From Vicinamibacterales bacterium (GTDB taxonomy: Bacteria; Acidobacteriota; Vicinamibacteria; Vicinamibacterales; UBA8438): DNA of 64,000 bases. A program made the position numbers and the translations under genes. Shown here in pieces: positions 1 through 64,000 of this stretch. How positions within the stretch are numbered: position 1 is the stretch's first letter; each line of letters starts with the position of its first letter. The stretch covers positions 1,551,907 to 1,615,906 of the forward strand of contig CBDHGC010000003.1 of the NCBI GenBank assembly GCA_965262925.1. The letters run 5' to 3'. Below the pieces are notes generated by a model, which searched no databases, had not been told where the DNA came from, and saw only the letters and a program-made list of their open reading frames with translations.

Positions 1-913
1 TCGGGCTCGACTCGGAGTCGATCGAGTACAGCACGTCGTCCGCGGTGATGAAGATGCCGCTGATGCGCCCGTGGGAGTAGAGGGAGTCGAGATAGTTGCC
101 GTCCTGGTCGAAGATCTCGATGCGGTGGTTGCCGCGATCCGCGACGAAGAGGCGCCCCTGCGAATCGAACGCCAACGCGTGGGGGGTGCGGAACTCGCCG
201 TGCAGCGTGCCGATCCGTCCCCACTCCCTAATGAACGTGCCGTCGGGGGCGAACTTCAGGATGCGGCCGGTGGCGCCCGACTCGCGTCCCTCCTCTATCG
301 CCCGCGCGGTGGTCATGCTCTGGCCGCCGTGGCCGTCCGCGACGAAGATGCTGCCGTCCGGCGCGGTGATCACGTCGTTCGGCTGATTGAACTGGTTCGG
401 GCCGCTCCCCGGCTGTCCCGCCGTGCCGAGGCTCATCAGCAGCTCGCCGTCGGGGCTGAACTTGTGGACCTGATGTCCCTTGGTCCCCTCGCGGTTCCCC
501 GCGAAGTCGGTCACCCATACGTTGCCGTCGGCATCCACGTGGATGCCGTGCGGCGTGACCATGACGCCGCCGCCGAAGTTCCCCAACACCTCCCCGGTTT
601 GGCGGTCGAACTTGAAGATCGGGTCGACGGGGTTGGAGTCGCAGTTGATCGGCACGCCGCCGCCGAAGGTGCCGGCGCCGCAGCGCTCGTAGGCCCAGAC
701 CTGGCCGTCGTGCGGGTCGATGTCGACGCCGGCGGTCGAGCCCCACTCCCGGCCCTCGGGCAGGTCGCCCCAGTTCGCCATCACGGTCGCGGTCGGGTTC
801 GGCAGGCCCTCACCCGTGATCGTGTTGCCCGTCTGGGCCTCGGTGGCGCTCGACCCCAGCACGAGAGCACCGCAGGCGAACAACGTGGACATCAGGTATC
901 GTGACGATGACAT
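1..913 (-). CDS. NHL-repeat beta-propeller protein, secreted (partial; C-terminus lies beyond window start)
   Basis: The minus-strand frame is open from ATG 913-911 (AGGAGA ~8 nt upstream) to position 1. It is missing from the ORF track only because no stop falls inside the window. The translation begins MSSSRYLMSTLFACGALVLGSSATEAQ (signal peptide). It contains repeated NHL-type blades: GVMVTPHGIHVDADGNVWVTD, PNDVITAPDGSIFVADGHG, FRTPHALAFDSQGRLFVADRGNHRIEIFD. Confidence 0.8.
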   Translation of the reverse strand, partial: MSSSRYLMSTLFACGALVLGSSATEAQTGNTITGEGLPNPTATVMANWGDLPEGREWGSTAGVDIDPHDGQVWAYERCGAGTFGGGVPINCDSNPVDPIFKFDRQTGEVLGNFGGGVMVTPHGIHVDADGNVWVTDFAGNREGTKGHQVHKFSPDGELLMSLGTAGQPGSGPNQFNQPNDVITAPDGSIFVADGHGGQSMTTARAIEEGRESGATGRILKFAPDGTFIREWGRIGTLHGEFRTPHALAFDSQGRLFVADRGNHRIEIFDQDGNYLDSLYSHGRISGIFITADDVLYSIDSESSP

Positions 914-1104
914 GGCTTTCTCTCCTGGCGAATCCGCGTTCGGTGAATCCGTGTTCCCGGTTTCGGCGGCCTGCCGCCGTACACCCTCGGCAGACGGTCG
1001 GATGATAGCCCGAAAATCCGGGTTCCTGCCGCGCGCCTGCCGAGCCGCGGAAAAGGAGGTCGCACGTCCGTGAGAGGGTCGCGCGACTGGTACGCATTGC
1101 CGTA

Positions 1105-3147
1105 TTGGGCCTGTTCCTGATCGGCACGTTACAGTCCGACGGCGACACCGTCGTCCTGGCGCAAGGGACGGAGGCGCCGGGGAACGCGGTCGCGGCGGGA
1201 GAGCTCCTGGTCGAGCCGCCGACGCTGATCAACCTCGGCTTCGAATGGACCATCGAGGGCGACGACAACCGCAACGCCGCGGTGGAGGTGGCCTATCGCA
1301 GGCGGGGCGAGACGGAGTGGTCGCCGGCGCTGCCCCTCCTGCGCCTCCAGGGCGAACGGATCTTCGTGGGCAACCAGTTCGACGTCGTCGTGCCGAACAT
1401 GTTCGCCGGCAGCATCCTCGACCTCGAGCCTGACACAGCGTACGAGGCGCGGTTCGTGATGACCGATCCCGATGGCGTCATCGGAGAGGCCGGCAGGACC
1501 GTGACGGTGCGGACGCGTGCCGAGCCGGTACCGTACGCGGAGGGGAGGGTGTTCCACGTCTATCCCCACGGCTTCGAGGGTGCGAAGATCGAGCCGTCGT
1601 TCGAGGGGTTGATATGTGCCTACAACTCCTCGTGCGGCGGCGGGGACTTCGCCACCGCGGGGCGTCCCCGGGTGCGCGCCGGGGACACCCTCCTCGTGCA
1701 CGCCGGCCTCTACCGCTACAACCACCTGGAGTACGGTGGAGCCAACCGAGCCTTCCCCTTCGAGGGCACCTACTACCTGACGGCCGACGGCACGCCCGAG
1801 CGGCCGATTGCGATCAAGGCGGCGGGTGACGGGGAGGTTGTCTTCGACGGCAACGGCAACTTCGCCCTCTTCAACGTCATGGCGGCCGACCACACCTACT
1901 TCGAGGGCATCACGTTCCGCAACACCGAGTTCGCCATCTGGGCCGGCCAGCAGTTCATCGCGGGGGCCAAGGGGCTCACGGTCAAACACTCCCGGTTCGA
2001 GGACGTCGGGGCCGGCGTCTTCACGAACTACTCCGGTTCGAGCAACTTCTATATCGCGGACAACCGGTTCCACGGCCGGAACGACCCGGAGCGCCTGATC
2101 GGATGGAGCGACGCGCCGCTGTGGGGGCGGTTCGACGGCGTCGACGGTCAGGTCCATCCCCCCGTCATGGCGTCCTACGTGGCGGTGAAGCTCTATGGCC
2201 CCGGACACGTCGTGGCCTACAACTACATCGCCGACTTCCATGACGGGATCAACGTCGAGACCTACGGGAATCCCGACGGCAGCGTCGCATCGGGAGCCGG
2301 AATGCCCGACGGTCCGAAGTACCCGCCGCGCGAGTACCGGGACCGGCGTCCCGTCGCGATCGACTTCTACAACAACATCATCACGAACTCCCACGACAAC
2401 CCGATCGAGACCGACGGGAGCCTGCACAACGTGCGCGTGCTCCGGAACCTGTTCATCAACCACCCGTCGCACGCGTTCTGCAGTCAACCCGTGCTCGGCG
2501 GGCCCGTCTACTGGATTCGGAACATCGGCTACAACCTCCCGGGCGGATCGAACCGCTTCTTCGGCGCCGCCGGCGTCATGTTCTACAACAACACCATCCT
2601 GTCCGAGACCACCGGGACCACGTCGAACACGCACTGGCGGAACAACCTGATTCTGGGGCAGAACGCGGCGCCCGACTTTAGGCGGCTGCGTCCGAACCTG
2701 TTCGGGATCACGACGTTCACCAACTACACCTCGTCGGATTACAACGGCTTCGGCCCCGCCCCGGACACCATGATGCCGTTTCGCTGGGAGAGCCCGCCGT
2801 TCGACGTGGCCGCCGACTTCCGCGCCCCGGATCACACCCCGGCGCTGGAGCTGCGGGAGTTCGCGACGCTGGAGGAATACAGTGCGGCGACCGGGCAGGA
2901 CCGGAACAGCGTGCAGGTGGGATACGACGTGTTCGTGAACGTCCCCGCGCTCGACGCCCGGGACGTGAGTGCGCTCCAGACGGTCTACGATGCGGACGAT
3001 CTCGATTTCCGCTTGCGGCCCGGCTCGGCCGCCGTGGACCGGGGGATGGTGCTGCCGACGGTGACCGACGGCTTCACCGGGAGCGCGCCCGACCTCGGAG
3101 CGCTGGAGGTCGGCGTCGCCGCGCCGCATTACGGGCCTCGCCCGTAG
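1105..3147 (+). CDS. right-handed parallel beta-helix repeat protein (pectate-lyase-fold-like), probably exported
   Basis: 680-aa ORF; the track start is TTG and the true start is uncertain. It has recurrent beta-helix turn motifs: FRNTEFAIWAG, VKHSRFEDVGAG, YIADNRFHGRND, FYNNIITNSHDNPIETDG, VLRNLFINH, FYNNTIL, WRNNLILG. The long antisense ORF 1129..3129 is a GC shadow. Confidence 0.75.
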   Translation: MGLFLIGTLQSDGDTVVLAQGTEAPGNAVAAGELLVEPPTLINLGFEWTIEGDDNRNAAVEVAYRRRGETEWSPALPLLRLQGERIFVGNQFDVVVPNMFAGSILDLEPDTAYEARFVMTDPDGVIGEAGRTVTVRTRAEPVPYAEGRVFHVYPHGFEGAKIEPSFEGLICAYNSSCGGGDFATAGRPRVRAGDTLLVHAGLYRYNHLEYGGANRAFPFEGTYYLTADGTPERPIAIKAAGDGEVVFDGNGNFALFNVMAADHTYFEGITFRNTEFAIWAGQQFIAGAKGLTVKHSRFEDVGAGVFTNYSGSSNFYIADNRFHGRNDPERLIGWSDAPLWGRFDGVDGQVHPPVMASYVAVKLYGPGHVVAYNYIADFHDGINVETYGNPDGSVASGAGMPDGPKYPPREYRDRRPVAIDFYNNIITNSHDNPIETDGSLHNVRVLRNLFINHPSHAFCSQPVLGGPVYWIRNIGYNLPGGSNRFFGAAGVMFYNNTILSETTGTTSNTHWRNNLILGQNAAPDFRRLRPNLFGITTFTNYTSSDYNGFGPAPDTMMPFRWESPPFDVAADFRAPDHTPALELREFATLEEYSAATGQDRNSVQVGYDVFVNVPALDARDVSALQTVYDADDLDFRLRPGSAAVDRGMVLPTVTDGFTGSAPDLGALEVGVAAPHYGPRP

Positions 3148-3191
3148 AGCTGACGCTCAGTGGGCTGTGCGGCGCGCAGTGACGGAGGACC

Positions 3192-3532
3192 TCACACGAG
3201 CTGGGACAGCAGCGTCCGAGCCGGGACCACGAGCGGCGGGCCCGGCGCCATGAAGCAGTCCGCGTCCACATGGTCGGCGTCCACCACGACGTGGAACGCG
3301 AACGGCGCGCCGACCTGCCGCTGATAGTGCGCAAGCGCCGGACTCGGTCTGGTTTCGCGAGCGTGTCGTACACCAGTTGGCGACCCGACCCGTACGCGTC
3401 CGCGTGACGCCGGCACGTGGTGGTCTTGCCGACCTGGCGCGGCCCGCTGACGAAGGCCATCTGCCGGTTGTTCGCGAAGTGGTCGACCAGCAGCGCGTCG
3501 TACACGCGATCCTGCGCCAGCATGCCGACCAT
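3192..3532 (-). pseudogene. internally deleted remnant of a DUF4143-type AAA ATPase
   Basis: One frame (ORF 3074..3532) gives an N-terminal piece with Walker A: MLAQDRVYDALLVDHFANNRQMAFVSGPRQVGKTT. A second frame (ORF 3192..3593) ends with a C-terminal-type piece: LAHYQRQVGAPFAFHVVVDADHVDADCFMAPGPPLVVPARTLLSQLV*. About 340 bp remain of a gene that is ~1.15 kb in the intact paralog 33194..34348. Confidence 0.6.
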
Positions 3533-3630
3533 TATCTGCAGTATCGTGTTTCAGTCGCAACCATTCTGCGACAGCCCGTCGTATGGTCGGCACGACTGCG
3601 GGACGCGTCTGCCTTGCGTCCGCGCCGTTT

Positions 3631-5010
3631 CTACGGCGCCGGCACGAACCCCGAACGGTCCACCCACTCGCCGAGTCGCATGACCCGGTCGATCTCCAGC
3701 GTGTTGCGGATGTCGGCCAGCGGATCGGCGTTCAGCACGATCAGGTCGGCGACCTTGCCCGCCTCGAGGGTGCCGAAGTCGGCCTCGCCCACCGGAGGCA
3801 TCCGGCCGGCGCCCGTGGCGGTCGCCGCGACGATGGCGTCCATCGGGGTCAGCCCGGCCTCGACGTAGAGCTCCATCTCGTGGTGCATGCCCCAGCCGTA
3901 CGGCACGTTCGGGGTCCCCGCATCGTTCCCGAGCGCGACCTCGACCCCGGCGTCGTGCATCGTCTTCACGAAGTCCTGCACCTGTCGGAACGCGGCCTTG
4001 CGGTCCTCGAATCCGGGATCGTCGACGATTTCCGCCCGGCTTGCCGGGTCGTCCAAGCGGGCCAGCGCATCCGGGTTGTAGAGGTTGAATGCGGCACGCA
4101 ATGCCGGGTCCTCCAGCAGCTCGGGATGCTCCGCGAAGTGCCAGCGGTTCTGGACGATAGACAGCGTGGGGGTGAAGTACACGCCGTTGTCGAGGCACAT
4201 GCGAATGAACTCGGGCGAGGGGTCGGGATCGTCCACCGGAACGCCGGCTCCGGGGCCGAAGGTCAACACGGTGCTGTGCAGAAAGTCCCGCAGGCCGGCC
4301 TCGACCAGTTGGCGGCCATCGGCTTCGTCGTCGATGTGGGCGACGGGGATGGCGCCGTTCTGCACGGCCTCGTCGATGATGGCCGCACGAATCTCCGGCG
4401 GAATCTTCAGGCCCGGCTCCGCGACCTCGTTGACCCACATCTTGATGAAGTGCACGCCGAGGGCGATCTGGTTGCGCACCAACTCCCGCGCCTCTTCTTC
4501 GGTGGTCGGGGCATTGCGGCCGGCGGCGTTGAATCCGCCGGGGTACGAAAATCCCAGCCCGGCCGTATAGGTTCGGGGGGCGTCGGGGCGGCCCGCGGAT
4601 TCGAGCAGGTGGGCGACCCGCTCGGGTGAATCGCTGCCGATGCTGCGTGCGGTGGTGACGCCGTAGTGGAGCTGCGACCGGAACTGACGTTCTATCTCTT
4701 CCGGTCCTTCCCGGTAGTGGACGTGCAGATTCACCAGACCGGGCATGATGGTCTTGCCGGTCACGTCGACCGTCTCCGCGCTGGCGGGCACCGGCGTCGT
4801 GTCCCGCGGGCCGGCGCTCACGATCCGACCGTCGCGAACGACGACCACCGAGTCGGCAACCGGCGGTGCGCCGGTCGCGTCGATCAACTGCGCCCCGACG
4901 AGCGCGAGTCCGCCAGCCTCCTCGGGAGCCGCGTTTTCGTCCGGCGCTGCGCCTCCGCAACCTGCCAAGGTCAGGGCCAGTCCTGCTGCCAGTAGATGAA
5001 GTCGTTTCAT
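3631..5010 (-). CDS. metal-dependent amidohydrolase family lipoprotein
   Basis: 459 aa with a lipobox signal, MKRLHLLAAGLALTLAGC. It shows the amidohydrolase pattern PGLVNLHVHY and a C-terminal GTLEAGKVADLIVLNADPL. Confidence 0.88.
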   Translation of the reverse strand: MKRLHLLAAGLALTLAGCGGAAPDENAAPEEAGGLALVGAQLIDATGAPPVADSVVVVRDGRIVSAGPRDTTPVPASAETVDVTGKTIMPGLVNLHVHYREGPEEIERQFRSQLHYGVTTARSIGSDSPERVAHLLESAGRPDAPRTYTAGLGFSYPGGFNAAGRNAPTTEEEARELVRNQIALGVHFIKMWVNEVAEPGLKIPPEIRAAIIDEAVQNGAIPVAHIDDEADGRQLVEAGLRDFLHSTVLTFGPGAGVPVDDPDPSPEFIRMCLDNGVYFTPTLSIVQNRWHFAEHPELLEDPALRAAFNLYNPDALARLDDPASRAEIVDDPGFEDRKAAFRQVQDFVKTMHDAGVEVALGNDAGTPNVPYGWGMHHEMELYVEAGLTPMDAIVAATATGAGRMPPVGEADFGTLEAGKVADLIVLNADPLADIRNTLEIDRVMRLGEWVDRSGFVPAP

Positions 5011-5046
5011 GAAGAACCTCTCTTCGGGTGCGTCGGCTGCGACGCT

Positions 5047-5068
5047 GGCGTGATTCTAGCTTGCGTAT
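5047..5068 (-). promoter_or_regulatory. candidate -10 element (TAGAATCACGC) upstream of the amidohydrolase gene
   Basis: The minus strand reads ..AAGCTAGAATCACGCCAGCG.. The TAGAAT hexamer is at 5058-5053, ~45 nt upstream of ATG 5010. It shares TAGAATCACGC with the motif at 57204-57229. No convincing -35 was seen. Confidence 0.3.
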
Positions 5069-5079
5069 CATGGGGAACC

Positions 5080-5883
5080 GTGACCGAGGCGGATCCGGTC
5101 GATCGATTCCGAGAGCGGTATGCGCAATCTCCGGGCGAGGTCGCGCGGCGGGTCGAGCGCGCGGTCCTCGGGCACGCAGTCGGCCTGAACGGCTTCACGA
5201 CCGTTGCGCAGGCGGCGACACTTTGCGACGTCCTGCCGGTGACCGCCGGCGGTCGTCTCCTGGAAGTCGGTTGCGGTCACGGATGGCCGGGATTCCACGT
5301 CGCGCAGCGGCACGCGTGCAACCTCGTCGGTAGCGATATTCCACTGGACGCGCTGCGGGACGCACGATCGAATGTGAACGTGCGCCGGCTCGGCGCTCGC
5401 GCCGTGTTCGTCGCGGCGGACGGTCGCGCGTTGCCGTTTCGGTCCGCCGTCTTCGACGCCATCGTCCATGCGGATGCGTTCTGTTGAATCCCGGACAAGC
5501 TCTCCGTGTTGAGAGAATGCCACCGCGTCCTGAAGCCGGGAGGTCGCATCGCCGGCTACGTGATTCACACGCCGGCCGGCCTCGGTGCGGCCGACGAGCA
5601 GCGAGCCTGCGAGCTGGGACCCGACCAGGTGACCGGCGCCGCCCTGCCGGAAGACCTGACGCGGGAGGCCGGCTTCTCGCACATTGTCCGAGAGGACGTC
5701 ACCGGTCAGTTCAGGGCAACGGTCGAAGCGATGCTGCGTGCCGCGCGGCGGTGGGAGGGTGAGCTGCGCGCGGAGCAGGGCGACGAGCAGTATGCGGCCG
5801 GCTGCGAGCGAGGGGAGGCGAAACTGATCGGCATCCGGGAGGGTTTGCTCCTCCGGTCTCTGGTGACGGCGATCAAGCGCTGA
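5080..5883 (+). pseudogene. class I SAM-dependent methyltransferase interrupted by an in-frame TGA (5485-5487)
   Basis: ORFs 4996..5487 and 5506..5883 are in the same frame. Together they read ..LLEVGCGHGWPG (SAM motif I) ..FDAIVHADAFC*IPDKLSVLRECHRVLKPGGRIAGYV (post-I/II motifs). The likely start is GTG 5080, because the track start 4996 would overlap the divergent amidohydrolase start. Confidence 0.75.
5858..5877. repeat. 20-bp perfect direct repeat, copy 1 (CTCTGGTGACGGCGATCAAG)
   Basis: It is identical to 8586-8605. This copy lies inside the last codons of the methyltransferase (SLVTAIK). Confidence 0.95.
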
Positions 5884-5934
5884 GCCGGCTGTCCGGTCGG
5901 GGACCGACCGCTCGTCGGCGGGTGCCCACACCTG
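5871..5934. repeat. ~64-nt junction repeat, copy A (GATCAAGCGcTGAGC..GTCCGGTCGGGGACCGACCGCTCGTCGGCGGGT..)
   Basis: It aligns with 10785-10848 with about 7 mismatches over 64 nt. It contains the stop codon of the upstream ORF. It also contains a 7-bp stem / 3-nt loop hairpin: CGGTCGG-GGA-CCGACCG (5894-5910). Confidence 0.85.
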
Positions 5935-6035
5935 CCCGTGTTCATTGACGAATCACCCGGTCAACGAATACGATACCGGTGCGCGAAATGAGGCGCGGCA
6001 GAGACCAGGGGTGACGATGCGCGGCGGCATGCGCC

Positions 6036-8594
6036 TTGCGGCATTCCGCCGTACAGGTCGCTCTCCACGGGCAGCGCGGCGGCTTGGAAGCGCTTCATGT
6101 CGCCGGTCTCTGGGTGGTAGCCGTCGCGCAGCCGATCTTCGATCTCCTGAGCCGCAGCCCCGAATTCCTCGTAGCCCACGACACCCGGGCGACCGACCTG
6201 CCGGGCCTGTTGCTTGCCCTCTGCCTGGCCGGCCCCGCGTGCTGTCTGGCGGCCACTTGGCTGTGCCGCCGACTCGGCCCCCGCTCGCACGCGCTGGCCA
6301 TCGGGATGGTGATGGGCACGCTGGTCGCGACGGTGGCGCTCGCCACCATCAAGCAAGCCGAATGGAGCCGCGACGCCTCGTTCGGCCTCGCTACGGCCTG
6401 CGGCGCCCTGGCCGCCGGCGGCTACGTCTGGTCGTCGACCGTCCGCATGTTCGCCACGTTTCTCTCGCCGGCACTGGTGATTGTACCGGCGGTGTTCCTG
6501 CTGCATCCGGCAATTTCATCGTTCCTGTCGCCGTCGGAATCCGGACAGGCGCCGCTCGACGGCGTCACCTTCGACGAAACGCCGCCGGTCGTCGTGGTCG
6601 TGTTCGACCAGCTTCCGCTGGCGTCGCTGCTGAACCGCGCCGGTGAGATCGACCGAACGCTGTACCCTCACTTCGCCGCCCTGGCCGACGAGGCCACCTG
6701 GTTCCGCAACGCGAGCGCGGTCACCGAGATGACTACGTTCGCTCTGCCCGCCATCGTCACGGGAAACTATCCCACGCCCGGGCGAGTGCCGGTGGCGGCC
6801 GACTACCCGGCGAACCTCTTCACGTTGTTCGGCGCGCGCTACCGCCTGCAAGTCCACGAACCGCTGACCAATCTGTGTCCGGCGACGCTGTGCGGCCCGG
6901 ACCGCGCGGGCGCTATCGCCTGGCTCGTCCCGGTGTTGAGCGACCTCGCCGTCGTCTTCCTGCACCGGGTGCTGCCCGAAGCCGCCACCAGGTCGCTGCC
7001 GCCGGTGACGCAGAACTGGCGGGACTTCACCGCGCCCGATCCGTTCGTGGATCGCTGGGACAGCCTGCGGGTCCGCGGCCGGCGTGCGACCGCCGACGCG
7101 TTCATCGAGGCGTTGAGCGCGGGCGGCGAAGCCGTTCTCTACTTCGCGCACTTTCTGCTTCCGCACGAGCCGTGGCACTTCCTGCGGACGGGACAGCGGT
7201 TCTCCGCCGAGCGGTTCATGCTCGCCGGTCCCCGCGACGGAACATGGCCCGACCACGAGCGGGCGGTCGCCCTCAACTACCAGCGTCACCTGCTGCAGGT
7301 GCAGTTCGTGGACTCGCTGGTCGGTGCGATCGCAGCGCGGATGCGTGAGGTGGGGATCTGGGACGACGCGCTCGTCGTGGTCACGTCGGATCACGGCGTG
7401 ACCCTGCGACCCGGGTTCCCCTATCTCCGGCCGACCGCGGAGTCCTTTGCGGACATCGCGTCGGTGCCGCTTTTCATCAAGCGTCCCGTCCAGAGCCAGG
7501 GCGAGGTGACCGACGCGAACGTCCAGGTCATCGATATCCTCCCGACGCTGGCCGCCGAGGTGGGAGTGGATCTGCCGTGGAAGACCGACGGCATGAACCT
7601 GTTCGCCCCGGGGGTTGCCGATCGAACGGATAAGGTGATGTTCGTCGAACGCGGGCAGAGGCGCATGAACTTGCCGGGCAACCTGCAAGACGCGCTCATG
7701 GAAACCGTGGCCCGGAAGTTCGCCATCTTCCCAAGCGGCAACCCGCTGGATCAGCCGCGCCTGGAGCACTACGACGATCTGGTCGGAACGCCAGTCGGGA
7801 GGATCCGCGGGGAACAGCGGGCGAACCTGGACGTCATCGTGGACGCACCGTACCTGCTGGACGACGTCGAGCACAGCGCCGATGACGACGGCGACGCGGC
7901 TTGGGGAATGGTGAGGGGCTTCGTGCCAGCCCACTTGACCGGCCGCATTGTCCTGCCGGAAGACGGCTCGGCGACGCCGCCGCTCGCGGTCGCGCTCAAC
8001 GACATCGTGGCGGCGGTCACACTGGCGCATGACTTCAATGCCTCCGGACGGGAAGCGAGGTGGGAGGCGATAGTCGACCCGAGGCTCCTCCGGCCGGGCA
8101 CGAACAGGGTTGAGGTCTTCGCGGTTCGCGAGCGCCGCGACGGCACGTTCGAGCTCGAAGAGGCGTATCGCAGCGGCGCCGGCTGGCTGGAGACCACCGG
8201 GGTCAACCTCATTCCAGAGGAGACGGCAAGGCGGCTGAATGTGACCGTTTCCGGCTTTCATCTGACGGAGTCGTTGTCGAACGGCGATGGCCGCTGGACC
8301 GATGGCCGCGGGCGTCTCTCGGTGCGCATCGATCCCAGGGTTGCGCCGTCGGAGATGGCGATCAGCGTCCTGATGACGGGCGGCAGGGCGAAACGCCTGG
8401 AAGTGACCGTCAACGGTTGCCTGCTGTTCGACGGGACGGTTCGCGGATCCTGGGAGCAGACGTTTGCTCTGGACACCTGCGTGCTGGGCGTCGCGCCCAC
8501 GGTCGAAATCGAGTTGATCAGCCAACGGCACCGCCCGTCGACGATCGACGACCGCATGCTGGGCGTCGCCGTCGGTTCGATCGAGCTCTGGTGA
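6036..8594 (+). CDS. membrane-anchored sulfatase / alkaline-phosphatase-superfamily protein (LTA-synthase-like architecture)
   Basis: 852-aa ORF. The N-terminal part is hydrophobic (VAQPIFDLLSRSPEFLVAH..LLLALCLAGPA..MVMGTLVATVALA..ALVIVPAVFLL). A sulfatase-type core follows (PPVVVVVFDQLP..., LYFAHFLLPHEPW, ALVVVTSDHG, VPLFIK). The start is uncertain (track start is TTG; GTG near 6114 is possible). The last two codons and the stop lie inside repeat copy 2. Confidence 0.72.
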   Translation: MRHSAVQVALHGQRGGLEALHVAGLWVVAVAQPIFDLLSRSPEFLVAHDTRATDLPGLLLALCLAGPACCLAATWLCRRLGPRSHALAIGMVMGTLVATVALATIKQAEWSRDASFGLATACGALAAGGYVWSSTVRMFATFLSPALVIVPAVFLLHPAISSFLSPSESGQAPLDGVTFDETPPVVVVVFDQLPLASLLNRAGEIDRTLYPHFAALADEATWFRNASAVTEMTTFALPAIVTGNYPTPGRVPVAADYPANLFTLFGARYRLQVHEPLTNLCPATLCGPDRAGAIAWLVPVLSDLAVVFLHRVLPEAATRSLPPVTQNWRDFTAPDPFVDRWDSLRVRGRRATADAFIEALSAGGEAVLYFAHFLLPHEPWHFLRTGQRFSAERFMLAGPRDGTWPDHERAVALNYQRHLLQVQFVDSLVGAIAARMREVGIWDDALVVVTSDHGVTLRPGFPYLRPTAESFADIASVPLFIKRPVQSQGEVTDANVQVIDILPTLAAEVGVDLPWKTDGMNLFAPGVADRTDKVMFVERGQRRMNLPGNLQDALMETVARKFAIFPSGNPLDQPRLEHYDDLVGTPVGRIRGEQRANLDVIVDAPYLLDDVEHSADDDGDAAWGMVRGFVPAHLTGRIVLPEDGSATPPLAVALNDIVAAVTLAHDFNASGREARWEAIVDPRLLRPGTNRVEVFAVRERRDGTFELEEAYRSGAGWLETTGVNLIPEETARRLNVTVSGFHLTESLSNGDGRWTDGRGRLSVRIDPRVAPSEMAISVLMTGGRAKRLEVTVNGCLLFDGTVRGSWEQTFALDTCVLGVAPTVEIELISQRHRPSTIDDRMLGVAVGSIELW

Positions 8595-8605
8595 CGGCGA
8601 TCAAG
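8586..8605. repeat. 20-bp perfect direct repeat, copy 2
   Basis: It is identical to 5858-5877. It overlaps the ..ELW-TGA end of the sulfatase-like ORF. Confidence 0.95.
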
Positions 8606-8762
8606 AGAGAAACGTCCGCCGCAGGGACTGAATGAACGCGATGCCAGTGTGGGCCGACGTGCGTCCACATGAGTCGGCCGCGATATGGCGCGGCGCGATG
8701 CCCCCAGGCCCAGGCAGATCGTGGACAATACTCTTGTCCGCCAGCCCCTTGCGAATCGGTAG

Positions 8763-9977
<1,215 letters not shown>

Positions 9978-10008
9978 CGGACGGCTGGCGCAAGTCGAGG
10001 GCACTGCG

Positions 10009-10431
10009 TCATCCAGCTCCCCGGTGCGGTGGACGCCAGATCCGCAACGGGGTATGACGAGCGGCGTGGAGGAAGTCGCCATCGGCGGTGAGCAGCTCCA
10101 GGTCGTGACGGAGGCAGAGCCGCACGAGCAGGGCATCGACGGTCCCGAGCTGGACCCCGTGACGCCGGCACGTATTGCGGATTTCGGCCGCCGCAACATG
10201 ATCGTTGCGTTCCGGCACGATCATCGGTAACGACGCGAAGCGCTCCAGGATCGCATCGCGGGCCGTGGGTCCCCGGAAGCCCTGGAGCAACTCCTGAAGG
10301 ACGATTCCGGTCGTGTACACGGCCTCCCGGGATGCGAGGGCTTCCCGCAGACGGCCGGGCTCGGGATTGTCGCCCGGCGAATCTCGCCGGAACGCGAGAG
10401 ACCAGACGCTGGTATCGACGAAGAGACTCAT
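10009..10431 (-). CDS. vapC: PIN-domain toxin VapC
   Basis: 140 aa counted from the internal ATG of ORF 10009..10779. It begins MSLFVDTSVWSLAF and contains ..TGIVLQELLQG..VDALLVRLCLRHDLELLTADGDF (PIN acidic residues D6, E47, D118-type). Its ATG overlaps the vapB stop (ATGA). Confidence 0.85.
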   Translation of the reverse strand: MSLFVDTSVWSLAFRRDSPGDNPEPGRLREALASREAVYTTGIVLQELLQGFRGPTARDAILERFASLPMIVPERNDHVAAAEIRNTCRRHGVQLGTVDALLVRLCLRHDLELLTADGDFLHAARHTPLRIWRPPHRGAG

Positions 10432-10628
10432 TCGCGGGAGCGCTCCGCCTTGTAGTCGAACGTCGGATCCCATTCGAGCGTGTCGAACAGCTCGAGCAGG
10501 CGGCGTTGTTCCCGCCGCGCGATGAACTCCTGCAGCGCCAGGGTCACGGCCGCGGTCTTGGTTCTCTTTCCGCTGAGCTCCAGTGCGCGCTCCAGAAGGT
10601 CCGGGCTGATCGCCAGATTCGTTGCCAT
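10428..10628 (-). CDS. vapB: VapB-type antitoxin
   Basis: 66 aa, MATNLAISPDLLERALELSGKRTKTAAVTLALQEFIARREQRRLLELFDTLEWD... It is small, lies upstream of vapC and overlaps it by 4 nt. Confidence 0.8.
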   Translation of the reverse strand: MATNLAISPDLLERALELSGKRTKTAAVTLALQEFIARREQRRLLELFDTLEWDPTFDYKAERSRE

Positions 10629-10689
10629 GTGCAGAGTATCGCACAATTGGCCGCACAATGCCCGAAGGCCCGGCGGTCAATTGCTCAAC

Positions 10690-10797
10690 CCCTGGGTGCT
10701 CGCGGACGACATCTACGAGAACATCATCTATGACGGCGAGCCGTTTTCGACGCTGCCGCACGGCGCGCCCGATCTGCACGAGCGGATCAAGCGGTGA
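10690..10797 (+). pseudogene. mid-gene fragment of a second aminotransferase copy
   Basis: It translates [33 protein letters not shown]. The intact gene 8772..9977 has [34 protein letters not shown] at the matching position. Homology stops at ..CACGAGCGGATC, where junction repeat copy B begins and supplies KR-TGA. Confidence 0.8.
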
Positions 10798-10848
10798 GCA
10801 AGCTGTCCGGCCGGGGACCGACCGCTCGTCGGCGGGTACTCACGCCTG
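10785..10848. repeat. ~64-nt junction repeat, copy B
   Basis: GATCAAGCGGTGAGCAAGCTGTCCGGCCGGGGACCGACCGCTCGTCGGCGGGTACTCACGCCTG aligns with 5871-5934. Confidence 0.85.
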
Positions 10849-10878
10849 ATCGGCGGCGGTGATATCGACGCGGTCCTC

Positions 10879-11556
10879 GTGGCAGCGTGCCGGCGGAAGC
10901 GCTGGTTTACGATGTTGACGGCTTATGGCCCTGTGCGTTACCGTAAATGTCGACAAGGCATCGTGGAGACCTCATCCGCAACGAATCCCGATACCGACGG
11001 CGAGCGAACGCTCGACGAGGCGGCACTGCTGGCGCGCGTCATGCGGTACTTCGACGGCGCCATCCGTGGGTTGCGCAAGCGGGATCGAATGGTGATCCTT
11101 CGTGCGACGGACGATTTCTGGACCGTGATGGAAACGCTGTCGCTCGCCCCGGTCGCTGAATCCGCGGAATTCAAGGTGCGGTTGCGTGGCGCCCTGGCGA
11201 AGCGCAAGCTGCTGCAGATGGACGGCGGCGTGCTCTCACCGTCGAGCGCGGCGGCGCTGCTCGGGGTCAGCCGGCAGGCCGTCAGCCAGCGGCGCGCGGC
11301 CGGCAGGCTGCTCGGCGTCGAGGGGCCGCGCGGCTATCTCTACCCGGCGTGGCAGTTCACGGACCGGGGCCTGCTGCCCGGTTTCGAGGACACGCTCCGG
11401 GCGCTCCGCGGTGAGGATGCCTGGTGGATACTCACGTTCTTCCTCGAATCCGATGCGGCCACCGGGAACGAGCGGCCGCTCGACCTGCTGCGCATGGGCC
11501 GGCTGGACGCGGTGGCGCGAGCGGCCGAGCTGTACGGTGAGCAGGCAGCCGTCTGA
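10879..11556 (+). CDS. Xre-type HTH / DUF2384-like antitoxin of a RES toxin pair (long N-terminal extension)
   Basis: 225-aa ORF; the start is uncertain (ATG 10912 is possible). It has an HTH, LSPSSAAALLGVSRQAVSQRRAAGRLLG. The C-terminus is like RES-antitoxin binding domains: NERPLDLLRMGRLDAVARAAELYGEQ. It ends 5 nt before the RES gene. Confidence 0.72.
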   Translation: MAACRRKRWFTMLTAYGPVRYRKCRQGIVETSSATNPDTDGERTLDEAALLARVMRYFDGAIRGLRKRDRMVILRATDDFWTVMETLSLAPVAESAEFKVRLRGALAKRKLLQMDGGVLSPSSAAALLGVSRQAVSQRRAAGRLLGVEGPRGYLYPAWQFTDRGLLPGFEDTLRALRGEDAWWILTFFLESDAATGNERPLDLLRMGRLDAVARAAELYGEQAAV

Positions 11557-11561
11557 TCGCC

Positions 11562-12158
11562 ATGACAGCGCCCGGCGATCATCGGTTGCCGCCGCCGGGC
11601 GGTTACACCGGTGCGCTCGCCACGACGCGGATCCCGAAGGAACGGACCTGGTTTTGCCTGTACAGGCATCCGTACGCTCCCCTCCACTTCGGGACCACGC
11701 GAAGGGCGCGCTTCGACGCGGCGCGGGGCGAGTTCGGCGTGCTGTACGCGGCTCGGCAGATTGCCGGCGCATTCGTCGAGACGCTGGCCAGAGGCGGTGT
11801 CCGCACTATTTCCCAGAAGCGCCTGCAACGGTACCGCGTCGCCGAGATCGCCGCTTCGCGGGCTGTTTCCCTGGTGGACCTGACCGGCAGGGGCTTGGTG
11901 CGGATGGGCGTTGACGGCCGTCTGACCACGAGCGCGTACCAGATCGCCCAGCGCTGGTCGAGCGCGTTCTTCGCACATCGCGGTCGACCGGATGGAATCC
12001 TCTACGCGTCACGGCACGATCCCGGACAGCGACTTGCTGCCTTCTTCGACCGCCCGGCGCCATGCCTCACGGCCACGTTGCACGGTCCGTTGCGCAACTA
12101 TCTCGGCGATGACGCGTTCTTCCGCCTGCTGGACGATTACGACATCGGATTGCTGTGA
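11562..12158 (+). CDS. RES-domain toxin
   Basis: 198 aa with the R..E..S pattern: TRRARFDAARGEFGVLYAA, AFVETL, LYASRHDP. It sits immediately downstream of the Xre/DUF2384-like gene. Confidence 0.82.
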   Translation: MTAPGDHRLPPPGGYTGALATTRIPKERTWFCLYRHPYAPLHFGTTRRARFDAARGEFGVLYAARQIAGAFVETLARGGVRTISQKRLQRYRVAEIAASRAVSLVDLTGRGLVRMGVDGRLTTSAYQIAQRWSSAFFAHRGRPDGILYASRHDPGQRLAAFFDRPAPCLTATLHGPLRNYLGDDAFFRLLDDYDIGLL

Positions 12159-12178
12159 GGACCGGCCGCCGTACTAAC

Positions 12179-12334
12179 ATGCAGTTGTTCCAGACATCGG
12201 ACCACGTGGCCATCATGAACGAGATGATGCACACCGTCCGCGCCATTCCGCTCGACGGACGCCCGGCATTGGAACGGGAGAACGCTGCACGCGGATTCAG
12301 CCGCATGTGCGGCGCTCTCGGGCTGACGGACTAG
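12179..12334 (+). pseudogene. chimeric 51-codon ORF: fragment of the 'EYACHEGN' secreted-protein family fused to a copy of the aminotransferase 3' end
   Basis: MQLFQTSDHVAIMNEMMHTVRAIPLDGRPALE matches ..IVQTPDVIAIVQEHIHDVRFIHLDGRP.. of 12331..13389, but on the opposite strand. Separately, 12285-12329 (GCACGCGGATTCAGCCGCATGTGCGGCGCTCTCGGGCTGACGGA) duplicates 9937-9981 at the end of the intact aminotransferase. Confidence 0.7.
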
Positions 12335-13389
12335 CGGGCCTGGCTGCGCGCCTCCTCGGCACGCGAGCCGGCGAGGATGTTCGTCAGGCCGTAGTTGCCC
12401 TCGTGACAGGCATACTCGAACATCGGCTGGTCGCTGCGCGCCCACGGCGACGAGCCGGTCCACGGGCTCGTCCAGACGTTCGGATCGTCCACCGTGAACT
12501 GGTAGTCGAGCGTTCCCGGCCCCACGCGGGTGAACCGCTCGACGACCCGCAGGGCCGGGCTGAGATCCCAGTTGGTGCCGCCCTGCGGTCCGGGGCCGGA
12601 CGAAAACAGGTAGGCCCGGCTGCCGAAGTTGGTCGTCTCGACGACGAGCGTGTCGCCCTCCCAGCGCCCGCGCGAATGACCGCCGAACTGGCTGATGCCC
12701 GCGTCGATCGGGGGACGGCCGTCGAGGTGGATGAAGCGCACGTCGTGGATGTGCTCCTGCACGATGGCGATGACGTCCGGCGTCTGCACGATGTGGTAGT
12801 TGTTGTTGTAGGCGGTGGGCAGCGACGGGACGCCGCGATACCAGATGCACCGGTCGCCATAGTCGAACTGCTCGTGGGAGTCGGCCGGTACCAATCCTTC
12901 CCGGACCGCCTTCAACCGCTGCCGCTCCGGGGACGTGACGTGCGCTTCCGCCTCCGGGGTGAGCGCGGGCAGGCGCCCGTTGGGCGGGTCGATGACGAGC
13001 GAGGTGCGCCGCGTCGGGACGACGGTCGTCCCGCGATCGATCCAGAAGGCGTTGTAGGCGCCGACGTTGCCGCCCGCCGGCAGCGGCTCGGTGCGAACCG
13101 CGCTGGGCGCGTTAGCGCGGGCGTTGGCCTCGACCACGCGCTGCTCGATGGCCGCCGCTTCCTCCGCGGTCAGAAACGCCTGGTCGGCCAGCGCTTCCGG
13201 CCGTTCGAGCGGCGTCACGGTGGAGCTGTTCCAGACGCCCCCGATGTCGGGGGCGCCCCAGGGGGTCCGCGGCGCTGCCCAACCCTCCGGCGACGCCGGC
13301 TGGGACCACGCCGCCGTCGGCGCCAGAACCATGCTCGCGGCCAACACCAACGCGCCGAACCCGACCTGCACACGAGAAAGACGACTCAT
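12331..13389 (-). CDS. secreted protein of unknown function (family marked by FEYACHEGN motif), paralog 1
   Basis: Start at the internal ATG 13389, with AAGGAG upstream. Signal peptide MSRLSRVQVGFGALVLAASMVLAPTAAWSQ. Motifs shared with 13439..14437: RTSL(V/I)IDPPNGR(L/F)P, GDRCI, AYNNN, GRWEGDTLVVETT, FEYACHEGNYGL. Confidence 0.8.
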   Translation of the reverse strand: MSRLSRVQVGFGALVLAASMVLAPTAAWSQPASPEGWAAPRTPWGAPDIGGVWNSSTVTPLERPEALADQAFLTAEEAAAIEQRVVEANARANAPSAVRTEPLPAGGNVGAYNAFWIDRGTTVVPTRRTSLVIDPPNGRLPALTPEAEAHVTSPERQRLKAVREGLVPADSHEQFDYGDRCIWYRGVPSLPTAYNNNYHIVQTPDVIAIVQEHIHDVRFIHLDGRPPIDAGISQFGGHSRGRWEGDTLVVETTNFGSRAYLFSSGPGPQGGTNWDLSPALRVVERFTRVGPGTLDYQFTVDDPNVWTSPWTGSSPWARSDQPMFEYACHEGNYGLTNILAGSRAEEARSQAR

Positions 13390-13438
13390 CGCTGACTCCT
13401 TCGCTCGCGAGAGATTGTGCGGAACCGATGGGCGTGAT

Positions 13439-14437
13439 TCAGGGACGCAGCTCACGCCCCTCGCTCTCGAGTTTCCGCGCGCCGGCAAGAATGCCGTACA
13501 GGCCGATGTTGCCCTCGTGGCAGGCGTACTCGAAGATCGGGCCATCGGTACGCCGGAACGGCATCGAGACCGTGTAGGGGGCGGTGTACGTCGACGGGTC
13601 GGTCACGGTGTACTCGTAGGCGACGGTATCCGGATCGAGCCGGGTCAGCCGTTCGATCAGGTGCACGCTCGGGCCGATCCTCCCGTTGCCCCAATCACGG
13701 AACTGCGTGGTCTCGATGACCAGGGTCTCTCCCTCCCAGTGCCCGCGCGACACGCCGGCCAACTGCTCGAACCGCGGCTTCTCCGTGTCCTCGAGCGGGA
13801 CGATCCGCGCCTGGCGCGCCTGCTCGGTGAGAATTACGACGTGGTCGGCCGTCTGGAAGATCATCAGGTTGTTGTTGTACGCCCCGGGTCGGAGCGGCGG
13901 GCCCGACTTGCCGAACATGATGCAGCGGTCGCCCATGCTCCGGTTCTCGTAGGAGTCGTACATGTGCGCCCGCCGGTAGGCGGCGCGCTCCCGGCCTGCC
14001 TGCCGGGCCGCCTCGGTCTGCGGGGGGAACCGCCCGTTGGGGGGATCGATGATGAGCGACGTCCGCTTGTCCGAGGTCAGCTCGATGCCCCGCTCGTACC
14101 AGAACTCGTTGTAGGAGAGCACGCCCCCGGCGGCGCGCGACTGGTATCCCGCGTTCGGCGCCCCCGATTCGGGGTCGAAGAGATCGCGGTTCTGGCGCGT
14201 CCGTTCCGACGCCTCGAACGCCGCGGCCTGCTCCGCGCCCAGCGTCTCGATTCCCTCGAACTGGGCCGGCCGCTGCATCGGGGTCAGCGTGCGGAAGGTG
14301 AAGGTGCCGGAGATGTGCGGGTGCCCGTCGGGCGTTCGCATCGGCATGTCATCGGCCGACTGGGCCATGGCGGGCCCGACTGCGAACGTGAGCACGATCA
14401 CTACGCCCGCGAACGCCGCGAAGCTTGTCTTGCGCAT
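13439..14437 (-). CDS. secreted protein of unknown function (FEYACHEGN family), paralog 2
   Basis: 332 aa with signal MRKTSFAAFAGVVIVLTFAVGPAMAQ. It carries the same motif set as 12331..13389. Confidence 0.8.
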   Translation of the reverse strand: MRKTSFAAFAGVVIVLTFAVGPAMAQSADDMPMRTPDGHPHISGTFTFRTLTPMQRPAQFEGIETLGAEQAAAFEASERTRQNRDLFDPESGAPNAGYQSRAAGGVLSYNEFWYERGIELTSDKRTSLIIDPPNGRFPPQTEAARQAGRERAAYRRAHMYDSYENRSMGDRCIMFGKSGPPLRPGAYNNNLMIFQTADHVVILTEQARQARIVPLEDTEKPRFEQLAGVSRGHWEGETLVIETTQFRDWGNGRIGPSVHLIERLTRLDPDTVAYEYTVTDPSTYTAPYTVSMPFRRTDGPIFEYACHEGNIGLYGILAGARKLESEGRELRP

Positions 14438-14550
14438 CGGCTACCCCCTGGGATTCCGGCTGAACGAGATTCTCCCGATTATACGTGTCCGGCTTCGCAT
14501 GCGGTCAGGAGCTCCGCAACGGCGGATCGCCACAGGAGTCCGGGTCCGTG

Positions 14551-15621
14551 ATGTTCCGCATTGACGATATGCTCATGTCCATGTGGATGCGCGCATCGCT
14601 GTCGCTAATCCTCGTCGCGCTGGCGACGACCGCCCGGGCGCAGGAGCACACGCTCGGTTTCATCTGGGACGAAGCGCCGTTCCCGCGGGCGCACGCCTCG
14701 ACCATCGTCGAAGCGGCGGACGGCACGCTGATCGCCGCCTGGTTCGGCGGCTCGGGCGAGGGCCACAAAGACGTCGGCGTCTGGTCGTCCCGCAAGCCGC
14801 AGGGGGACGGCTGGTCGCCGCCCGTGCAGCTCTACAAGGAGCCGGATCAGCCCGCCTGGAACCCCGTTCTGTTCCGCGGCGACGGGGACACGATCTGGCT
14901 CTACTTCAAGATCGGCCCGAGCCCCCGCGCGTGGAGCGGGGCCTACATGAAATCGACCACGGCGGGCGAGGAGTGGTCCGAGCCGGTCTGGCTGCCGGCG
15001 GGCATGCTGGGGCCGGTCCGGGCGAAGCCGATCCGGCTCGCCGGCGGCGAGATTCTCGCCGGCACCTCCCTGGAGAGCTACCGGACGTGGTCCTCGTGGA
15101 TGGAGATCAGCGCCGACGGCGGCGCGTCGTGGAGCAAGCACGGCCCGCTCCTCTTCGGCGACCGCGAACGGGACCGCATCGGGAGCATCCAGCCGACCCT
15201 GCTGGAGATCGAGCCGGGCGTGGTCCGCGCGTTCATGAGGACGCCCCGCCGGCTGGGGAAGATCGCGACGTCGATCTCACACGACGGCGGGCGGACCTGG
15301 GCGCCCCTGGAGCTCACCGAACTCGACAACCCGAGCGCCGGGATCGACTCCCTGCGCCTCGACGACGGGCGCTGCATCCTGCTCTACAACCCCTCGCCCG
15401 ACCGTCGCACGCCCCTCTCGCTCGCGGTGTCGTTCGACGACGGGGTCACCTGGGAGGACTTCCTCATCGTAGAGGAGCTCGAGGAGGGCCAGCGCGGCGA
15501 GCTCTCGTATCCGGCGATGATTCAGGACTCCGACGGGGACCTGCAGATCACCTATACGTGGAACCGCCGGCGCATCCGCCATGCGACGGTGCCGTTGGGC
15601 CTGGTTCCGCAGAAGTACTGA
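14551..15621 (+). CDS. sialidase-like BNR/beta-propeller glycoside-hydrolase family protein, exported
   Basis: Several in-frame ATGs lie between 14551 and 14587. Signal MWMRASLSLILVALATTARAQ. Motifs: HASTIVEAADGTLIAAWFGGSGEGHKDVGVW, SADGGASWS, SHDGGRTWA, SFDDGVTW (Asp-box-like S-x-D-x-G-x-T-W). Confidence 0.8.
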   Translation: MFRIDDMLMSMWMRASLSLILVALATTARAQEHTLGFIWDEAPFPRAHASTIVEAADGTLIAAWFGGSGEGHKDVGVWSSRKPQGDGWSPPVQLYKEPDQPAWNPVLFRGDGDTIWLYFKIGPSPRAWSGAYMKSTTAGEEWSEPVWLPAGMLGPVRAKPIRLAGGEILAGTSLESYRTWSSWMEISADGGASWSKHGPLLFGDRERDRIGSIQPTLLEIEPGVVRAFMRTPRRLGKIATSISHDGGRTWAPLELTELDNPSAGIDSLRLDDGRCILLYNPSPDRRTPLSLAVSFDDGVTWEDFLIVEELEEGQRGELSYPAMIQDSDGDLQITYTWNRRRIRHATVPLGLVPQKY

Positions 15622-16579
15622 TCCGGTCAGCCCGCCCGCCGGAGAGCAGGGCATCGACCTCCGCCGGAGTCGGGCTCTCCTCGCGGGCGCCCAGGCCGCG
15701 ACACTTCAGCGCCGCCACCGCGTTCGCGTAGCGCAGCACGTCCTCCACCTCAGCGTCGTCGCCGCCGCGCAGCCATCCGGAGATGAACCCGCCTCGGAAG
15801 ACGTCGCCGGCGCCGGTACTATCGACGACCGGCACGCGGAACCCCGGCGTCCTCACCTCGACATCGCCGACCAGGGCCAGGCTCCCGTCCGCGCCGAGCG
15901 TCATGCAGACCAGCGCGGGGTGGTAGGTGTCACGGATCGCACGCAGCGCCGCCCCCGGCGCACCCTTGCCGGTCAAGGCGGCTGGAAAGTCCTGTGCCGT
16001 GATGACCATGTCGATCTCCGCCAGCAGCGGATCGATGCCGTCGCGGACGCGTTCCACGTCGATGACGGTTCGAGCTCCGGCCCGTCGTGCGTGGCGGGCG
16101 GCAGCCGTCGAGGCGGCGGTATCGTGACAGTCGACCAGCAGCACCCGGCCGGCGCCGACCGCCGCGGGGTCGACGTCATCGGGCTGTAGCTTGAGCCCCG
16201 GATCGCGGGACCAGAGAACCGTGCGCTCGCCGGTCCGATCGTCGACGAGAATCACGGACATCCCGTTGCGCGTATCGGCCGCCACCCGGCACGCGCTGAT
16301 ATCGACCCCTTCGTCGGCGAGGCTCGACCGTCCCCGCCGGCCGTTCTGGTCGTCGCCGAAGCACCCGACGTACCGGGCGCGCCAGCCAAGTCGGGCACAA
16401 GCGACCATTGCGCTCGCCGCCTGCCCGCCCGGCGAGTACGCCTGCCGCCGGACCGGCTGCTTGGAGCCGGGCCGCGGAAAGCCCTCGACCACGACCAGCA
16501 GGTCGGTCATGTTGAGCCCGAAACCGACGGCGTCGAAGGGACGGCCGTCCGCTGGCGGTAGCCCCATCGGCATCCGCAT
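15548..16579 (-). CDS. PfkB-family carbohydrate/nucleoside kinase
   Basis: 343 aa. Motifs: GGQAASAMVACARLG and DSTGAGDVFRGGFISG (PfkB signature 2). The 3' end overlaps the convergent gene by 74 nt. Confidence 0.85.
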   Translation of the reverse strand: MRMPMGLPPADGRPFDAVGFGLNMTDLLVVVEGFPRPGSKQPVRRQAYSPGGQAASAMVACARLGWRARYVGCFGDDQNGRRGRSSLADEGVDISACRVAADTRNGMSVILVDDRTGERTVLWSRDPGLKLQPDDVDPAAVGAGRVLLVDCHDTAASTAAARHARRAGARTVIDVERVRDGIDPLLAEIDMVITAQDFPAALTGKGAPGAALRAIRDTYHPALVCMTLGADGSLALVGDVEVRTPGFRVPVVDSTGAGDVFRGGFISGWLRGGDDAEVEDVLRYANAVAALKCRGLGAREESPTPAEVDALLSGGRADRISTSAEPGPTAPSHGGCAGGSTYR

Positions 16580-16700
16580 GCCGGCGATCGTATGAGGGGG
16601 ACCAGGATATTATCCAGCCCGCATCGCTTACCGGTTTCTCGAAACGAGGCGTGCAGGTGGCATCCGCACAGCCGGACCTGGTGACACGCGGAGAGACAAC

Positions 16701-17441
16701 GTGACCGCGACAGTACGATTCGTAGGCTCCGGCGATTCCTTCGGCAGCGGCGGACGCTTCCAGACCTGCATCCTGGTCGATGCCGGCGGGACGCGCTTCA
16801 CGATGGACTTCGGCGCGTCGTCGTTGGTCGCCCTGCGGCAGCAGGGCATCGATCCGAACTCCATCGATACGATCCTCCTGACTCATCTGCACGGGGACCA
16901 CTGCGCCGGAGTTCCGTTCCTGCTGATGAACGCGATGCTGGGCGCAAGACGCGAGCGGCCGCTCACCATCGCCGGCCCGCGGGACCTGCGCTACCGCATG
17001 TTCCTGATCGCCGAGGCGCTGTTTCCCGGCATGCACGTGATGAAGCCGAAGTTCGAGCTGAACTGGATCGAGCTCGAGCACGGCATACCAACCCCGGTAG
17101 GGAGCATCCTCGTGACCGCCCGTGCGGTGAAGCATACCTGGCAGACCAACCCTACCGCCTTGCGCTCCGAGATCGGCGGCAAGGTGGTGTGCTACACCGG
17201 AGACGGGGAGTTCGGCGAGGAGATGGCGATGGCCGCCAAGGGGGCCGACCTCCTTGTGGCGGAGTGCTACTTCCACGAGAGACCTGTGCGCTGGCATCTC
17301 AACTATCCCGAGCTGGTCGCCCACAAGGCGGACTTCGGCGCCAGGCGCATCGTCCTCACCCACATGAGCCCGGAGATGCTCGCTCACGCCGACGAAGTCC
17401 CCGAGGAGTGCGCCTACGATGGGATGGTGGTGGAGATTTGA
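16701..17441 (+). CDS. MBL-fold metallo-hydrolase
   Basis: 246 aa with LLTHLHGDHCAGVPFL (HxHxDH) and a later LTHMSPE. Confidence 0.85.
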   Translation: MTATVRFVGSGDSFGSGGRFQTCILVDAGGTRFTMDFGASSLVALRQQGIDPNSIDTILLTHLHGDHCAGVPFLLMNAMLGARRERPLTIAGPRDLRYRMFLIAEALFPGMHVMKPKFELNWIELEHGIPTPVGSILVTARAVKHTWQTNPTALRSEIGGKVVCYTGDGEFGEEMAMAAKGADLLVAECYFHERPVRWHLNYPELVAHKADFGARRIVLTHMSPEMLAHADEVPEECAYDGMVVEI

Positions 17442-17547
17442 CTCGCTGCCGCCCCGACTGCGTGAGCTGGCGCTCGCGCCATTCGCCGAGTGCCCAACTC
17501 GTTCTTCAAGGCGTTTCCCAGGTCTGGGACGAGTAGTGCTTCCAAAC

Positions 17548-17754
17548 TCACAGATACTGAGCCGCGTCGGTGGGGAGAGCCTGACCCTGCTCCGCGTGTT
17601 CGTCGGCAATCAGCCGAAACACGCGCTCGAGTTCCTCCAGCGCCGCCTCGCGGGTGTCCATCAGCGCGTAGCACCCGCCGATAGCGGGTACTTCTGCGAC
17701 CCAGGCGTCGTCGATCTGGTGGTACAGGACGACCTTGCAGTCGGCGAGGGTCAT
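17548..17754 (-). CDS. hicB: HicB-like (UPF0150) antitoxin-family protein, no HicA partner found
   Basis: 68 aa counted from the internal ATG 17754: MTLADCKVVLYHQIDDAWVAEVPAIGGCYALMDTREAALEELERVFRLIADEHAEQGQALP. Confidence 0.65.
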   Translation of the reverse strand: MTLADCKVVLYHQIDDAWVAEVPAIGGCYALMDTREAALEELERVFRLIADEHAEQGQALPTDAAQYL

Positions 17755-17932
17755 GCTCCGAGCATAGCGCCGCTCGGCGAACAGCCGCCGAGGCGGTCTC
17801 GTGGGGCCGGGTTGCGGGGCGTCGGTGGTGGGATCGCAGGTGTCTTGTCTCGGCGCCGCGGTTTGACAGTCAGCCGCGGCAGGCACGACTATCTTCCTGA
17901 CTGGTTGAAGGACCGCTTCTGAAGAGGAAGTC

Positions 17933-20014
17933 ATGCGCAGACTGCACCGTGGATTCGTCGTCGTACTCGTGGCCGGAATCGTCGCCCTGACGGGCAGCCT
18001 GCAGGGACAGGAAGTGCCGGAACGCGGCAGCGGCTATCCCGCCGCGGACTGGCCGTTCGCCGGCGGGGACTGGACGAGCTCCCGCCACTCGACGCTCGCC
18101 GGCATCTCGACGGAGACCATCGACCGGCTGGGCGCGTCCTGGGTGACGCGGCTTCCGGGCGGCGTGTCGTCGCGGGCGACGCCGGTGGTGGACGACGGCA
18201 TCCTCTACCTGACGGGTGGGGCCAACGTGTTCGCCATCGACGGCCGGACCGGCGAAACGGTCTGGCGCTGGCAGCCGGGAAGCTCTGCCGCCGAGGTGCA
18301 GCGGGTGCCGTCGTGGCAGGGGGTCGGCCTCGGCGATGAGCTGGCCTTCGTCGGGCTGGGGAGCGCGGAGGTGGCAGCGCTGCGGAAGGACACCGGCGAG
18401 CTGGTCTGGGTGCAGACGGTCGGCAGCGATCCGCCGCAGGCCGGCGAATCGGTGACCACGGCCCCGATGCACGCGCGCGGCAAGGTGTTCGTCGGCATCG
18501 CGAACGGCGACAGCGGCGGGCAGGGGCGCGTCGTCGCCCTGGACGCGGCGACCGGCGAGCGGCTCTGGACGTTCTTCGTCGTGCCGCGGCCCGGGGAGCC
18601 CGGCCACGAGACCTGGCCGCAGGACTCGGAGATCTGGCGCCTCGGCGGGGGTGGCGTCTGGCTCGTGGGTGCGGTCGACCCGGACCTGGGGATGGTCTAC
18701 TTCGTCACCGGCAACCCGGTCCCGATGTACGGCGGCGAGATCCGCGCCGGCGACAACCTGTTCACCGCGTCGGTGATTGCCCTCGACATGGAGACCGGGG
18801 AGCGGCGCTGGCATTACCAGGTGGTCCGGCACGACATCTGGGACGCCGACATCGCCACGCCGCTGCTGCTCTACGAGACCGAGATGGACGGTCGCACCCG
18901 CAAGGCGGTGGCCGCGATGCGGGCGGACGGCTACCTGTTCCTGTTCGACCGGGAGACCGGCGAGCCGATCGTGCCGATAGAGGAGCGGCCGGTGCCGCAG
19001 GACGAGTACCTGCTCACCGCGCCGACCCAGCCCTTCCCGGCCGGTGAGAGCATCCTGCCCTCGTGCTCGTTCTGGCGCGACCGGGTGCCGCCCCCGTTCG
19101 AGCTCAACTGCAGCTCGTACACCCCGCCGTCGCTGGACCGGTACGACGTCGTGGCGCCGGGCGCGCCGATTCCGATGGTGCGGGTCACGCCGATGTCGTT
19201 CAGTCCGCAGACCGGCTACATCTACGCGCAGGGGCGGGCGCACGTCGGCCGCGCGTTCCGCTTCGACGACCCGTGGATCTCGGACAACCGCGGCAGCGGC
19301 TACGTCCGGCTCACGCTCCCGGAGTCGACAGGCATTCTCGCCGCCGTCGACGGGCGGACCGGCGAGGTCGTCTGGAAGAACGAGTTCCGCGGGGCGCGGC
19401 TCGCCACCAGTGGTCCGCTGACGACCGCGGGCGGATTGATGTTCTGGGGCTCGGCGGACGGCCGGATCGAGGCCTACGACGCCGGCACCGGCGAGCGGCT
19501 GTGGGGATTCCAGGCAGGCCCGCCCGGGGTGCGGCTGCGGCCCGGACCGGCTGCCTCGTATGCGATCGACGGCGAGCAGTTCGTCTCCATCGCGGTCGGC
19601 GGCGAGCTCTGGGCGTTCGCCCTCGACGGCGACGTGCCGGCGCGTCCGGCGGCGGAGGAGCCGCTGGACGACCTGGTGCGCTGGATCGGCCCTCCGCCGC
19701 GCGCGACCGCCGCCATCGAGACCGCGACGCTGGTCGAGAATCCCATCGCCTGGTCGGTGGGCGGGCGGCGCAACGCGATCAACGAGCACGCTTTTAACCC
19801 GGTGCGGGCGCTCGTCGCCGCCGGCACGCGCGTACGGTTCGTCAACAACGGCGAGATGTCCCACACCATCGCGGCGCGGGACGGGAGCTGGAGCATGGAT
19901 ACGCTGGCCCCGGCGATGATGGGCTACGTCTCCTTCGACGAGCCGGGCACGTTTCTGTACCACTGCACGGACCATCCGTGGGCGATCGGCGAGATCACCG
20001 TCCAGGAGCCGTAG
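17933..20014 (+). CDS. PQQ-dependent dehydrogenase-type beta-propeller fused to a C-terminal cupredoxin-like domain
   Basis: 693 aa with a signal peptide. Propeller motifs: ATPVVDDGILYLTGGANVFAIDGRTGETVWRW, DNLFTASVIALDMETGERRWHYQVVRHDIWD, GRIEAYDAGTGERLWGF. The last ~100 aa read ..RVRFVNNGEMSHTIAARDG..GTFLYHCTDHPWAIGEITV (cupredoxin His...Cys-x2-His pattern). Confidence 0.82.
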   Translation: MRRLHRGFVVVLVAGIVALTGSLQGQEVPERGSGYPAADWPFAGGDWTSSRHSTLAGISTETIDRLGASWVTRLPGGVSSRATPVVDDGILYLTGGANVFAIDGRTGETVWRWQPGSSAAEVQRVPSWQGVGLGDELAFVGLGSAEVAALRKDTGELVWVQTVGSDPPQAGESVTTAPMHARGKVFVGIANGDSGGQGRVVALDAATGERLWTFFVVPRPGEPGHETWPQDSEIWRLGGGGVWLVGAVDPDLGMVYFVTGNPVPMYGGEIRAGDNLFTASVIALDMETGERRWHYQVVRHDIWDADIATPLLLYETEMDGRTRKAVAAMRADGYLFLFDRETGEPIVPIEERPVPQDEYLLTAPTQPFPAGESILPSCSFWRDRVPPPFELNCSSYTPPSLDRYDVVAPGAPIPMVRVTPMSFSPQTGYIYAQGRAHVGRAFRFDDPWISDNRGSGYVRLTLPESTGILAAVDGRTGEVVWKNEFRGARLATSGPLTTAGGLMFWGSADGRIEAYDAGTGERLWGFQAGPPGVRLRPGPAASYAIDGEQFVSIAVGGELWAFALDGDVPARPAAEEPLDDLVRWIGPPPRATAAIETATLVENPIAWSVGGRRNAINEHAFNPVRALVAAGTRVRFVNNGEMSHTIAARDGSWSMDTLAPAMMGYVSFDEPGTFLYHCTDHPWAIGEITVQEP

Positions 20015-20048
20015 AGACCGAACCGTGACCAACGCGAAGGGGAACGAG

Positions 20049-21383
20049 ATGAGTCGATACACCTGCGCGCTGTTGCTCGTCGTGGTCCTGTGCGCGCCCG
20101 CCGCCGCCCAGGATCGATGGCCGCAGTTCCGGGGCCCGGGCGCCCGAGGCGTCTCGGAGGCCGCTGGACTGCCGACCCGCTGGAGCGCCACCGAGAACGT
20201 CGCCTGGGTCGCCGACCTGCCGGGCCTCGGCTGGAGCTCGCCGGTCGTCTGGGACGACACCGTCTACGTCACGACCGTCGTCAGCGCCGGGCCGGTCGAA
20301 GAACCGCTGGGCGGTCTCTATCGCGGGCGCGAAACGTGGACCCCCTCGACGGCGGAACACCGGTGGATCGTCCACGCGCTGGACGTCGGCACCGGAGCCG
20401 TGCGGTGGGAGCGCGAGGTGCATCGCGGCGCGCCGGCCGGCGGCTACCACATGAAGAACAGCCTGGCGACCGAGACGCCGGTCACCGACGGCGACTCGCT
20501 GTTCGTCTACTTCGGCAACCTCGGCATCTTCAGTCTCGACACGACGGACGGCCGGTTGCGCTGGTCGCGAGACGTCGAGCCCGCGGCCACCCGGCTGGGG
20601 TGGGGCACCGCCGCGTCGCCGGTGCTGCACGACGGCCGCCTCTACATGGTGAACGACAACGACGATCAGTCGTATCTGCTCGCGCTGAGCGCGGAGACCG
20701 GCAACGAGATCTGGCGCATCCCGCGGGACGAAGGCACCAACTGGTCGACCCCCTTCGTCTGGGAGAACGAGCAGAGGACCGAGATCGTCACCACCGGGAC
20801 CGACCGCGTGCGCTCCTACGACCTCGACGGCGACCTGCTGTGGGAGCTCGCCGGCATGTCGTCCATCACCGTTCCCACGCCCTTCGCCGAGTTCGGCCTG
20901 CTCTATCTCAGCTCGGGGTATCTGGGCGACCAGCAGCGCCCCGTCTACGCCATCCGCCCCGGCGCCAGCGGCGACATCTCGCTCCGCGGCTCGGAGACGG
21001 CCAACCGGTTCATCGCGTGGTCGCAGCCGCAGGCCGCACCCTACAACCCTTCGCAGATTCTCTACGGCGACGTGCTGTACACGCTCCTCGACCGGGGGTT
21101 CTTCACCGCCCACGACGCGCGTACCGGCGAGGAGATCTACTCCCGGCGGCGGATCGCGGTCGGGGCCGCGTTCACCGCATCGCCCTGGGCCTACGACGAC
21201 AAGATCTTCGCGCTGAGCGAGGACGGCGACGCCTACGTGATCCGCGCCGGCCGGACGTTCGAGGTCATCGGCCGAAATCCGCTCGACGAGTTCACGATGG
21301 CCACGCCGGCCATCGCCCAGGGCAGCCTGTTCATCCGGACGCGGTCGAAGCTCTACCGGATTGCCGAGGCCGCGGCTCCCTGA
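20049..21383 (+). CDS. PQQ-like/BamB-like beta-propeller repeat protein, exported
   Basis: Start at MSRYTCALLLVVVLCAPAAAQD. Repeated blades: SSPVVWDDTVYV, ALDVGTGAVRWE, SLDTTDGRLRWS, ALSAETGNEIWR, AHDARTGEEIY. Confidence 0.8.
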   Translation: MSRYTCALLLVVVLCAPAAAQDRWPQFRGPGARGVSEAAGLPTRWSATENVAWVADLPGLGWSSPVVWDDTVYVTTVVSAGPVEEPLGGLYRGRETWTPSTAEHRWIVHALDVGTGAVRWEREVHRGAPAGGYHMKNSLATETPVTDGDSLFVYFGNLGIFSLDTTDGRLRWSRDVEPAATRLGWGTAASPVLHDGRLYMVNDNDDQSYLLALSAETGNEIWRIPRDEGTNWSTPFVWENEQRTEIVTTGTDRVRSYDLDGDLLWELAGMSSITVPTPFAEFGLLYLSSGYLGDQQRPVYAIRPGASGDISLRGSETANRFIAWSQPQAAPYNPSQILYGDVLYTLLDRGFFTAHDARTGEEIYSRRRIAVGAAFTASPWAYDDKIFALSEDGDAYVIRAGRTFEVIGRNPLDEFTMATPAIAQGSLFIRTRSKLYRIAEAAAP

Positions 21384-21415
21384 GCCGCCGGTAACCGCTC
21401 GACGCGGGCGTCCCC
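21381..21415. repeat. possible degenerate third copy of the junction repeat
   Basis: TGAGCCGCCGGTAACCGCTCGACGCGGGCGTCCCC aligns with TGAGCCG..CCGGT..ACCGCTCGTCGGCGGGTGCCC of copy A if ~14 nt are deleted. It again starts with the stop codon of the upstream ORF. The match is weak in a GC-rich background. Confidence 0.35.
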
Positions 21416-21509
21416 CATGCGCCGCATCTCGTCGGCGGTGAACTCCAGTCGGCGGGGTCCGTGGGAATGGTCGGCGGCTCTCCGGCCCCGACGACCGCAC
21501 CGCGCCCCC

Positions 21510-21800
21510 TCAAGGCAGCGTGTAGGTCAGGAGCGTCTTGCCCGCCGCCACCGCGACGTACTGCTTGCCGTCCTTTCCCACGTAGGTGATCGGGTTGGCG
21601 CCGCTGATCATCTGCTCGGTCTCGACGCTCCACAGCTCGCGCCCGGTCTTCGTCTCGTAGGCGCGGAACCGTCGATCGCTGGCGCCCCCGATGAAGAGCA
21701 CGCGTCCCGCGGTGGAGGTCGGCCAGCCCTTCTGCGAGTTGGGGGCGCCGGTCAGCAGGCCGGGGGGTGCGCCCTCGACCGTGCCGAACGGGATCTGCCG
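21510..21800 (-). pseudogene. C-terminal fragment of a PQQ-dependent dehydrogenase
   Basis: ..AGRVLFIGGASDRRFRAYETKTGRELWSVETEQMISGANPITYVGKDGKQYVAVAAGKTLLTYTLP* parallels the last blade of 29884..31860 (GDLIFFGEDSGAFAALDAHSGEPLWHVQV..MTYMVGGRQYVAIAS..FALP*). No propeller body lies upstream. Confidence 0.7.
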
Positions 21801-21848
21801 GCCGCAGCGCTTCGCCACCGACGCGCTGATGGCGCGCGACGGGCATCC

Positions 21849-22107
21849 TACGAGCGGGCCGCCTTTAGCGGCAAGCGCATCGCCGTGGTAGGAGCCGGGC
21901 CCGCCGGGCTGGCCTGCGCCCATCGACTGGCGCTGAAGGGACACGCCGTTATCCTGTTCGATGCGCGCGCCAAGGCGGGGGGCCTCAACGAGTTCGGCAT
22001 CGCCAGCTACAAGACCGTCGACCGTTTAGCGGAGCGCGAGCTCGAGTGGCTCCTCGGCATCGGCGGCATCACCGTGGAGCTGGGGAGGCGCCTGGGCGAG
22101 GACCTGC
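21849..22107 (+). pseudogene. fragment of a PreT/GltD-like NAD(P)-flavoprotein (dinucleotide-binding segment only)
   Basis: YERAAFSGKRIAVVGAGPAGLACAHRLALKGHAVILFDARAKAGGLNEFGIASYKTV..LLGIGGITVELGRRLGEDL. The frame then switches abruptly at ~22105. Confidence 0.65.
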
Positions 22108-22440
22108 GAGGAGCAGGCCTGGCAGCGCATCCTGCGGCAGGTCGAGGACACCGGCGCCGACGGCGTCGAGCTGAACTTCGGCTGCCCCCACGGCATGCAG
22201 GAGCGCGGGATGGGCTCGGCGGTGGGCCAGGTGCCGGAGTACCTCGAGATGGTCACGCGCTGGGTGAAGGCGGCGACCCGGATGCCGGTCATCGTCAAGC
22301 TCACGCCGAACGTCGCCGACATCCGCTACGCGGCCCGCGCGTCCCGGGCGGGAGGCGCCGACGCGGTGAGCCTGATCAACACGGTGAACTCCATCGCGTC
22401 GGTCAACCTCGACACGTTCAGTCCCGAGCCCTCCATCGAC
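22108..22440 (+). pseudogene. fragment of a PreA/dihydroorotate-dehydrogenase-like TIM-barrel flavoprotein
   Basis: EEQAWQRILRQVEDTGADGVELNFGCPHGMQERGMGSAVGQVPEYLEMVTRWVKAATRMPVIVKLTPNVADIRYAARASRAGGADAVSLINTVNSIASVNLDTFSPEPSID. It is fused directly to the PreT-like fragment with both ends missing. Confidence 0.65.
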
Positions 22441-22556
22441 CGCTCGGCCGCCTGCCGAACTGCATCGGTGATGGCGTCAGCCTGTTCGGTCGTGAGCTTG
22501 GTGGCGACCAGTGCGCGAGCGATGGCGTCGGTGTCGAACCCAGAGGCATGGTACCA
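22441..22556 (-). pseudogene. 5' fragment of a DUF1640-like gene
   Basis: The minus strand translates ..GFDTDAIARALVATKLTTEQADAITDAVRQAAE. The intact paralog 48665..48916 begins MTTLAFDTHRAVKALRHAGFSDEQAEAVTEQIS. The fragment is truncated at 22441. Confidence 0.55.
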
Positions 22557-22633
22557 CGGTGTCTCACGCCGGCAGCACAGTCTGGCCCGTGGGATTCGTC
22601 AACGGTACGAGGGGGCCAGTGTAGGGGGCGGGA

Positions 22634-23433
22634 ATGGCGGACCTCACGAACACGGAGAAGCGGCAGTTTGAGCGATTACTTGGGATGGGCAGCGGCTACG
22701 TGCTCGACTTCTCAAACAGGACGTTTGCGGAGTTCGTGATCGATGCAACGGACCGCGACCCGTACGACGCCAAGTACGACCACGGCAGCTCAAAAGCAAA
22801 CCGGCTGCGTGGCTTTTGGGCGTCGAGCCGAACCGGGTAGTCGGCAAACTGATGGGTGAGATGCTTGAGTACTTGCGGACGACCGTCGGAGGCGACGAAG
22901 ATCCTACCCTGCGCGCGCAGTGCGAGCGGACGGTGGCGCGCCTGCTTCAAGAGAATCCCGTCCAGGAGCTTGACGCACTTGTCGCGATCGGGAACGAGCG
23001 CGACTTCGAGGTCGTGGCTAAAGCGGTCCGGGACGCCATCGACCGGGACGAACTCGAGGCGAGTCTCGACCGGCTGCACACCTTCATCATCAAGTATGTG
23101 CGGTTATTGTGTGAGACGCGGGGCATCTCCGTTGACCGCGACAAGCCGCTTCACAGCCTGTTCGGCGAGTACGTGAAGCACCTGAAGCAAGGCGGACATC
23201 TCGAATCCGAGATGACGGCGCGTATCCTGAAGTCGAGCATCTCGACACTGGAGGCGTTCAACGATGTCCGGAACAACCGGAGCCTCGCGCACGACAACCC
23301 GATCCTCGGCTATGAGGAGGCATTGCTGATCTTCAACCACATCGCAGCCTCAGTACGGTTCTTGCGGAGCATACATATGGCTACGCAGGAACGCGAGCAT
23401 GCTGCTACGGCTGACGACGATGTTCCATTTTGA
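22634..23433 (+). pseudogene. abortive-infection-type protein (N-terminal Abi-associated domain + Abi_C/HEPN-like C-terminus), single frameshift near 22815
   Basis: ORF 22634..22840 reads ..TEKRQFERLLGMGSGYVLDFSNRTFAEFV..SSKANRLRGFW. ORF 22816..23433 reads GVEPNRVVGKLMGEMLEYL... and later FNDVRNNRSLAHDN (an R-x4-6-H HEPN-type motif). The two join if one G is added to the GGG run at 22818-22820. G+C is visibly lower than in the neighbours. Confidence 0.7.
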
Positions 23434-23448
23434 TTTGGCTTATCCCGC

Positions 23449-23852
23449 TCAGATCGCCACCGGCGTCCCCTCGATCATCGGCATGTCGGGGATCGGAAGT
23501 GCCACTGCATGGCCAGCCGGTCGATGTTGTCCCGATTGATCTGGTCCAGCGGACTGTGGCGGTTCCCCGTGTAGCTGCCATGGTAGGACGGCCAGTCGAC
23601 GTACGGTTCGATCGCCGCCTCGCGGTAGGCGTCGCCCTCGCGGCGGAGCAGCACGATGTCGCCCCCGGACGTCCGGAACTGCGCGTCGAACCCGCCTTCG
23701 TTGAGGACGGTGCCTTTCGGCGCATCCCCCCGGAGAGCGGGATGGAGGCGGCGCGCGGGCGCGGCGCCCGCGGGTCGCTCGCCGCCGTCGGCGCCGCGGC
23801 GGCCAGTTCCCTGAGGGATACGACGCTGGTCGCCGCGAACGTCCTCTTGACA
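23449..23852 (-). pseudogene. N-terminal fragment of a cytochrome c-PQQ dehydrogenase paralog, truncated at both ends and frameshifted
   Basis: ..SLRELAAAAPTAASDPRAPRPRAASIPLSGG..GTVLNEGGFDAQFRTSGGDIVLLRREGDAYREAAIEPYVDWPSYHGSYTGNRHSPLDQINRDNIDRLAMQWHF / PIPDMPMIEGTPVAI* matches residues ~85-235 of 29884..31860. The upstream end abuts the IS1634-like element. Confidence 0.8.
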
Positions 23853-25829
23853 TCTAGACGGAAGTTTCAGAGCGAATCGCGCGGAAGTCATTCTCATTGA
23901 GTCAGTTAGCGATTCCGTCGGGGTGTCGGTGGTGGCTACACTCGGGTCGTTACCCCCAGTAGCTCGAAGCAGCGCTGCTGCAGCGGTGTGGGGTCCGTCT
24001 GCAACTGAAAGGTGACGCCGCTTTCGGCGACCTGCATCGTGTTCGCCGTCAGCGTTCCCAGGTCGGTGAGCAGCGTCCGGAAGCTGTGCACCGGCAAGTC
24101 GTCGTCGGTCCGTTTGCAGCCCACCTTGGCCAGGGCCGCCGGTGAGCGGCGAGCGGCGGCGACCACCGAAGGCCGCTGCTGCTCGGCCGCCGCCGGGTCG
24201 TGGTCGTCGAACAGCAGCGGCGCCAGCGCGTGGCGCATGTGCCACTCGACGTAGTAGGCCAGCATGCACAGCAGGACATGCGCCCGCACCCGGTCCGCCC
24301 GCCGGTGGTGGATCGGCCGCACCTTCAGGTCCACCGACTTCAGGCTCCGAAACGCCCGCTCCACCTTCGACAGGTCCTTGTAGGCCCGCACCGTCTGCGC
24401 TGCATCGAACTGCTCCGGCTCGACGTTGGAGCGGACGATGTACAGCCCGTCGAGCTGCTCCTCGGCCGCGATCTTGTCTTCGTCCCGGCGATAAGTGAAC
24501 GTGTCGTCGGTGATCGTGGTGACGAAATGCTTGGCCATCTTGTGCCGGTTGATCACCTTCCCGACGCGCATACCGATTTCGGCTGCTCCGCGTAGCAGCC
24601 GGTTCTGGCGCGTTGTCGCTGCCGCGATGGGCGCCAGGTCCTTCTCGGTTGCCGCCAGCAGTTCCTGCCGCTTGCGCTGCCGCTCGGCGGCCAGCAACGG
24701 ATTGCGGCACACGACCAGCCGCTCGCCGGGGAACAGCTCGCTGGTGACCTCGGCCAGGTCCCGCTCGTCGAACAGCGACGGCGTCACCGTGCCGGCGGCC
24801 AGCAGTTTCCGAATCGTCGGCGCCCGCAGCGTGGTGATCCAGCGCAGCCCGTCGACGCCCGCCAGGTCCTCGCGGATCCGCGCTGCGGTCAGCATGCCGC
24901 GGTCGCCCACCAGCACCACCCGCTGCAAGCCAAAGCGGGTGCGGAGCTTGTCCACCTGGCAGGCCACCGTCTTCGGGTCGCTCGTCGAGCCCTCGAAGAC
25001 CTCCACCGCGACCGGACAGCCCGCGGCCGTGCACAACAGGCCGAAGACGATCTGCAAGGTGCCCTGCTTGCCGTCGCGGCTGTGCCCGCGCTGCGCCAAC
25101 GGGCAGTGGGTCCCCTCCAGGTAGCTGGAGGTCAAGTCATAGAGCACCAGGGTGTGTTCCTGCAGGTGCTGCTTGGCCAGGCGTTGCTCGATGGCCGCCT
25201 GCCGCTCCACCAGCCAGTCCATCGCCGCATACAGTTCGTGCTGATCGACGTCGCCGAGCCCAAGCGTCTCGCCCAGGGTGGAGACGGCGCTCTCGGGGGC
25301 CAGGCCGCGCGCGGTGGCCAGCTTCGACTGCGCGTCGATGACGCGGGCGACGATCAGGGCGAGGACGAGGTCGCGGAGGCGACCGGCGTTACGGGCGATC
25401 AGCGTGTGCAGTCCGATCCGCTTGAGGGTGCCGAGCACCGCGGCGATGTGGCCGTGGGGCAGGCTGCGCACGCAGGTGAAGGCGTCTTCGGGGTTGACGA
25501 GTCGCTCACCGCGGAGGACGCGGCGCAGCGTTTCGATGGCGGCGGTCGGCAGCTTGGAGAGGTTGGCGAGGGTGCGCTTCTTGACGTGGCCGCCGGCGCG
25601 GTAGGACTCGCGCAGGAGGACGGCTGGGGGGGAGGAGCGATTGGGCACGCTCTCGATATACATGGTCACTAATTATACCGAAGTAACTCAATACATAAAA
25701 AGAAAACAACGCGCATTACGCGCCTATTACATGGCTACATATCGCCGTATGCACCAAGCCGAAAAGCTCCAAAAAGCCTTTAGACCCTATGGTTTAGGGC
25801 TAAATCGCCCGCTGAAACTTCCGTCTAGA
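23853..25829 (-). mobile_element. IS1634-family insertion sequence (1,977 bp)
   Basis: 18-bp perfect terminal inverted repeats: TCTAGACGGAAGTTTCAG at 23853-23870 and its complement at 25812-25829. It has a single transposase ORF and an AT-rich right interior (25670-25810). No flanking direct repeat is seen. Confidence 0.85.
23936..25669 (-). CDS. IS1634-family (IS4-superfamily DDE) transposase
   Basis: 577 aa: MTMYIESVPNRSSPPAVLLRESYRAGGHVKKRTLANLSKLP.., VLYDLTSSYLEG, VLVGDRGM, YKDLSKVERAFRSLKS. Confidence 0.88.
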   Translation of the reverse strand: MTMYIESVPNRSSPPAVLLRESYRAGGHVKKRTLANLSKLPTAAIETLRRVLRGERLVNPEDAFTCVRSLPHGHIAAVLGTLKRIGLHTLIARNAGRLRDLVLALIVARVIDAQSKLATARGLAPESAVSTLGETLGLGDVDQHELYAAMDWLVERQAAIEQRLAKQHLQEHTLVLYDLTSSYLEGTHCPLAQRGHSRDGKQGTLQIVFGLLCTAAGCPVAVEVFEGSTSDPKTVACQVDKLRTRFGLQRVVLVGDRGMLTAARIREDLAGVDGLRWITTLRAPTIRKLLAAGTVTPSLFDERDLAEVTSELFPGERLVVCRNPLLAAERQRKRQELLAATEKDLAPIAAATTRQNRLLRGAAEIGMRVGKVINRHKMAKHFVTTITDDTFTYRRDEDKIAAEEQLDGLYIVRSNVEPEQFDAAQTVRAYKDLSKVERAFRSLKSVDLKVRPIHHRRADRVRAHVLLCMLAYYVEWHMRHALAPLLFDDHDPAAAEQQRPSVVAAARRSPAALAKVGCKRTDDDLPVHSFRTLLTDLGTLTANTMQVAESGVTFQLQTDPTPLQQRCFELLGVTTRV

Positions 25830-25902
25830 GGAGCTATGGGCTATCGTTCCTCTAGATGGCTAGAAGACTCTGTGCCGAAGGGCTGAAAGACGCCGCAAGG
25901 AG

Positions 25903-26244
25903 GTGACCGTGACCGCTCGCCCCCAGCGGGACGACCTTCGAGGCTCGCTCGATTTGGTGATCTTGAAAACGCTCTCGCTCGCGCCGATGCACGGTTGGGG
26001 CATTGGCCAACGGATTCGGCAGATGTCCTCGGGGGTGCTGGAAGTCAACCAGGGCTCGCTGTATCCGGCCCTCCAGCGCCTCGAGAAGCAGGGGCTGATC
26101 CGCAGCGACTGGGGAACCACCGACAACAACCGGCGGGCGCGCTACTACCGGCTGACGCCGTCGGGCCGGCGAGCGCTCGGCGAGGAGATCGACAGTTGGA
26201 AGCGCTTCGCCGACGGTCTCGGCGCGGTGTTGCGGAGCACCTGA
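25903..26244 (+). CDS. PadR-family transcriptional regulator
   Basis: 113 aa, GTG start with AAGGAGG 6 nt upstream. Motifs: LDLVILKTLSLAPMHGWGIGQRI..NQGSLYPALQRLEKQGLIRS..RRARYYRLT. Confidence 0.9.
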   Translation: MTVTARPQRDDLRGSLDLVILKTLSLAPMHGWGIGQRIRQMSSGVLEVNQGSLYPALQRLEKQGLIRSDWGTTDNNRRARYYRLTPSGRRALGEEIDSWKRFADGLGAVLRST

Positions 26245-28943
26245 TGCGCTGGGTAGACGCCGCCCGCGCCCGTCTCCGCCTTCTGCTGTTCGGTGAAGAG
26301 GTCGAGCAGCGGATGGACGAGGAGTTCCGCTTTCATCTCGACATGGAAACGGAGCGATTGGTGCGCGAGGCGGGAGTCGACCCGCGGGAAGCGCGTCGAC
26401 GGGCGCGCGCCGCCTTCGGCGGCGTCGAAGCGCACAAGGACGCGGTGCGTGACGGCCGCGGCGGTTGGGCCTGGCTGTCGGGACTCCAGCTCGGGATCGG
26501 TCGCGACGTCCGCGACGGCATTCGGTCCCTGGCCAAGCGCCCGGCGTTCACGGCGGTTGCCATTCTCTCGCTGGCGCTCGGCATCGGGGCCAACACCGCC
26601 ATCTTCAGCCTCGTCAACGCGGTGATCCTTCGCGATTCGCCGATCGAGCGGCCGGAAGAGGTCGTCAACCTCTATCTGCACCAGGCGTCGTTCGAGTTCG
26701 GCACGTTGTCCTACCCCGATTTCGAGGATGTCCGCGACGGCACCGCCGAGGTGTTCAGCGACATCGCGGCCTCCCATTTCGTGCCGCTGACGATCGACCG
26801 CGGGGAGGGTGGAGGCGTCGGCCTGGCGCCCGCGGAGGCGGTCACCGGCAGCTACTTCCCGATGCTGGGAATCGAGGCGGCGGTCGGACGCACCCTGCTG
26901 CCGAGCGACGACGTCTCGCGCGGCGGGCATCCGGTCGTGATGCTCGACTATCGATACTGGCAGAGCGCATTCGCCGGCGACCCGGGCGTCGTCGGACGCG
27001 AGATGCGCGTCGGCGGCCGCGCGTACACAGTGATCGGGGTGGGGCCGCCCGACTTCGCGGGCACCGTCCGCGGCCTTACGCCGACGTTCTACGTCCCGTA
27101 CATGATGGCCGAGGAGCTGAACGGATTCCCCGTGTTCGACGATCGGGGCTACACCGCGCTCTTCGTCAAGGCGCGTCTCCGTCCGGGCGTCACCCTGCCC
27201 CAGGCCGAGGTGGCCGTCGGGGCGGTAGCCGCGCAGCTCACCCGGGACCGCATGGCGAACTGGGATCCGGCCGGGCAGTTCGTGCTCCTCCCGCTCACCG
27301 ATGTACTGCTCTTCCCGCCGATGGACGTCTTCATCCGGGCGGCGGCGTGGCTGTTGATGGTGGTCGTCGGGCTGGTGCTGCTGCTGGCGTGCACCAACCT
27401 CGCCAGCTTCCTGCTCGCGCGCGCGCTCGACCGGCGCAAGGAGATCGCGCTGCGCCTGGCGTTGGGCGCGTCGCGCGGGTCGCTCGTGCGGCGGCTGCTG
27501 ACCGAGACGACGCTGCTGAGCCTGCTGGCCGGGGGCGCCGGTGTCGGGCTGGCGGTCTGGCTGCTCGACCTGCTGGTGACCGCGGACCTCCCGCTGCCGA
27601 CGCCGGTCACGCTCGATCTCCGTCTCGACGGGAGCGTCCTCGCGTTTACGTTCGGCGTCTCGGTCGTGGCCGGCGCCCTGCTCGGTCTGGTGCCGGCGCT
27701 GCAGAGCACCCGGCCGGACGTGGCCGGCGCCCTCCGGAGCGAGGGCGCCGGGGGCGGCCAACCCGGTCAGCTCCGGTGGCGCAACGCGCTGGTCGTCACG
27801 CAACTGACGATCTCGCTGGTGCTGCTGGTCGGCGCCGGGTTGTTCCTCCGCAGCTTTCAGCGGGTCCAGTCGGTCGACCCGGGCTTCGGCCGCGAGCCGA
27901 CCGCCCTGATGACCTTCCTGACGCCGGCGACCCGGTTCACGCCCGACGAGGCGCGCGTCTACACGCGGCACCTCCTGGATCGCTTCCGGGCGCTCCCCGG
28001 CGTCGAGGCGGTCGGCGCCATCAGCAACCTGCATCTGAACCCGCTCAGCCAGAGCTCGAGCGACTTCAACGTCAACGGGTTCGAGCCGCCGACCGACCAC
28101 GGTGCCTTTGTCGCGGACCGGGCCGAGGTCGAGCCGGGGTTCTTCGCGGCGGCAGGCATCGAGATCGTCCGCGGGCGCAACTTCAACGACGCCGACCGGC
28201 CGGACACCCGGCCCGTGGTCATCGTCAGTGAAGCGATGGCCCGGCGCTTCTGGACGGACGGCGACGCGGTCGGCCGGCTCGTCCGGCGGCGCGACGACGC
28301 TCCCCCCTGGCTCGTCGTCGGTGTGGCGAGCGACGCGAAGGTGAGGAGGCTCGGCGAGTCGCCCCGCAACATGATCTATCTCCCGTACTCGCAACGGTTC
28401 ACGCCGTCGCTGACGGTCGTGGCGAGGACGTCCATCGACCCGGAGCGGACCGCACTCGCACTTCTGACCGCCGGTCGCGAGCTGGATCCCGACCTGCGGG
28501 TCCTCGAGACGAAGACGATGGACCGCCACCTGGCGCTGATGCGGCTGCCCCAGCAGCTCTCCGCCTTCGTCCTGTCGGCGTTCGGGGTTCTGGCGCTGGC
28601 GCTCGCCGCGGTCGGCCTCTACGGAGTGGTCAGCTACGGCGTTGCCCGGCGGACGCGCGAGATCGGCATCCGGAAGGCGCTCGGCGCCGACGGCCCCCGC
28701 GTCGTGCGGCTGCTCGTCGCGGGTGGCCTCAAGCTGGTGGCCCTCGGCGGCGCGCTCGGGCTGGCGCTCGCCGTCGTCGCGACCCGCCTGCTGGGCGGGC
28801 TGCTGTTCGAGGTCGACGCGCTCGACCCGCTGACGTTCGTCGGCGTGCCGCTGGTCCTCGGCGCCGCGGCCCTCCTCGCAGCCTACCTGCCGGCCCGCCG
28901 CGCCAGCCGGGTCAGTCCCGTCGTGGCGCTGCGGACCGACTGA
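26244..28943 (+). CDS. duplicated FtsX-type ABC permease (ADOP family)
   Basis: The ATG overlaps the PadR stop (TGATG). The N-terminal leader MRWVDAARARLRLLLFGEEVEQRMDEEFRFHLDMETERL is typical of the family. Two MacB-like periplasmic domains and two FtsX 4-TM modules follow. Confidence 0.88.
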   Translation: MRWVDAARARLRLLLFGEEVEQRMDEEFRFHLDMETERLVREAGVDPREARRRARAAFGGVEAHKDAVRDGRGGWAWLSGLQLGIGRDVRDGIRSLAKRPAFTAVAILSLALGIGANTAIFSLVNAVILRDSPIERPEEVVNLYLHQASFEFGTLSYPDFEDVRDGTAEVFSDIAASHFVPLTIDRGEGGGVGLAPAEAVTGSYFPMLGIEAAVGRTLLPSDDVSRGGHPVVMLDYRYWQSAFAGDPGVVGREMRVGGRAYTVIGVGPPDFAGTVRGLTPTFYVPYMMAEELNGFPVFDDRGYTALFVKARLRPGVTLPQAEVAVGAVAAQLTRDRMANWDPAGQFVLLPLTDVLLFPPMDVFIRAAAWLLMVVVGLVLLLACTNLASFLLARALDRRKEIALRLALGASRGSLVRRLLTETTLLSLLAGGAGVGLAVWLLDLLVTADLPLPTPVTLDLRLDGSVLAFTFGVSVVAGALLGLVPALQSTRPDVAGALRSEGAGGGQPGQLRWRNALVVTQLTISLVLLVGAGLFLRSFQRVQSVDPGFGREPTALMTFLTPATRFTPDEARVYTRHLLDRFRALPGVEAVGAISNLHLNPLSQSSSDFNVNGFEPPTDHGAFVADRAEVEPGFFAAAGIEIVRGRNFNDADRPDTRPVVIVSEAMARRFWTDGDAVGRLVRRRDDAPPWLVVGVASDAKVRRLGESPRNMIYLPYSQRFTPSLTVVARTSIDPERTALALLTAGRELDPDLRVLETKTMDRHLALMRLPQQLSAFVLSAFGVLALALAAVGLYGVVSYGVARRTREIGIRKALGADGPRVVRLLVAGGLKLVALGGALGLALAVVATRLLGGLLFEVDALDPLTFVGVPLVLGAAALLAAYLPARRASRVSPVVALRTD

Positions 28944-29031
28944 GTGTGGGCGACCCGAGCGCCGCGGTAATTGCGTCGTGTCGGTGCGTCGACGCCCGCA
29001 GCGTGGTCGAGTACGTTGAGGGTTGATTCTG

Positions 29032-29443
29032 ATGCAGGTCTTCATCAGTCATTCCCATTCGGACTCGCCGCTGGCCGCCCGGGTGTCCAGGGCGCTCCGG
29101 AAGGCTGGGCTGCAGGTGTGGGATCCGGAAGTCCACCTCCTCCCGGGCGACAACTGGCCGGCCCAGGTGGGCCGCCGCTCTCGAAGAGTCCGACGCCATG
29201 GTCGTTCTCTTGACGCCCCACTCGATCAGTTCGCCGCACGTCAAGGCTGACATGACGTACGCGCTGGGTTCGAAGAGCTACAGAAACCGACTGATTCCTG
29301 TCGCAGTCGGTGGCCGGGAGCAGCTTCCGAAGGGCGAGATTCCGTGGATCGTCCGAAAGCTGCACTGGGTGGATCTGCCGAACCCGGAGAGCGCCGATCC
29401 CGAGGTCAAGCCCATCGCCGAGGCGCTCCTCAGCCAGGCCTGA
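29032..29443 (+). pseudogene. TIR-domain-only protein 1 (frameshift near 29072)
   Basis: MQVFISHSHSDSPLAARVSRALRKAGLQVWDPEVHLLPGDNWPAQVG (ORF 29023..29250) continues in another frame as AALEESDAMVVLLTPHSISSPHVKADMTYALG.. (ORF 29198..29443). This is the TIR_2-type pattern (FISHS...D / vvvllSp.s..S). Confidence 0.72.
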
Positions 29444-29466
29444 GCCCCCGTAGGTGGCGAGTCCAA

Positions 29467-29876
29467 GTGCCGACCGAGGTTTTCGTCTCGCATTCGCATG
29501 TAGATCGGGAGTTCGCTGAGCGGCTGGTCGGCGTTCTGCGCCGCCATCAGATTCCAGTGTGGTACAGCGAAACCGACATCCAGGGCGCCCAGCAGTGGCA
29601 CGACGAGATCGGCAGAGCGCTGCAGCGCTGCGATTGGTTTATCGTCGTTCTCTAGCCCCCGAGTCTGTGGCTTCCATGTGGGTGAAGAGAGAACTTATGT
29701 ACGCCCTCGAGCAGGACCGGTTCGAGGGGCGCATCGCTCCGCTGATGCATCGAGCGTGTGACTACGACCCGTTGTCCTGGACCCTGTCCCAGTTGCAGAT
29801 GATCGATTTTACCCGCAGTTTCGACGACGGATGCCGCGATCTGCTTCGAATCTGGGACGTGCAATACACCCCGTAG
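29467..29876 (+). pseudogene. TIR-domain-only protein 2 (frameshift near 29652)
   Basis: GTG 29467. PTEVFVSHSHVDREFAERLVGVLRRHQIPVWYSETDIQGAQQWHDEIGRALQRCDWFIVVL* then continues in another frame as APESVASMWVKRELMYALEQDRFEGRIAPLM... It retains the S-x-W-V-x-x-E motif. Confidence 0.72.
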
Positions 29877-29883
29877 CCTGAGG

Positions 29884-31860
29884 TCACGGCAGCGCGAACG
29901 CCCAGAACCCGAGCCGGGACGCGATGGCGACATACTGCCGGCCGCCGACCATGTAGGTCATCGGCGACGCCTTCCAGTCCTGATTGACCTGCACGTGCCA
30001 GAGCGGCTCGCCGCTGTGAGCGTCGAGCGCCGCGAACGCGCCGCTGTCCTCGCCGAAGAAGATCAGGTCGCCGTCGGTCGAGATCACGCCCGAGTAGGTC
30101 TGCGCCTTTCCGGTCTGCGGGTAGCTCCACACCGTGCGCCCGGTCTGGATGTCGAGCGCGCGGATGAACTTCTGGTTCGGCGAGCCGTCCGCCAGGCGAA
30201 CGGTGCCGCCCAGCCAGCTCCGGCCGCGTTGCCAGTCCTGATCGTTCTTCGTGTAGGTCATGCACGACTCGTGGGCCAGCAGGTAGAAGAGCTTCGTTCC
30301 CGGGTGGTAGCTCGTCGCCCACCAGTTGGTGGCGCCGCGGATGGCCGGACAGACGTCCGTGCCCTCCTCGGTCGGGTCGGTGCCGGGGAGGACGACAGGC
30401 CGTCCGGAGTCGTCGATGCCCTCGGCCCAGGTCTGGTTCACGAACGGCTCGCCGAGCAGGAACCGGCCGTCCGTCCGGTCGAGCACGTAGAAGAAGCCGT
30501 TGCGGTTGCCCTGTACGAGCAGCTTGCGCGGGCGGCCCCGGAACTCCTCGTCGATCAGCAGCAGTGGTTCCTGCGCGTCCCAGTCGTGGGTGTCGTGCGG
30601 CGTGAACTGGAAGTACCAGACCATCTCGCCGGTTCCCGGCCGGAGCGCCACGACCGAGTTCGTGTACAGGTTGTCGCCCGGACGCCGCTCGCCGTTCAGG
30701 TCCGGGCAGGGGTTGCCGGTCGCCCAGTAGAGCAGATCCAGCTCGGCGTCGTAGCTCCCCGTCAGCCAAGTGGCGCCGCAACCCCGGCGCAGCACCTCCG
30801 GATCGCCCCACGTCTCCGACCCCGGCTCGTCCGGCTCGGGAATCGTCCAGAAGCGCCACGCGCGTTCTCCGGTCTCGGCGTGGTACGCGTCCAGGAAGCC
30901 GCGCAGCCCGGTGTCCCCCGCGCTGATGCCGGCGACGACGAGGTCGCCCACCACCAGCGGCGCCGCCACCGCGCCGTAGTGCTCGCGGTAGTCGTCCATC
31001 TCGGTGTCCCAGACCAGCTCGCCGGTGAAGCGGTCGAGGGCGATGACGTGGGCGTGGTCGGTGACCGTGAACACCAGGTCGCCGCGCACGGCGACGCCGC
31101 GGTTGAGTCCGATGGCCGGGTCGCCGACGAGTCCCTCGGTGCGCGGCTGCGAGTAGCGCCAGATCTCGCGCCCCGTCGTCGCGTCGAGTGCGTAGACTTG
31201 GTTCACCGCGGTGACGTACATGACGCCGGCAATCACCACCGGGGTGCCCTCGATCATCGGCATGTCGGGGATCGGATAGAACCACTGCATCGCCAGGTCC
31301 TTCACGTTCCCCCGGTGGATCTGGTCGAGCGGGCTGTGGCGGTTCCCGGTGTCGCTGCCGTGGTAGGACGGCCAGTCGACGTACGGCTCCACCGCCGCCT
31401 CGCGGTGCGCGCCGCCGTCCCGCCGGAACAGGCGGACATCGCCGTCCGCGGTCCGGAACTGCGCGTCGAACCCGCTCTCATTGAGGATGGTGCCGTCAAG
31501 TGTGCCGCCCCCGGCGAGCTGAATGGATCCGGCCCGTGGCCGCGGCGCGCGGGGATCGCGGGCGGCCGGCGCCACGGCGGCGGCCAGTTCCTTCAGGTAC
31601 GCGATGAGCGGCGTGAGCTCCTCGTCGGGGATCTCGAAGCGTGGCATGCCCCGCGACGGCACGCCTTCCCGAATGATCCGCGCCAACCGGTCGGGGCCGC
31701 TCGCATGCAGCGTTGGCAGAATCGAACCGGCCCGGTCGCTCCCTGCGGCGTCGCCGCCGTGGCACAGGGAGCAACGGGTCTGGTACGACTCCTCGCCGTC
31801 GGCCGCGGCGAAACTCGGCATCGTGAGCAGGAGAACGGCAACGAGAGCTGAAATTCTCAT
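29884..31860 (-). CDS. quinohemoprotein-like dehydrogenase: N-terminal class-I cytochrome c domain + PQQ beta-propeller
   Basis: 658 aa counted from the internal ATG 31860 of the long ORF 29884..33210. Signal MRISALVAVLLLTMPSFAAA. Heme motif CSLCH with downstream GMPRF. Propeller motifs: TPVVIAGVMYVTAVNQVYALDATTGREIWRY, DNLYTNSVVALRPGTGEMVWYFQFTPHDTHDWD. Confidence 0.85.
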   Translation of the reverse strand: MRISALVAVLLLTMPSFAAADGEESYQTRCSLCHGGDAAGSDRAGSILPTLHASGPDRLARIIREGVPSRGMPRFEIPDEELTPLIAYLKELAAAVAPAARDPRAPRPRAGSIQLAGGGTLDGTILNESGFDAQFRTADGDVRLFRRDGGAHREAAVEPYVDWPSYHGSDTGNRHSPLDQIHRGNVKDLAMQWFYPIPDMPMIEGTPVVIAGVMYVTAVNQVYALDATTGREIWRYSQPRTEGLVGDPAIGLNRGVAVRGDLVFTVTDHAHVIALDRFTGELVWDTEMDDYREHYGAVAAPLVVGDLVVAGISAGDTGLRGFLDAYHAETGERAWRFWTIPEPDEPGSETWGDPEVLRRGCGATWLTGSYDAELDLLYWATGNPCPDLNGERRPGDNLYTNSVVALRPGTGEMVWYFQFTPHDTHDWDAQEPLLLIDEEFRGRPRKLLVQGNRNGFFYVLDRTDGRFLLGEPFVNQTWAEGIDDSGRPVVLPGTDPTEEGTDVCPAIRGATNWWATSYHPGTKLFYLLAHESCMTYTKNDQDWQRGRSWLGGTVRLADGSPNQKFIRALDIQTGRTVWSYPQTGKAQTYSGVISTDGDLIFFGEDSGAFAALDAHSGEPLWHVQVNQDWKASPMTYMVGGRQYVAIASRLGFWAFALP

Positions 31861-31896
31861 GGGCTCCGTCATGATACGTTGAGGCCGGAGATGACG

Positions 31897-33087
31897 ATGG
31901 ACCGAAGAACCCTGCTGAAGATCGGCGGCGTCGGCCTGATCGGGGCCGGGCTGAGCGGGTGCGCGTCGCGCTCCGGGGCCAGCTCCGCCGGGGGACCGTC
32001 GAGCGCAACCCTGGGCCGGCCCCCGCTGCGGCTGGCGCCCGTGCGCGCCGACCGGGACCGGATCATCCGCACCACCGTGGGGCTGCGTCCCCATCGCCCG
32101 TCGGGGTTCCGGCTGGCGGCCGATCGGCTCGACGCGACCACGGTGATCCACAACTACGGCCACGGCGGGTCGGGCATGTCGCTGTCCTGGGGCACGGGCC
32201 GGATGGCCGCCGAGATGGCCCTCGCCCACCACAGCCGCCGGGCGGCCGTGATCGGCTGTGGCGCCGTGGGCCTCACCGCCGCGCGCCAACTGCAGCGACA
32301 CGGGTTCGACGTCACCATCTACGCCATGGCGGTGCCCCCGGACACGACCTCGAACATGTCGATGGCGGGCTTTACCCCGACGTCGGGACTCGTCGACGGC
32401 GACCTCCGCTCCTCCGCGTGGGACGCGCAGTTCCGTGAAGCCGCCGAGATCTCCTACCGCCAACTGCAACTGCTCGTGGGGAGGGGCTACGGCGTGTCCT
32501 GGCTGCAACGCTACGAGCTGCGCGACGACGAGCCGCGCGCGCCCGGCCGGGGCGCAGGGGACGGGGACGAGGAGCCGCTGCTGCCGGCGCACCTGCGCAC
32601 GGGTACGACGCTGCTGGGGCCGGGAGAGCATCCCTTTCCGACCCGCTACGCGAATCGGAGCATGCGGGTGCGCATCGAGCCGTCCATCTATCTCGACGCC
32701 CTGGTCCGCGACGTCGTCGCCTTCGGAGGGCGGATCGTCATCCGCAGGTTCACCGCACCGAGGGAGCTGCTGGAACTGGACGAACCGCTCGTGGTCAACT
32801 GCACCGGGCTCGGTGCTCGCGACCTCTTCGGCGACGCTGAGATGGTCCCCCTCAAGGGGCAGCTCACCGTGCTCGTACCCCAGGCGGAAGTGGACTACGG
32901 GACGTTCGGCGGTCTTCCCGGCGCGTCCCCGGCCGGCGGTCTCGGCATCCACATGCAGCCCCGCAGCGACGGCATCGTCCTCGGGGGCACTTCCGAGCGC
33001 GGAGCGTGGTCGACCGAGCCTGACCAGGAGGCGATGGAGCGCATCGTGGGCGCGCACCGAGCGGTTTTCTCGGCCATGACGACCTGA
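31897..33087 (+). CDS. FAD-dependent oxidoreductase, D-amino-acid-oxidase-like, with Tat/lipoprotein-type signal
   Basis: MDRRTLLKIGGVGLIGAGLSGCAS is a twin-arginine signal plus lipobox. Motifs: HNYGHGGSGMSLSWG (DAAO-type) and AAVIGCGAVGLTAARQL (dinucleotide fold). The start is chosen for GGAG spacing; the track start is 31879. Confidence 0.8.
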   Translation: MDRRTLLKIGGVGLIGAGLSGCASRSGASSAGGPSSATLGRPPLRLAPVRADRDRIIRTTVGLRPHRPSGFRLAADRLDATTVIHNYGHGGSGMSLSWGTGRMAAEMALAHHSRRAAVIGCGAVGLTAARQLQRHGFDVTIYAMAVPPDTTSNMSMAGFTPTSGLVDGDLRSSAWDAQFREAAEISYRQLQLLVGRGYGVSWLQRYELRDDEPRAPGRGAGDGDEEPLLPAHLRTGTTLLGPGEHPFPTRYANRSMRVRIEPSIYLDALVRDVVAFGGRIVIRRFTAPRELLELDEPLVVNCTGLGARDLFGDAEMVPLKGQLTVLVPQAEVDYGTFGGLPGASPAGGLGIHMQPRSDGIVLGGTSERGAWSTEPDQEAMERIVGAHRAVFSAMTT

Positions 33088-33193
33088 GCCGCTCTCGACG
33101 AACCGTCGCCGGTCGCGTTGTGCGGTCGCCGCGCGGACAGGTAGCGATGAAATCTCGGAGTCAGGCTCCGAAGTTTCGAGATAGACTGACCCT

Positions 33194-34348
33194 GTGATCG
33201 AGCGCGCCACCTATCTGAAGCAACTCGAGACCGCGCTCGGCAGGTCTCCGATCACCGCGCTGCTGGGACCGCGGCAGTGCGGCAAGACGACACTGGCCCG
33301 GCAACTCGCCGAGACCCGGAAAGCGACCATATTCGACCTGGACTCGGAGCCGGACGTCCGCCGCCTGGCCAACCCGGAGCTGGTCCTGGGCGAGCTTGAC
33401 GGGCTCGTCGTACTGGACGAGATCCAGCACCTTCCGCGCCTGTTCAGCGCCCTGCGTGTCCTGGTGGACCGGCCCGACACACAAGCGCGCTTCCTGATCC
33501 TGGGCAGCGCGTCGCCTGCCCTGGTGCGTGGCGTATCGGAGTCGCTGGCGGGTCGGGTGGAGTTCGTCGAGCTGACCGGATTCGATCTCGGTGAGACAGG
33601 TCCGGAGACACTGCGCAGGCTCTGGGTGCGTGGCGGGCTGCCGCGGTCGTACCTGGCCGCGTCGGATGACGACAGCATGGCATGGCGCGACGGGTTCGTT
33701 CGCACGTTTCTGGAACGCGACGTTCCGCAACTCGGCATTGGCATTCCCGCCTCCGCCATGCGCCGTTTCTGGACGATGCTGGCGCACTGGCACGGTCAGA
33801 CGTGGAACGCGTCCGAACTGGGCCGGGCGCTCGGGGTGTCCGACAAGACCGTGCGCGGCTACCTGGATCTGCTGACCGGCACCTACATGGTCCGCCAGCT
33901 TCAGCCGTGGTTCGAGAACGTTGCGAAGCGCCAAGTGAAGGCGCCCAAGATCTACCTGCGCGACACGGGTCTGCTGCACGCGCTGCTGGGCATCCCCGAC
34001 GGGATGGCTCTGCTTGGTCACCCCCGCGTCGGTGCGTCCTGGGAGGGGTTCGCAATCGAGCAGATCCTGCGCGCACTGCGGTGGCCGGATGCGTGGTTCT
34101 GGGGCGCGCACGGCGGTGGAGAGCTGGATCTGATGGTGGTGGAGCGCGGCCGCCGCATCGGTTTCGAGGTGAAGTTCAACGAAGCGCCGCGGGTGACGAA
34201 GGCGATGCGCATTGTCATGGAGACGCTCGCACTCGATCACCTGTTCATCGTGTGCCCCACCCGCGAGGCCTCACGGATCGACCACGACATCACGATGCTG
34301 CCGGACAGGGAGGTGGTCGATCTGCGTTCCCGGATCGCGGCTCTTTGA
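33194..34348 (+). CDS. AAA ATPase with DUF4143-type C-terminal domain (intact copy)
   Basis: 384 aa. Motifs: LLGPRQCGKTTLARQL (Walker A), LVVLDEIQ (Walker B), ..LGVSDKTVRGYLDLL..., GGELDLMVVERGRRIGFEVK. Confidence 0.85.
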   Translation: MIERATYLKQLETALGRSPITALLGPRQCGKTTLARQLAETRKATIFDLDSEPDVRRLANPELVLGELDGLVVLDEIQHLPRLFSALRVLVDRPDTQARFLILGSASPALVRGVSESLAGRVEFVELTGFDLGETGPETLRRLWVRGGLPRSYLAASDDDSMAWRDGFVRTFLERDVPQLGIGIPASAMRRFWTMLAHWHGQTWNASELGRALGVSDKTVRGYLDLLTGTYMVRQLQPWFENVAKRQVKAPKIYLRDTGLLHALLGIPDGMALLGHPRVGASWEGFAIEQILRALRWPDAWFWGAHGGGELDLMVVERGRRIGFEVKFNEAPRVTKAMRIVMETLALDHLFIVCPTREASRIDHDITMLPDREVVDLRSRIAAL

Positions 34349-34436
34349 GGCGCCCTCGCTGTCTGCGCCGCAGAAACCGCGCAGACACAACCGTTGATTG
34401 TGCCGGCGCCGCTCGGCTACGATGCGGGATTCCACC

Positions 34437-35978
34437 ATGCGGAACCGACGAAGGCTCACGCTGCCGCCGCTCCTGTTGTTGTTGCTCGCGAGCGCCGGAC
34501 TCGGGGCCAACGAGCCCGATTTCCGGCTGCCGGAGCTGGCGCGCAACGGTGACCGCGCCGCGGTCTCGCGCCTGCTGCAGCAGGACGGCGTAGACGTGGA
34601 CGCCACGCAGGTGGACGGCACCACCGCGCTGCACTGGGCGGCCTACGGCGACGACGCCGAGCTGGCGGCCCTGTTGCTCGACGCCGGCGCGGATCCCGAC
34701 GCCGTCAACCGGAACGGATCCACCCCGCTCGCGCTCGCCTGCGCCAACGGCAGCACCGCGGTGGTTGCGCGACTGCTGGACGTCGGCGCGGACCCGCATC
34801 TGGCGCCGACCGGGGAGCCCCCGATCCTGACCTGCGCGCGCACCGGCCGCGTCACCACCGTCCGGGCGCTGCTCGCGCACGGGTCCGACATCGACGCGGT
34901 GGACGCCTAGCGGGGCCAGACCCCCCTGATGTGGGCCGCCGCGGAAGACCACGTCCCGGTCATGCGCCTGCTGCTCGAGGCGGGCGCCGCCGTCGACGCG
35001 CCCTCGACGGGCGGATTCACGGCGCTGATGTTCGCCGTGCGGCAGGACGCTCGCGACGCGGTGCGCTTGCTCGTCGAGGCGGGCGCCGAGGTGAACGTGC
35101 GGATGCCCGACCTTGCCGCGCGGGCCGCCGATCGCCCGCCCGCCACCGGGAGTCTGCTGGGCATGGCCGTGACCATCGGCCATTACACGGTGGCGGCGCT
35201 ACTGCTCGACGCGGGGGCCGATCCGAACGCGCGCGACGGCAGGGGCAGCAGTATCCTGCACGCGCTGGTGCGGGCTCGTGCGCCGCAACGCCGCGTGGCG
35301 AACCAGTTCGTCGACGCCACCGGGAGGGACCGGTCCCAGCTCGACGGCCAGGAGCTGATGCGAACGCTGCTGGAGCGCGGCGCGGATCCCAATGCCCGGA
35401 TCGAGCCGGTGCCGATAGTGCACGAGCGGTGGACAGACAAGGAGATCTTCAGCGCGGGCCGGCCGCTGATGGACAACCGGGTCAACCTGGGCGGGGCGAC
35501 GCCGTACCTGCTCGCCGCCCAAGCCGCCGACGTGGAGGCGATGCGGGTGCTGGCCGCGCATGGGGCGGACGAGCGGCTGGCGACCTACGCCAACAACACC
35601 GCGGTGATGCTGGCCGCCGGAGTGGGGCACGTCGAGGGATCGCGGCGGTTCCGATCCGAGCGGGATGCGCTCGATGCGGTCAGGATGGCGGTGGACGCCG
35701 GCGTCGACGTCAACGCGAGCAACGCCAACGGCCAGACCGCGCTGCACGGAGCCGTCTACCGCGCCGCGAGCAGCATCATCCGGCAACTCGTCGAGGCCGG
35801 CGCCCGGACGGACTTCCAGGACGAGCTGGAGCGAACCGCGCTGGATCTCGCCGAGCAGGGGTTCAACCAGGTGGCCAGCGTGATCCGGCGCGACAAGGCG
35901 GCGGCGCTGCTGCGGCAGCTCGGCGCCGAGCCGAGTCCCGCGGACGAGGATCAGCCGGATCGAGCCGCCTCTCGTTGA
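34437..35978 (+). pseudogene. secreted ankyrin-repeat protein interrupted by an in-frame TAG (34908-34910)
   Basis: ORFs 34398..34910 and 34929..35978 share a frame: ..HGSDIDAVDA*RGQTPLMWAAAEDHVPVMRLLLEAGAAVDA.. There are repeated G-x-TPL-x-x-A ankyrin units on both sides. Signal MRNRRRLTLPPLLLLLLASAGLGA. Confidence 0.78.
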
Positions 35979-36012
35979 CGTCATGCGAGCTGTGCGGGGC
36001 ACGGAGGTGACG

Positions 36013-38584
36013 ATGCGGAGTGGGCGCCGGGCCGGGCTCGTCGGACGCGCCGTCCTGGTGGGGCTTATCGGCGGCCTGCCGACGGGAGTGGCCGCCGCCC
36101 AGGCACCGCCGCAGGCTACGGGAGCAACGGCTGGGGTACAGGTGCGGCAAGCCGCGGGCGCGCCCGTCGCCGCGGGCGACGACCACGCGGCGCTCGTGCA
36201 GCGCTATTGCGTCACCTGCCACAACGGACGGTTGCGGACCGCCGGCCTCGCCCTGGACGAGGTCGAGGTCTCCGCGGAGCACGTCGCTGCCCACCCGGCG
36301 CTGTGGGAGAAGGTGGTGCAGAAGCTCCGCAGCCGGACCATGCCCCCGGTGGGGCGCCCGCGGCCGGCGGGGGCCGCGTACAGTGCCTTCGCGTCCTGGC
36401 TGGAGACGACGCTCGACACGGCCGCGCTCGCGCGCCCCGACCCGGGTCGCCCGCTGCTGCACCGGATGAACCGCACCGAGTATCGCAACGCGGTGCGCGA
36501 CCTGCTCGGCGTCGACGCCGACGTCAGCGCGCTGCCCGCCGACGACTCCACCTACGGCTTCGACAACATCGCGGACGCCCTGGGGGTGTCGCCGCTGCTC
36601 ATCGAGAGCTACGTCACGACGGCGCGCAAGGTCAGCCGGCTGGCGGTCGGCAGCCCGACGATTCCCGCGGCGACCATCACCCACAAGACGCCCGAGGACC
36701 TGACGCAGGACTACCACCTGCGCGACCTGCCGCTCGGCACCCGGGGCGGCGTCCGCGTCGCGGAGTACTTTCCGGTCGACGCGGAGTACGAGATTCGCGT
36801 GCGGCTGCGGCGGACCGCGGTGGGCGCCATCCGCGGGATCGGCGAGGAGCATCAGGTCGAGCTGACGCTGGACGGCGAGCGGGTCGCCCTGTTCCCTGTC
36901 GGCAGCGAGGATGCCTACCGGCCGATCGTCATCAACGAGCAGAACCCCGGCCAGACCGCTACAAAGGCGTTCACGGCGGACGAGTCGATGCGCGTGCGGC
37001 TGCCGATCACGGCCGGCCGTCACGAGATCGTCGCCTCGTTCGTGGGCAGGCCCGCGGCGCTGTCGGAAGAGGTCGCGAGGCCGTTTCTCCGCAGCTTCGT
37101 GGGCACGAGCAGCCGGAGGGGCCTGCCGGACGTCGACCGGGTGCTGATCGCCGGGCCGTTCGGCGCGGTGCGGCCGGGAGACACGCCGAGCCGGCGGCGC
37201 ATCTTCACCTGTCGTCCCGAGGCTTCCGCCGACGAGCTGCCGTGCGCCCGCTCGATTCTCTCGCGGCTGGGTCGATCGACTGGCCTACCGGCGTGTCCTG
37301 GAAGCGCCGGAGCTGGACCGGCTGATCGACTTCTACCGGGAAGGCAGCCGCGACGGCGGCTTCGAGGCCGGCATCGAGCTGGCGCTCCGCTTCGTCCTGG
37401 CCAGCCCGCAGTTCATCTTCCGGCTGGAGGCTGAGCCCGCCGACGTCGAGGCGGGCGCCGTCTATCCGCTGGCGGATCTGGATCTCGCCTCGCGCCTGTC
37501 GTTCTTTCTCTGGAGCAGCATCCCGGACGACGAGCTGCTGGCGGCGGCCGAGGGCGGGCGCCTGACCCACCCGGCGGCGCTGACGCGGCAGGTGCGGCGC
37601 ATGCTGGCCGATCCCCGCGCGGCAGCGCTGGTGGAGAACTTCGCCGGGCAGTGGCTGTATCTGCGGAATCTCGGCAACACCCATCCCGATCCGCCGACGT
37701 TCCCGGACTTCGACGACAACCTGCGGCGCGCGCTGCAGCGCGAGACCGAGCTGTTCTTCGAGAGCATCATGGACGAGGACCGCAGCGTCCTCGACCTGCT
37801 GACCGCCGACTACACGTTCGTGAACGAGCGTCTGGCGCGCCACTACGGGATGCGCGGCATCTACGGCGACAGGTTCCGGCGCGTGCCCGTGACCGACGAG
37901 ACGCGGCGCGGGTTGCTGGGCCACGGCAGCGTGCTGACGGTCACCTCCTACGCGACGCGCACCTCCCCGGTGCTGCGCGGAAAGTGGATTCTCGAGAACC
38001 TGCTCGGCGCGCCGCCCCCGCCCCCGCCCCCGCCCCCGGACGTGCCGGACCTGGAGGACACGGGCAGCGCCGAGGGCCTGTCCATCCGCGAGCGCCTGAC
38101 GCGGCACCGCGCGAACCCCGCCTGCGCCACGTGTCACGCGCGCATGGATCCGTACGGGTTCGGGCTGGAGAACTTCGACGCGATCGGCCGCTGGCGCGGC
38201 ACCGGCGCCGACGGGCAGCCGATCGACGCCTCGGACGTGCTCCCCGACGGGACCGCGTTCGACGGTCCGAGCGAGCTGCGGGAGGCGATCCTGAAGCGGC
38301 CCGGGACGTTCGTCGAGACGTTCACGCGAAAGCTGCTGACGTATGCGATCGGACGGGGTCTGGAGTACTACGACGCCCCGGCGGTGCGCCGGATCGTTAC
38401 GCGGGCAGGCGCCGATGACTATAGGTTCTCGTCGATCGTGACGGGCATCGTGACAAGCGATGCGTTCCGAATGAAGGTAAGGACACTGACGGAAATAACC
38501 TTGCCGCGTCCCAGGCGTGCCAAGCAGCGAAAGAGAGGCTGCGCCTTGGTGAAGTTGGCGAATCTATATCGATCACTGTCCTAA
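36013..38584 (+). pseudogene. DUF1592/DUF1587/DUF1595-type multidomain protein with planctomycete-type cytochrome c motifs; frameshift near 37272
   Basis: ORF 35983..37434 reads ..YCVTCHNGRLRTAGLAL..MPP..HRMNRTEYRN..ARSILSRL. It continues in another frame as ..RLAYRRVLEAPELDRLIDFYREG..SFFLWSS.PDDELL..ENFAGQWLYLRNL..CATCHARMDPYGFGLENFD.. (ORF 37592..38584). Confidence 0.75.
38014..38037 (+). repeat. (GCCCCC)x4 hexanucleotide tandem repeat encoding a Pro9 tract
   Basis: Read directly: G-CCCCC repeated four times inside ..GAPPPPPPPPPDVPD.. The repeat unit is in frame (6 nt). Confidence 0.9.
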
Positions 38585-38591
38585 GTCACAA

Positions 38592-39932
38592 ATGATCATC
38601 ACGAAGAAGGCCTTGCCGCGGCGGACGTTCCTGCGCGGCGCCGGTGCGACGGTGGCGCTGCCGTTGCTCGACGCCATGGTTCCCGCCCTCTCGGCGATGT
38701 CCCGGACCGCGGCCGCCCCGGTGCGCCGGCTTGCATTCTCCTATGTCCCGAACGGCGCGATCATGGAGCAGTGGACGCCCGACGCGGAGGGGGCGGCGTT
38801 CGATCTGCCGCCGATTCTCGCGTCGCTGGAGCCGCACCGAGACCGGCTGGTCGTCCTGTCGGGTCTCGACTCGCGGCCGGCGGAGGCGGCCGAGGGCGAG
38901 GGCTCCGGCGACCACGCGCGGGCCAGCGCGGTCTGGCTGACCGGCGTGCACCCCAGGCGCACGCAGGGGGCCGATGTTCGCGGGGCGAAGACCATCGACC
39001 AGATGGCGGCCGACGAGTTGGGCCGGGACACCCAGTTGCGCTCGCTCGAGGTCGCGGCCGAGGACTTCACAGCGGTCGGCGGGTGCGACATCGGCTACTC
39101 CTGCAGCTACGTCAACACGCTGTCCTGGCGTACCGCGACGACGCCGCTGCCGATGCAGACGGATCCGCGCGTCGTCTTCGAGCGCCTGTTCGGCGAGGGC
39201 CTCGGGGTGGAAGCGCGCCGGCGGCAGCTCGGGCAGGACCGGAGCATCCTGGATGCGATCGTGGGCGAGGTGAATCGACTGCAGCCGCGGCTGGGCGCTG
39301 CCGACACCGTGCGCGTGGACGAGTACCTGGACAGCGTCCGCGACGTGGAGCAGCGCGTCCGAAAGGTCGAGGCGCGCGTGGGCGAGCACATCGAGCTGCC
39401 GGAGATGCCGGTCGGCGTGCCCGAGCTGTACGACGACCACGTGAAGCTGATGTACGACCTGCAGGTGCTGGCGTTCCAGACCGACGTCACGCGCATCAGC
39501 ACGTTCATGCTCGCCCGCGAAGCATCGACGCGCACCTACAGCCATATCGGGGTGCCCGACCCGCACCACGCCATCTCGCATCACGGCAACGCGCCCGACA
39601 AGGTGGCGAAGCACGCGAAGATCAACACGTACCACGTCAGCCTGTTCCGCTACTTTCTGGACCGGCTGCGCGCGACGCCCGGATGGCGACGGCACGCTGC
39701 TGGATCACTCGCTGCTGCTCTACGGCGGCTGCATCAGCAACGGCAACTGCACACCCACACCGATCTGCCGGTGCTGCTGGCCGGCGGCGGGGGCGGCCGG
39801 CTGCAGGGCGGGCGTCACGTCGTCTGTGCGGATGGTACGCCGCTGACCAACCTGCTGCTGTCGATACTGGACAAGGTGGACGTTCACCGCGACCGCCTCG
39901 GCGACAGTACGGGGCGGTTGACGGACCTCTAG
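38592..39932 (+). CDS. DUF1552-family protein (usual partner of DUF1592 proteins); contains a ~22-codon out-of-frame stretch
   Basis: 446 aa with a Tat-like MIITKKALPRRTFLRGAGATVALPLL. Motifs: SYVPNG, SGDHARA, DLPVLLAGGGGG. Between ~39678 and ~39745 the annotated frame reads GWRRHAAGSLAAALRRLHQQRQL. The +1 frame reads the family-like DGDGTLLDHSLLLYGGCISNGN. Confidence 0.78.
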   Translation: MIITKKALPRRTFLRGAGATVALPLLDAMVPALSAMSRTAAAPVRRLAFSYVPNGAIMEQWTPDAEGAAFDLPPILASLEPHRDRLVVLSGLDSRPAEAAEGEGSGDHARASAVWLTGVHPRRTQGADVRGAKTIDQMAADELGRDTQLRSLEVAAEDFTAVGGCDIGYSCSYVNTLSWRTATTPLPMQTDPRVVFERLFGEGLGVEARRRQLGQDRSILDAIVGEVNRLQPRLGAADTVRVDEYLDSVRDVEQRVRKVEARVGEHIELPEMPVGVPELYDDHVKLMYDLQVLAFQTDVTRISTFMLAREASTRTYSHIGVPDPHHAISHHGNAPDKVAKHAKINTYHVSLFRYFLDRLRATPGWRRHAAGSLAAALRRLHQQRQLHTHTDLPVLLAGGGGGRLQGGRHVVCADGTPLTNLLLSILDKVDVHRDRLGDSTGRLTDL

Positions 39933-40918
39933 AAGATCGCGATCGGGTTGAGCGGCGACCCCGTTCCACCCTCCACCGGGATCGGTCCGGCGGTGAGCAT
40001 GAACTCCCAGCGGTTCTCCTGCGCCGCCGTCTCGGCGAGCGCCTCGAGGTCCATGTTGTCGAAGATGTTCGTGCCGAAGCCGGCGATGAGCATCGTGTGC
40101 ACCGGTTGGGTCACCCCTTCGACCATTGATGGCATCACGTCGGTGGCCGCGTCGCTGCCGACGAAGGCGACGCCGCGCTCCTTGATCCAGGGCAGCACCG
40201 ACGCGTGCAATCCGGCGCTGTTGCCGGAGACCTGCCACGGCCCCATCGCGGCGCGGCGCGCCCAGCGGCCGGTCCGCACGAAGATGATGTCGCCCGGCGA
40301 CACCGTCACCCCGGCCATCTCCTCCCAGGCCTCGATGTCCTCGACGTAGATCGGCGTCTGCGGCTCCAGGTACGGCACCCCCTTCAGGCGGGCCAGGTCG
40401 AGCAGGATGCCGCGCGTGACGATGCCCTGTTTCAGGTTCTGGATGCCGAGCTTTCCGCAGCCCTCCGGCGAGCTCGCCGACGGTGGGATGTCGTTGTACA
40501 TCCGGTCGTTCCACAGGAAGTGGCAGAGCGAGTCGAGGTGACTGACGCCGTAGCCGTGATAGGTGAACTCGTAGGTGTCGCTGCGCAGCGTCCGGCCCAT
40601 GGTGTGGTTGAACGCGGCGTCCGGGTTGTCCGGGGCCTCGTCCGGCATCGGGTTGTGCGACAGCGAGACGGTGATGCCGCGCTGTACGAGCGCCGCCGCC
40701 GCGAGCGTTTTCTCCGGCGTGATCAGGTTCATCGTGCCGAGCTCGTCGTCGGCGCCCCAGCGGCCCCAGTTGTTGATCTCCTGGAACATGGCGTCGAACT
40801 CGGCGACGTTGCGCGGGCTGCGCGGCTCCTGGGTCTCGACGGTGACGGCGGCGGCGAAAGCGGCCGCGGCGACGAGTACGACGAGCCTGAGGATTGCTGT
40901 GCTGGACCTGCGTGTCAT
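39929..40918 (-). CDS. cyclase-family protein (kynurenine-formamidase-like), exported
   Basis: 329 aa counted from the internal ATG 40918. Signal MTRRSSTAILRLVVLVAAAAFAAA. Motifs: NNWGRWGADDELGTMN, HGYGVSHLDSLCHF, GVAFVGSDAATD. Confidence 0.8.
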   Translation of the reverse strand: MTRRSSTAILRLVVLVAAAAFAAAVTVETQEPRSPRNVAEFDAMFQEINNWGRWGADDELGTMNLITPEKTLAAAALVQRGITVSLSHNPMPDEAPDNPDAAFNHTMGRTLRSDTYEFTYHGYGVSHLDSLCHFLWNDRMYNDIPPSASSPEGCGKLGIQNLKQGIVTRGILLDLARLKGVPYLEPQTPIYVEDIEAWEEMAGVTVSPGDIIFVRTGRWARRAAMGPWQVSGNSAGLHASVLPWIKERGVAFVGSDAATDVMPSMVEGVTQPVHTMLIAGFGTNIFDNMDLEALAETAAQENRWEFMLTAGPIPVEGGTGSPLNPIAIF

Positions 40919-41162
40919 CTGCGTGCTCCCCGATACGGGTTCCTGGTGATGTGTCGACGCGGGCATTATGCCCTCAACCGCGCCGGCAGTGCGGACTGGC
41001 GGAGTGCGCAGAGACGGCAGGACGGCGGCCACGACTAGAATCCACGACGTGTCCGAGTCCGGACGAGGGGTTCGACGGGAGCGGCCGCCATCCAACGGCC
41101 TCCGCGCGCGCTGGCGGCGGGCCGCCCGGAGCGTCCGCGCGACGTGCGACTGGCTGCGGAGG

Positions 41163-42350
41163 ATGGGCGCCGCGGGGGCCGATCCGCCTGCGGACGGCCG
41201 GTTGACCGTTGCGGTCGACATCCGCGCCTTCTGGGAGCCGCTGACCGGCGTCGGCTGGTACCTCTTCGAGCTCCTGCAGCATCTGGCCGATGCGGACGGA
41301 CTGCGCCTGCGACTCTACGGTCCGACGCTGTTTCCCAATCCGGATGCGCCGGGTCCGGTCGTGGAGCCGCCCTGCGGTCCGGCCATCGAGATGGTCGCGG
41401 GTCTGGCGCCGCCCGGAACCTGGGGCCGGCGCCGCAGCGTGCTTCGCGCCCTCCGCCTGGTGGAGCCTCTGGTCTTCGCCTTGCAGCGCAACGCCGTGCT
41501 CTTCGCGCCCAACTTCATCCTGCCGCGGGCATTTCGGCTGGCCCGCGGGGCGACCGTGGCGACGGTCCACGATCTCGCGTTCCGCCGGCTGCCGTGGACG
41601 GTTCGCGAAGAGACTCGCGCCGCGCTCGATGCACAGTTCCATCGCACTCTGGCCCGCGCAAGCGCCGTGATCACGGTGTCGCGCACGGTCCGCGACGAGC
41701 TCCTGGCGGCCGAGGCGATCGGGGCGGCGCGGGTCACCGCGATTCGTCACGGTCCGGGGCACCTGTCGGCGCGGAAGGGCGGTGCGCTGCCGGCGTGGAC
41801 TCCCGAGCGCTACATGCTCCACGTCGGGACGGTCGAGCCGCGCAAGAACATCGAGCTGCTGCTCGAGGTGTGGGAGGCCTGGGTGGCGGAGGACCCGGCG
41901 GCGCCGGCGCTCCTGCTGTGCGGCCGACGCGGCTGGAAGAGCGACGCGCTGCACGAGAGGTTCGACCGCGCGGCCGCGGCCGGCTGGCTGCACCATCCCG
42001 GCTACGTCGACGACGACGCGTTGGCGGCGCTCTACCGCCGGGCGCTGGCTGTCGTCTGCCCGTCCCGCTACGAGGGCTTCGGCCTGCCGCTGGTCGAGGC
42101 GCTGGCGGCCGGGACACCGGTCGTGGCGAGCGACATACCGGTGTTCCGGGAGGTGGCCGGCGAAGCGGCCGTCTTTGCTCCGGTTGACGATCCCGCCGCC
42201 TGGAGGCGGGTACTGGTCGAGCTGGCGTACGACGAGACCATACGCGGGCGCCGTTCGAGGTTGGGACGCGAGCGGGCCGCCGTGTTCGACTGGTCGACGA
42301 CGGCTGCGCGGACCCGTGAGGTCCTGGAACGGGCAGCAAGTGATGCATGA
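41163..42350 (+). CDS. GT4-family glycosyltransferase
   Basis: Start ATG 41163 with GGAGG upstream. Motifs: HVGTVEPRKN and PSRYEGFGLPLVEALAAGTPVVASD (the E-x7-E region). Confidence 0.85.
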   Translation: MGAAGADPPADGRLTVAVDIRAFWEPLTGVGWYLFELLQHLADADGLRLRLYGPTLFPNPDAPGPVVEPPCGPAIEMVAGLAPPGTWGRRRSVLRALRLVEPLVFALQRNAVLFAPNFILPRAFRLARGATVATVHDLAFRRLPWTVREETRAALDAQFHRTLARASAVITVSRTVRDELLAAEAIGAARVTAIRHGPGHLSARKGGALPAWTPERYMLHVGTVEPRKNIELLLEVWEAWVAEDPAAPALLLCGRRGWKSDALHERFDRAAAAGWLHHPGYVDDDALAALYRRALAVVCPSRYEGFGLPLVEALAAGTPVVASDIPVFREVAGEAAVFAPVDDPAAWRRVLVELAYDETIRGRRSRLGRERAAVFDWSTTAARTREVLERAASDA

Positions 42351-42457
42351 GCGGTGGATGGGAGCAGCCGGCTGTCGGTTCGGAGCCCGACCATGGCCGG
42401 GCCTGTAGTATTGGCGGCAAGGGAAGCGGCTCGATCGCGGGGCGGCGAGCCGGAACG

Positions 42458-43318
42458 ATGGAATCAGTGACGAGGCGGATGTCGGTACTGGCGGTCGTGG
42501 TGGGGCTGATCGTCGCCTGCGGGCGGGGCGGTCCTGCCGAGGACTACGTGCCGCTGCCCATCGTGGCCGTGGCTCCGGAGCTGTTGGACGACGAGGAGGA
42601 GACGCGGCGCCATCTCAACGCGTTCCCGATCGAGGCATACGAGCAGCACGACGTGGCGGGCGTCGGACGCTTCTTCATCGACGATCCCTCGGACATGATC
42701 AAGCAGGTCATCGTGGCCGGCAACGCGTGGGAGCGGCACCAGGTGGAGCTCTTCGAGGAGCATGTCGAGCCGGGCTCGGTGGTGGTCGAGGTCGGCGCGC
42801 ACATCGGCAGTCACACCGTGTCGATCGCGCGCCTGGCGGGTCCCTGGGGCCGTGTCTACGCCTTCGAGCCGCAGCGGAAGATCTACCGGGAGCTGTACCA
42901 CAACCTCGCGCTCAACGGCATCACCAACGTCGTGCCGCTGCGCTATGCGGCCGGGGTGGGGGAGACCCGCATCATCGAGATGAACCCCGTCACGCCCGGC
43001 AACGAGGGAGGCACCGGCGTCGGGGCCGGGGGCGACCGGGCGGAGCTGCGCAGCCTCGACAGCTTCGGGTTCGAGCGGGTATCGGTGCTCAAGATCGACG
43101 TGGAGCACTACGAGAACGAGGTGCTAGCCGGCGCCGTCGACACCATCCGCCGCAACCGGCCGGTGATCCTGATCGAGATCATGGGCGGCGAGGACTACGA
43201 GACGGCGTCGCCCGAGGCGCTGGAGCGTATCCATGGCACGTGGAAGAGGCTGGAGAGGCTCGGCTACACCGTGAGGCCGGTGTTCAAGCACGACTACGTC
43301 GCGCTGCCGGGCGACTGA
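42458..43318 (+). CDS. FkbM-family methyltransferase
   Basis: VVVEVGAHIGSHTVSIARL..VYAFEPQRKIYRELYHNLALNG..LKIDVEHYENEVLAG. The start is chosen at MESVTRRMSVLAVVVGLIVAC. Confidence 0.8.
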   Translation: MESVTRRMSVLAVVVGLIVACGRGGPAEDYVPLPIVAVAPELLDDEEETRRHLNAFPIEAYEQHDVAGVGRFFIDDPSDMIKQVIVAGNAWERHQVELFEEHVEPGSVVVEVGAHIGSHTVSIARLAGPWGRVYAFEPQRKIYRELYHNLALNGITNVVPLRYAAGVGETRIIEMNPVTPGNEGGTGVGAGGDRAELRSLDSFGFERVSVLKIDVEHYENEVLAGAVDTIRRNRPVILIEIMGGEDYETASPEALERIHGTWKRLERLGYTVRPVFKHDYVALPGD

Positions 43319-43372
43319 CGTCCTTCGGGCGCCAGGCTCTTGCGGGCGTGGATTGGCGTAACGAGAGAGCAC

Positions 43373-44158
43373 ATGACGAGGGAGGTCACCGTGAAGCTGA
43401 ATCACCTGATCCTGACGGCGTGCGTGGCTGCACTTACGGCTGGTATCGCCATCGCGGCGGTCGGCGCCCGGGCTCCGTTCGAGGAGGCGGCAGCGGCCCA
43501 GGAGGAGACGTTCACGCCGCACGTCGTCACGCCCGAGGACATCCCGTCGGGCATCCACGAGGATTCCTGGGCGCGGGTACCGCGCATCGCACGCGAGTCG
43601 CTCGACGCCGACGGCCAGCGGGCCTACGACGTCATCGTGAACCCGGACAGCCGCTACGGCAGCGGCCTGCGGGGCCCGATCGGCATGTGGATGAACAGTC
43701 CGCCCATGGCCGAGCACCTGTTCCCGGCCAGCAGCTACCTGCGCTTCGGCGCCGACGGCAACCGGGACCAGCGGCTCGCCGAGCTCGCCATCCTGACCGC
43801 CGCCCGCGCGCTGAACAGCCAGTACGAGTGGTCCGCCCACGAGCCGGCGGGCCGGAACGCGGGGCTCGAGGAGGAGATCATCGAGCTGCTCCGGTGGGAC
43901 ACCCCGCTGGCCGATGCCGGCGAGCTGCCGGGTCTGAACGAGCCCGAGCGGACCATCGTCCGCGTGGTCCGCGAGCTGATCCGCGAGCCGAAGCTCAGCG
44001 ACGAGGCGTTCGAAGCCGCGCAGCGGATCTTCGGCAACCAGGGCCTGATGGATATCGCCGGCCTGATCGGCCATTACACGATGGTCAACTACACGCTGAA
44101 GGCGTTCGACGTGCAGCGGCCGCCCGGCAGCGAGCTCACGCTTCCGATGCTCCCGTGA
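43373..44158 (+). CDS. carboxymuconolactone-decarboxylase (AhpD-like) family protein
   Basis: LAILTAARALNSQYEWSAHEPAGRNAGLEEEII..LIGHYTMVNYTLKAF. It has an N-terminal hydrophobic anchor or signal. Confidence 0.72.
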   Translation: MTREVTVKLNHLILTACVAALTAGIAIAAVGARAPFEEAAAAQEETFTPHVVTPEDIPSGIHEDSWARVPRIARESLDADGQRAYDVIVNPDSRYGSGLRGPIGMWMNSPPMAEHLFPASSYLRFGADGNRDQRLAELAILTAARALNSQYEWSAHEPAGRNAGLEEEIIELLRWDTPLADAGELPGLNEPERTIVRVVRELIREPKLSDEAFEAAQRIFGNQGLMDIAGLIGHYTMVNYTLKAFDVQRPPGSELTLPMLP

Positions 44159-44330
44159 CCGCGGGGGACGGTTGCACGGTGTCGGGGCGCCCTTCCGCAG
44201 ACCGCGGGAGGGCGCGCGTCGCGAGTTGTGCAGGCCGGGCGCGTTGACGTGCGCATTGTGGCGGCGGCCGGCGTCCAGTCTTCGCCGGGGGCTGAACATC
44301 CCGCCCGGGGTGGGCAACTCCATGCGGGCG

Positions 44331-44359
44331 CGCCCGCCGGGGAGGGATTCCGGCGGGCG
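44331..44359. terminator. GC hairpin between convergent genes (candidate bidirectional terminator)
   Basis: CGCCCGCCGG-GGAGGGATT-CCGGCGGGCG is a perfect 10-bp stem with a 9-nt loop. It lies between the stops at 44158 (+) and 44398 (-). There is no U-tract. Confidence 0.4.
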
Positions 44360-44397
44360 GCCGGGCGCGGAACGGGTCGGAATCTGCCCGTCCTTCT

Positions 44398-46887
44398 CTA
44401 GAAGAACCGCACCGAGTAGTTCAGCCTGACCCCACGGCCCATCTCCGGGGCCAGATCCTTGATGAACGAGGTGTGGTTGCGATAGAGCGCGTTCGTCAGG
44501 TTGTAGCCCGTGAAGGACAGGATGTGCGCCGTGTGCTGCCGCGGCCAGACGTAGGAGGCGCGCAGGTTGACGATGGAGTAGCCGTCGGTCTCCGTCTCGT
44601 CCCGGAACACGTCTGCCTGGTGCCCCGCGAACTCCAATTGCGGGCTGAGCGTGAATCCGCCGTAGGGGATGTCGAGGCTCAGGGTCCCGCGCAGCGGCGG
44701 GATGCGCGGCAGCGGTTCGCCCATCGACGTCAGGGTCGCATCGACGTAGCCGATGCCGAGCGTCGCCCAGGCGTTGCCGCCCAGCAAAACGCTGCTCCTG
44801 GCGTCGAAGCCGACGAAGCGGCTGTCGCCCTGGAGGAAGTCCAGGACCGGCAGGTTGTCTGCCAATTCTCCGGTGCGGTCGCCGAAGATGAAGTTGTCGA
44901 TGGAGTAGACGTAGCCGTTCAGGTTGCTGCGCACGCGGTCCGTCTGGTGGCGGAAGCTCACGTCGATGCCGAGCGTCGTCTCCGCTTCCAGAGCGGGATT
45001 GCCCACCTCGAAGGCGAGATTCCCGACGTGCGGGCCGAAGTTGTAGAGCTCCTCGAGCGCCGGCGCGCGGTGCGAGTGGGTGAGGTTGGCGACGAAGGCG
45101 CTGTCGGCGCCGACATCGGCGTGCAGGCCGACGGAGGCCGACGCACCGAGGAACTGCCGGTCGCGCGGGTCGGGCGCCTCGAGGTGGCGTTCCTCTTCCT
45201 CCTCGTCGTGGTCGTCCTCTTCCTCCTCGTGCCCGTGGTCGTCGTGATCGTCGTCGTCGATGTCGTGGTCGTCTTCCTCCGCGTCGTGGTGCTCCTCTGC
45301 GTCCTCGTCGTGGTCGTCGTGTCCCCCGACGCGCTCCGCGGTCCGGTAGTCGTTCTGTTCGATGCGGCCGCCGAACTGCAGCCGGACGCGTCCGAAGTTG
45401 ATCTCTTCGTAGGCGAAGGCGGCAAAGGAAGCCTGGTCGGTCCGCGGGGCCAGCGCCTCGGCGCCGACCGCCTCGAAGTCGCGGAGTTGGGTCCAGGCCC
45501 CGAACCTGCCCGAGAAACGGTCCGTCTGCTGCTGATCGACGTCGGCCCGCAGGATGTAGGTCCGGTTCGTGAACCGCGTGCCGATGCTTTCGATGCTCTG
45601 CTCGACCTCCAGCTCGTCGTGGTTCCAGTCGATGACGTTCAGCGCGACGCGCACGCCTTCGATGACGCTGTTGCTCAGGTTCCGCAGGCCGATGTCGAAG
45701 CGCCCGACGCGGCGGTGTGACTCGAGATCGATCTCGATCTCTTCTTCGTGATCGTCCCCGTCCTCGCCGTGGTCCTCTTCCTCTTCCGCGTCGTGGTCGT
45801 CGTGGTCGTCGTGGTCGTCCTCCTCCGCGTTGTGGTCGTCGCCGTGATCGTCGTGATGACCGTGGAACTCGTCCGCGAACGGCACGCCATAGCGGCCATC
45901 CTCCACCGTGAATCCGCCGCTGGCGAAGAACCGACCGCCGAACCAGCCGAGACCGGCCCGCGCATTCGTCAGCTCGGTAGCGGAGTTCTCGATGGTTCCC
46001 GCGGGCGTGTCGTAGTCGTCCGTGCGCCGCATGCTGCCGCCGCCCCAGACGAGCACGTTGTTCCGCGAGAACTGCAGGCTCGCGGTGGTGCCCGCCTCGG
46101 CGTTTGCGCTGCCGACGTTGGTGCCGAACTGTGCCCGCGTCCCCTCGAACAGCGACTCGCGGTAGCTCTCGTGGGGCGTGATGACGTTGACGAGGCCGCC
46201 GACCGCGTTCGACCCGTAGAGCAGCGTCGCCGGCCCGCGCACGATCTCGATCCGCTCGGCGCCGTTCGGGTCGATCGTGATGCCGTGGTCGCCGGACTGG
46301 CTGGACAGGTCGCCGGTGCGGAGCCCGTCCTCGAGAATGAGCACCCGGTCGCCGTCGAAGCCGCGGATGACCGGCCGGCTCGACCCGGGGCCGAAGCTGC
46401 GGCTCGCAATCCCGGGTTCGTTCCGCAGCGCTTCGCCGAGGCTGGCGGCCGACTCTCTCGTGATGTCGAACGAGTCCAGGGTGGTGACGGCGTTGAACGC
46501 CTCGAACGTCGTCTCGGTCCCGCCCACCGAGGCGGTCACCGTTACGTCCTCGTGCACGGGCGAGAGGCCGAGCACGAAGTCCACCGTCGCGTCCCCGCCC
46601 GGATCGACGGTCACCATCTGCCGCCCGGCGGTCAGGTGCTCGCGTTGCGCAAGTACCTCGTAGGAGCCTGCCGGCACGCTGTCCATCTCGAACATCCCCT
46701 GCTCGTCGGTCAGTGCGAAGTCGCCCGTGCCGACAACGAGGACCACCGCGCCGTGAACGGCACCCCCGTTCTCTTCCAGCGTCACGGTGCCGCGCACCGC
46801 GCCGTTCTCCTGCGCCACTACCCTGGTTGAAGCGCCGGCGGCGGCCACGGCGGCCACCGCGAGACATGTAGCAATCAATCGGTACAT
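44398..46887 (-). CDS. TonB-dependent receptor with N-terminal carboxypeptidase-regulatory-like domain and two His/Asp/Glu-rich inserts
   Basis: 829 aa counted from the internal ATG 46887. Signal MYRLIATCLAVAAVAAAGA. CarbopepD_reg-like region GAVRGTVTLEENGGAVHGAVVLVVGTG. Plug motifs IEIVRGPATLLYGSNAVGG. C-terminal ..LNYSVRFF. The inserts are encoded at 45733-45870 and 45184-45322. Confidence 0.88.
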   Translation of the reverse strand: MYRLIATCLAVAAVAAAGASTRVVAQENGAVRGTVTLEENGGAVHGAVVLVVGTGDFALTDEQGMFEMDSVPAGSYEVLAQREHLTAGRQMVTVDPGGDATVDFVLGLSPVHEDVTVTASVGGTETTFEAFNAVTTLDSFDITRESAASLGEALRNEPGIASRSFGPGSSRPVIRGFDGDRVLILEDGLRTGDLSSQSGDHGITIDPNGAERIEIVRGPATLLYGSNAVGGLVNVITPHESYRESLFEGTRAQFGTNVGSANAEAGTTASLQFSRNNVLVWGGGSMRRTDDYDTPAGTIENSATELTNARAGLGWFGGRFFASGGFTVEDGRYGVPFADEFHGHHDDHGDDHNAEEDDHDDHDDHDAEEEEDHGEDGDDHEEEIEIDLESHRRVGRFDIGLRNLSNSVIEGVRVALNVIDWNHDELEVEQSIESIGTRFTNRTYILRADVDQQQTDRFSGRFGAWTQLRDFEAVGAEALAPRTDQASFAAFAYEEINFGRVRLQFGGRIEQNDYRTAERVGGHDDHDEDAEEHHDAEEDDHDIDDDDHDDHGHEEEEDDHDEEEEERHLEAPDPRDRQFLGASASVGLHADVGADSAFVANLTHSHRAPALEELYNFGPHVGNLAFEVGNPALEAETTLGIDVSFRHQTDRVRSNLNGYVYSIDNFIFGDRTGELADNLPVLDFLQGDSRFVGFDARSSVLLGGNAWATLGIGYVDATLTSMGEPLPRIPPLRGTLSLDIPYGGFTLSPQLEFAGHQADVFRDETETDGYSIVNLRASYVWPRQHTAHILSFTGYNLTNALYRNHTSFIKDLAPEMGRGVRLNYSVRFF

Positions 46888-47138
46888 CGATTTCCCTTCC
46901 CGAGTTCCCCAACTCTTCACGAACCTGTTCCGGTCGCCCTCGTGCGATGCGGGCCGCGCGTGCAGGGCATCCCCTGACCACATCAGGAGACAGGATCCCG
47001 AACCCGGCGTCGGACGAGGAGCCCGAGCGGTCCGGGAGAGACGGCACTCACGCCCGGCGCACGTGCTCATGCAACTCGGGTGCGCGCCGGCTCGACGGCG
47101 GTCGCGACACGACGAACGAAATCAGCGGGTGGCGGGAA

Positions 47139-47426
47139 CTAGGCGGGTGGGGCGCGGGCCGGGAGGCGACGGGTGTGACCGGATGCGATCCATCCGGCGG
47201 CGGGAGCCTGCTCGAGCGGCTCCGGGACGTCCGTCAACCCGACGTGCAGGGATCCGGACAGTTGGGCGGCAGGCTGGTGTCGGAGCTGGCAGACCGCGCA
47301 ATCCTGATCGGTTGCGTGCTCCTCGTGCCAGGTGGCCGCGGCGGATGTAGCACCGACCAGCGCTATCGCCAGGATGGCGATCCAGACGCGCCAGCCAGGG
47401 CTACGTCGTGCGAGCCCTGTGTGCAT
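47139..47426 (-). CDS. small membrane/exported protein with CxxC motif, unknown function
   Basis: 95 aa counted from ATG 47426 (AGGAGG 4 nt upstream): MHTGLARRSPGWRVWIAILAIALVGATSAAATWHEEHATDQDCAVCQLRH.. It sits upstream of the TonB receptor on the same strand. Confidence 0.5.
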   Translation of the reverse strand: MHTGLARRSPGWRVWIAILAIALVGATSAAATWHEEHATDQDCAVCQLRHQPAAQLSGSLHVGLTDVPEPLEQAPAAGWIASGHTRRLPARAPPA

Positions 47427-47491
47427 GGGTCCTCCTGTGACCATTGAATCTTCAACGCTAGCAGAGACCGAGCCGGGCGGCAAGGGCGGGC

Positions 47492-48265
47492 TCACGGCGA
47501 CAGGTCGACGCCGACCGGGCAGTGATCCGATCCGGTAACGTGCGGCCAGATGAAGGCGTCGCTGACCCGCCGCGCCGCGGACGGGGACGCCAGCACGTAG
47601 TCGATGCGCCACCCGACGTTGTTCTCGCGGGCGCCGCCCCACTGCCGCCACCACGTGTAGTAACCCGCTTCGCCGGGATGGCGGGCGCGGAACGTGTCCA
47701 CCCAGCCCGCGTCGATCCAGCGCGTCAGCTCCGCGCGCTCTTCCCGCAGGAAGCCGCTGGTCCTCGTGTTGGCGGCAGGCCGCGCGAGATCGATCGGCTC
47801 GCGCGCCGTGTTGTAGTCGCCGATGACGAAGACCGGCCCGCGGCGTCGCAGGGCTTGCAGCCGGTCGAAGAGCGCCGCGTAGAAGTCGAGCTTGTAGGGC
47901 ACGCGGCGGTTGTCCCGGTCGCGGCCGCTGCCCTTGGGGAAGTAGACCGACGCCACCGCCAGCCGTCCGAAGCGGGCGATGACCAGGCGGCCCTCGACGT
48001 CGAAGCGCGGTTCCCCCAGGGCGGTTTCGACGCGGTCGGGGGGCTCGCGGGAGTAGAGGGCGACGCCGCTGTAGCCGGCCCGCTCGGCGGGGGCGAAGGT
48101 CGCATGCCAGCCGTCCGGTGCGCGCACGCCCGGCTCCAGTTGATGCTCGAACGCGCGCACCTCCTGGAGGCCGACGAGGTCGGCCTCGGAGTCGGCCAGG
48201 AAACGCAGGAACCCCTTCCGCGCGCAGGCGCGCAGGCCGTTGACGTTCCAGCTCACGATGCGCAT
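47492..48265 (-). CDS. xth: exodeoxyribonuclease III
   Basis: 257 aa from the internal ATG 48265. Motifs: MRIVSWNVNGLRA, LQEV, VIGDYN, WRIDYVLAS, SDHCPV. Confidence 0.9.
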   Translation of the reverse strand: MRIVSWNVNGLRACARKGFLRFLADSEADLVGLQEVRAFEHQLEPGVRAPDGWHATFAPAERAGYSGVALYSREPPDRVETALGEPRFDVEGRLVIARFGRLAVASVYFPKGSGRDRDNRRVPYKLDFYAALFDRLQALRRRGPVFVIGDYNTAREPIDLARPAANTRTSGFLREERAELTRWIDAGWVDTFRARHPGEAGYYTWWRQWGGARENNVGWRIDYVLASPSAARRVSDAFIWPHVTGSDHCPVGVDLSP

Positions 48266-48269
48266 GGCG

Positions 48270-48565
48270 TCACGGGCTCCAATCCTGCTCCACGTCGAAG
48301 GCCACGACGTTGCGCGCCTCGCGGCTGAGCGCGACACCCATCAGGTGGATCGCGCGCCCGGACGCACGGTGCTTCTCCGCGTAGTCCCGTTCCCTGAGTT
48401 GCGCCAGGGCCGACCCGGTCCCCGCCTGCTCCAAAGTGGGTGCCGGCCTCGTCCGCGAGTCGGCGGGCGTAACCGGTCTTGTCGACGGATGTCCTCGTCG
48501 GGGCTTTCTCGTCGGCGCCACGCCGACGAGAGAACGGTTGCCTCCCACACCCGGTGGGCACGGCG
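48270..48565 (-). pseudogene. internally deleted remnant of an AAA-ATPase_like + PD-(D/E)XK (PDDEXK_9-type) gene
   Basis: One frame gives the N-terminal ..SVDKTGYARRLADEAGTHF (compare YVDKTAYARRLADDAGKHYF in 57354..58916). A second frame gives the C-terminal GSALAQLRERDYAEKHRASGRAIHLMGVALSREARNVVAFDVEQ (compare AGAALAQLQARGYADKYRAPGRTVHLIGVEISAESRDVTTFDTV). About 1.25 kb of interior is missing. Confidence 0.7.
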
Positions 48566-48664
48566 AGGATGTCAGGCAGAAGTTCGCATTCGGCGAGGTT
48601 GGCGTGGTAAGAAGGACCTGAACGAGCGACGCCTCTCTATGCCTCTGCCGGTCACTGAGACAGG

Positions 48665-48916
48665 TCAGCCGACCAGGAAGTCGAGCGCCTTGACGAGTCC
48701 GACGCCGGCGGCGACGGTCCCGTACAACTTCAGCGTGAGGCGCAACTCGAGCTTTTCCATGTCAGCTCGGACCAGCGCGATGTCGCTCTTCGTCGCGACG
48801 TTCTCCCCGATGGCAACGCTGATCTGCTCGGTGACCGCTTCAGCCTGCTCGTCACTGAAACCGGCGTGGCGCAACGCCTTGACGGCCCTGTGCGTGTCGA
48901 AGGCGAGCGTAGTCAT
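48665..48916 (-). CDS. DUF1640-like small coiled-coil membrane protein
   Basis: 83 aa from ATG 48916: MTTLAFDTHRAVKALRHAGFSDEQAEAVTEQIS..ADMEKLELRLTLKLYGTVAAGVGLVKALDFLVG. Confidence 0.7.
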   Translation of the reverse strand: MTTLAFDTHRAVKALRHAGFSDEQAEAVTEQISVAIGENVATKSDIALVRADMEKLELRLTLKLYGTVAAGVGLVKALDFLVG

Positions 48917-49012
48917 CAATGTGCTTCCAGATTCTGACCGCTGATTCCGACGGTAGCAGGATGCCCGCACCGCGGCAAGTGTGACCTCGCCGCGGCACGG
49001 GAGCTCCAGTTC

Positions 49013-50977
<1,965 letters not shown>

Positions 50978-51021
50978 AGCGTTCTCCCCTTCGTCGGCAA
51001 CCGGTCTTACGTGTCCGCCGC

Positions 51022-51038
51022 GAGCCCGTGGCGGGCTC
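51022..51038 (-). terminator. small hairpin between the GNAT stop and the acs start (possible terminator or attenuator)
   Basis: On the minus strand GAGCCCG-CCA-CGGGCTC forms a 7-bp stem. It lies 19 nt after the GNAT stop. There is no U-tract. Confidence 0.25.
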
Positions 51039-51056
51039 TCTCGACAGCGCAGCCGA

Positions 51057-51632
51057 TCATGATAGCCGCTTCGTTGCCACCAGCAAGTTACGTGTCCTGC
51101 CGTCCGCCGTCATAACGTAGTCCCACAGCACCGCTTCGCGCTGGAACCCGATCTGCCGGAAGAACGACTGCGCGGCGGTCTGGTCCAGCGTCATCCGCGC
51201 CGTAAGCATCCGCAGATTCAGCGCGCGCGCGATCCATTCCGCCTCGTCCACCAGCAGGCGCGCCAGCCCGCGGCGGCGGTGGGGCGGCGCCACCTGGAGC
51301 CGGATCTCGCCGAGATGGCGGGTCCAGCTCGTCCGGTTGTGGAGCAGGCTGGCCTCGCCGGCGACCGCATCGCCGTCGATGGCCAGCACCGTTTCGGTTC
51401 GGCCCGCCTCGATGTAGTGCGCCCAGCGCTCCACGACGCCCGGCTCGGTGATGTTGACCCGCAAGTACAGCAACTCGTCCGGATCGAGGCTCTTCGCGAA
51501 CGCCAGCACCGCCTCGACGTCGTCAGGCGTCATCAGCCGCAACGTCACCGTCCCCCCGTCGGCCAGCGTGACCGTGCGCGGGTAGCGCGCCTGAACCGCG
51601 GCGGCGCCGCCTCCGGCCGTCTCGGGCGCCAT
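51057..51632 (-). CDS. GNAT-family N-acetyltransferase
   Basis: 191 aa from the internal ATG 51632, which overlaps the glcB stop (TGATG). The sequence ..[28 protein letters not shown].. contains the acetyl-CoA motif A (R-R-R-G-L-A). Confidence 0.8.
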
Positions 51633-53812
51633 CACCCGCGCCCGCCGTACTTCGCCTTCGCCTCCTGGCGCCGCGCATGGAGGATCGGCTCCGTGTAGCC
51701 GCTCGGCTGCTCGCGTCCCTTGAACACCAGGTCGCAGGCCGCCTGGAAGGCGACGCTGTCGTCGAAGTTCGGCGCCATCGGCCGGTAGTTCGGATCGCCC
51801 GCGTTCTGCCCGTCGACCACCGCGGCCATCCGCTGCAGCGTCTCGCGCACCTGCGCCTCGGTGCAGATGCCGTGGTGCAGCCAGTTGCAGATGTGCTGGC
51901 TCGAGATGCGCAGCGTGGCGCGGTCCTCCATCAGCCCGATGTTGTTGATGTCGGGCACCTTGGAGCAGCCGATGCCCTGATCGATCCAGCGCACGACGTA
52001 GCCCAGGATGCCCTGGGCGTTGTTGTCCAGCTCCTGCTGGATCTCTTCCGCCGACCAGTTGGGGTTCTCTTCGCGCGGAATCGTCAGGATCTTGTCGAGA
52101 TCGGCCCGCGGGCGAGAACGCAGCTCGGCCTGCCGCTCGGCGACGTCCACCTGGTGATAGTGGGTCGCGTGCAGCGTGGCAGCGGTGGGCGAGGGCACCC
52201 AGGCGGTGTTCGCGCCCTGCCGCGGGTGGCCGATCTTGGCCTTCATCATGTCCGCCATCAGGTCGGGCATCGCCCACATGCCCTTGCCGATCTGGGCATG
52301 GCCGGGCAGGCCGGTCTCCAGGCCGATGTCCACGTTCCAGTCTTCGTAGGTGACCATCCAGTCGGCGGTCTTCATCTCCTTCTTGCGGATCATCGGCCCC
52401 GCTTCCATCGCGGTGTGCATCTCGTCGCCGGTGCGGTCGAGGAAGCCGGTGTTGATGAAGAAGACGCGCTCCTTGGCGGCGCGCACGCACTCCTTCAGGT
52501 TCACCGTCGTCCGCCGCTCCTCGTCCATGATGCCGATCTTGATCGTGTGGCGGTCGAGACCGAGGACATCCTCCACCTGCGCCAGCGTCCGATCGCAGAA
52601 GGCCACTTCTTCCGGCCCGTGCATCTTCGGCTTGACGATGTAGATGGAGCCGGCCCGGCTGTTTTTGCCGCTCTTCACGTCGTGGACGGCGATCATCGAG
52701 GAGATCATCGCGTCGAGGATCCCTTCCGGCGTCTCGTTGCCGTTCTTGTCGAGAATGGCGGGGTTGGTCATCAGGTGCCCGACGTTGCGGATCAGCATCA
52801 GGCTGATCCCCGGCAGGGTCACCGTCGAGCCGTCCGGCGCGGTGTACTCGCGGGGCGCGTTCATCGCCCGGTCGACCATCCGGCCGCTCTTCTCGAAGCG
52901 GTCGGTCAGGTCGCCCTTGATCAGGCCGAGCCAGTTCCGGTAGGCGACCACCTTGTCCTCGGCGTCCACGCACGAGACCGAGTCCTCAAGGTCCATGATC
53001 GTCGTCGTCGCCGCCTCCAGCACGATGTCCTTGATGCCGGCGTCGTCGTCCCGGCCGACCGGGTGGTTGCGGTCGATGGCGATCTCGATGTGGAGGCCGT
53101 TGTTGCCGAGCAGCACCGCCGACGGCGCGCCGGCGTTGCCGCGATACCCGGCGAACTTCGACGCGTCGGCCAGCCCCGTCGTGCTGCCGTTCTTCAGCGT
53201 AACGCTTAGGGCGCCGTGCGCCACCGCGTAGGAGGTCGCGTCGGCGTGGCTGCCTGCGGCCAGCGGCGCGGCGGCGTCGAGGAACTCGCGGGAGCGGGCG
53301 ATCACGTGGGCCCCGCGCACGGGGTTGTACTTGGCGGTGCGTTCGCAGCCGCCGTCCTCGGGAATGACGTCGGTGCCGTAGAGCGCGTCGTACAGACTGC
53401 CCCAGCGGGCGTTGGCGGCGTTCAGCGCGTAGCGCGGGTTCGTGACCGGGACAACGAGCTGCGGGCCGGCAATGGTCGAGATCTCCGGGTCGACGTTGGC
53501 CGTGGTCGCCGAGAAGTCCTCGCCCTCCGGCACCAGGTAGCCGATCTCCTGGAGGACGGTCTTGTACTCGGCGAGGTCGATCGGCTCGTCGCGGTTCTCG
53601 CTGTACCACGCGTCGATGCGCCGCTGCAGGTCGTCGCGCTTGGCAAGCAGCTCGCGGTTGCGCGGCGCCAGACCGTGCACCAACCGGTCGAACCCGGACC
53701 AGAACGCTTCCGGGGAGACGCCGGTTCCCGGCAGCGCCTCGTCGTTGATGAAGTCGTACAGCTCCTTGTCGACCTGGAGTCCGCCGGCCGCTATCCGATC
53801 CGTATCCGTCAT
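51632..53812 (-). CDS. glcB: malate synthase G
   Basis: 726 aa. Motifs: [76 protein letters not shown]. Confidence 0.95.
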
Positions 53813-53854
53813 GCCTTCCCCCTGCTTGCCGATTCCATGGGGCGCACACCGCGG

Positions 53855-53880
53855 CGCGCCCGGCAGGGGGATTCTACTCT
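53855..53880 (-). promoter_or_regulatory. 26-nt promoter-like motif upstream of glcB (AGAGTAGAATCCCCCTGCCGGGCGCG on the minus strand)
   Basis: The TAGAAT hexamer is at 53876-53871, ~60 nt upstream of ATG 53812. 23 of 26 nt are identical to 57204-57229. Confidence 0.35.
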
Positions 53881-54831
53881 GGCGGTGCGGATCGGGTCTT
53901 GTGGGGACAGGAACGTGATCCCGCGATGCGCACCGTCAGGCCGACGCGCCCAGACTGACCCGTCAATCGACAGGGCTGTTGTCCGACGGCTCCGAGTCGT
54001 CGTCGATGAGCGATGGCGACAGCAGTTCGATTCGCCGAAAAGCTTCCTCGGACCCGAGTCCCCCGTAGCCGAGGACGTCATTGTTCCGAATCCGTTCGAT
54101 GATTCTTACAATCGAACTCGCACGTGCGGTTGCCGCATCGTCGCCGCTTTGCCGCGCTCTGTCGAGCTCTTTATATTTCGCAAGCAAGGGCGATGGCTCG
54201 ACGCCGAAGAGGTCCCGCCCCGGATTCTTGAGTTCCATGGCGGCCAGGATGATGACAGCCTCAAGGTGATGGTCGATCTGTGACCTCTCCGGTCTTGAAT
54301 TGCGGGATAGAAGAAACTCTATGGCCTCGCCGTCTTCGGCTTCTCCGCTCCTGAACCGTTCGTACAGGCCCAGATCGAGGGTTCGCATCACCAGCGCCAC
54401 CGTCGCAGCCAGGGCAAACGCATGCATGTCCTTTCGTAGCGAGGCGAACACCAGACCGAGCCGGTGGATGGACTGTGCAACTCGCCGAAGGCTGAGGTCG
54501 GAACCGACGAAGAGCGCCACCAGCCAATCTCTGACGCTCTCATAGTTGTTTCCCAATGTGCCTTTTTCGGGTGAGTTCCGAAAGTAATCCTCGATTCCCA
54601 CCCTCTGAAGGGCGGTCTCTATGAACGCGCCGCGCTCCGCTTCAGGCAGGCGGAAGTCGATGTCGAAGAATCGTCGCAGATATCCTTCAGCATCAAACCC
54701 GCTGCCGTATACGGCGCGAATGGAGTGGGCCAACTGGGAGCGATTGACGGCGAGAACAAACACAACTCCGTCCACAGAGAAGAAGTGTTTGGCTGTTTCG
54801 AGCAGCTCGACGGCGTAGGAAGGCCGGCATC

Positions 54832-56423
54832 GGGCGCATTCCCGATTTCCCGGAACAGTGTGTAGGCAAAGATGGACTGTGAGGCTGGGGGAGGTTGAGC
54901 CGGTCTTCGGACAGACGGGGAGGGTGGTACTGGACATTACGGCTCGGACTGCCCATGATGGTGCGTTGAAATGGACAAGAGCGCCATCGACACCCCGAGC
55001 CGCGAGATCGGTCTTCGCAACATTCCCGTCCACCTGCGCACTGCCCTCCGGCGGGCGCTGGAGTTTGAGGCGCGTGCTCCAGCGCCCAGGTCGGCAGAGG
55101 AAGCGGAGCAGTGCGAAGAGCAGCTGCGGGCCATCGCGGACGAGTTCTTCGGCGCCCTCCTCACCCCCGTGCTGCAACGCGCGGTGTGCTCCGCCGCGGT
55201 TGGCGACGCGGCGAGCGCCCTCGTGCGCCACCTGCCCCGGCGGATGCGGAGCGACGGCCTGGAGACCGTCAACGTTCGCACCTCCCGGGGCACGACGGTG
55301 CCGGTCACGACGCCGTACTACCGCGAGAAACACGCCCGTCGGGCGAAGCGGAGGCCGGGACTCTACCCAGGACTCTACCCCGCCTTGGTGGTGCTGGGCA
55401 TCTACGACCGGTGCACGCCGAAGCTGGCCTCGGATGCAAGCCGCGCGGTCGCCATGCTCAGCTCGCTGGCTGAAGCGCAGGCGCAGCTCCGCTCCGACGG
55501 CATCGCCTTGGATATCAAGACCCTCCGCTCGACCGCCTATCGCTACGCTGCGCGGGCCCGAGCGGCCCAGCGGAGCGCGGCGTGCGGCCTGCTGGACCGC
55601 GTGACCGGGAAGCGGGTGGTCGTCTCCCTCGACGGGGGCCGCGTCCGCGTGAGGCGCAAGAAGCGTGGCCCCAAGACGAAGAAGGGGCGCAACCGATTCC
55701 ATACCGACTGGAAGGAACCGAAGCTCCTCATCCTGTACGTCGTCGGCGACGACGGGCGACCGTCTCAGACGGGGGCCCCGATCATCGACGGCACGCTCCG
55801 GGGACCGGAGGCGGTCTTCGCCCTGCTGTTGTCGTACGCGCGGCAGATCGGCCTCAACGCCGCTGACAAGGTGCTCTTCATCGCCGACGGCGCGCCCTGG
55901 ATCTGGCGACGCCTCCAGCGCCTCATCGCCGCGCTCGGGCTCTCGCCGACACAGGTGCTGGGGCTGATCGACTTCTATCATGCCGCGAAGCAACTCTCGG
56001 ACGCGGTCAAGCTGCGCCGCTGGAGCGCGACGCAACGCACCCGCTGGCTCAACCGCACGCGGGGGCTGCTCAAGCGAGCACGGGTGGACGAGGTGATCAC
56101 GGCCCTGCGGGAGCTGTGCCGCGGGCGCACGGCCGGCAAGATCCGCACGCACCTCAACTACTTCCTGAAGAACCGTCATCGTTTCGCCTACACCACAATG
56201 GTCGGGCTCGGGCTTCCGCGGGGCAGCGGTGCCGTCGAAAGCGCCATCCGTCGCGTCATCAATCTCCGCATCAAGGGCGCCTCCATCTATTGGCTACCGG
56301 AGAGCGTCGACGCGATTCTTCTCCTGCGGTCTTTCTATAAGTCCGGCAGATGGAACTGTTTGCAGCGGATGGCCATGACGCCGGTGGGTGTGAGCGCGTG
56401 ACCGGGAAATCGGGAATGCGCCC
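54832..56423 (+). mobile_element. ISKra4-like insertion sequence (1,592 bp) with 22-bp perfect IRs and 8-bp target duplication
   Basis: IRL is GGGCGCATTCCCGATTTCCCGG (54832-54853). IRR is its exact complement (56402-56423). It is flanked by CCGGCATC at 54824-54831 and 56424-56431. Confidence 0.9.
54971..56401 (+). CDS. ISKra4-family transposase
   Basis: 476 aa. Motifs: FIADGAPWIW, LIDFYHAAKQL, GSGAVESAIRRVINLRIKGASIYW. Confidence 0.8.
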   Translation: MDKSAIDTPSREIGLRNIPVHLRTALRRALEFEARAPAPRSAEEAEQCEEQLRAIADEFFGALLTPVLQRAVCSAAVGDAASALVRHLPRRMRSDGLETVNVRTSRGTTVPVTTPYYREKHARRAKRRPGLYPGLYPALVVLGIYDRCTPKLASDASRAVAMLSSLAEAQAQLRSDGIALDIKTLRSTAYRYAARARAAQRSAACGLLDRVTGKRVVVSLDGGRVRVRRKKRGPKTKKGRNRFHTDWKEPKLLILYVVGDDGRPSQTGAPIIDGTLRGPEAVFALLLSYARQIGLNAADKVLFIADGAPWIWRRLQRLIAALGLSPTQVLGLIDFYHAAKQLSDAVKLRRWSATQRTRWLNRTRGLLKRARVDEVITALRELCRGRTAGKIRTHLNYFLKNRHRFAYTTMVGLGLPRGSGAVESAIRRVINLRIKGASIYWLPESVDAILLLRSFYKSGRWNCLQRMAMTPVGVSA

Positions 56424-57203
56424 CCGGCATCTGTCCAATTCGTCGATAATCGCGATCAGAGGCAGGCCTTGCTTGGATTCCGCAAGCTCTGCCGCCAATT
56501 CCCCGAGCGAAGCCTTGAAGGTCTGAAGCGAGGTCTTCGCGTTCAGGTATTCTGAGAGCCGCTTTTGAGCGAGGGCCGCGAGCGCGTGCCCGACTTCCTT
56601 TTCCATCATTGGACCGAGATCCACCAGCCCTGCGGTTGCCAGCCGAATGAATCCTGGGATCGCCAGCCTGAGGACTTCTTTCGCCGCCTTCTTCACCTTC
56701 TCGATCTTGTCGCCGAGTGGACCGACTGTGTATTCGCGCACCCCGTCGGTCAGCTCTTCGGAAAGCGCAAGGAACGGGTCGCCCGTGAAGTCGGTATCCC
56801 ATGCATTGAACTCCACCACCGGGAACTCCTGGTTCCGCAAGTGTCGTGCAAGCATCTTCAGGAAGGTCGTCTTGCCGGCGCCCCACTGCGCGTCGACGGC
56901 CAGAACGCACGGTCCCTCGACGAAACGCAGCACTTGCGTCAGAACCTCTGCGGGTTCCTGCCGTTCGAGCAGATCGTTCTTGAACGGCTCGTCCGCGGGT
57001 ATCTCGACTTCCTTCGGTTGAATGCGGAATCCCATGTTCGTGCTTCAGATTGTCGCGCAGTCGTACGCCGTCACAAGGTGCATGGCTCGAGTCGAGGTCT
57101 CCAGTCGACCAGCGTTGTCCGACCGAACGCGCACACGGCAGGACGCGTTCATTCGGGAACCAGCGGGCGAAACTCCGGCGCGGTCGTCGGATCGTGCTGC
57201 TTC

Positions 57204-57229
57204 CGCGCCCGGCAGCGTGATTCTACTCT
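57204..57229 (-). promoter_or_regulatory. second copy of the 26-nt promoter-like motif, upstream of the KAP NTPase gene
   Basis: The minus strand reads AGAGTAGAATCACGCTGCCGGGCGCG. TAGAAT is at 57225-57220, ~185 nt upstream of ATG 57035. Confidence 0.3.
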
Positions 57230-57353
57230 TGCGTTGCGCCAGCGCGATCGAGCGAGCAGGCCGCCGCGGGGCGGTCATCGTTCGGGGCACCGGTGTCCCG
57301 GAGTATCTGGTGGCCGGGCACGGGCGCAGCCGCGGCCGCGGCCGCGACCGCGG

Positions 57354-58916
57354 TCATGGTGTGGGGCAGGTGACGGTGTCGAATGTCGTGACGTCCCGCG
57401 ACTCCGCGCTGATCTCCACGCCGATCAGGTGCACGGTGCGGCCCGGCGCGCGGTACTTGTCCGCGTAGCCGCGTGCCTGCAACTGCGCCAGCGCAGCGCC
57501 TGCCTCCGAGCGCTCCGCTATTTTGAACTCGAACAGGTAGGCATCTTCTCCCAGACGCACCGCCAGATCCAGCCGGCCGCGGCTGGTGGCGTCCTCCACC
57601 GCCACCCCATCGAGCGACGCCTGGAACCAGGCGTAGAACACGCTCGACCAGTAACCCTCGTAGCGGGCGATCTCGTTTCGCCGGTGCCAGTCGTGCGGGA
57701 TGCCCGCCAGCAACCGCCGGCACAGCGCCTCCAGGCCCGTCCAGTCCTTCGCCGCCAGTAGCCGGCGGAGCGCGCCGCCATCTCCCGCCGGCCGCCGCCA
57801 GTTCGGCGCCAGCGCGTCCAGCAGGCTCTCGTTCAGTCCCTGCCGGACCTCGCGGTTCGGATAGCGCAGGCGGTACCGAGGAGAGCCGTCCAGGTCCTCC
57901 GCTTCCGCGATCGTCAGGTAGCCGGTCTGGAACAGCAGCGCCTCGGGGGCGATGCGGTCCACGTCGAAGGACGACAGCAGTGCCTCGCTGGCGCGAACGG
58001 TATCGAGGTCCGGGGCGGAGAAGCCGCGCCGGAGGAGCGTATCGATCAGGAACCGCGGCGTCGCCGTTTCGAACCAGTGCGCCTTGAACGCGCGGCTGCG
58101 GAACAGCATGAGGATGCCGAAGGGGTTGTAGACCTTGTCCGTCCCCAGCCAGTTGTAGCCGTTGTACCAGGTGCGGATCTGATCGCGATCCAGGCCCGGC
58201 AGTTCCGGTGCGAACACCGTGTCCAGGTCCTTCTCGGTGTAGCCGCAGATCGTCGAGTACGCCGGGTCCAGGGTAATGTCGATGAGGTTGTTCAAGTCGG
58301 AGAACAGGTTGACCTTCGAGAACTTGCTCACCCCGGTGAGGAAGGTGAGCTCCACGTGGGCGTCGCAGTCCTTGATCGTGCCGTACAGTCCGCGCAGGTC
58401 GTCACGGTTCGCCGTCGCGATATCCGGTTCGTCCAGAGCGTCCAGAATCGGTTTGTCGTACTCGTCCACCAGCACGACCACCCGCCGGCCTGTCTGGCGG
58501 TGCAGCGCAGCCAGGAGGCGGGCGAAGCGCCTCGGCACGGTCGCGCCCTCGGCAACGGGCGCCTCGGTCTCGCGTTCGATGTCGGCCAACTGTTCCGCCA
58601 CGCTCGCCAGCAGCTCGTCCCGCCTCCTGAAGTTGCCGGCCGCGAAGCTCAGGCGCACGACAGGATGGCGCGCAGACCAGTCCCAACCGTCGTGAACGGT
58701 CAGGTCCCGGAACAGCGGCTCGTTCCCCTCGTACAGCTCCTTGAGAGTGTCCACGAACAGGCTCTTGCCGAAGCGCCGCGGGCGCGACAGGAAATAGTGC
58801 TTGCCGGCGTCGTCCGCGAGCCGGCGGGCGTAGGCTGTCTTGTCGACGTAGTAGTAGCCCTCCTCCCGGATCTGGCGGAAGGTCTGGATGCCGACGGGGA
58901 GCCTGCGCCTGTCCAC
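57354..58916 (-). CDS. AAA-ATPase_like domain + PD-(D/E)XK nuclease (PDDEXK_9-type) protein
   Basis: 520 aa. The N-terminus is MDRRRLPVGIQTFRQIREEGYYYVDKTAYARRLADDAGKHYFLSRPRRFGKSLFVDTL. The C-terminal part reads ..GRLDLAVRLGEDAYLFEFKIA. Confidence 0.82.
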   Translation of the reverse strand: MDRRRLPVGIQTFRQIREEGYYYVDKTAYARRLADDAGKHYFLSRPRRFGKSLFVDTLKELYEGNEPLFRDLTVHDGWDWSARHPVVRLSFAAGNFRRRDELLASVAEQLADIERETEAPVAEGATVPRRFARLLAALHRQTGRRVVVLVDEYDKPILDALDEPDIATANRDDLRGLYGTIKDCDAHVELTFLTGVSKFSKVNLFSDLNNLIDITLDPAYSTICGYTEKDLDTVFAPELPGLDRDQIRTWYNGYNWLGTDKVYNPFGILMLFRSRAFKAHWFETATPRFLIDTLLRRGFSAPDLDTVRASEALLSSFDVDRIAPEALLFQTGYLTIAEAEDLDGSPRYRLRYPNREVRQGLNESLLDALAPNWRRPAGDGGALRRLLAAKDWTGLEALCRRLLAGIPHDWHRRNEIARYEGYWSSVFYAWFQASLDGVAVEDATSRGRLDLAVRLGEDAYLFEFKIAERSEAGAALAQLQARGYADKYRAPGRTVHLIGVEISAESRDVTTFDTVTCPTP

Positions 58917-59131
58917 GGCTGCATGATACGCCGTCGAACCGGGTCACTCGTCCTTCGGTTCCTCGTGGTGCTCTCTGTAGGAAGCCCTCTGGATCTTCAT
59001 CCGGCGCTTGTTGCGGCAGGTCCCTCCGGATCAGCGTACATAGTCGGTCGTGAGTCCCTGCATCATCGACGAATCCTCCGAGTCCCGGACAGAAGAACTG
59101 TTGTGACGAACCCATCCGGCTGCTGTACCCG

Positions 59132-59458
59132 TCAATCGCCGAGGTAGAGAGCCATGGCCGCGTCCAGGCGCGTCATGAACGGGCTCGACGCAATGCCGAT
59201 GAACCCCGCCAGCCGGGCCTTCGACACCTGACGGATTCCGGGCAGTACGGCGAACGCGGCCTTTCCGCGCACGTTGTCGGTCCTGATGCGAAGCGGCCGG
59301 ATCTCGTCCCCAATCGTTGAAAGAGGAACGACGACGACGCTGTCAAGAACTTCGTTGTGTGCCGTGCTGGAAACGATCAGACCGGGCCTGGTCTTCCCGA
59401 ACTCCGGCGGCGAGGTGGAGCCGAGGTTGATCCAGAACAATGAACCTCGGGTCGTCAC
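59132..59458 (-). CDS. mazF: MazF/PemK-family toxin
   Basis: 108 aa: GSLFWINLGSTSPPEFGKTRPGLIVSS..VVVVPLST..IRQVSKARL. It overlaps the upstream antitoxin gene by 4 nt. Confidence 0.82.
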   Translation of the reverse strand: MTTRGSLFWINLGSTSPPEFGKTRPGLIVSSTAHNEVLDSVVVVPLSTIGDEIRPLRIRTDNVRGKAAFAVLPGIRQVSKARLAGFIGIASSPFMTRLDAAMALYLGD

Positions 59459-59703
59459 GCCTCCGGCCCTCGCTTGGGGGGCGCGGCCAAGTCAACGCCA
59501 TCCCACTCGGACAGCCACGCCTGCTCTTCCGGGTGAGCGTCGATGAAGGCTCTGAAGGCTGTGCCGGCGTCTCGTGCTTGCCGCCTTTCCAGGTCCTTCT
59601 GCAGCACCCGCCGAACATGGGCCGAGAGACTGCGGTCCGCCGGCTTGACGGCTTCGATGTTCTCGAGGAGTTCACCCTCTAGCTTGATAGTAGTCGCTCT
59701 CAT
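59455..59703 (-). CDS. ribbon-helix-helix antitoxin partner of the MazF-like toxin
   Basis: 82 aa, MRATTIKLEGELLENIEAVKPADRSLSAHVRRVLQKDL.. This is a CopG/RHH-like N-terminus. It is small and sits upstream of the toxin gene. Confidence 0.7.
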   Translation of the reverse strand: MRATTIKLEGELLENIEAVKPADRSLSAHVRRVLQKDLERRQARDAGTAFRAFIDAHPEEQAWLSEWDGVDLAAPPKRGPEA

Positions 59704-60045
59704 GCGTGAAGCCTACCGACTCAGCATGATTCGATCAATCCGGACTCACAGCCGGGCATTCCACAGCGCGGCGAGGAAGAACTCCAGTGGCCAGATCTCG
59801 ATACCGTCCTCGATCCGCGGGCGGTCCTCGCGGCAGACGACGATGGATCTCTCGACGAGCCGCTCCTCGGCCAGCGCCCGCAGACTTCGCAGGTGCTTCT
59901 GCTGGACGCGACGTGTCGACTGGGCCTCGATCGCGACGCGGTCGTCGAGGATGAAATCGACCTCGTAGCCGGAGCGCGAGCGCCAGTACGCTAGCAGCCC
60001 GTGGAACAAGGTTGTCGGCGGCCTGACACCGGTTGAGGGGGTGCG

Positions 60046-61650
60046 GATCTGGAAGTGTAACATGGGGTTTGAGCCGGCCAGCGGCTTTTCCAAGCTCACG
60101 CCGCCTCAAGATGAAGCATGGACCGTTTCAGCCCCCACACCCGCCTCAGGCGCTCCCAGCAGCCCCGCCAGCGCCCGATCAGACCGTAAATCGCCGACAA
60201 AGCCCGCCCCTGCAGGCTCCGGGGCGTACCAACGCCGGTCTGCCGGCGCAGGAGCAGCCCGATGTTGCAGGCGGCCGCCTGGAGCAGCACGCGCTTGCGG
60301 ACATTGTCGTGGCCGCGCACCCAGACGCGACGCATACCGCCCGTCTCATACATGTGCGCGAAAGTACGCTCCACCACTTCGCCTCGGCGGCGTTGCAGGC
60401 GACGACCCCGCCGCCCCCGCACACGCCGGCGGTTCGCATACAACGCTTTCTGCGCAGCACGCTTCTCCGGCGGCGTCTCGCCCGTCTTCTTGTCCTGCCA
60501 GCAGCGACGGCCGCGCTCCGGCTCCGATACGTGACTCCGAACCCCTACCTCGCCGAGCCCCACCAACGTCTCGTCGCTGTGATAGCCCTTGTCGGCCACC
60601 ACCTCTTCGACCCCCGCGCCCTCCGGCTGCACCGCTTCAACCTGTTCGGCCGCCATGATCAGCGTCTCCGGCAGCGTGGCCGTATCACCGTCCGATGCAT
60701 CCTGCACCGTCACCGAGACGATGGCGCCCGTGTCCATGTCGACCCCGTGCTCGGCCTTGTGAGCCAAGTGCGTCCGACCGTCCTTCATCTTCGCGATCTT
60801 CGCGTCAGGATCCTGCGGCGATTTCCACTCCTTGTTCGACGTCTTCTTGTTCTTCCGAGACCGGTCGAACCGAGCCAGCTCCGCCCGCGTCGGCGTCTCC
60901 ACACCCGACGCTTCCGCCAACCGACGAATGAACGCCTCGTAGGATTCGCCCGTGTCCCGACGCTCGATGCTCCGCATCGCCGCGTTCGCTTCCAGCGTCG
61001 TCGCATCGATGCCGACCGTCTTCCCGACGACCAGACCCGCTTCAGACAGGCGCTCCAGAACCCACGTGAAGACCGCCTCGTGCGTCTCCACGTCGATCAA
61101 CCGGCGCGTCCGCGACAACGTCGAGTGATCCGGCGCCGACTCGGTCAACTCCAGGTCCAGGAACGACCGCAGGCTCAGTGAATCGGCCACCCGCCACGCA
61201 ATCCCCCGCTCCGAAGACAGGCCCTCGAAGTAGCCGATCAACAGCATCCGGAAATACCGCCCAGGACGCAGACTCGGCCGTCCCATCCGCGCCGCGTAGA
61301 AGGCCGAGCACAACCCTTCCACGAACGCGTCGAACCCGCAGTCCTCCAGGACCCGATTCAGGCGCTCAAAGAAGGGATGACCGTCGCTCGTCGGAAGGTC
61401 CGCCGTTTCCACCCACAGCGGCGACGCTTGGCGCGCCACCGGTCTCTTGCCCATCGCCATGCCGTGCAGTCTACGGGGTTCGGCCGCGCCGGGGCCAGGC
61501 CGAATCCGCGACTTTTGCCACGGGCTGCTAGTGTGCCGTCCCGGAGACACATGACATAATTCGGTCTGCACCTTGGTGAGGAATCAATGGCGTCTCCGCG
61601 GCCCTAAACGGCGAGGATTTCTGCATCGAACTTGAGAGGCAGGACACTAG
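60046..61650 (-). mobile_element. IS5-family (IS1182-group-like) insertion sequence, ~1.6 kb, flanked by a 9-bp direct repeat
   Basis: GGGGGTGCG occurs at 60037-60045 and 61651-61659. Deleting 60037..61650 restores the ATPase reading frame. I could not identify clear terminal inverted repeats, so the ends are accurate only to a few nt. Confidence 0.7.
60096..61460 (-). CDS. IS5/IS1182-family DDE transposase
   Basis: The N-terminal transposase domain is MGRPSLRPGRYFRMLLIGYFEGLSSERGIAWRVADSLSLRSFL. Other motifs: VGIDATTLEANA, VVADKGYHS, VERTFAHMYETGGMRRVWVRGHDNVRKRVLLQAAACNIGLL. The start is chosen at ATG 61460. Confidence 0.82.
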   Translation of the reverse strand: MAMGKRPVARQASPLWVETADLPTSDGHPFFERLNRVLEDCGFDAFVEGLCSAFYAARMGRPSLRPGRYFRMLLIGYFEGLSSERGIAWRVADSLSLRSFLDLELTESAPDHSTLSRTRRLIDVETHEAVFTWVLERLSEAGLVVGKTVGIDATTLEANAAMRSIERRDTGESYEAFIRRLAEASGVETPTRAELARFDRSRKNKKTSNKEWKSPQDPDAKIAKMKDGRTHLAHKAEHGVDMDTGAIVSVTVQDASDGDTATLPETLIMAAEQVEAVQPEGAGVEEVVADKGYHSDETLVGLGEVGVRSHVSEPERGRRCWQDKKTGETPPEKRAAQKALYANRRRVRGRRGRRLQRRRGEVVERTFAHMYETGGMRRVWVRGHDNVRKRVLLQAAACNIGLLLRRQTGVGTPRSLQGRALSAIYGLIGRWRGCWERLRRVWGLKRSMLHLEAA

Positions 61651-62653
61651 GGGGGTGCGCGGCTTCCGGTAGTCGATCCAGGTGCGGAGCTCCATCATCA
61701 GGTAATGCTCGAAGAACTCGCCGAAGTCGGCTGACGCCTCACTGACGCGCGGGAGCCGGCGCAGCGCGCGGACCACGCCGGTGTCGAAGAAGTAGAACTT
61801 CGCGGTCTCGACCGCTTTGCGCTTGACGGTGCGGGACCAGGACGGCAGTTCGAACGCGAGGAGCGTGTCACGCAGCACCTCGTACCACTGGACGACGGTT
61901 TGACGCGGCACCTGCGCGTCCCGCGCGACGTTGGAGTAGTTGATCATCTCGGCATTGGTGAGCGCCGCAGTCTGGAGGAAGCGGGCGAACCGCGGCAGGT
62001 TGCGGGCGAGGCCCTCGGCGGCGATCTCCTCGGTCAGGTAGCGGTCGACGTACGACGCGAGTCCCTCGTCCGGATCGTCGGAGAGGTAGTGCGGCGGGAG
62101 GAGGCCATGGTTGATGGCCCGGTCGAGCGAGAAGCGTCGGCCGAGTTCGAACCACGAGAACGGGTGCATGACGCGGTCGCTGCCGCGTCCCCGAGCATGT
62201 TGACGCCCTTGCGCTTGAGGGATCGTGCGCTCGACCCGGTGAGGAGAAAGCGGATGCCGCGCTCCTCGATCATCAGGTGCACTTCGTCCATGAGCGTCGG
62301 GCACTTCTGGATCTCGTCGATGCAGATCACCGTGTCGCGCAGGTCGCGGGCCTCGATCTCCTGCCGGATGCGCGTGGGGTCGGCCAGAACAGCGGTGTAC
62401 AGCCCCTGGTCGAGCAGCGAGAGACTCAGCGTGACCGTGTCGGCGAGCTGTTGCCGGACGTAGGTGGACTTCCCCGTCTGCCGTGGCCCGAACAGGAGCA
62501 CGGAGCGCCGCGCCAGCAGGCGCTCCAGGTCGAGGCAGCGTGGGATGAATGTCTCGGTGTCACCAGACATGGCAGTTGTCATGATAATCGCCATGTCTGA
62601 TGGCATCAACGCCGTAGCGCATGCACTGGCGCAGCGATCCGCGTGTGTCCTAC

Positions 62654-64000
62654 TTACGGCGCCTCGGCCGCGAAGCCCTCGTAGATCCGCCGCGCCTCGT
62701 CGAACTGCGCGAAGACGTGCGCCCGCTCGCGGTCGGACCGCCAGCCGGGCCATGCGTCGGCCATCGCGCGGAGCCTGTCGATCCAGCGCATGCCGTACTC
62801 CGCGGCGTCCGCGTCGCGGATCGGCTGCTCGCCGACCGTGATCCAGATCGGGTTCGTGAACGCCTGCGCGTAGCGGACGTCGAGCGGCGAGCGCTCGTCC
62901 GGGTGTCCCTCGGCCCGCAGATGGCACCAGCCGCTGCGGTCGATCTGAACGTCGATGTCGAACGCGGCGCTCCGCCGGTCGGCGCTCAGCGGAATGTCGG
63001 CGCGCTCTTCGCCCCGGCAGACGACGAACGCCCGTTCCAGCGGGGTGATCGACTCGACGCGGCCGGCCAGTGCGACGGTGCCGCCGCCCGCGGGGAGCGC
63101 GACCGTCTCACCGGCCATGCGTCCGTTCGCGGTCAGCTCGACGAGAGGACCCGACGAGACGAACGCGCGTCCCTCGCGGAGTCCCTCGAACCACGCCTCC
63201 ATGTCCAGCCCGCGGCCGCCGGTGTGCACGTAGGTGCGCACGGAGCCGACGATCTTCATCTTGTGCAGGTTGCTGATGGAGTCCTCGCCGCCGGTGGCGG
63301 TCACCCGCAGCCCGTTGTTCCAGGTGGCGTAGACCGGGAAGAATCCGGCCCGGGCAGAGTCGGACCACTCCACGGCGTCGGTCGTGCCGAGCGCGGCGTC
63401 CACCATGAATCCCTTGCCCCCGCCCAGATTGCCGTCCAGCGGATCCGCCTCGCCGCCGAACGCGTGCACGTAGCCGACCGTGGCGCCCTGCGCCTTCGCC
63501 TTCCGGAACATGTCGGTGTTGCTCGGGTAGAGGCTCTCGATGGCGGTTCCCTCGTAGCCCATCGTGAAGGGGGACAGGAGGTGGTCGCGCATCCCGAACA
63601 TGAAGACGTGCCCGTAGAACGGCGGCCGGTACTCCTGGCCGACCACGACCAGGTGTTCCGGTGTCGACGCCGGATGCGGGCCGCCGCCGCGCACGAAGAA
63701 CTGGTGGTCGAGGATGCGGTTGTCCTTGTTGGCGACCTGTTCGTTGACGACGTCCTGATCCTCGGCCGCCGACATCATCACGAGGTTCTCGAGCGTGTTG
63801 TGCAGGTTGCCGCCGTAGTTCATGTGGACGTGCGTCGAGCCGCTGTACCAACCCTTGGCCGCCATGTCGGTCATGCGGCGCAGATCGACGGTGAGCTCGG
63901 CCACCTCGCCCGCCCCGACCTCCACCGCCACCTCCTGCGGCCGGTACTCGAAGCCCTTGACCACGGTCAGCTCCGAGCGCCCCGCGGGCACCTCCACCGT
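62654..64000 (-). CDS. CehA/McbA-like (PHP-type) metallohydrolase (partial; N-terminus beyond window end)
   Basis: The frame is open to the window edge. Motifs: GWYSGSTHVHMNYGG, VGYVHAFGG, TGGEDSISN. Confidence 0.7.
   Translation of the reverse strand, partial: TVEVPAGRSELTVVKGFEYRPQEVAVEVGAGEVAELTVDLRRMTDMAAKGWYSGSTHVHMNYGGNLHNTLENLVMMSAAEDQDVVNEQVANKDNRILDHQFFVRGGGPHPASTPEHLVVVGQEYRPPFYGHVFMFGMRDHLLSPFTMGYEGTAIESLYPSNTDMFRKAKAQGATVGYVHAFGGEADPLDGNLGGGKGFMVDAALGTTDAVEWSDSARAGFFPVYATWNNGLRVTATGGEDSISNLHKMKIVGSVRTYVHTGGRGLDMEAWFEGLREGRAFVSSGPLVELTANGRMAGETVALPAGGGTVALAGRVESITPLERAFVVCRGEERADIPLSADRRSAAFDIDVQIDRSGWCHLRAEGHPDERSPLDVRYAQAFTNPIWITVGEQPIRDADAAEYGMRWIDRLRAMADAWPGWRSDRERAHVFAQFDEARRIYEGFAAEAP

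Follow-up and report, generated by a model that had tools for sequence, protein, structure and literature searches.

The locus lies within a 64,000-nucleotide stretch of DNA from an uncultured Vicinamibacterales bacterium, the whole of which we call the window, and it centres on the exact 20-mer CTCTGGTGACGGCGATCAAG. This 20-mer has two plus-strand occurrences in the window, at 5858-5877 and 8586-8605, with no third match even when three mismatches are allowed. The two copies and the genes around them are:

5080-5883, plus strand: M, a SAM-dependent methyltransferase gene (Pfam Methyltransf_25/11), with orthologs in the related loci L004, L005, L006-13, L016/18, L025, and L055
5858-5877, plus strand: copy 1 of the 20-mer, native M coding sequence for ..(S)LVTAIK
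5884-5934, plus strand: X, native M-downstream sequence with GC-rich hairpins, with a diverged second copy (X') at 10798-10848
5935-8585, plus strand: S, the sulfatase-like gene block (Pfam Sulfatase), with its native tail missing
8586-8605, plus strand: copy 2 of the 20-mer, a junction piece reading CTC TGG TGA, then CGGCGA, then TCAAG
8601-8647, minus strand: 47-nt 3' remnant of vapC2, a PIN-domain toxin gene ending ..GIAFIQSLRRTFLS*, intact with its antitoxin in L025 (10584-11486)

The perfect 20-bp direct repeat reported at these positions by an earlier, sequence-only reading is confirmed, and it is real and not a product of chance. When the window was simulated 300 times with a fifth-order Markov model, exact direct repeats of at least 20 nt arose at a rate of 0.067 per window overall and 0.007 for pairs lying within 3 kb, which places the observed pair far above chance, and the window's own background of chance repeats fades out at 17-19 nt. 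Moreover, both copies are present in 11 independent assemblies, these being the chromosome-level MAG OZ244976.1 (L025) and long-read and short-read assemblies from different samples (L002, L043-L047, and L049-L052), and thus the repeat is not an artefact. The idea that an assembly collapse or join produced it, for which we found no supporting point, is refuted by this identical arrangement and has next to no probability. A further assembly (L048) begins inside the sulfatase gene and so carries copy 2 only. The spacing between copies is 2727 nt in every assembly except the window, which has one extra A at 6055. Likewise, all 15 members listed of the sulfatase-like protein's 90% cluster (47 members) end ..ELW, and no excised or empty variant or presence/absence polymorphism was found among the 11 both-copy assemblies or these 15 of the 47.

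As for S itself, the block opens with 83 nt of upstream DNA belonging to the gene, in which a promoter scan marked a promoter-like site at 5945-5974, and the ORF starts at the ATG at 6018; the other assemblies start at the equivalent ATG and give 858 aa, the protein family having about 850 aa. The 5' end had earlier been taken as uncertain and possibly truncated, an appearance that is due to the window-only extra A at 6055, and it is the 3' end that is truncated. Here, the orthologs (L001, L003, and L021-24) match S at the nucleotide level only from 6022/6085 to 8585/8587, and all homologs are 2-9 residues longer at the C-terminus (5-9 in closer relatives) and end ..ELRGxxxxxxR*. The breakpoint at copy 2 therefore coincides with both the end of homology to five ortholog loci (8585-8587) and the loss of 5-9 codons relative to closer homologs. 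In other genomes, the S orthologs lie in unrelated contexts, twice beside toxin–antitoxin-like genes.

As had been claimed, the sulfatase-like ORF takes its final codons and its TGA from copy 2 (..IELW*, with the stop at 8592-8594), such that CTC TGG TGA forms the new sulfatase end and stop. At its other edge, TCAAG consists of the stop codon of the convergent vapC2 (bases 16-18 of the 20-mer) plus 2 nt of that gene, while the next 42 nt beyond this stop code the vapC2 C-terminus, with the L025 PIN protein being identical to the window at 14/14 residues (tblastn, 8604-8645). On these comparisons, copy 2 sits at the junction of S and vapC2. The TCAAG motif is common to the M tail and the vapC2 end, and CT..GG is common to the 20-mer and the tails of ortholog sulfatases, these orthologs being only 79-83% identical. 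Beyond giving the sulfatase-like gene this new stop codon (..ELW*), copy 2 has no effect.

That both copies are native to their own genes and share 20 nt by pure coincidence is, in our estimate, highly improbable. Five unrelated genes in JGI metagenomes do contain the 20-mer by chance, a 19-mer chance repeat is present in the window, and many windows were presumably screened. However, the expected number within 3 kb is the 0.007 per window given above, copy 2 is located exactly where sulfatase homology stops and the protein is truncated, and at most CTC..GG and TCAAG are native to the flanking genes, which leaves 9-12 nt unexplained. Were close sulfatase orthologs elsewhere to end natively in ..GAGCTCTGGTGACGGCGATCAAG, coincidence or gene conversion would be indicated instead.

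At the left side, copy 1 codes for ..SLVTAIK of the methyltransferase, just as the sequence-only reading held; R and a stop come next (ORF 5506-5883). Copy 1 is identical in L004, L016, L018, and L025; L005 and L055 differ from it at 2 positions and L006 at 5. The M end ..LLLRSLVTAIKR (…SLVTAIKR) is conserved in orthologs and distant homologs, and the C-terminal ..LLLRSLVTA is conserved family-wide. Judged by this conservation, copy 1 is M's own 3' end, native and conserved across the family. In relatives without the sulfatase gene (L004, L016, L018, and L055), the 20-mer is followed by CGCTGA and X, not by AGAGAAACG, and downstream of the M end and X there lies a toxin–antitoxin pair, Xre/RES. 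L018 and L016 have X ahead of Xre/RES, as does L004 with part of X deleted. X includes a terminator-like hairpin at 5917-5936; the repeat formed by 5871-5934 and 10785-10848 has 89% identity. Since the M tail with CGCTGA and X is also found in sulfatase-less relatives, M is not an interrupted target, and the earlier view of its 3' end as an occupied one fails, the gene already having its native end. Sulfatase-specific DNA starts at 5935, that is 57 nt past copy 1, and 5878-5934 is native to the M downstream region. Separately, M has an in-frame TGA at 5485-5487, which is probably a selenocysteine codon, making M a probable selenoprotein.

M is the conserved left border of a variable island, and the interval that runs from it to D, the minus-strand genes that begin at 12331, is a hypervariable toxin–antitoxin island. 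To the right of the vapC2 remnant, it contains:

8772-9977, plus strand: AT, a complete class I/II aminotransferase gene (Pfam Aminotran_1_2), 89% identical to the L004 AT and 97% to the L025 AT
10009-10658, minus strand: VapC1 (PIN)/VapB1 toxin–antitoxin pair (Pfam PIN and VapB_antitoxin), 92% identical to L004 4427-4865
10693-10788, plus strand: a1, an orphan piece from the middle of a diverged second aminotransferase gene copy, 88% identical to 9369-9464
10785-10848, plus strand: diverged second copy of the M tail (GATCAAGCGGTGA) with X', then native Xre/RES, collinear with L018 9705-10488 at 90%
10879-12158, plus strand: Xre-like antitoxin and RES-domain toxin (Pfam RES), with the order M-X-Xre-RES in L016 and L018
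12285-12331, plus strand: a2, an orphan 3'-end fragment of a diverged aminotransferase copy, with the perfect 26-mer 12306-12331 equal to 9957-9982

The island content takes five different arrangements, another in every relative, those outside the window being:

L018/L016: M-X-Xre-RES
L055: M-X-RES remnant-Fic
L004: M-X-Xre*-Fic-VapBC-PagL-NHL-hydrolase-AT
L025: M-X-S-vapBC2-AT

From this gene order, Xre/RES is seen to be the ancestral neighbour of M. Toxin–antitoxin genes are VapBC and RES in the window, vapBC2 in L025, and Fic, VapB, and DUF2283 in L004 and L055, with remnants of RES, vapC2, and the Fic-antitoxin also found. Fragments of genes in the island are joined at 3-7-nt microhomologies: at ATC, a1 reads in frame into the M-tail codons IKR*, and a2 is joined to D at CGGAC. 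The perfect 26-mer of the AT 3' end brackets a 2.35-kb block. Because a1 and a2 are 8-12% diverged from the resident aminotransferase gene, they are remnants or imports and not local templated copies. Moreover, identity between the window and L025 is mosaic (90.7-92% in the left flank, 98% across M-X-S, and 97% across AT and D), which we count in favour of allelic recombination having taken place between lineages, and 12882-13032 of L025 matches pieces of the Fic-antitoxin region of L004.

In tyrosine-recombinase islands, direct repeats (attL/attR) flank DNA integrated in the 3' ends of genes. The sequence-only reading had seen the 20-mer as such an attL/attR identity block, in which case a recombinase acting in trans on a small non-autonomous element or site-specific cassette site would have put the 2.7-kb sulfatase segment into the M 3' end. 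There is some likeness, in that a perfect direct repeat far beyond chance brackets a single-gene segment that is absent from relatives, with one copy being the 3' end of an intact gene, and the sulfatase orthologs are found in unrelated contexts, twice near toxin–antitoxin-like genes. The in-silico deletion of one copy plus the segment does read ..LVTAIKRETSAAGTE*, as stated (ORF 8417-8635). However, copy 1 does not abut the foreign DNA (the 57 nt of native M-downstream sequence lies between), the M end is native and not reconstituted, the joint truncates the cargo gene, and copy 2 is bordered on its right by the vapC end and not by methyltransferase sequence. The empty site (attB) suggested as a check was also missing, as none of 7 JGI metagenome contig matches to the 20-mer has the predicted joint ..GATCAAGAGAGAAACG, nor do the segment-less L004, L016, L018, and L055, and no excision polymorphism is seen in the 11 both-copy assemblies or the 15 listed cluster members. 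As for enzymes, Pfam scans of 42 window ORFs revealed no tyrosine or serine recombinase and, as mobile-element genes, only two DDE transposases (23936-25669 and 60096-61571), and we found no inverted repeat pairing the ends of 5878-8585. The absence of a transposase, an integrase, and terminal inverted repeats from the segment, already remarked upon earlier, is thus borne out by the wider scan. Going by this anatomy, the att reading appears largely refuted, and we give it little probability.

Two further candidates were tried. A target-site duplication by an IS or transposon is at odds with the lack of terminal inverted repeats and of a transposase in the segment, and 20 nt is longer than the usual duplication. 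With regard to an integron cassette, the window has no integrase, no RYYYAAC or GTTRRRY cores are visible at the boundaries (viewed without a dedicated attC model), and the boundary sequences fold no better than their shuffles.

One point for a site-specific process is that GATCAAG is common to three junctions; copy 2 ends with it and the diverged M-tail/X' copy at 10785 starts with it. This sharing hints at a common event or a preferred site, and the scar account below leaves it to chance. Taken further, the M 3' end, centred on GATCAAG, might be a genuine recombination site at which a putative trans recombinase swaps single genes and toxin–antitoxin modules as cassettes, which we consider very improbable. 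If true, the junctions at 5871, 8599, and 10785 would be recombinant sites, with M or an AT fragment as the left arm and X or vapC2 as the right, and there would be an integron-like platform in Vicinamibacterales. A perfect direct repeat bracketing a single gene may, as a caution, resemble an att site and yet be a scar, and the deciding tests are comparative, namely whether the target gene has its native end, whether repeat and foreign DNA adjoin directly, and what relatives hold at the site.

Rather, the repeat is probably a passive, non-functional scar of illegitimate (microhomology-mediated) recombination in the hypervariable toxin–antitoxin island, which comes close to the microhomology-mediated capture that the earlier reading had offered as its alternative, even though its main att proposal did not stand. 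Copy 2 would then be a 15-20-nt ectopic piece of the M 3' end, trapped between the relocated S and the vapC stop codon. This account draws on the positions of both junctions, the native copy 1 with X, the S truncation, the vapC2 end, the mosaic island, and the stable arrangement, and also on the same-style junctions in the island (AT fragment/M tail and AT tail/D). Microhomology joints being usually shorter than 20 nt, a duplication or templated step must be assumed. For the event order and enzymology, which we infer, we tentatively favour a path that, taken as one, is possible rather than probable. An earlier allele would have had the vapBC2 module abutting the M tail, joined at the common TCAAG. 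An M-X-sulfatase allele would then have recombined with this M tail–vapBC2 allele by an unequal crossover of the sulfatase tail (..GAGCT.CGG) with that of M (..GGTCTCTGG), through which the 20 nt would have been duplicated. Afterwards, homologous exchange of alleles between related lineages may have spread the arrangement. A DNA scan covering JGI contigs did not reveal the precursor allele, in which the M tail would be fused to vapC2.

Alternatively, a different path within the same general class is a short templated patch, in which S and vapBC2 were already neighbours and a 12-20-nt single-stranded copy of the M tail annealed during replication, via microhomologies CT..GG (left) and TCAAG (right), and replaced the sulfatase tail and a short spacer. 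Its size agrees with SPDIR, which involves intragenomic donors, microhomologies, and patches of 3 to about 100 bp (bioRxiv 10.1101/2023.11.22.568220). Here, the donor is 2.7 kb away on the same strand, both 20-mer edges overlap sequence possibly belonging to the flanking genes, and other short ectopic fragments exist in the island, such as that of L025 resembling the L004 Fic-antitoxin region. In contrast, SPDIR is extremely rare experimentally (at most about 1e-12 per locus in wild type; bioRxiv 10.1101/2023.11.22.568220), no close relative turned up that has the pre-event sequence, and the diverged orphan fragments a1 and a2 are not local copies, and we regard this path as unlikely. The likeness to SPDIR is a short patch that exactly matches an ectopic locus in its own genome and is bounded by microhomologies, whereas the patch here also lies at the junction of two gene blocks of different origin, which classic SPDIR does not need.

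Under the scar account, a new mechanism is not required, and the locus is a clear natural example of toxin–antitoxin island remodelling in an uncultured soil acidobacterium, proceeding via microhomology joints and allelic exchange between lineages, with ordinary enzyme genes carried along. Homology-facilitated illegitimate recombination (HFIR) was reportedly described by de Vries and Wackernagel in 2002. As in HFIR and illegitimate joints, foreign or relocated DNA is joined here at 2-7-nt microhomologies, a conserved gene serves as the anchor on one side, no dedicated recombinase takes part, genes are truncated at the joints, and recipient sequence has small duplications or deletions. Unlike there, the duplicated piece of 20 nt is longer than the usual joint, and the case is read from the sequence of an uncultured Vicinamibacterales bacterium. 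The region also resembles type II toxin–antitoxin islands (VapBC, RES-Xre, Fic, and DUF2283), with conserved border genes, content that differs per relative, and an interval dominated by modules and their remnants. In contrast to such islands, housekeeping-like genes are present as well, namely those for the sulfatase-family enzyme and the aminotransferase, the latter as one intact copy and two fragments.

The window contains exactly two copies of the 20-mer CTCTGGTGACGGCGATCAAG, one at 5858-5877 (copy 1) and the other at 8586-8605 (copy 2), which confirms the perfect 20-bp direct repeat claimed in the sequence-only reading, whose reading-frame statements for both copies were correct as well; no third match was found in the window with up to three mismatches allowed. 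When the window was simulated 300 times with a fifth-order Markov model, exact direct repeats of 20 nt or longer came up at a rate of 0.067 per window anywhere and 0.007 per window within 3 kb, and the seemingly random exact repeats of the window itself top out at 17-19 nt, with all longer ones lying within paralogous or duplicated segments. Pure coincidence, by which the two copies would have become alike without a shared history, is thus in our estimation highly improbable. Moreover, an assembly artefact is excluded, as the same structure is seen in L002, a contig assembled from a different sample and 99.8% identical to the window (both copies), in ten long-read and short-read loci that share the window arrangement (L043-L052, representing six samples with one independently assembled contig each; both copies, except for copy 2 only in L048), and in the chromosome-level Vicinamibacterales MAG OZ244976.1 (L025, both copies). 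The copy-to-copy spacing is 2727 nt in all assemblies except that of the window, which alone has an extra A at 6055 (CGTACAGGTC vs CGTACGGTC in every other assembly examined). This base puts the first 12 codons of the sulfatase-like gene out of frame and is an indel from sequencing or assembly, or else a mutation of very recent date. Close orthologous loci do keep the same arrangement, without the diverged repeat that the sequence-only reading had coupled to it: both copies are perfect in all close relatives (at least 97% identical), which at 2% divergence is hardly informative on constraint. We regard the repeat as likely to be a scar without function, left by illegitimate recombination within a variable island rich in toxin–antitoxin genes.

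Copy 1 is part of a class I SAM methyltransferase gene (5080-5883), the C-terminus of which (..GIREGLLLRSLVTAIKR, then stop) is conserved in orthologs and recognisable even in homologs only 32-52% identical over full length. The copy-1 20-mer is identical in L004, L016, L018, and L025, differs at two positions in L005 and L055 and at five positions in marine orthologs of 78% identity, and is directly followed by the last codon and the stop in all methyltransferase orthologs compared. In two relatives without the sulfatase gene (L016 and L018), the methyltransferase is succeeded by the same GC-rich sequence as in the window (X, 5884-5934) and then by a toxin–antitoxin pair of the Xre-like/RES type; L004 has lost part of X and has a decayed Xre/RES pair, and in L055, only the last 54 nt of RES remain after X. 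Since sulfatase-less relatives have the same end and the same X, the methyltransferase 3' end is not an interrupted target, and the occupied site proposed for it is not upheld. Judged by this comparison, 5878-5934 is not element DNA, and sulfatase-specific DNA starts only at 5935, 57 nt past copy 1. On such anatomical grounds, an att identity block of a small integrative element is unlikely, and we give a dedicated att or cassette site little credence.

As had been claimed, there is no recombinase (neither tyrosine nor serine type) encoded among 42 ORFs of the window and there are no terminal inverted repeats of the 2.7-kb segment; the only mobile-element genes are two DDE transposases, 18 and 54 kb away. 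An integron attC site or structured RNA at the boundaries found no support, with zero matches in an Rfam scan of the window and boundary sequences folding no better than shuffles. Excision was predicted to join ..GGCGATCAAG directly to AGAGAAACG, with methyltransferase sequence upstream, and the circle to join 8585 to 5878. The corresponding empty site (..GATCAAGAGAGAAACG) was found in none of the seven loci carrying the 20-mer in JGI metagenome contigs, two being methyltransferase tails followed by CGCTGA, X, and Xre-RES, and five being unrelated genes with the 20-mer by chance. Outside this locus, six sulfatase ortholog loci in five other, unrelated genomic contexts share 76-83% nucleotide identity, with the homology confined to the ORF and the 20-mer in none.

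Copy 2 lies at the junction between the sulfatase-like gene and vapC2, a convergent PIN-domain toxin gene (remnant at 8601-8647, minus strand), and is made up as follows.

Composition of copy 2 (8586-8605)
Part 1: new sulfatase end, CTC TGG
Part 2: sulfatase stop codon, TGA
Part 3: spacer, six bases
Part 4: stop codon of vapC2 and two further bases

The product of the sulfatase-like ORF is a member of a large ~850-aa protein family from Vicinamibacterales and other Acidobacteriota, and all aligned homologs run 2-9 residues beyond ..SIEL (e.g. RGGADRQQR, then stop; 5-9 residues in seven closer relatives), while ..SIELW and stop form the end of the window protein and of all 15 listed of the 47 members in its 90% cluster. 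Here, nucleotide homology to the six sulfatase ortholog loci stops at 8585-8587, where copy 2 begins. The TCA at 8601-8603, bases 16-18 of the 20-mer, serves as the stop codon of vapC2, which is intact in L025 (141 aa) and accompanied by an upstream ORF of ~160 aa, taken to be its putative antitoxin. In the window, vapC2 is reduced to its last 14 codons (8604-8645; 14/14 identical to L025), and a 42-nt filler (8648-8689) stands where L025 (10631-11580) has 950 bp with intact vapC2 and antitoxin. The window thereby shows the vapBC2 toxin–antitoxin module midway through its loss. A search for an ectopic source of the filler and the junction spacers found none.

Within copy 2, no more than CT..GG on its left side and TCAAG on its right side could be native to the flanking genes, and the methyltransferase tail is the sole source of the middle 9-12 bases. 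Two other readings of copy 2 were rejected, one as the native sulfatase tail in a shifted frame ('GDGDQER' vs 'RGDPDTRQR') and one as an in-frame homolog of the L001 tail, the five ortholog DNA tails giving no consistent alignment, and an apparent downstream tail match (AGAGAGAAACG) is actually the vapC2 3' end. The role of copy 2 amounts to that of a stop codon for the sulfatase-like gene. This gene, from its sequence, appears to be in use; it is intact (858 aa) in all other assemblies, is preceded by a predicted promoter-like site at 5945-5974, and differs between the window and L025 by 20 synonymous and 16 non-synonymous codons (dN/dS roughly 0.3).

For the origin of the scar, we favour a two-step path. 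An allele would first arise in which vapBC2 abuts the methyltransferase tail with the joint at TCAAG, the tail being fused to vapC2 (..GGCGATCAAGAGAGAAACG) without a sulfatase gene. An unequal, microhomology-guided crossover with an allele carrying the methyltransferase, X, and the sulfatase gene would then remove the sulfatase tail and duplicate 20 nt of the methyltransferase end. Alternatively, a single event could have produced the scar as a short templated patch, made by SPDIR or template switch, which we consider possible though rather unlikely; SPDIR patches span 3 to ~100 bp and involve intragenomic donors and microhomologies (bioRxiv 10.1101/2023.11.22.568220). Selection against disruption of the methyltransferase would concentrate breakpoints near its stop codon.

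The interval from the methyltransferase to 12331 is different in every relative examined.

Gene order of the variable toxin–antitoxin (TA) island (M, methyltransferase gene; X', diverged X, 10798-10848; S, sulfatase-like block, 5935-8585; AT, aminotransferase, 8772-9977; D, minus-strand genes beginning at 12331)
L016 and L018: M, X, Xre, RES, (Fic remnant)
L055: M, X, RES remnant, Fic TA
L004: M, X (partly deleted), Xre (decayed), Fic TA, VapBC1, PagL, NHL, hydrolase, AT, DUF2283, D
L025: M, X, S, 20-mer, vapBC2, AT, (Fic-antitoxin fragments), DUF2283, D
Window: M, X, S, 20-mer, vapC2 remnant, AT, VapBC1, AT fragment joined to M tail, X', Xre, RES, AT tail fragment, D

Further junctions in the window are scars in the same style as copy 2. 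In one, a fragment of 96 nt from the middle of a diverged aminotransferase gene (88%) runs in frame, with the joint at ATC, into methyltransferase IKR, stop, and X' (89% identical to X). In another, where CGGAC forms the joint to D, 47 nt of an aminotransferase 3' end include a perfect 26-mer (9957-9982 = 12306-12331). Because of these AT-fragment scars, a second block (2.35 kb) is also 'bracketed' by a perfect repeat of a gene 3' end. This block contains VapBC1, the aminotransferase fragment, the diverged methyltransferase tail with X', and Xre/RES, has the same look as the S block, and is missing from L025 and L004. A fragment at 12172-12284, resembling D-family genes (12331-14437; L005 6162-7280), forms an in-frame fusion with the aminotransferase tail fragment and is annotated as a 51-aa ORF in other assemblies. 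A simple tandem duplication from the M tail to mid-AT would explain the order VapBC1, AT fragment, M tail, X', Xre/RES, but fails for the intact upstream AT and the 8-12% copy divergence. A local move of the sulfatase gene from beside a 680-aa gene, as in L001, was also rejected, the two 680-aa proteins being unrelated. Compared with L025, the window is 90.7-92% identical across most of the left flank (except for a 193-nt AAA-ATPase remnant, 98%), 98% across M-X-S, and 97% across AT and D, a mosaic that shows allelic exchange between lineages.

The motif GATCAAG forms both the last 7 nt of copy 2 (8599-8605) and the first 7 nt of the M-tail/X' copy (10785-10791). Joining the two would rebuild a 77-nt unit 91% identical to 5858-5934. 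The match may be coincidence, or the two may be halves of one second M-tail/X unit parted by a 2.2-kb insertion, a reading made attractive by the shared motif. Against a split unit, copy 2 occurs in L025 with no X' copy at all, a sign of independent origins for the two junctions, and AT in L025 keeps its ancestral right-hand context. A cassette exchange site centred on GATCAAG and served by an unidentified recombinase seems to us most doubtful. Such scars and variable toxin–antitoxin islands are well known, and what we describe is a new instance, not a new kind.

The methyltransferase gene has an in-frame TGA at 5485-5487. This codon is kept in every ortholog fetched (78-100% nucleotide identity), takes the position of the second Cys where Cys-containing homologs have a CC motif, and is followed 15 nt downstream by a conserved hairpin (CUCUC-CGUGUU-GAGAG). 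The product is probably a selenocysteine methyltransferase with the motif FCUIPDK, and enzymes of this type are already known (PMC13188914). The protein falls far below the cut-offs of all curated NCBIfam selenoprotein methyltransferase families, and gene callers everywhere split the gene into two ORFs.

Elsewhere in the window, a remnant of an AAA_14/DUF4143-type ATPase (3074-3532, minus strand) lies between the 680-aa gene and an amidohydrolase gene; it is missing in L004 and longer in L025, and a full-length paralog is found at 33194-34348. Fragments of a PQQ-dehydrogenase paralog (21510-21944) and a dihydroorotate dehydrogenase (22195-22671) adjoin a DDE_Tnp_1 transposase (23936-25669). 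The stretch 23453-23823 is 76-93% identical to 31232-31604 within the intact paralog, and 21510-25669, seen together with 29884-33210, looks like an IS-disrupted duplicate. The TonB-dependent receptor gene at 44398-47070 (minus strand) has two triplet-periodic repeat clusters within 45138-45863 (GTCGTC/GTGGTC/CTCTTC on the plus strand), which would encode an Asp/His/Glu-rich low-complexity stretch. Lastly, two other assemblies of this population (L044 and L045) connect the D region to sequence that in the window lies ~41 kb off, beside a DDE transposase (L044 10983-13206 matches window 54823-55643), which indicates a strain-level rearrangement.

Follow-up and report, generated by a model that had tools for sequence, protein, structure and literature searches.

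The 2.4-kb patchwork of gene fragments at positions 21381-23852 of the window (the whole 64,000-nucleotide stretch of DNA that was analysed) is confirmed as a real genomic feature. With a probability of roughly 0.9, this segment is a locus far advanced in deletional decay in one lineage of the Vicinamibacterales (Acidobacteriota). The mosaic comprises the leftovers of a normal gene cluster after serial deletions, together with one phage-defence gene and a late insertion sequence (IS), and an intact version of the cluster persists in related soil bacteria. The comparisons reported below establish which genes the fragments are homologous to and that they are syntenic, where the breakpoints lie, in what order the events took place, and that the locus is polymorphic.

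Composition of the locus

A preliminary description had proposed six pieces in this segment, and all six match the proposed families in real searches (DUF1640 only weakly). The abrupt junctions that it described were also borne out, and codon-position GC (GC3 0.9-1.0) changes phase at the junctions. The features of the locus are as follows.

21384..21509, spacer that separates the convergent 452-aa PQQ_2 gene from the PQQ dehydrogenase remnant, stop codon to stop codon
21510..21798, minus strand, F1, final 96 codons and stop of a 642-aa PQQ-dependent dehydrogenase without a cytochrome c domain
21792..21799 (~21798), J1, deletion junction between antisense PQQ dehydrogenase and PreT
21799..22106, plus strand, F2, preT codons ~157-262 of 486 (end of the Fe-S domain and first Rossmann fold)
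22107..22441, plus strand, F3, preA codons 113-224 of 436 (part of the TIM barrel of the dihydropyrimidine dehydrogenase subunit)
22442..22568, minus strand, F4, start of a DUF1640-like gene (approximately 38 codons) with the sequence immediately upstream
22634..23433, plus strand, Abi_C-domain gene of the abortive-infection family (Pfam Abi_C, E = 3e-14)
23453..23852, minus strand, F6, cytochrome c-PQQ dehydrogenase remnant with both ends deleted and two frameshifts
23853..23858, left copy of the target-site duplication, TCTAGA, from comparison with the empty site of L002; inverted repeat I2
23859..25823, minus strand, IS1634-family IS of 1965 bp, with a transposase gene at 23936-25669 and terminal inverted repeats CGGAAGTTTCAG
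25824..25829, right copy of the target-site duplication, TCTAGA, 6 bp
25830..25908, remainder of the PadR upstream region, split from F6 by the IS

The junctions had been correctly placed at 22106/22107, 22441/22442, ~23452 and 23853, but the PQQ/PreT junction lies at ~21798 and not at ~21840, where a 1-nt deletion inside F2, at 21846, had been mistaken for a junction. A tblastn comparison of F2 with the PreT of L010 accordingly recovers residues 155-176 in one frame and residues 177-262 in another. Intact paralogues of three fragments do occur in the window, as had been reported, for the two PQQ pieces (17933-20014 and 29887-31824) and for the DUF1640 piece (48665-48970); none was found within the window for PreT, PreA or Abi.

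The ancestral cluster in related genomes

Reductive pyrimidine catabolism employs dihydropyrimidinase and the NAD-dependent dihydropyrimidine dehydrogenase PreT/PreA (YeiT/YeiA in E. coli). Five related species (L008, L010, L011, L012 and L013) carry an intact PQQ dehydrogenase on the minus strand followed by dihydropyrimidinase, preT and preA, and this order and orientation, after the equivalent 452-aa gene, are those of the fragments in the window. Gene names in the relatives rest on NCBIfam scores: their genes exceed the cut-offs for PreA (NF006183; 692 bits for L010) and dihydropyrimidinase (TIGR02033) and form one co-oriented cluster that includes the PreT-like gene. The sister lineage L097/L098 adds the next neighbour, since DUF1640 comes after preA there on the minus strand. 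At least four fragments are thus former neighbours that have kept their order and orientation, and the view that they came from unrelated genes does not hold. The junctions are scars of deletions and do not connect imported pieces.

Fragment-level matches are consistent with this correspondence. The fragments share 87-96% DNA identity with the corresponding parts of the genes of these relatives, and neighbouring alignments either meet end to end or have 4-17 bp in common. The spacer can be aligned to its equivalent in L007, L011, L014, L017 and L019. F1, from which the 5' 546 codons of the PQQ dehydrogenase have been deleted, matches positions 532-595 of the 595-position Pfam PQQ profile. In L007, L008 and L010-L013 an intact orthologue occupies this position, and its 3' end is 91-94% identical to F1 in DNA. 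F2 retains a match to the Rossmann domain NAD_binding_8 and is 87-90% identical in protein to the PreT orthologues; F3 matches positions 109-202 of 291 in the DHO_dh profile and is 92-95% identical to the PreA orthologues (94% to that of L010). The match of F4 to positions 1-37 of the CCDC90-like/DUF1640 profile is weak (E = 0.002, under the Pfam gathering score) and no in-frame start codon is left in this fragment; L008 holds a remnant homologous to the F4 region.

The preliminary description had allowed for a chimeric assembly, in which case the junctions would be artefacts of mis-joining. The data are metagenomic and some contigs at this locus have only 2-3x coverage, but four assemblies made independently, with coverage of up to 55x, carry the same mosaic at no less than 99.86% identity, and two sister-lineage assemblies contain J1 and J2; misassembly is therefore excluded for practical purposes, and we assign it a negligible probability. 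The junctions recur in different samples (L002, L003, L097 and L098 at 55x, 25x, 39x and 21x), the contigs that carry them reach 3.6 Mb, and frameshifted and intact Abi products were each found on at least five contigs.

Stepwise deletion

Three kilobase-scale losses account for the left-hand fragments. At J1, where blastn alignments to both parent genes overlap at an imperfect microhomology, GATC(T/G)GCC, the window lacks ~3.7 kb that L012, L008 and L010 have. J2 (22106/22107, preT to preA) lies at a 4-bp CCTG microhomology with ~1.03 kb missing, and J3 (22441/22442, preA to DUF1640) is a 986-bp deletion with microhomology of at most 2 bp. In L097/L098 both J1 and J2 are identical to the window base for base, while the 986 bp lost at J3 are still present and, in L097, run from preA codon 225 to the stop codon, leaving preA open to its stop, and continue through a small ORF and the body of DUF1640. 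As the sister lineage has J1 and J2 yet keeps these 986 bp, the decay was stepwise. Erosion has also continued inside the fragments, with one frameshift in F2 that is absent from L097, two frameshifts in F6, and an excess divergence of F2, which is 88.6% identical to relatives as compared with 93.3% among the relatives themselves. F3 lacks such an excess, a difference that is not consistent with simultaneous inactivation of the two. In L007 the PQQ dehydrogenase is intact and a deletion joining dihydropyrimidinase and preT is present, but both sides of its preT/preA junction differ from those of the window. The closest other species has therefore lost preT-preA at other breakpoints, which points to parallel decay.

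From these comparisons the following history can be proposed. In the ancestor, the 452-aa PQQ_2 gene would have been followed by a PQQ dehydrogenase convergent with it, an operon for reductive pyrimidine catabolism (dihydropyrimidinase, preT, preA), a small ORF and a minus-strand DUF1640 gene, the Abi defence gene, and finally a cytochrome c-PQQ dehydrogenase that diverges from PadR-MacB. Illegitimate deletions, with short or no homology, then removed most of this cluster: ~3.7 kb between points within the PQQ dehydrogenase and preT, ~1.03 kb from preT to preA, and 986 bp from preA to DUF1640, while further deletions trimmed the cytochrome c-PQQ gene at either end. J1, J2 and the arrangement of Abi and the PQQ remnant predate the split from L097/L098, J3 and the 1-nt deletion in the preT remnant are younger, and the IS1634-family insertion, the Abi 1-nt deletion and a few SNPs are still polymorphic within the species. 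We infer that the mechanism was microhomology-mediated illegitimate recombination.

A series of deletions is not sufficient on its own. Besides its intact preA, L008 has another, fragmentary copy of this gene that is joined to DUF1640, and in L094 a larger defence cluster that follows MacB-TIR ends with Abi; duplications or transfers must therefore also have occurred.

The right-hand half and the two PQQ pieces

Reconstruction of the right-hand half (DUF1640, Abi and F6) is less complete than that of the left, and no relative was found in which Abi is flanked by both a fully intact DUF1640 gene and an intact cytochrome c-PQQ gene. F6 had been read as residues ~85-235 of its paralogue; it corresponds instead to residues ~77-171, with two internal frameshifts, and matches positions 1-36 of the PQQ profile. 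Its parent lay divergently upstream of PadR, where L099 still has an almost complete cytochrome c-PQQ gene that is 89.4% identical to F6 in DNA, and other remnants of this gene occur in L010, L094 and L100.

It had been suggested that the two PQQ pieces could be the ends of a single gene whose middle was exchanged; the inserted cassette would then comprise the preT, preA and DUF1640 fragments with Abi. Both pieces are indeed on the minus strand in the appropriate relative order, N-terminal upstream and C-terminal downstream, but the C-terminal piece derives from a 642-aa protein that has a signal peptide, lacks a cytochrome c domain and is encoded intact by six relatives at that position, while the N-terminal piece is preceded by a cytochrome c domain linker and has its match in the PadR-adjoining gene of L099. 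Compared with one paralogue in the window (29887-31824), the N-terminal piece is 72% identical in protein (80% in DNA) and the C-terminal piece 37%, and the genes of the supposed cassette are themselves syntenic neighbours in relatives. The pieces thus derive from two different genes, and a single-gene origin is very improbable.

The Abi gene, with a lower GC content (~60%), is intact in most strains, encoding 266 aa in L002, L003, L005 and L097. The reported frameshift is genuine in the window haplotype, which is inactivated by a 1-nt deletion at 22821. Of 4057 Abi homologues found, the best 120 are mostly full-length matches; a search with PADLOC gave no match for the gene.

The IS1634-family element

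The IS abuts the last fragment, as had been observed, with a clean 6-bp duplication. Its transposase scores 328.7 bits on NF033559 (cut-off 100), its length lies within the 1500-2000 bp of the IS1634 family, its ends CGGAAGTT fit the C-----YT consensus, and its 6-bp direct repeat is AT-rich relative to the genome, as described for the family (De Palmenaer et al. 2008, PMC2266710). It differs in being an unnamed element, from an uncultured Vicinamibacterales bacterium, with only one copy visible. The element is polymorphic in the population, present in L001 and absent from the conspecific L002, L003 and L005, in which the stretch 25830-25908, homologous to L010 20683-20728, directly adjoins 23858. 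As these three assemblies have the identical mosaic with an empty site, the IS is later than the mosaic and not its cause.

This order of events weighs against the proposal that IS activity or repeated illegitimate recombination gathered unrelated fragments from elsewhere into a junkyard beside the IS. Some observations favor such a process, as the IS adjoins the region, IS-rich islands of other genomes contain relatives of Abi, and a preA fragment, Abi and cytochrome c-PQQ 3' ends are found in more than one context (L008, L094). However, the insertion was a simple one, the window has a single IS copy with no IS remnants at the other junctions, and four fragments retain the arrangement of intact neighbours, so that we consider this origin unlikely.

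Relation to known systems and functional implications

In bacterial pseudogene decay, unneeded genes are lost piecemeal, with deletions that each remove between tens and thousands of bases (Kuo & Ochman 2009, PMC2817411; Kuo & Ochman 2010, PMC2916853; Danneels et al. 2018, PMC6054270). The locus resembles such cases in its truncated and frameshifted remnants in ancestral order and in an extent of erosion that varies by lineage. It differs in that the host is a free-living soil acidobacterium with a large genome (about 6-8 Mb) rather than a host-restricted pathogen or symbiont, that three kb-scale deletions are packed into 650 bp, and that a sister species shows parallel independent deletions. 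The region also resembles defence islands or hot spots, as Abi_C, TIR, HEPN-GmrSD, BrnT/BrnA and TmtA-like/helicase genes vary in close relatives between constant flanks (preA ... PadR-MacB ... cytochrome c-PQQ dehydrogenase-DAO); unlike these, the window has a lone, inactivated Abi gene, and an integrase or att site was not identified here.

Retention of the fragment ORFs as functional mini-proteins or regulatory RNAs (e.g. the 144-aa ORF at 21510-21944 or a 153-aa DHO_dh ORF) might be argued from the ORFs that gene callers predict over the fragments and from the 98-100% identity of the mosaic between the window and L097. Parts of flanking genes reach similar identity, however, and the predicted ORFs cross junctions into antisense sequence of the adjoining fragment. 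A new stop codon interrupts the 144-aa ORF of F1 in L003, the window has frameshifts that are absent from L097, and no Rfam match was found. Such retention is highly doubtful.

The mosaic is therefore a case of ordinary gene decay, and no novel type of element is involved. With 106 codons of preT, 112 codons of preA and none of dihydropyrimidinase remaining, the reductive pyrimidine-catabolism pathway cannot be encoded at this locus, and relaxed selection on pyrimidine catabolism was presumably the trigger of its decay. The fragments are functionless leftovers that have not yet been erased by the bacterial bias towards deletion.

Fragment inventory and the reality of the assembly

The mosaic of gene fragments at ~21384-23852, which lies to the left of an insertion sequence (IS), is real, and its coordinates have been corrected here from those of the preliminary description. 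GC content is ~70% across the window and 58-63% over 22500-23550. The fragment list was checked by six-frame translation and Pfam, and the extents of the first three pieces come from DNA alignment to relatives:

21510-21798, minus strand: last 96 codons of a PQQ dehydrogenase, stop at 21510 (PQQ profile 532-595 of 595)
21799-22106, plus strand: preT codons ~157-262, a Rossmann piece (NAD_binding_8)
22107-22441, plus strand: preA codons 113-224 (DHO_dh profile 109-202 of 291)
22442-22556, minus strand: DUF1640-like N-terminus (weak, E = 0.002, below threshold)
22634-23433, plus strand: Abi_C gene, divided in two by a frameshift
23453-23852, minus strand: start of a PQQ domain and the linker before it (PQQ profile 1-36)
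23859-25823: IS, with a DDE transposase of 577 aa on the minus strand (DDE_Tnp_1)

Third-codon-position GC is 0.9-1.0 within every piece and the phase shifts at the joins, so the pieces are not chance ORFs but derive from real genes, of which they are recent remnants. DNA identity to intact orthologues in related species (L007-L013) is 87-96% for the PQQ dehydrogenase, preT and preA remnants. No complete product can be formed from the fragments, as start or stop codons are missing or frameshifts are present: the PQQ dehydrogenase lacks its 5' 546 codons, the preT and preA remnants are internal pieces, and frameshifts occur in the preT remnant (a 1-nt deletion) and in the second PQQ piece (two). 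What remains of the operon is PreT residues ~157-262 of 486 and PreA residues 113-224 of 436 in different frames, and thus neither a complete PreT, with its Fe-S domain and two nucleotide-binding domains, nor a complete PreA, with TIM barrel and ferredoxin domain. A spurious 144-aa ORF covers the PQQ dehydrogenase remnant; in one conspecific locus alone (L003) a C-to-T change at 21630 places a stop codon in it, which is consistent with the ORF being unconstrained. A search of 20500-26500 for hidden RNA genes gave no Rfam match at E <= 0.1. A search for repeats at the junctions gave nothing meaningful apart from the inverted repeat of the IS and its target duplication.

A chimeric assembly had been proposed as one origin of the abrupt joins. 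By exact-protein look-ups the locus was also located in four independent metagenome assemblies from ENA, represented by the conspecific loci L002 (1.16-Mb contig, 55x), L003 (176-kb contig, 25x), and L001/L004 and L005 (contigs at 3x), and the mosaic is at least 99.86% identical to the window in all four. The first two junctions also recur base for base in two assemblies of a sister lineage, L097 (39x, 3.6-Mb contig) and L098 (21x). Recurrence of the junctions in independent assemblies (L001-L005, L097/L098) at up to 55x rules out misassembly.

An intact gene cluster in related species and the left-hand deletions

One genome per species was scanned with the neighbouring 452-aa protein, and many Vicinamibacterales (Acidobacteriota) genomes were returned. 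In five related species (L008 and L010-L013) this protein is 94-95% identical to that of the window, and the interval past its gene contains intact genes whose order and orientation match those of the window fragments:

642-aa PQQ dehydrogenase, minus strand, with a signal peptide and without a cytochrome c domain
dihydropyrimidinase (TIGR02033, 597 bits)
PreT-like flavoprotein, between the dihydropyrimidinase and PreA
PreA (NF006183, 692 bits)

The syntenic order is PQQ dehydrogenase (minus), preT (plus), preA (plus) and DUF1640 (minus), followed by PadR-MacB. The region had earlier been read as a junkyard of unrelated fragments beside an IS; this reading is not supported, as at least four of the fragments are syntenic with genes in relatives and the mosaic is identical where the IS is absent.

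Breakpoints were set by DNA alignment. The PQQ dehydrogenase-preT junction (~21798) carries an imperfect microhomology, GATC(T/G)GCC, and represents the loss of ~3.7 kb; this took away 546 dehydrogenase codons and all of the dihydropyrimidinase gene, together with preT as far as codon ~156. The preT-preA junction (22106/22107) has a 4-bp CCTG microhomology and a loss of ~1.03 kb. A further junction suspected at ~21840 is instead the 1-nt deletion, at 21846, inside the preT remnant.

In related species L007-L036, the spacer between the 452-aa gene (ending at ~11350) and the convergent PQQ dehydrogenase ranges from ~0 bp (L012) to ~8 kb (L026), and in L014 and L027 it contains partial duplicates of the 452-aa gene. 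This spacer looks like an insertion hot spot.

Stepwise and parallel decay

The sister-lineage loci L097 and L098 represent an intermediate state, in which the first two junctions are present yet 986 bp absent from the window at 22441/22442 are retained. This segment contains the remainder of preA (open to the stop codon and including the ferredoxin domain), a small ORF and the body of the DUF1640-like gene (minus strand). The third junction is therefore a younger deletion of 986 bp, and the DUF1640 fragment is also syntenic; the same comparison places the preT frameshift in the window species only. The DUF1640-like remnant extends into a longer gene in L097, and both versions score below the PF07798 cut-off of 33.5 bits (18.5 for the remnant, 20 for the longer form). 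An intact 101-aa DUF1640/CCDC90-like gene occurs elsewhere in the window (48665-48970, minus strand; 34.2 bits, slightly over the cut-off). At only ~37% identity to the remnant at 22442-22556, it is a distant paralogue, not the gene from which the remnant came.

Homologous recombination between preA and a second preA fragment found in L008 was considered as an origin for the third junction. The window has more DUF1640 codons than L008 and its preA ends at codon 224, not ~385, and comparison with L097 gives a simple 986-bp deletion; the candidate was rejected.

The related locus L007 and L097 stand at about the same distance from the window (~96.7% DNA identity). In L007 the PQQ dehydrogenase is intact, and the locus has its own dihydropyrimidinase-preT deletion. 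The preT-preA junction of L007 appeared in BLAST to share a left breakpoint with the window, as expected of a common deletion; the sequences themselves differ on both sides, as preT runs on for a further 21 nt in L007 and 182 nt of the window's preA are absent there. The operon thus decayed independently in two lineages, which suggests that selection on it was relaxed before the window and L007 lineages split. The preT remnant shows excess divergence (88.6% identity to relatives vs 93.3% among relatives) and the preA remnant does not (95.3% vs 95.7%); these values, based on small numbers, are compatible with preT having been hit before preA. Higher identity of the mosaic to L097 raised the prospect of a recent sweep or transfer, but a sliding identity profile shows flanking genes to be partly equally high, and no conclusion is possible. 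Downstream of its decayed operon L007 encodes a 352-aa protein, of which the window has a 53%-identical homologue at 57375-58367 (minus strand) and a partial second copy at 48285-48437.

Origin of the second PQQ piece

The two PQQ pieces had been proposed to be the ends of a single gene whose middle was replaced. The second piece (23453-23852) has 80% DNA identity to the cytochrome c-PQQ gene located in the window at 29887-31824 (minus strand), and carries two frameshifts. In the further related locus L099, a near full-length cytochrome c-PQQ gene that adjoins PadR in divergent orientation matches it at 89.4% identity, and smaller, different remnants of its parent gene occupy the same place in L010, L100 and L094. 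These matches show that the second piece derives from another gene than the first, consistent with their identities to the in-window paralogue (72% vs 37%), and the single-gene proposal is refuted. A protein search for a full-length close homologue of the second piece returned short or split products only; the L099 gene was found by context look-ups.

The in-window paralogue encodes an intact 645-aa cytochrome c-PQQ dehydrogenase, and in L002, L003 and L005 it carries a W403-to-stop change (C/T at 30616). The IS-free haplotype with an intact Abi gene is thus the one with a broken cytochrome c-PQQ gene, and the window haplotype is the reverse.

The Abi gene and possible defence-gene traffic

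The Abi gene matches PF14355 at 51-53 bits against a gathering cut-off of 24, and the best 120 of 4057 homologues found were mostly full-length matches. It has lower GC and no counterpart at this position in more distant relatives. PADLOC contains no model matching the protein. Elsewhere its closest relatives have IS elements, integrative elements and defence genes as neighbours; the gene is a putative determinant of phage resistance by abortive infection. In the related locus L094 (92% DNA identity) a TIR/BrnT/TmtA-like/helicase cluster ends with the Abi gene, and for this reason the window copy is probably what survives of a larger defence islet. The frameshift noticed in the preliminary description was confirmed for the haplotype of the window and L001, which has a 1-nt deletion at 22821 and two non-synonymous SNPs; the gene is intact (266 aa) in L002, L003, L005 and L097. 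Frameshifted Abi products are found on several contigs.

A TIR-domain gene in the window (29032-29676) is also frameshifted, with residues 1-45 and 49-136 in different frames; a second TIR-like stretch, 37% identical, lies at 29473-29676. The gene is intact (136 aa) in L097, L094 and L100, and the intact protein matches SAVED_TIR/ThsB-like PADLOC models.

Further rearrangements were observed in relatives. Three consecutive pieces follow a bactofilin-domain membrane gene in L008 (21035-21346). The first, of 100 bp, is homologous to window 29738-29838. Next is the second preA fragment, which covers codons ~349-385 and has ~90% identity to every preA gene including that of L008 itself, and a DUF1640 5' remnant comes last. 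An intact preA lies 3 kb upstream in L008. In L097 (15145-17723) and L098 (16556-19134) TIR is separated from the full-length cytochrome c-PQQ gene by an insertion with three components: an extra 153-aa C-terminal cytochrome c-PQQ fragment, a piece of that gene in inverted orientation, and a defence pair (HEPN/GmrSD_N). The order in L094 (8.8-kb contig) is MacB-TIR-BrnT-TmtA-like-helicase-Abi-(3' cytochrome c-PQQ fragment)-PadR-like, circularly permuted relative to the window; it is compatible with tandem duplication or with recombination between two cytochrome c-PQQ copies, to be taken with caution at a coverage of 2x.

The right-hand half of the mosaic is reconstructed incompletely, and the second preA fragment in L008 and the gene order in L094 indicate that duplication or transfer also acted there. 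A broader interpretation, which we regard as rather unlikely, is that the preA-to-DAO interval is a recombination hot spot for defence-gene turnover in this Vicinamibacterales clade, with the mosaic arising as collateral damage instead of by plain neutral decay. Portable homology, through which cassettes (Abi, TIR, HEPN-GmrSD, BrnTA, TmtA-like/helicase) could be duplicated, swapped or lost, would come from diverged copies of the cytochrome c-PQQ gene and from its 3' fragments. This interpretation is suggested by the 3' cytochrome c-PQQ fragment that follows Abi in L094, the extra 3' fragment beside the HEPN-GmrSD cassette in L097 and the second preA fragment in L008.

A recent IS1634-family insertion

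Alignment to L002, L003 and L005 stops at 23858 and restarts at 25824, defining an IS of 1965 bp with the terminal inverted repeat CGGAAGTTTCAG. The motif TCTAGA is duplicated around the element and single in empty sites, as seen in L002. The transposase matches NCBIfam NF033559 (IS1634 family) at 328.7 bits (cut-off 100) over profile positions 2-482 of 483. Members of this family are 1500-2000 bp long, with terminal inverted repeats having C-----YT ends and a target duplication of 5-6 bp (PMC2266710); the window element agrees in length, in its 6-bp duplication and in its C-----YT ends. Its insertion parted the second PQQ piece from ~80 bp running on to the PadR gene. IS-mediated rearrangement or a composite transposon was considered as the origin of the mosaic and rejected. 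Only one copy of the IS is present, and the mosaic is identical in haplotypes that lack it, so the element arrived after the mosaic had formed and did not cause it.

Significance

The region represents ordinary yet unusually well-resolved deletional pseudogene decay; it also includes a single defence gene undergoing decay and an IS1634-family element that was inserted recently. This kind of phenomenon is already known (for deletional pseudogene decay compare PMC2817411, PMC2916853 and PMC6054270) and involves no new biological mechanism. The main value of the analysis is a corrected annotation, in which the gene-caller ORFs of 144 aa ('PQQ'), 153 aa ('DHO_dh') and 140 aa ('PQQ') are pseudogene debris and not countable as genes. 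The locus can also serve for teaching, and as a benchmark for pseudogene and structural-variant callers on long-read metagenomes. It documents, cleanly and in datable form, how deletional decay associated with microhomology proceeded step by step in a free-living soil bacterium with a large genome, with intermediates preserved in sister lineages, parallel decay in a sister species, and final steps, an IS insertion and an Abi frameshift, that are still polymorphic. For the organism itself, reductive pyrimidine catabolism has been lost at this locus in the window lineage.
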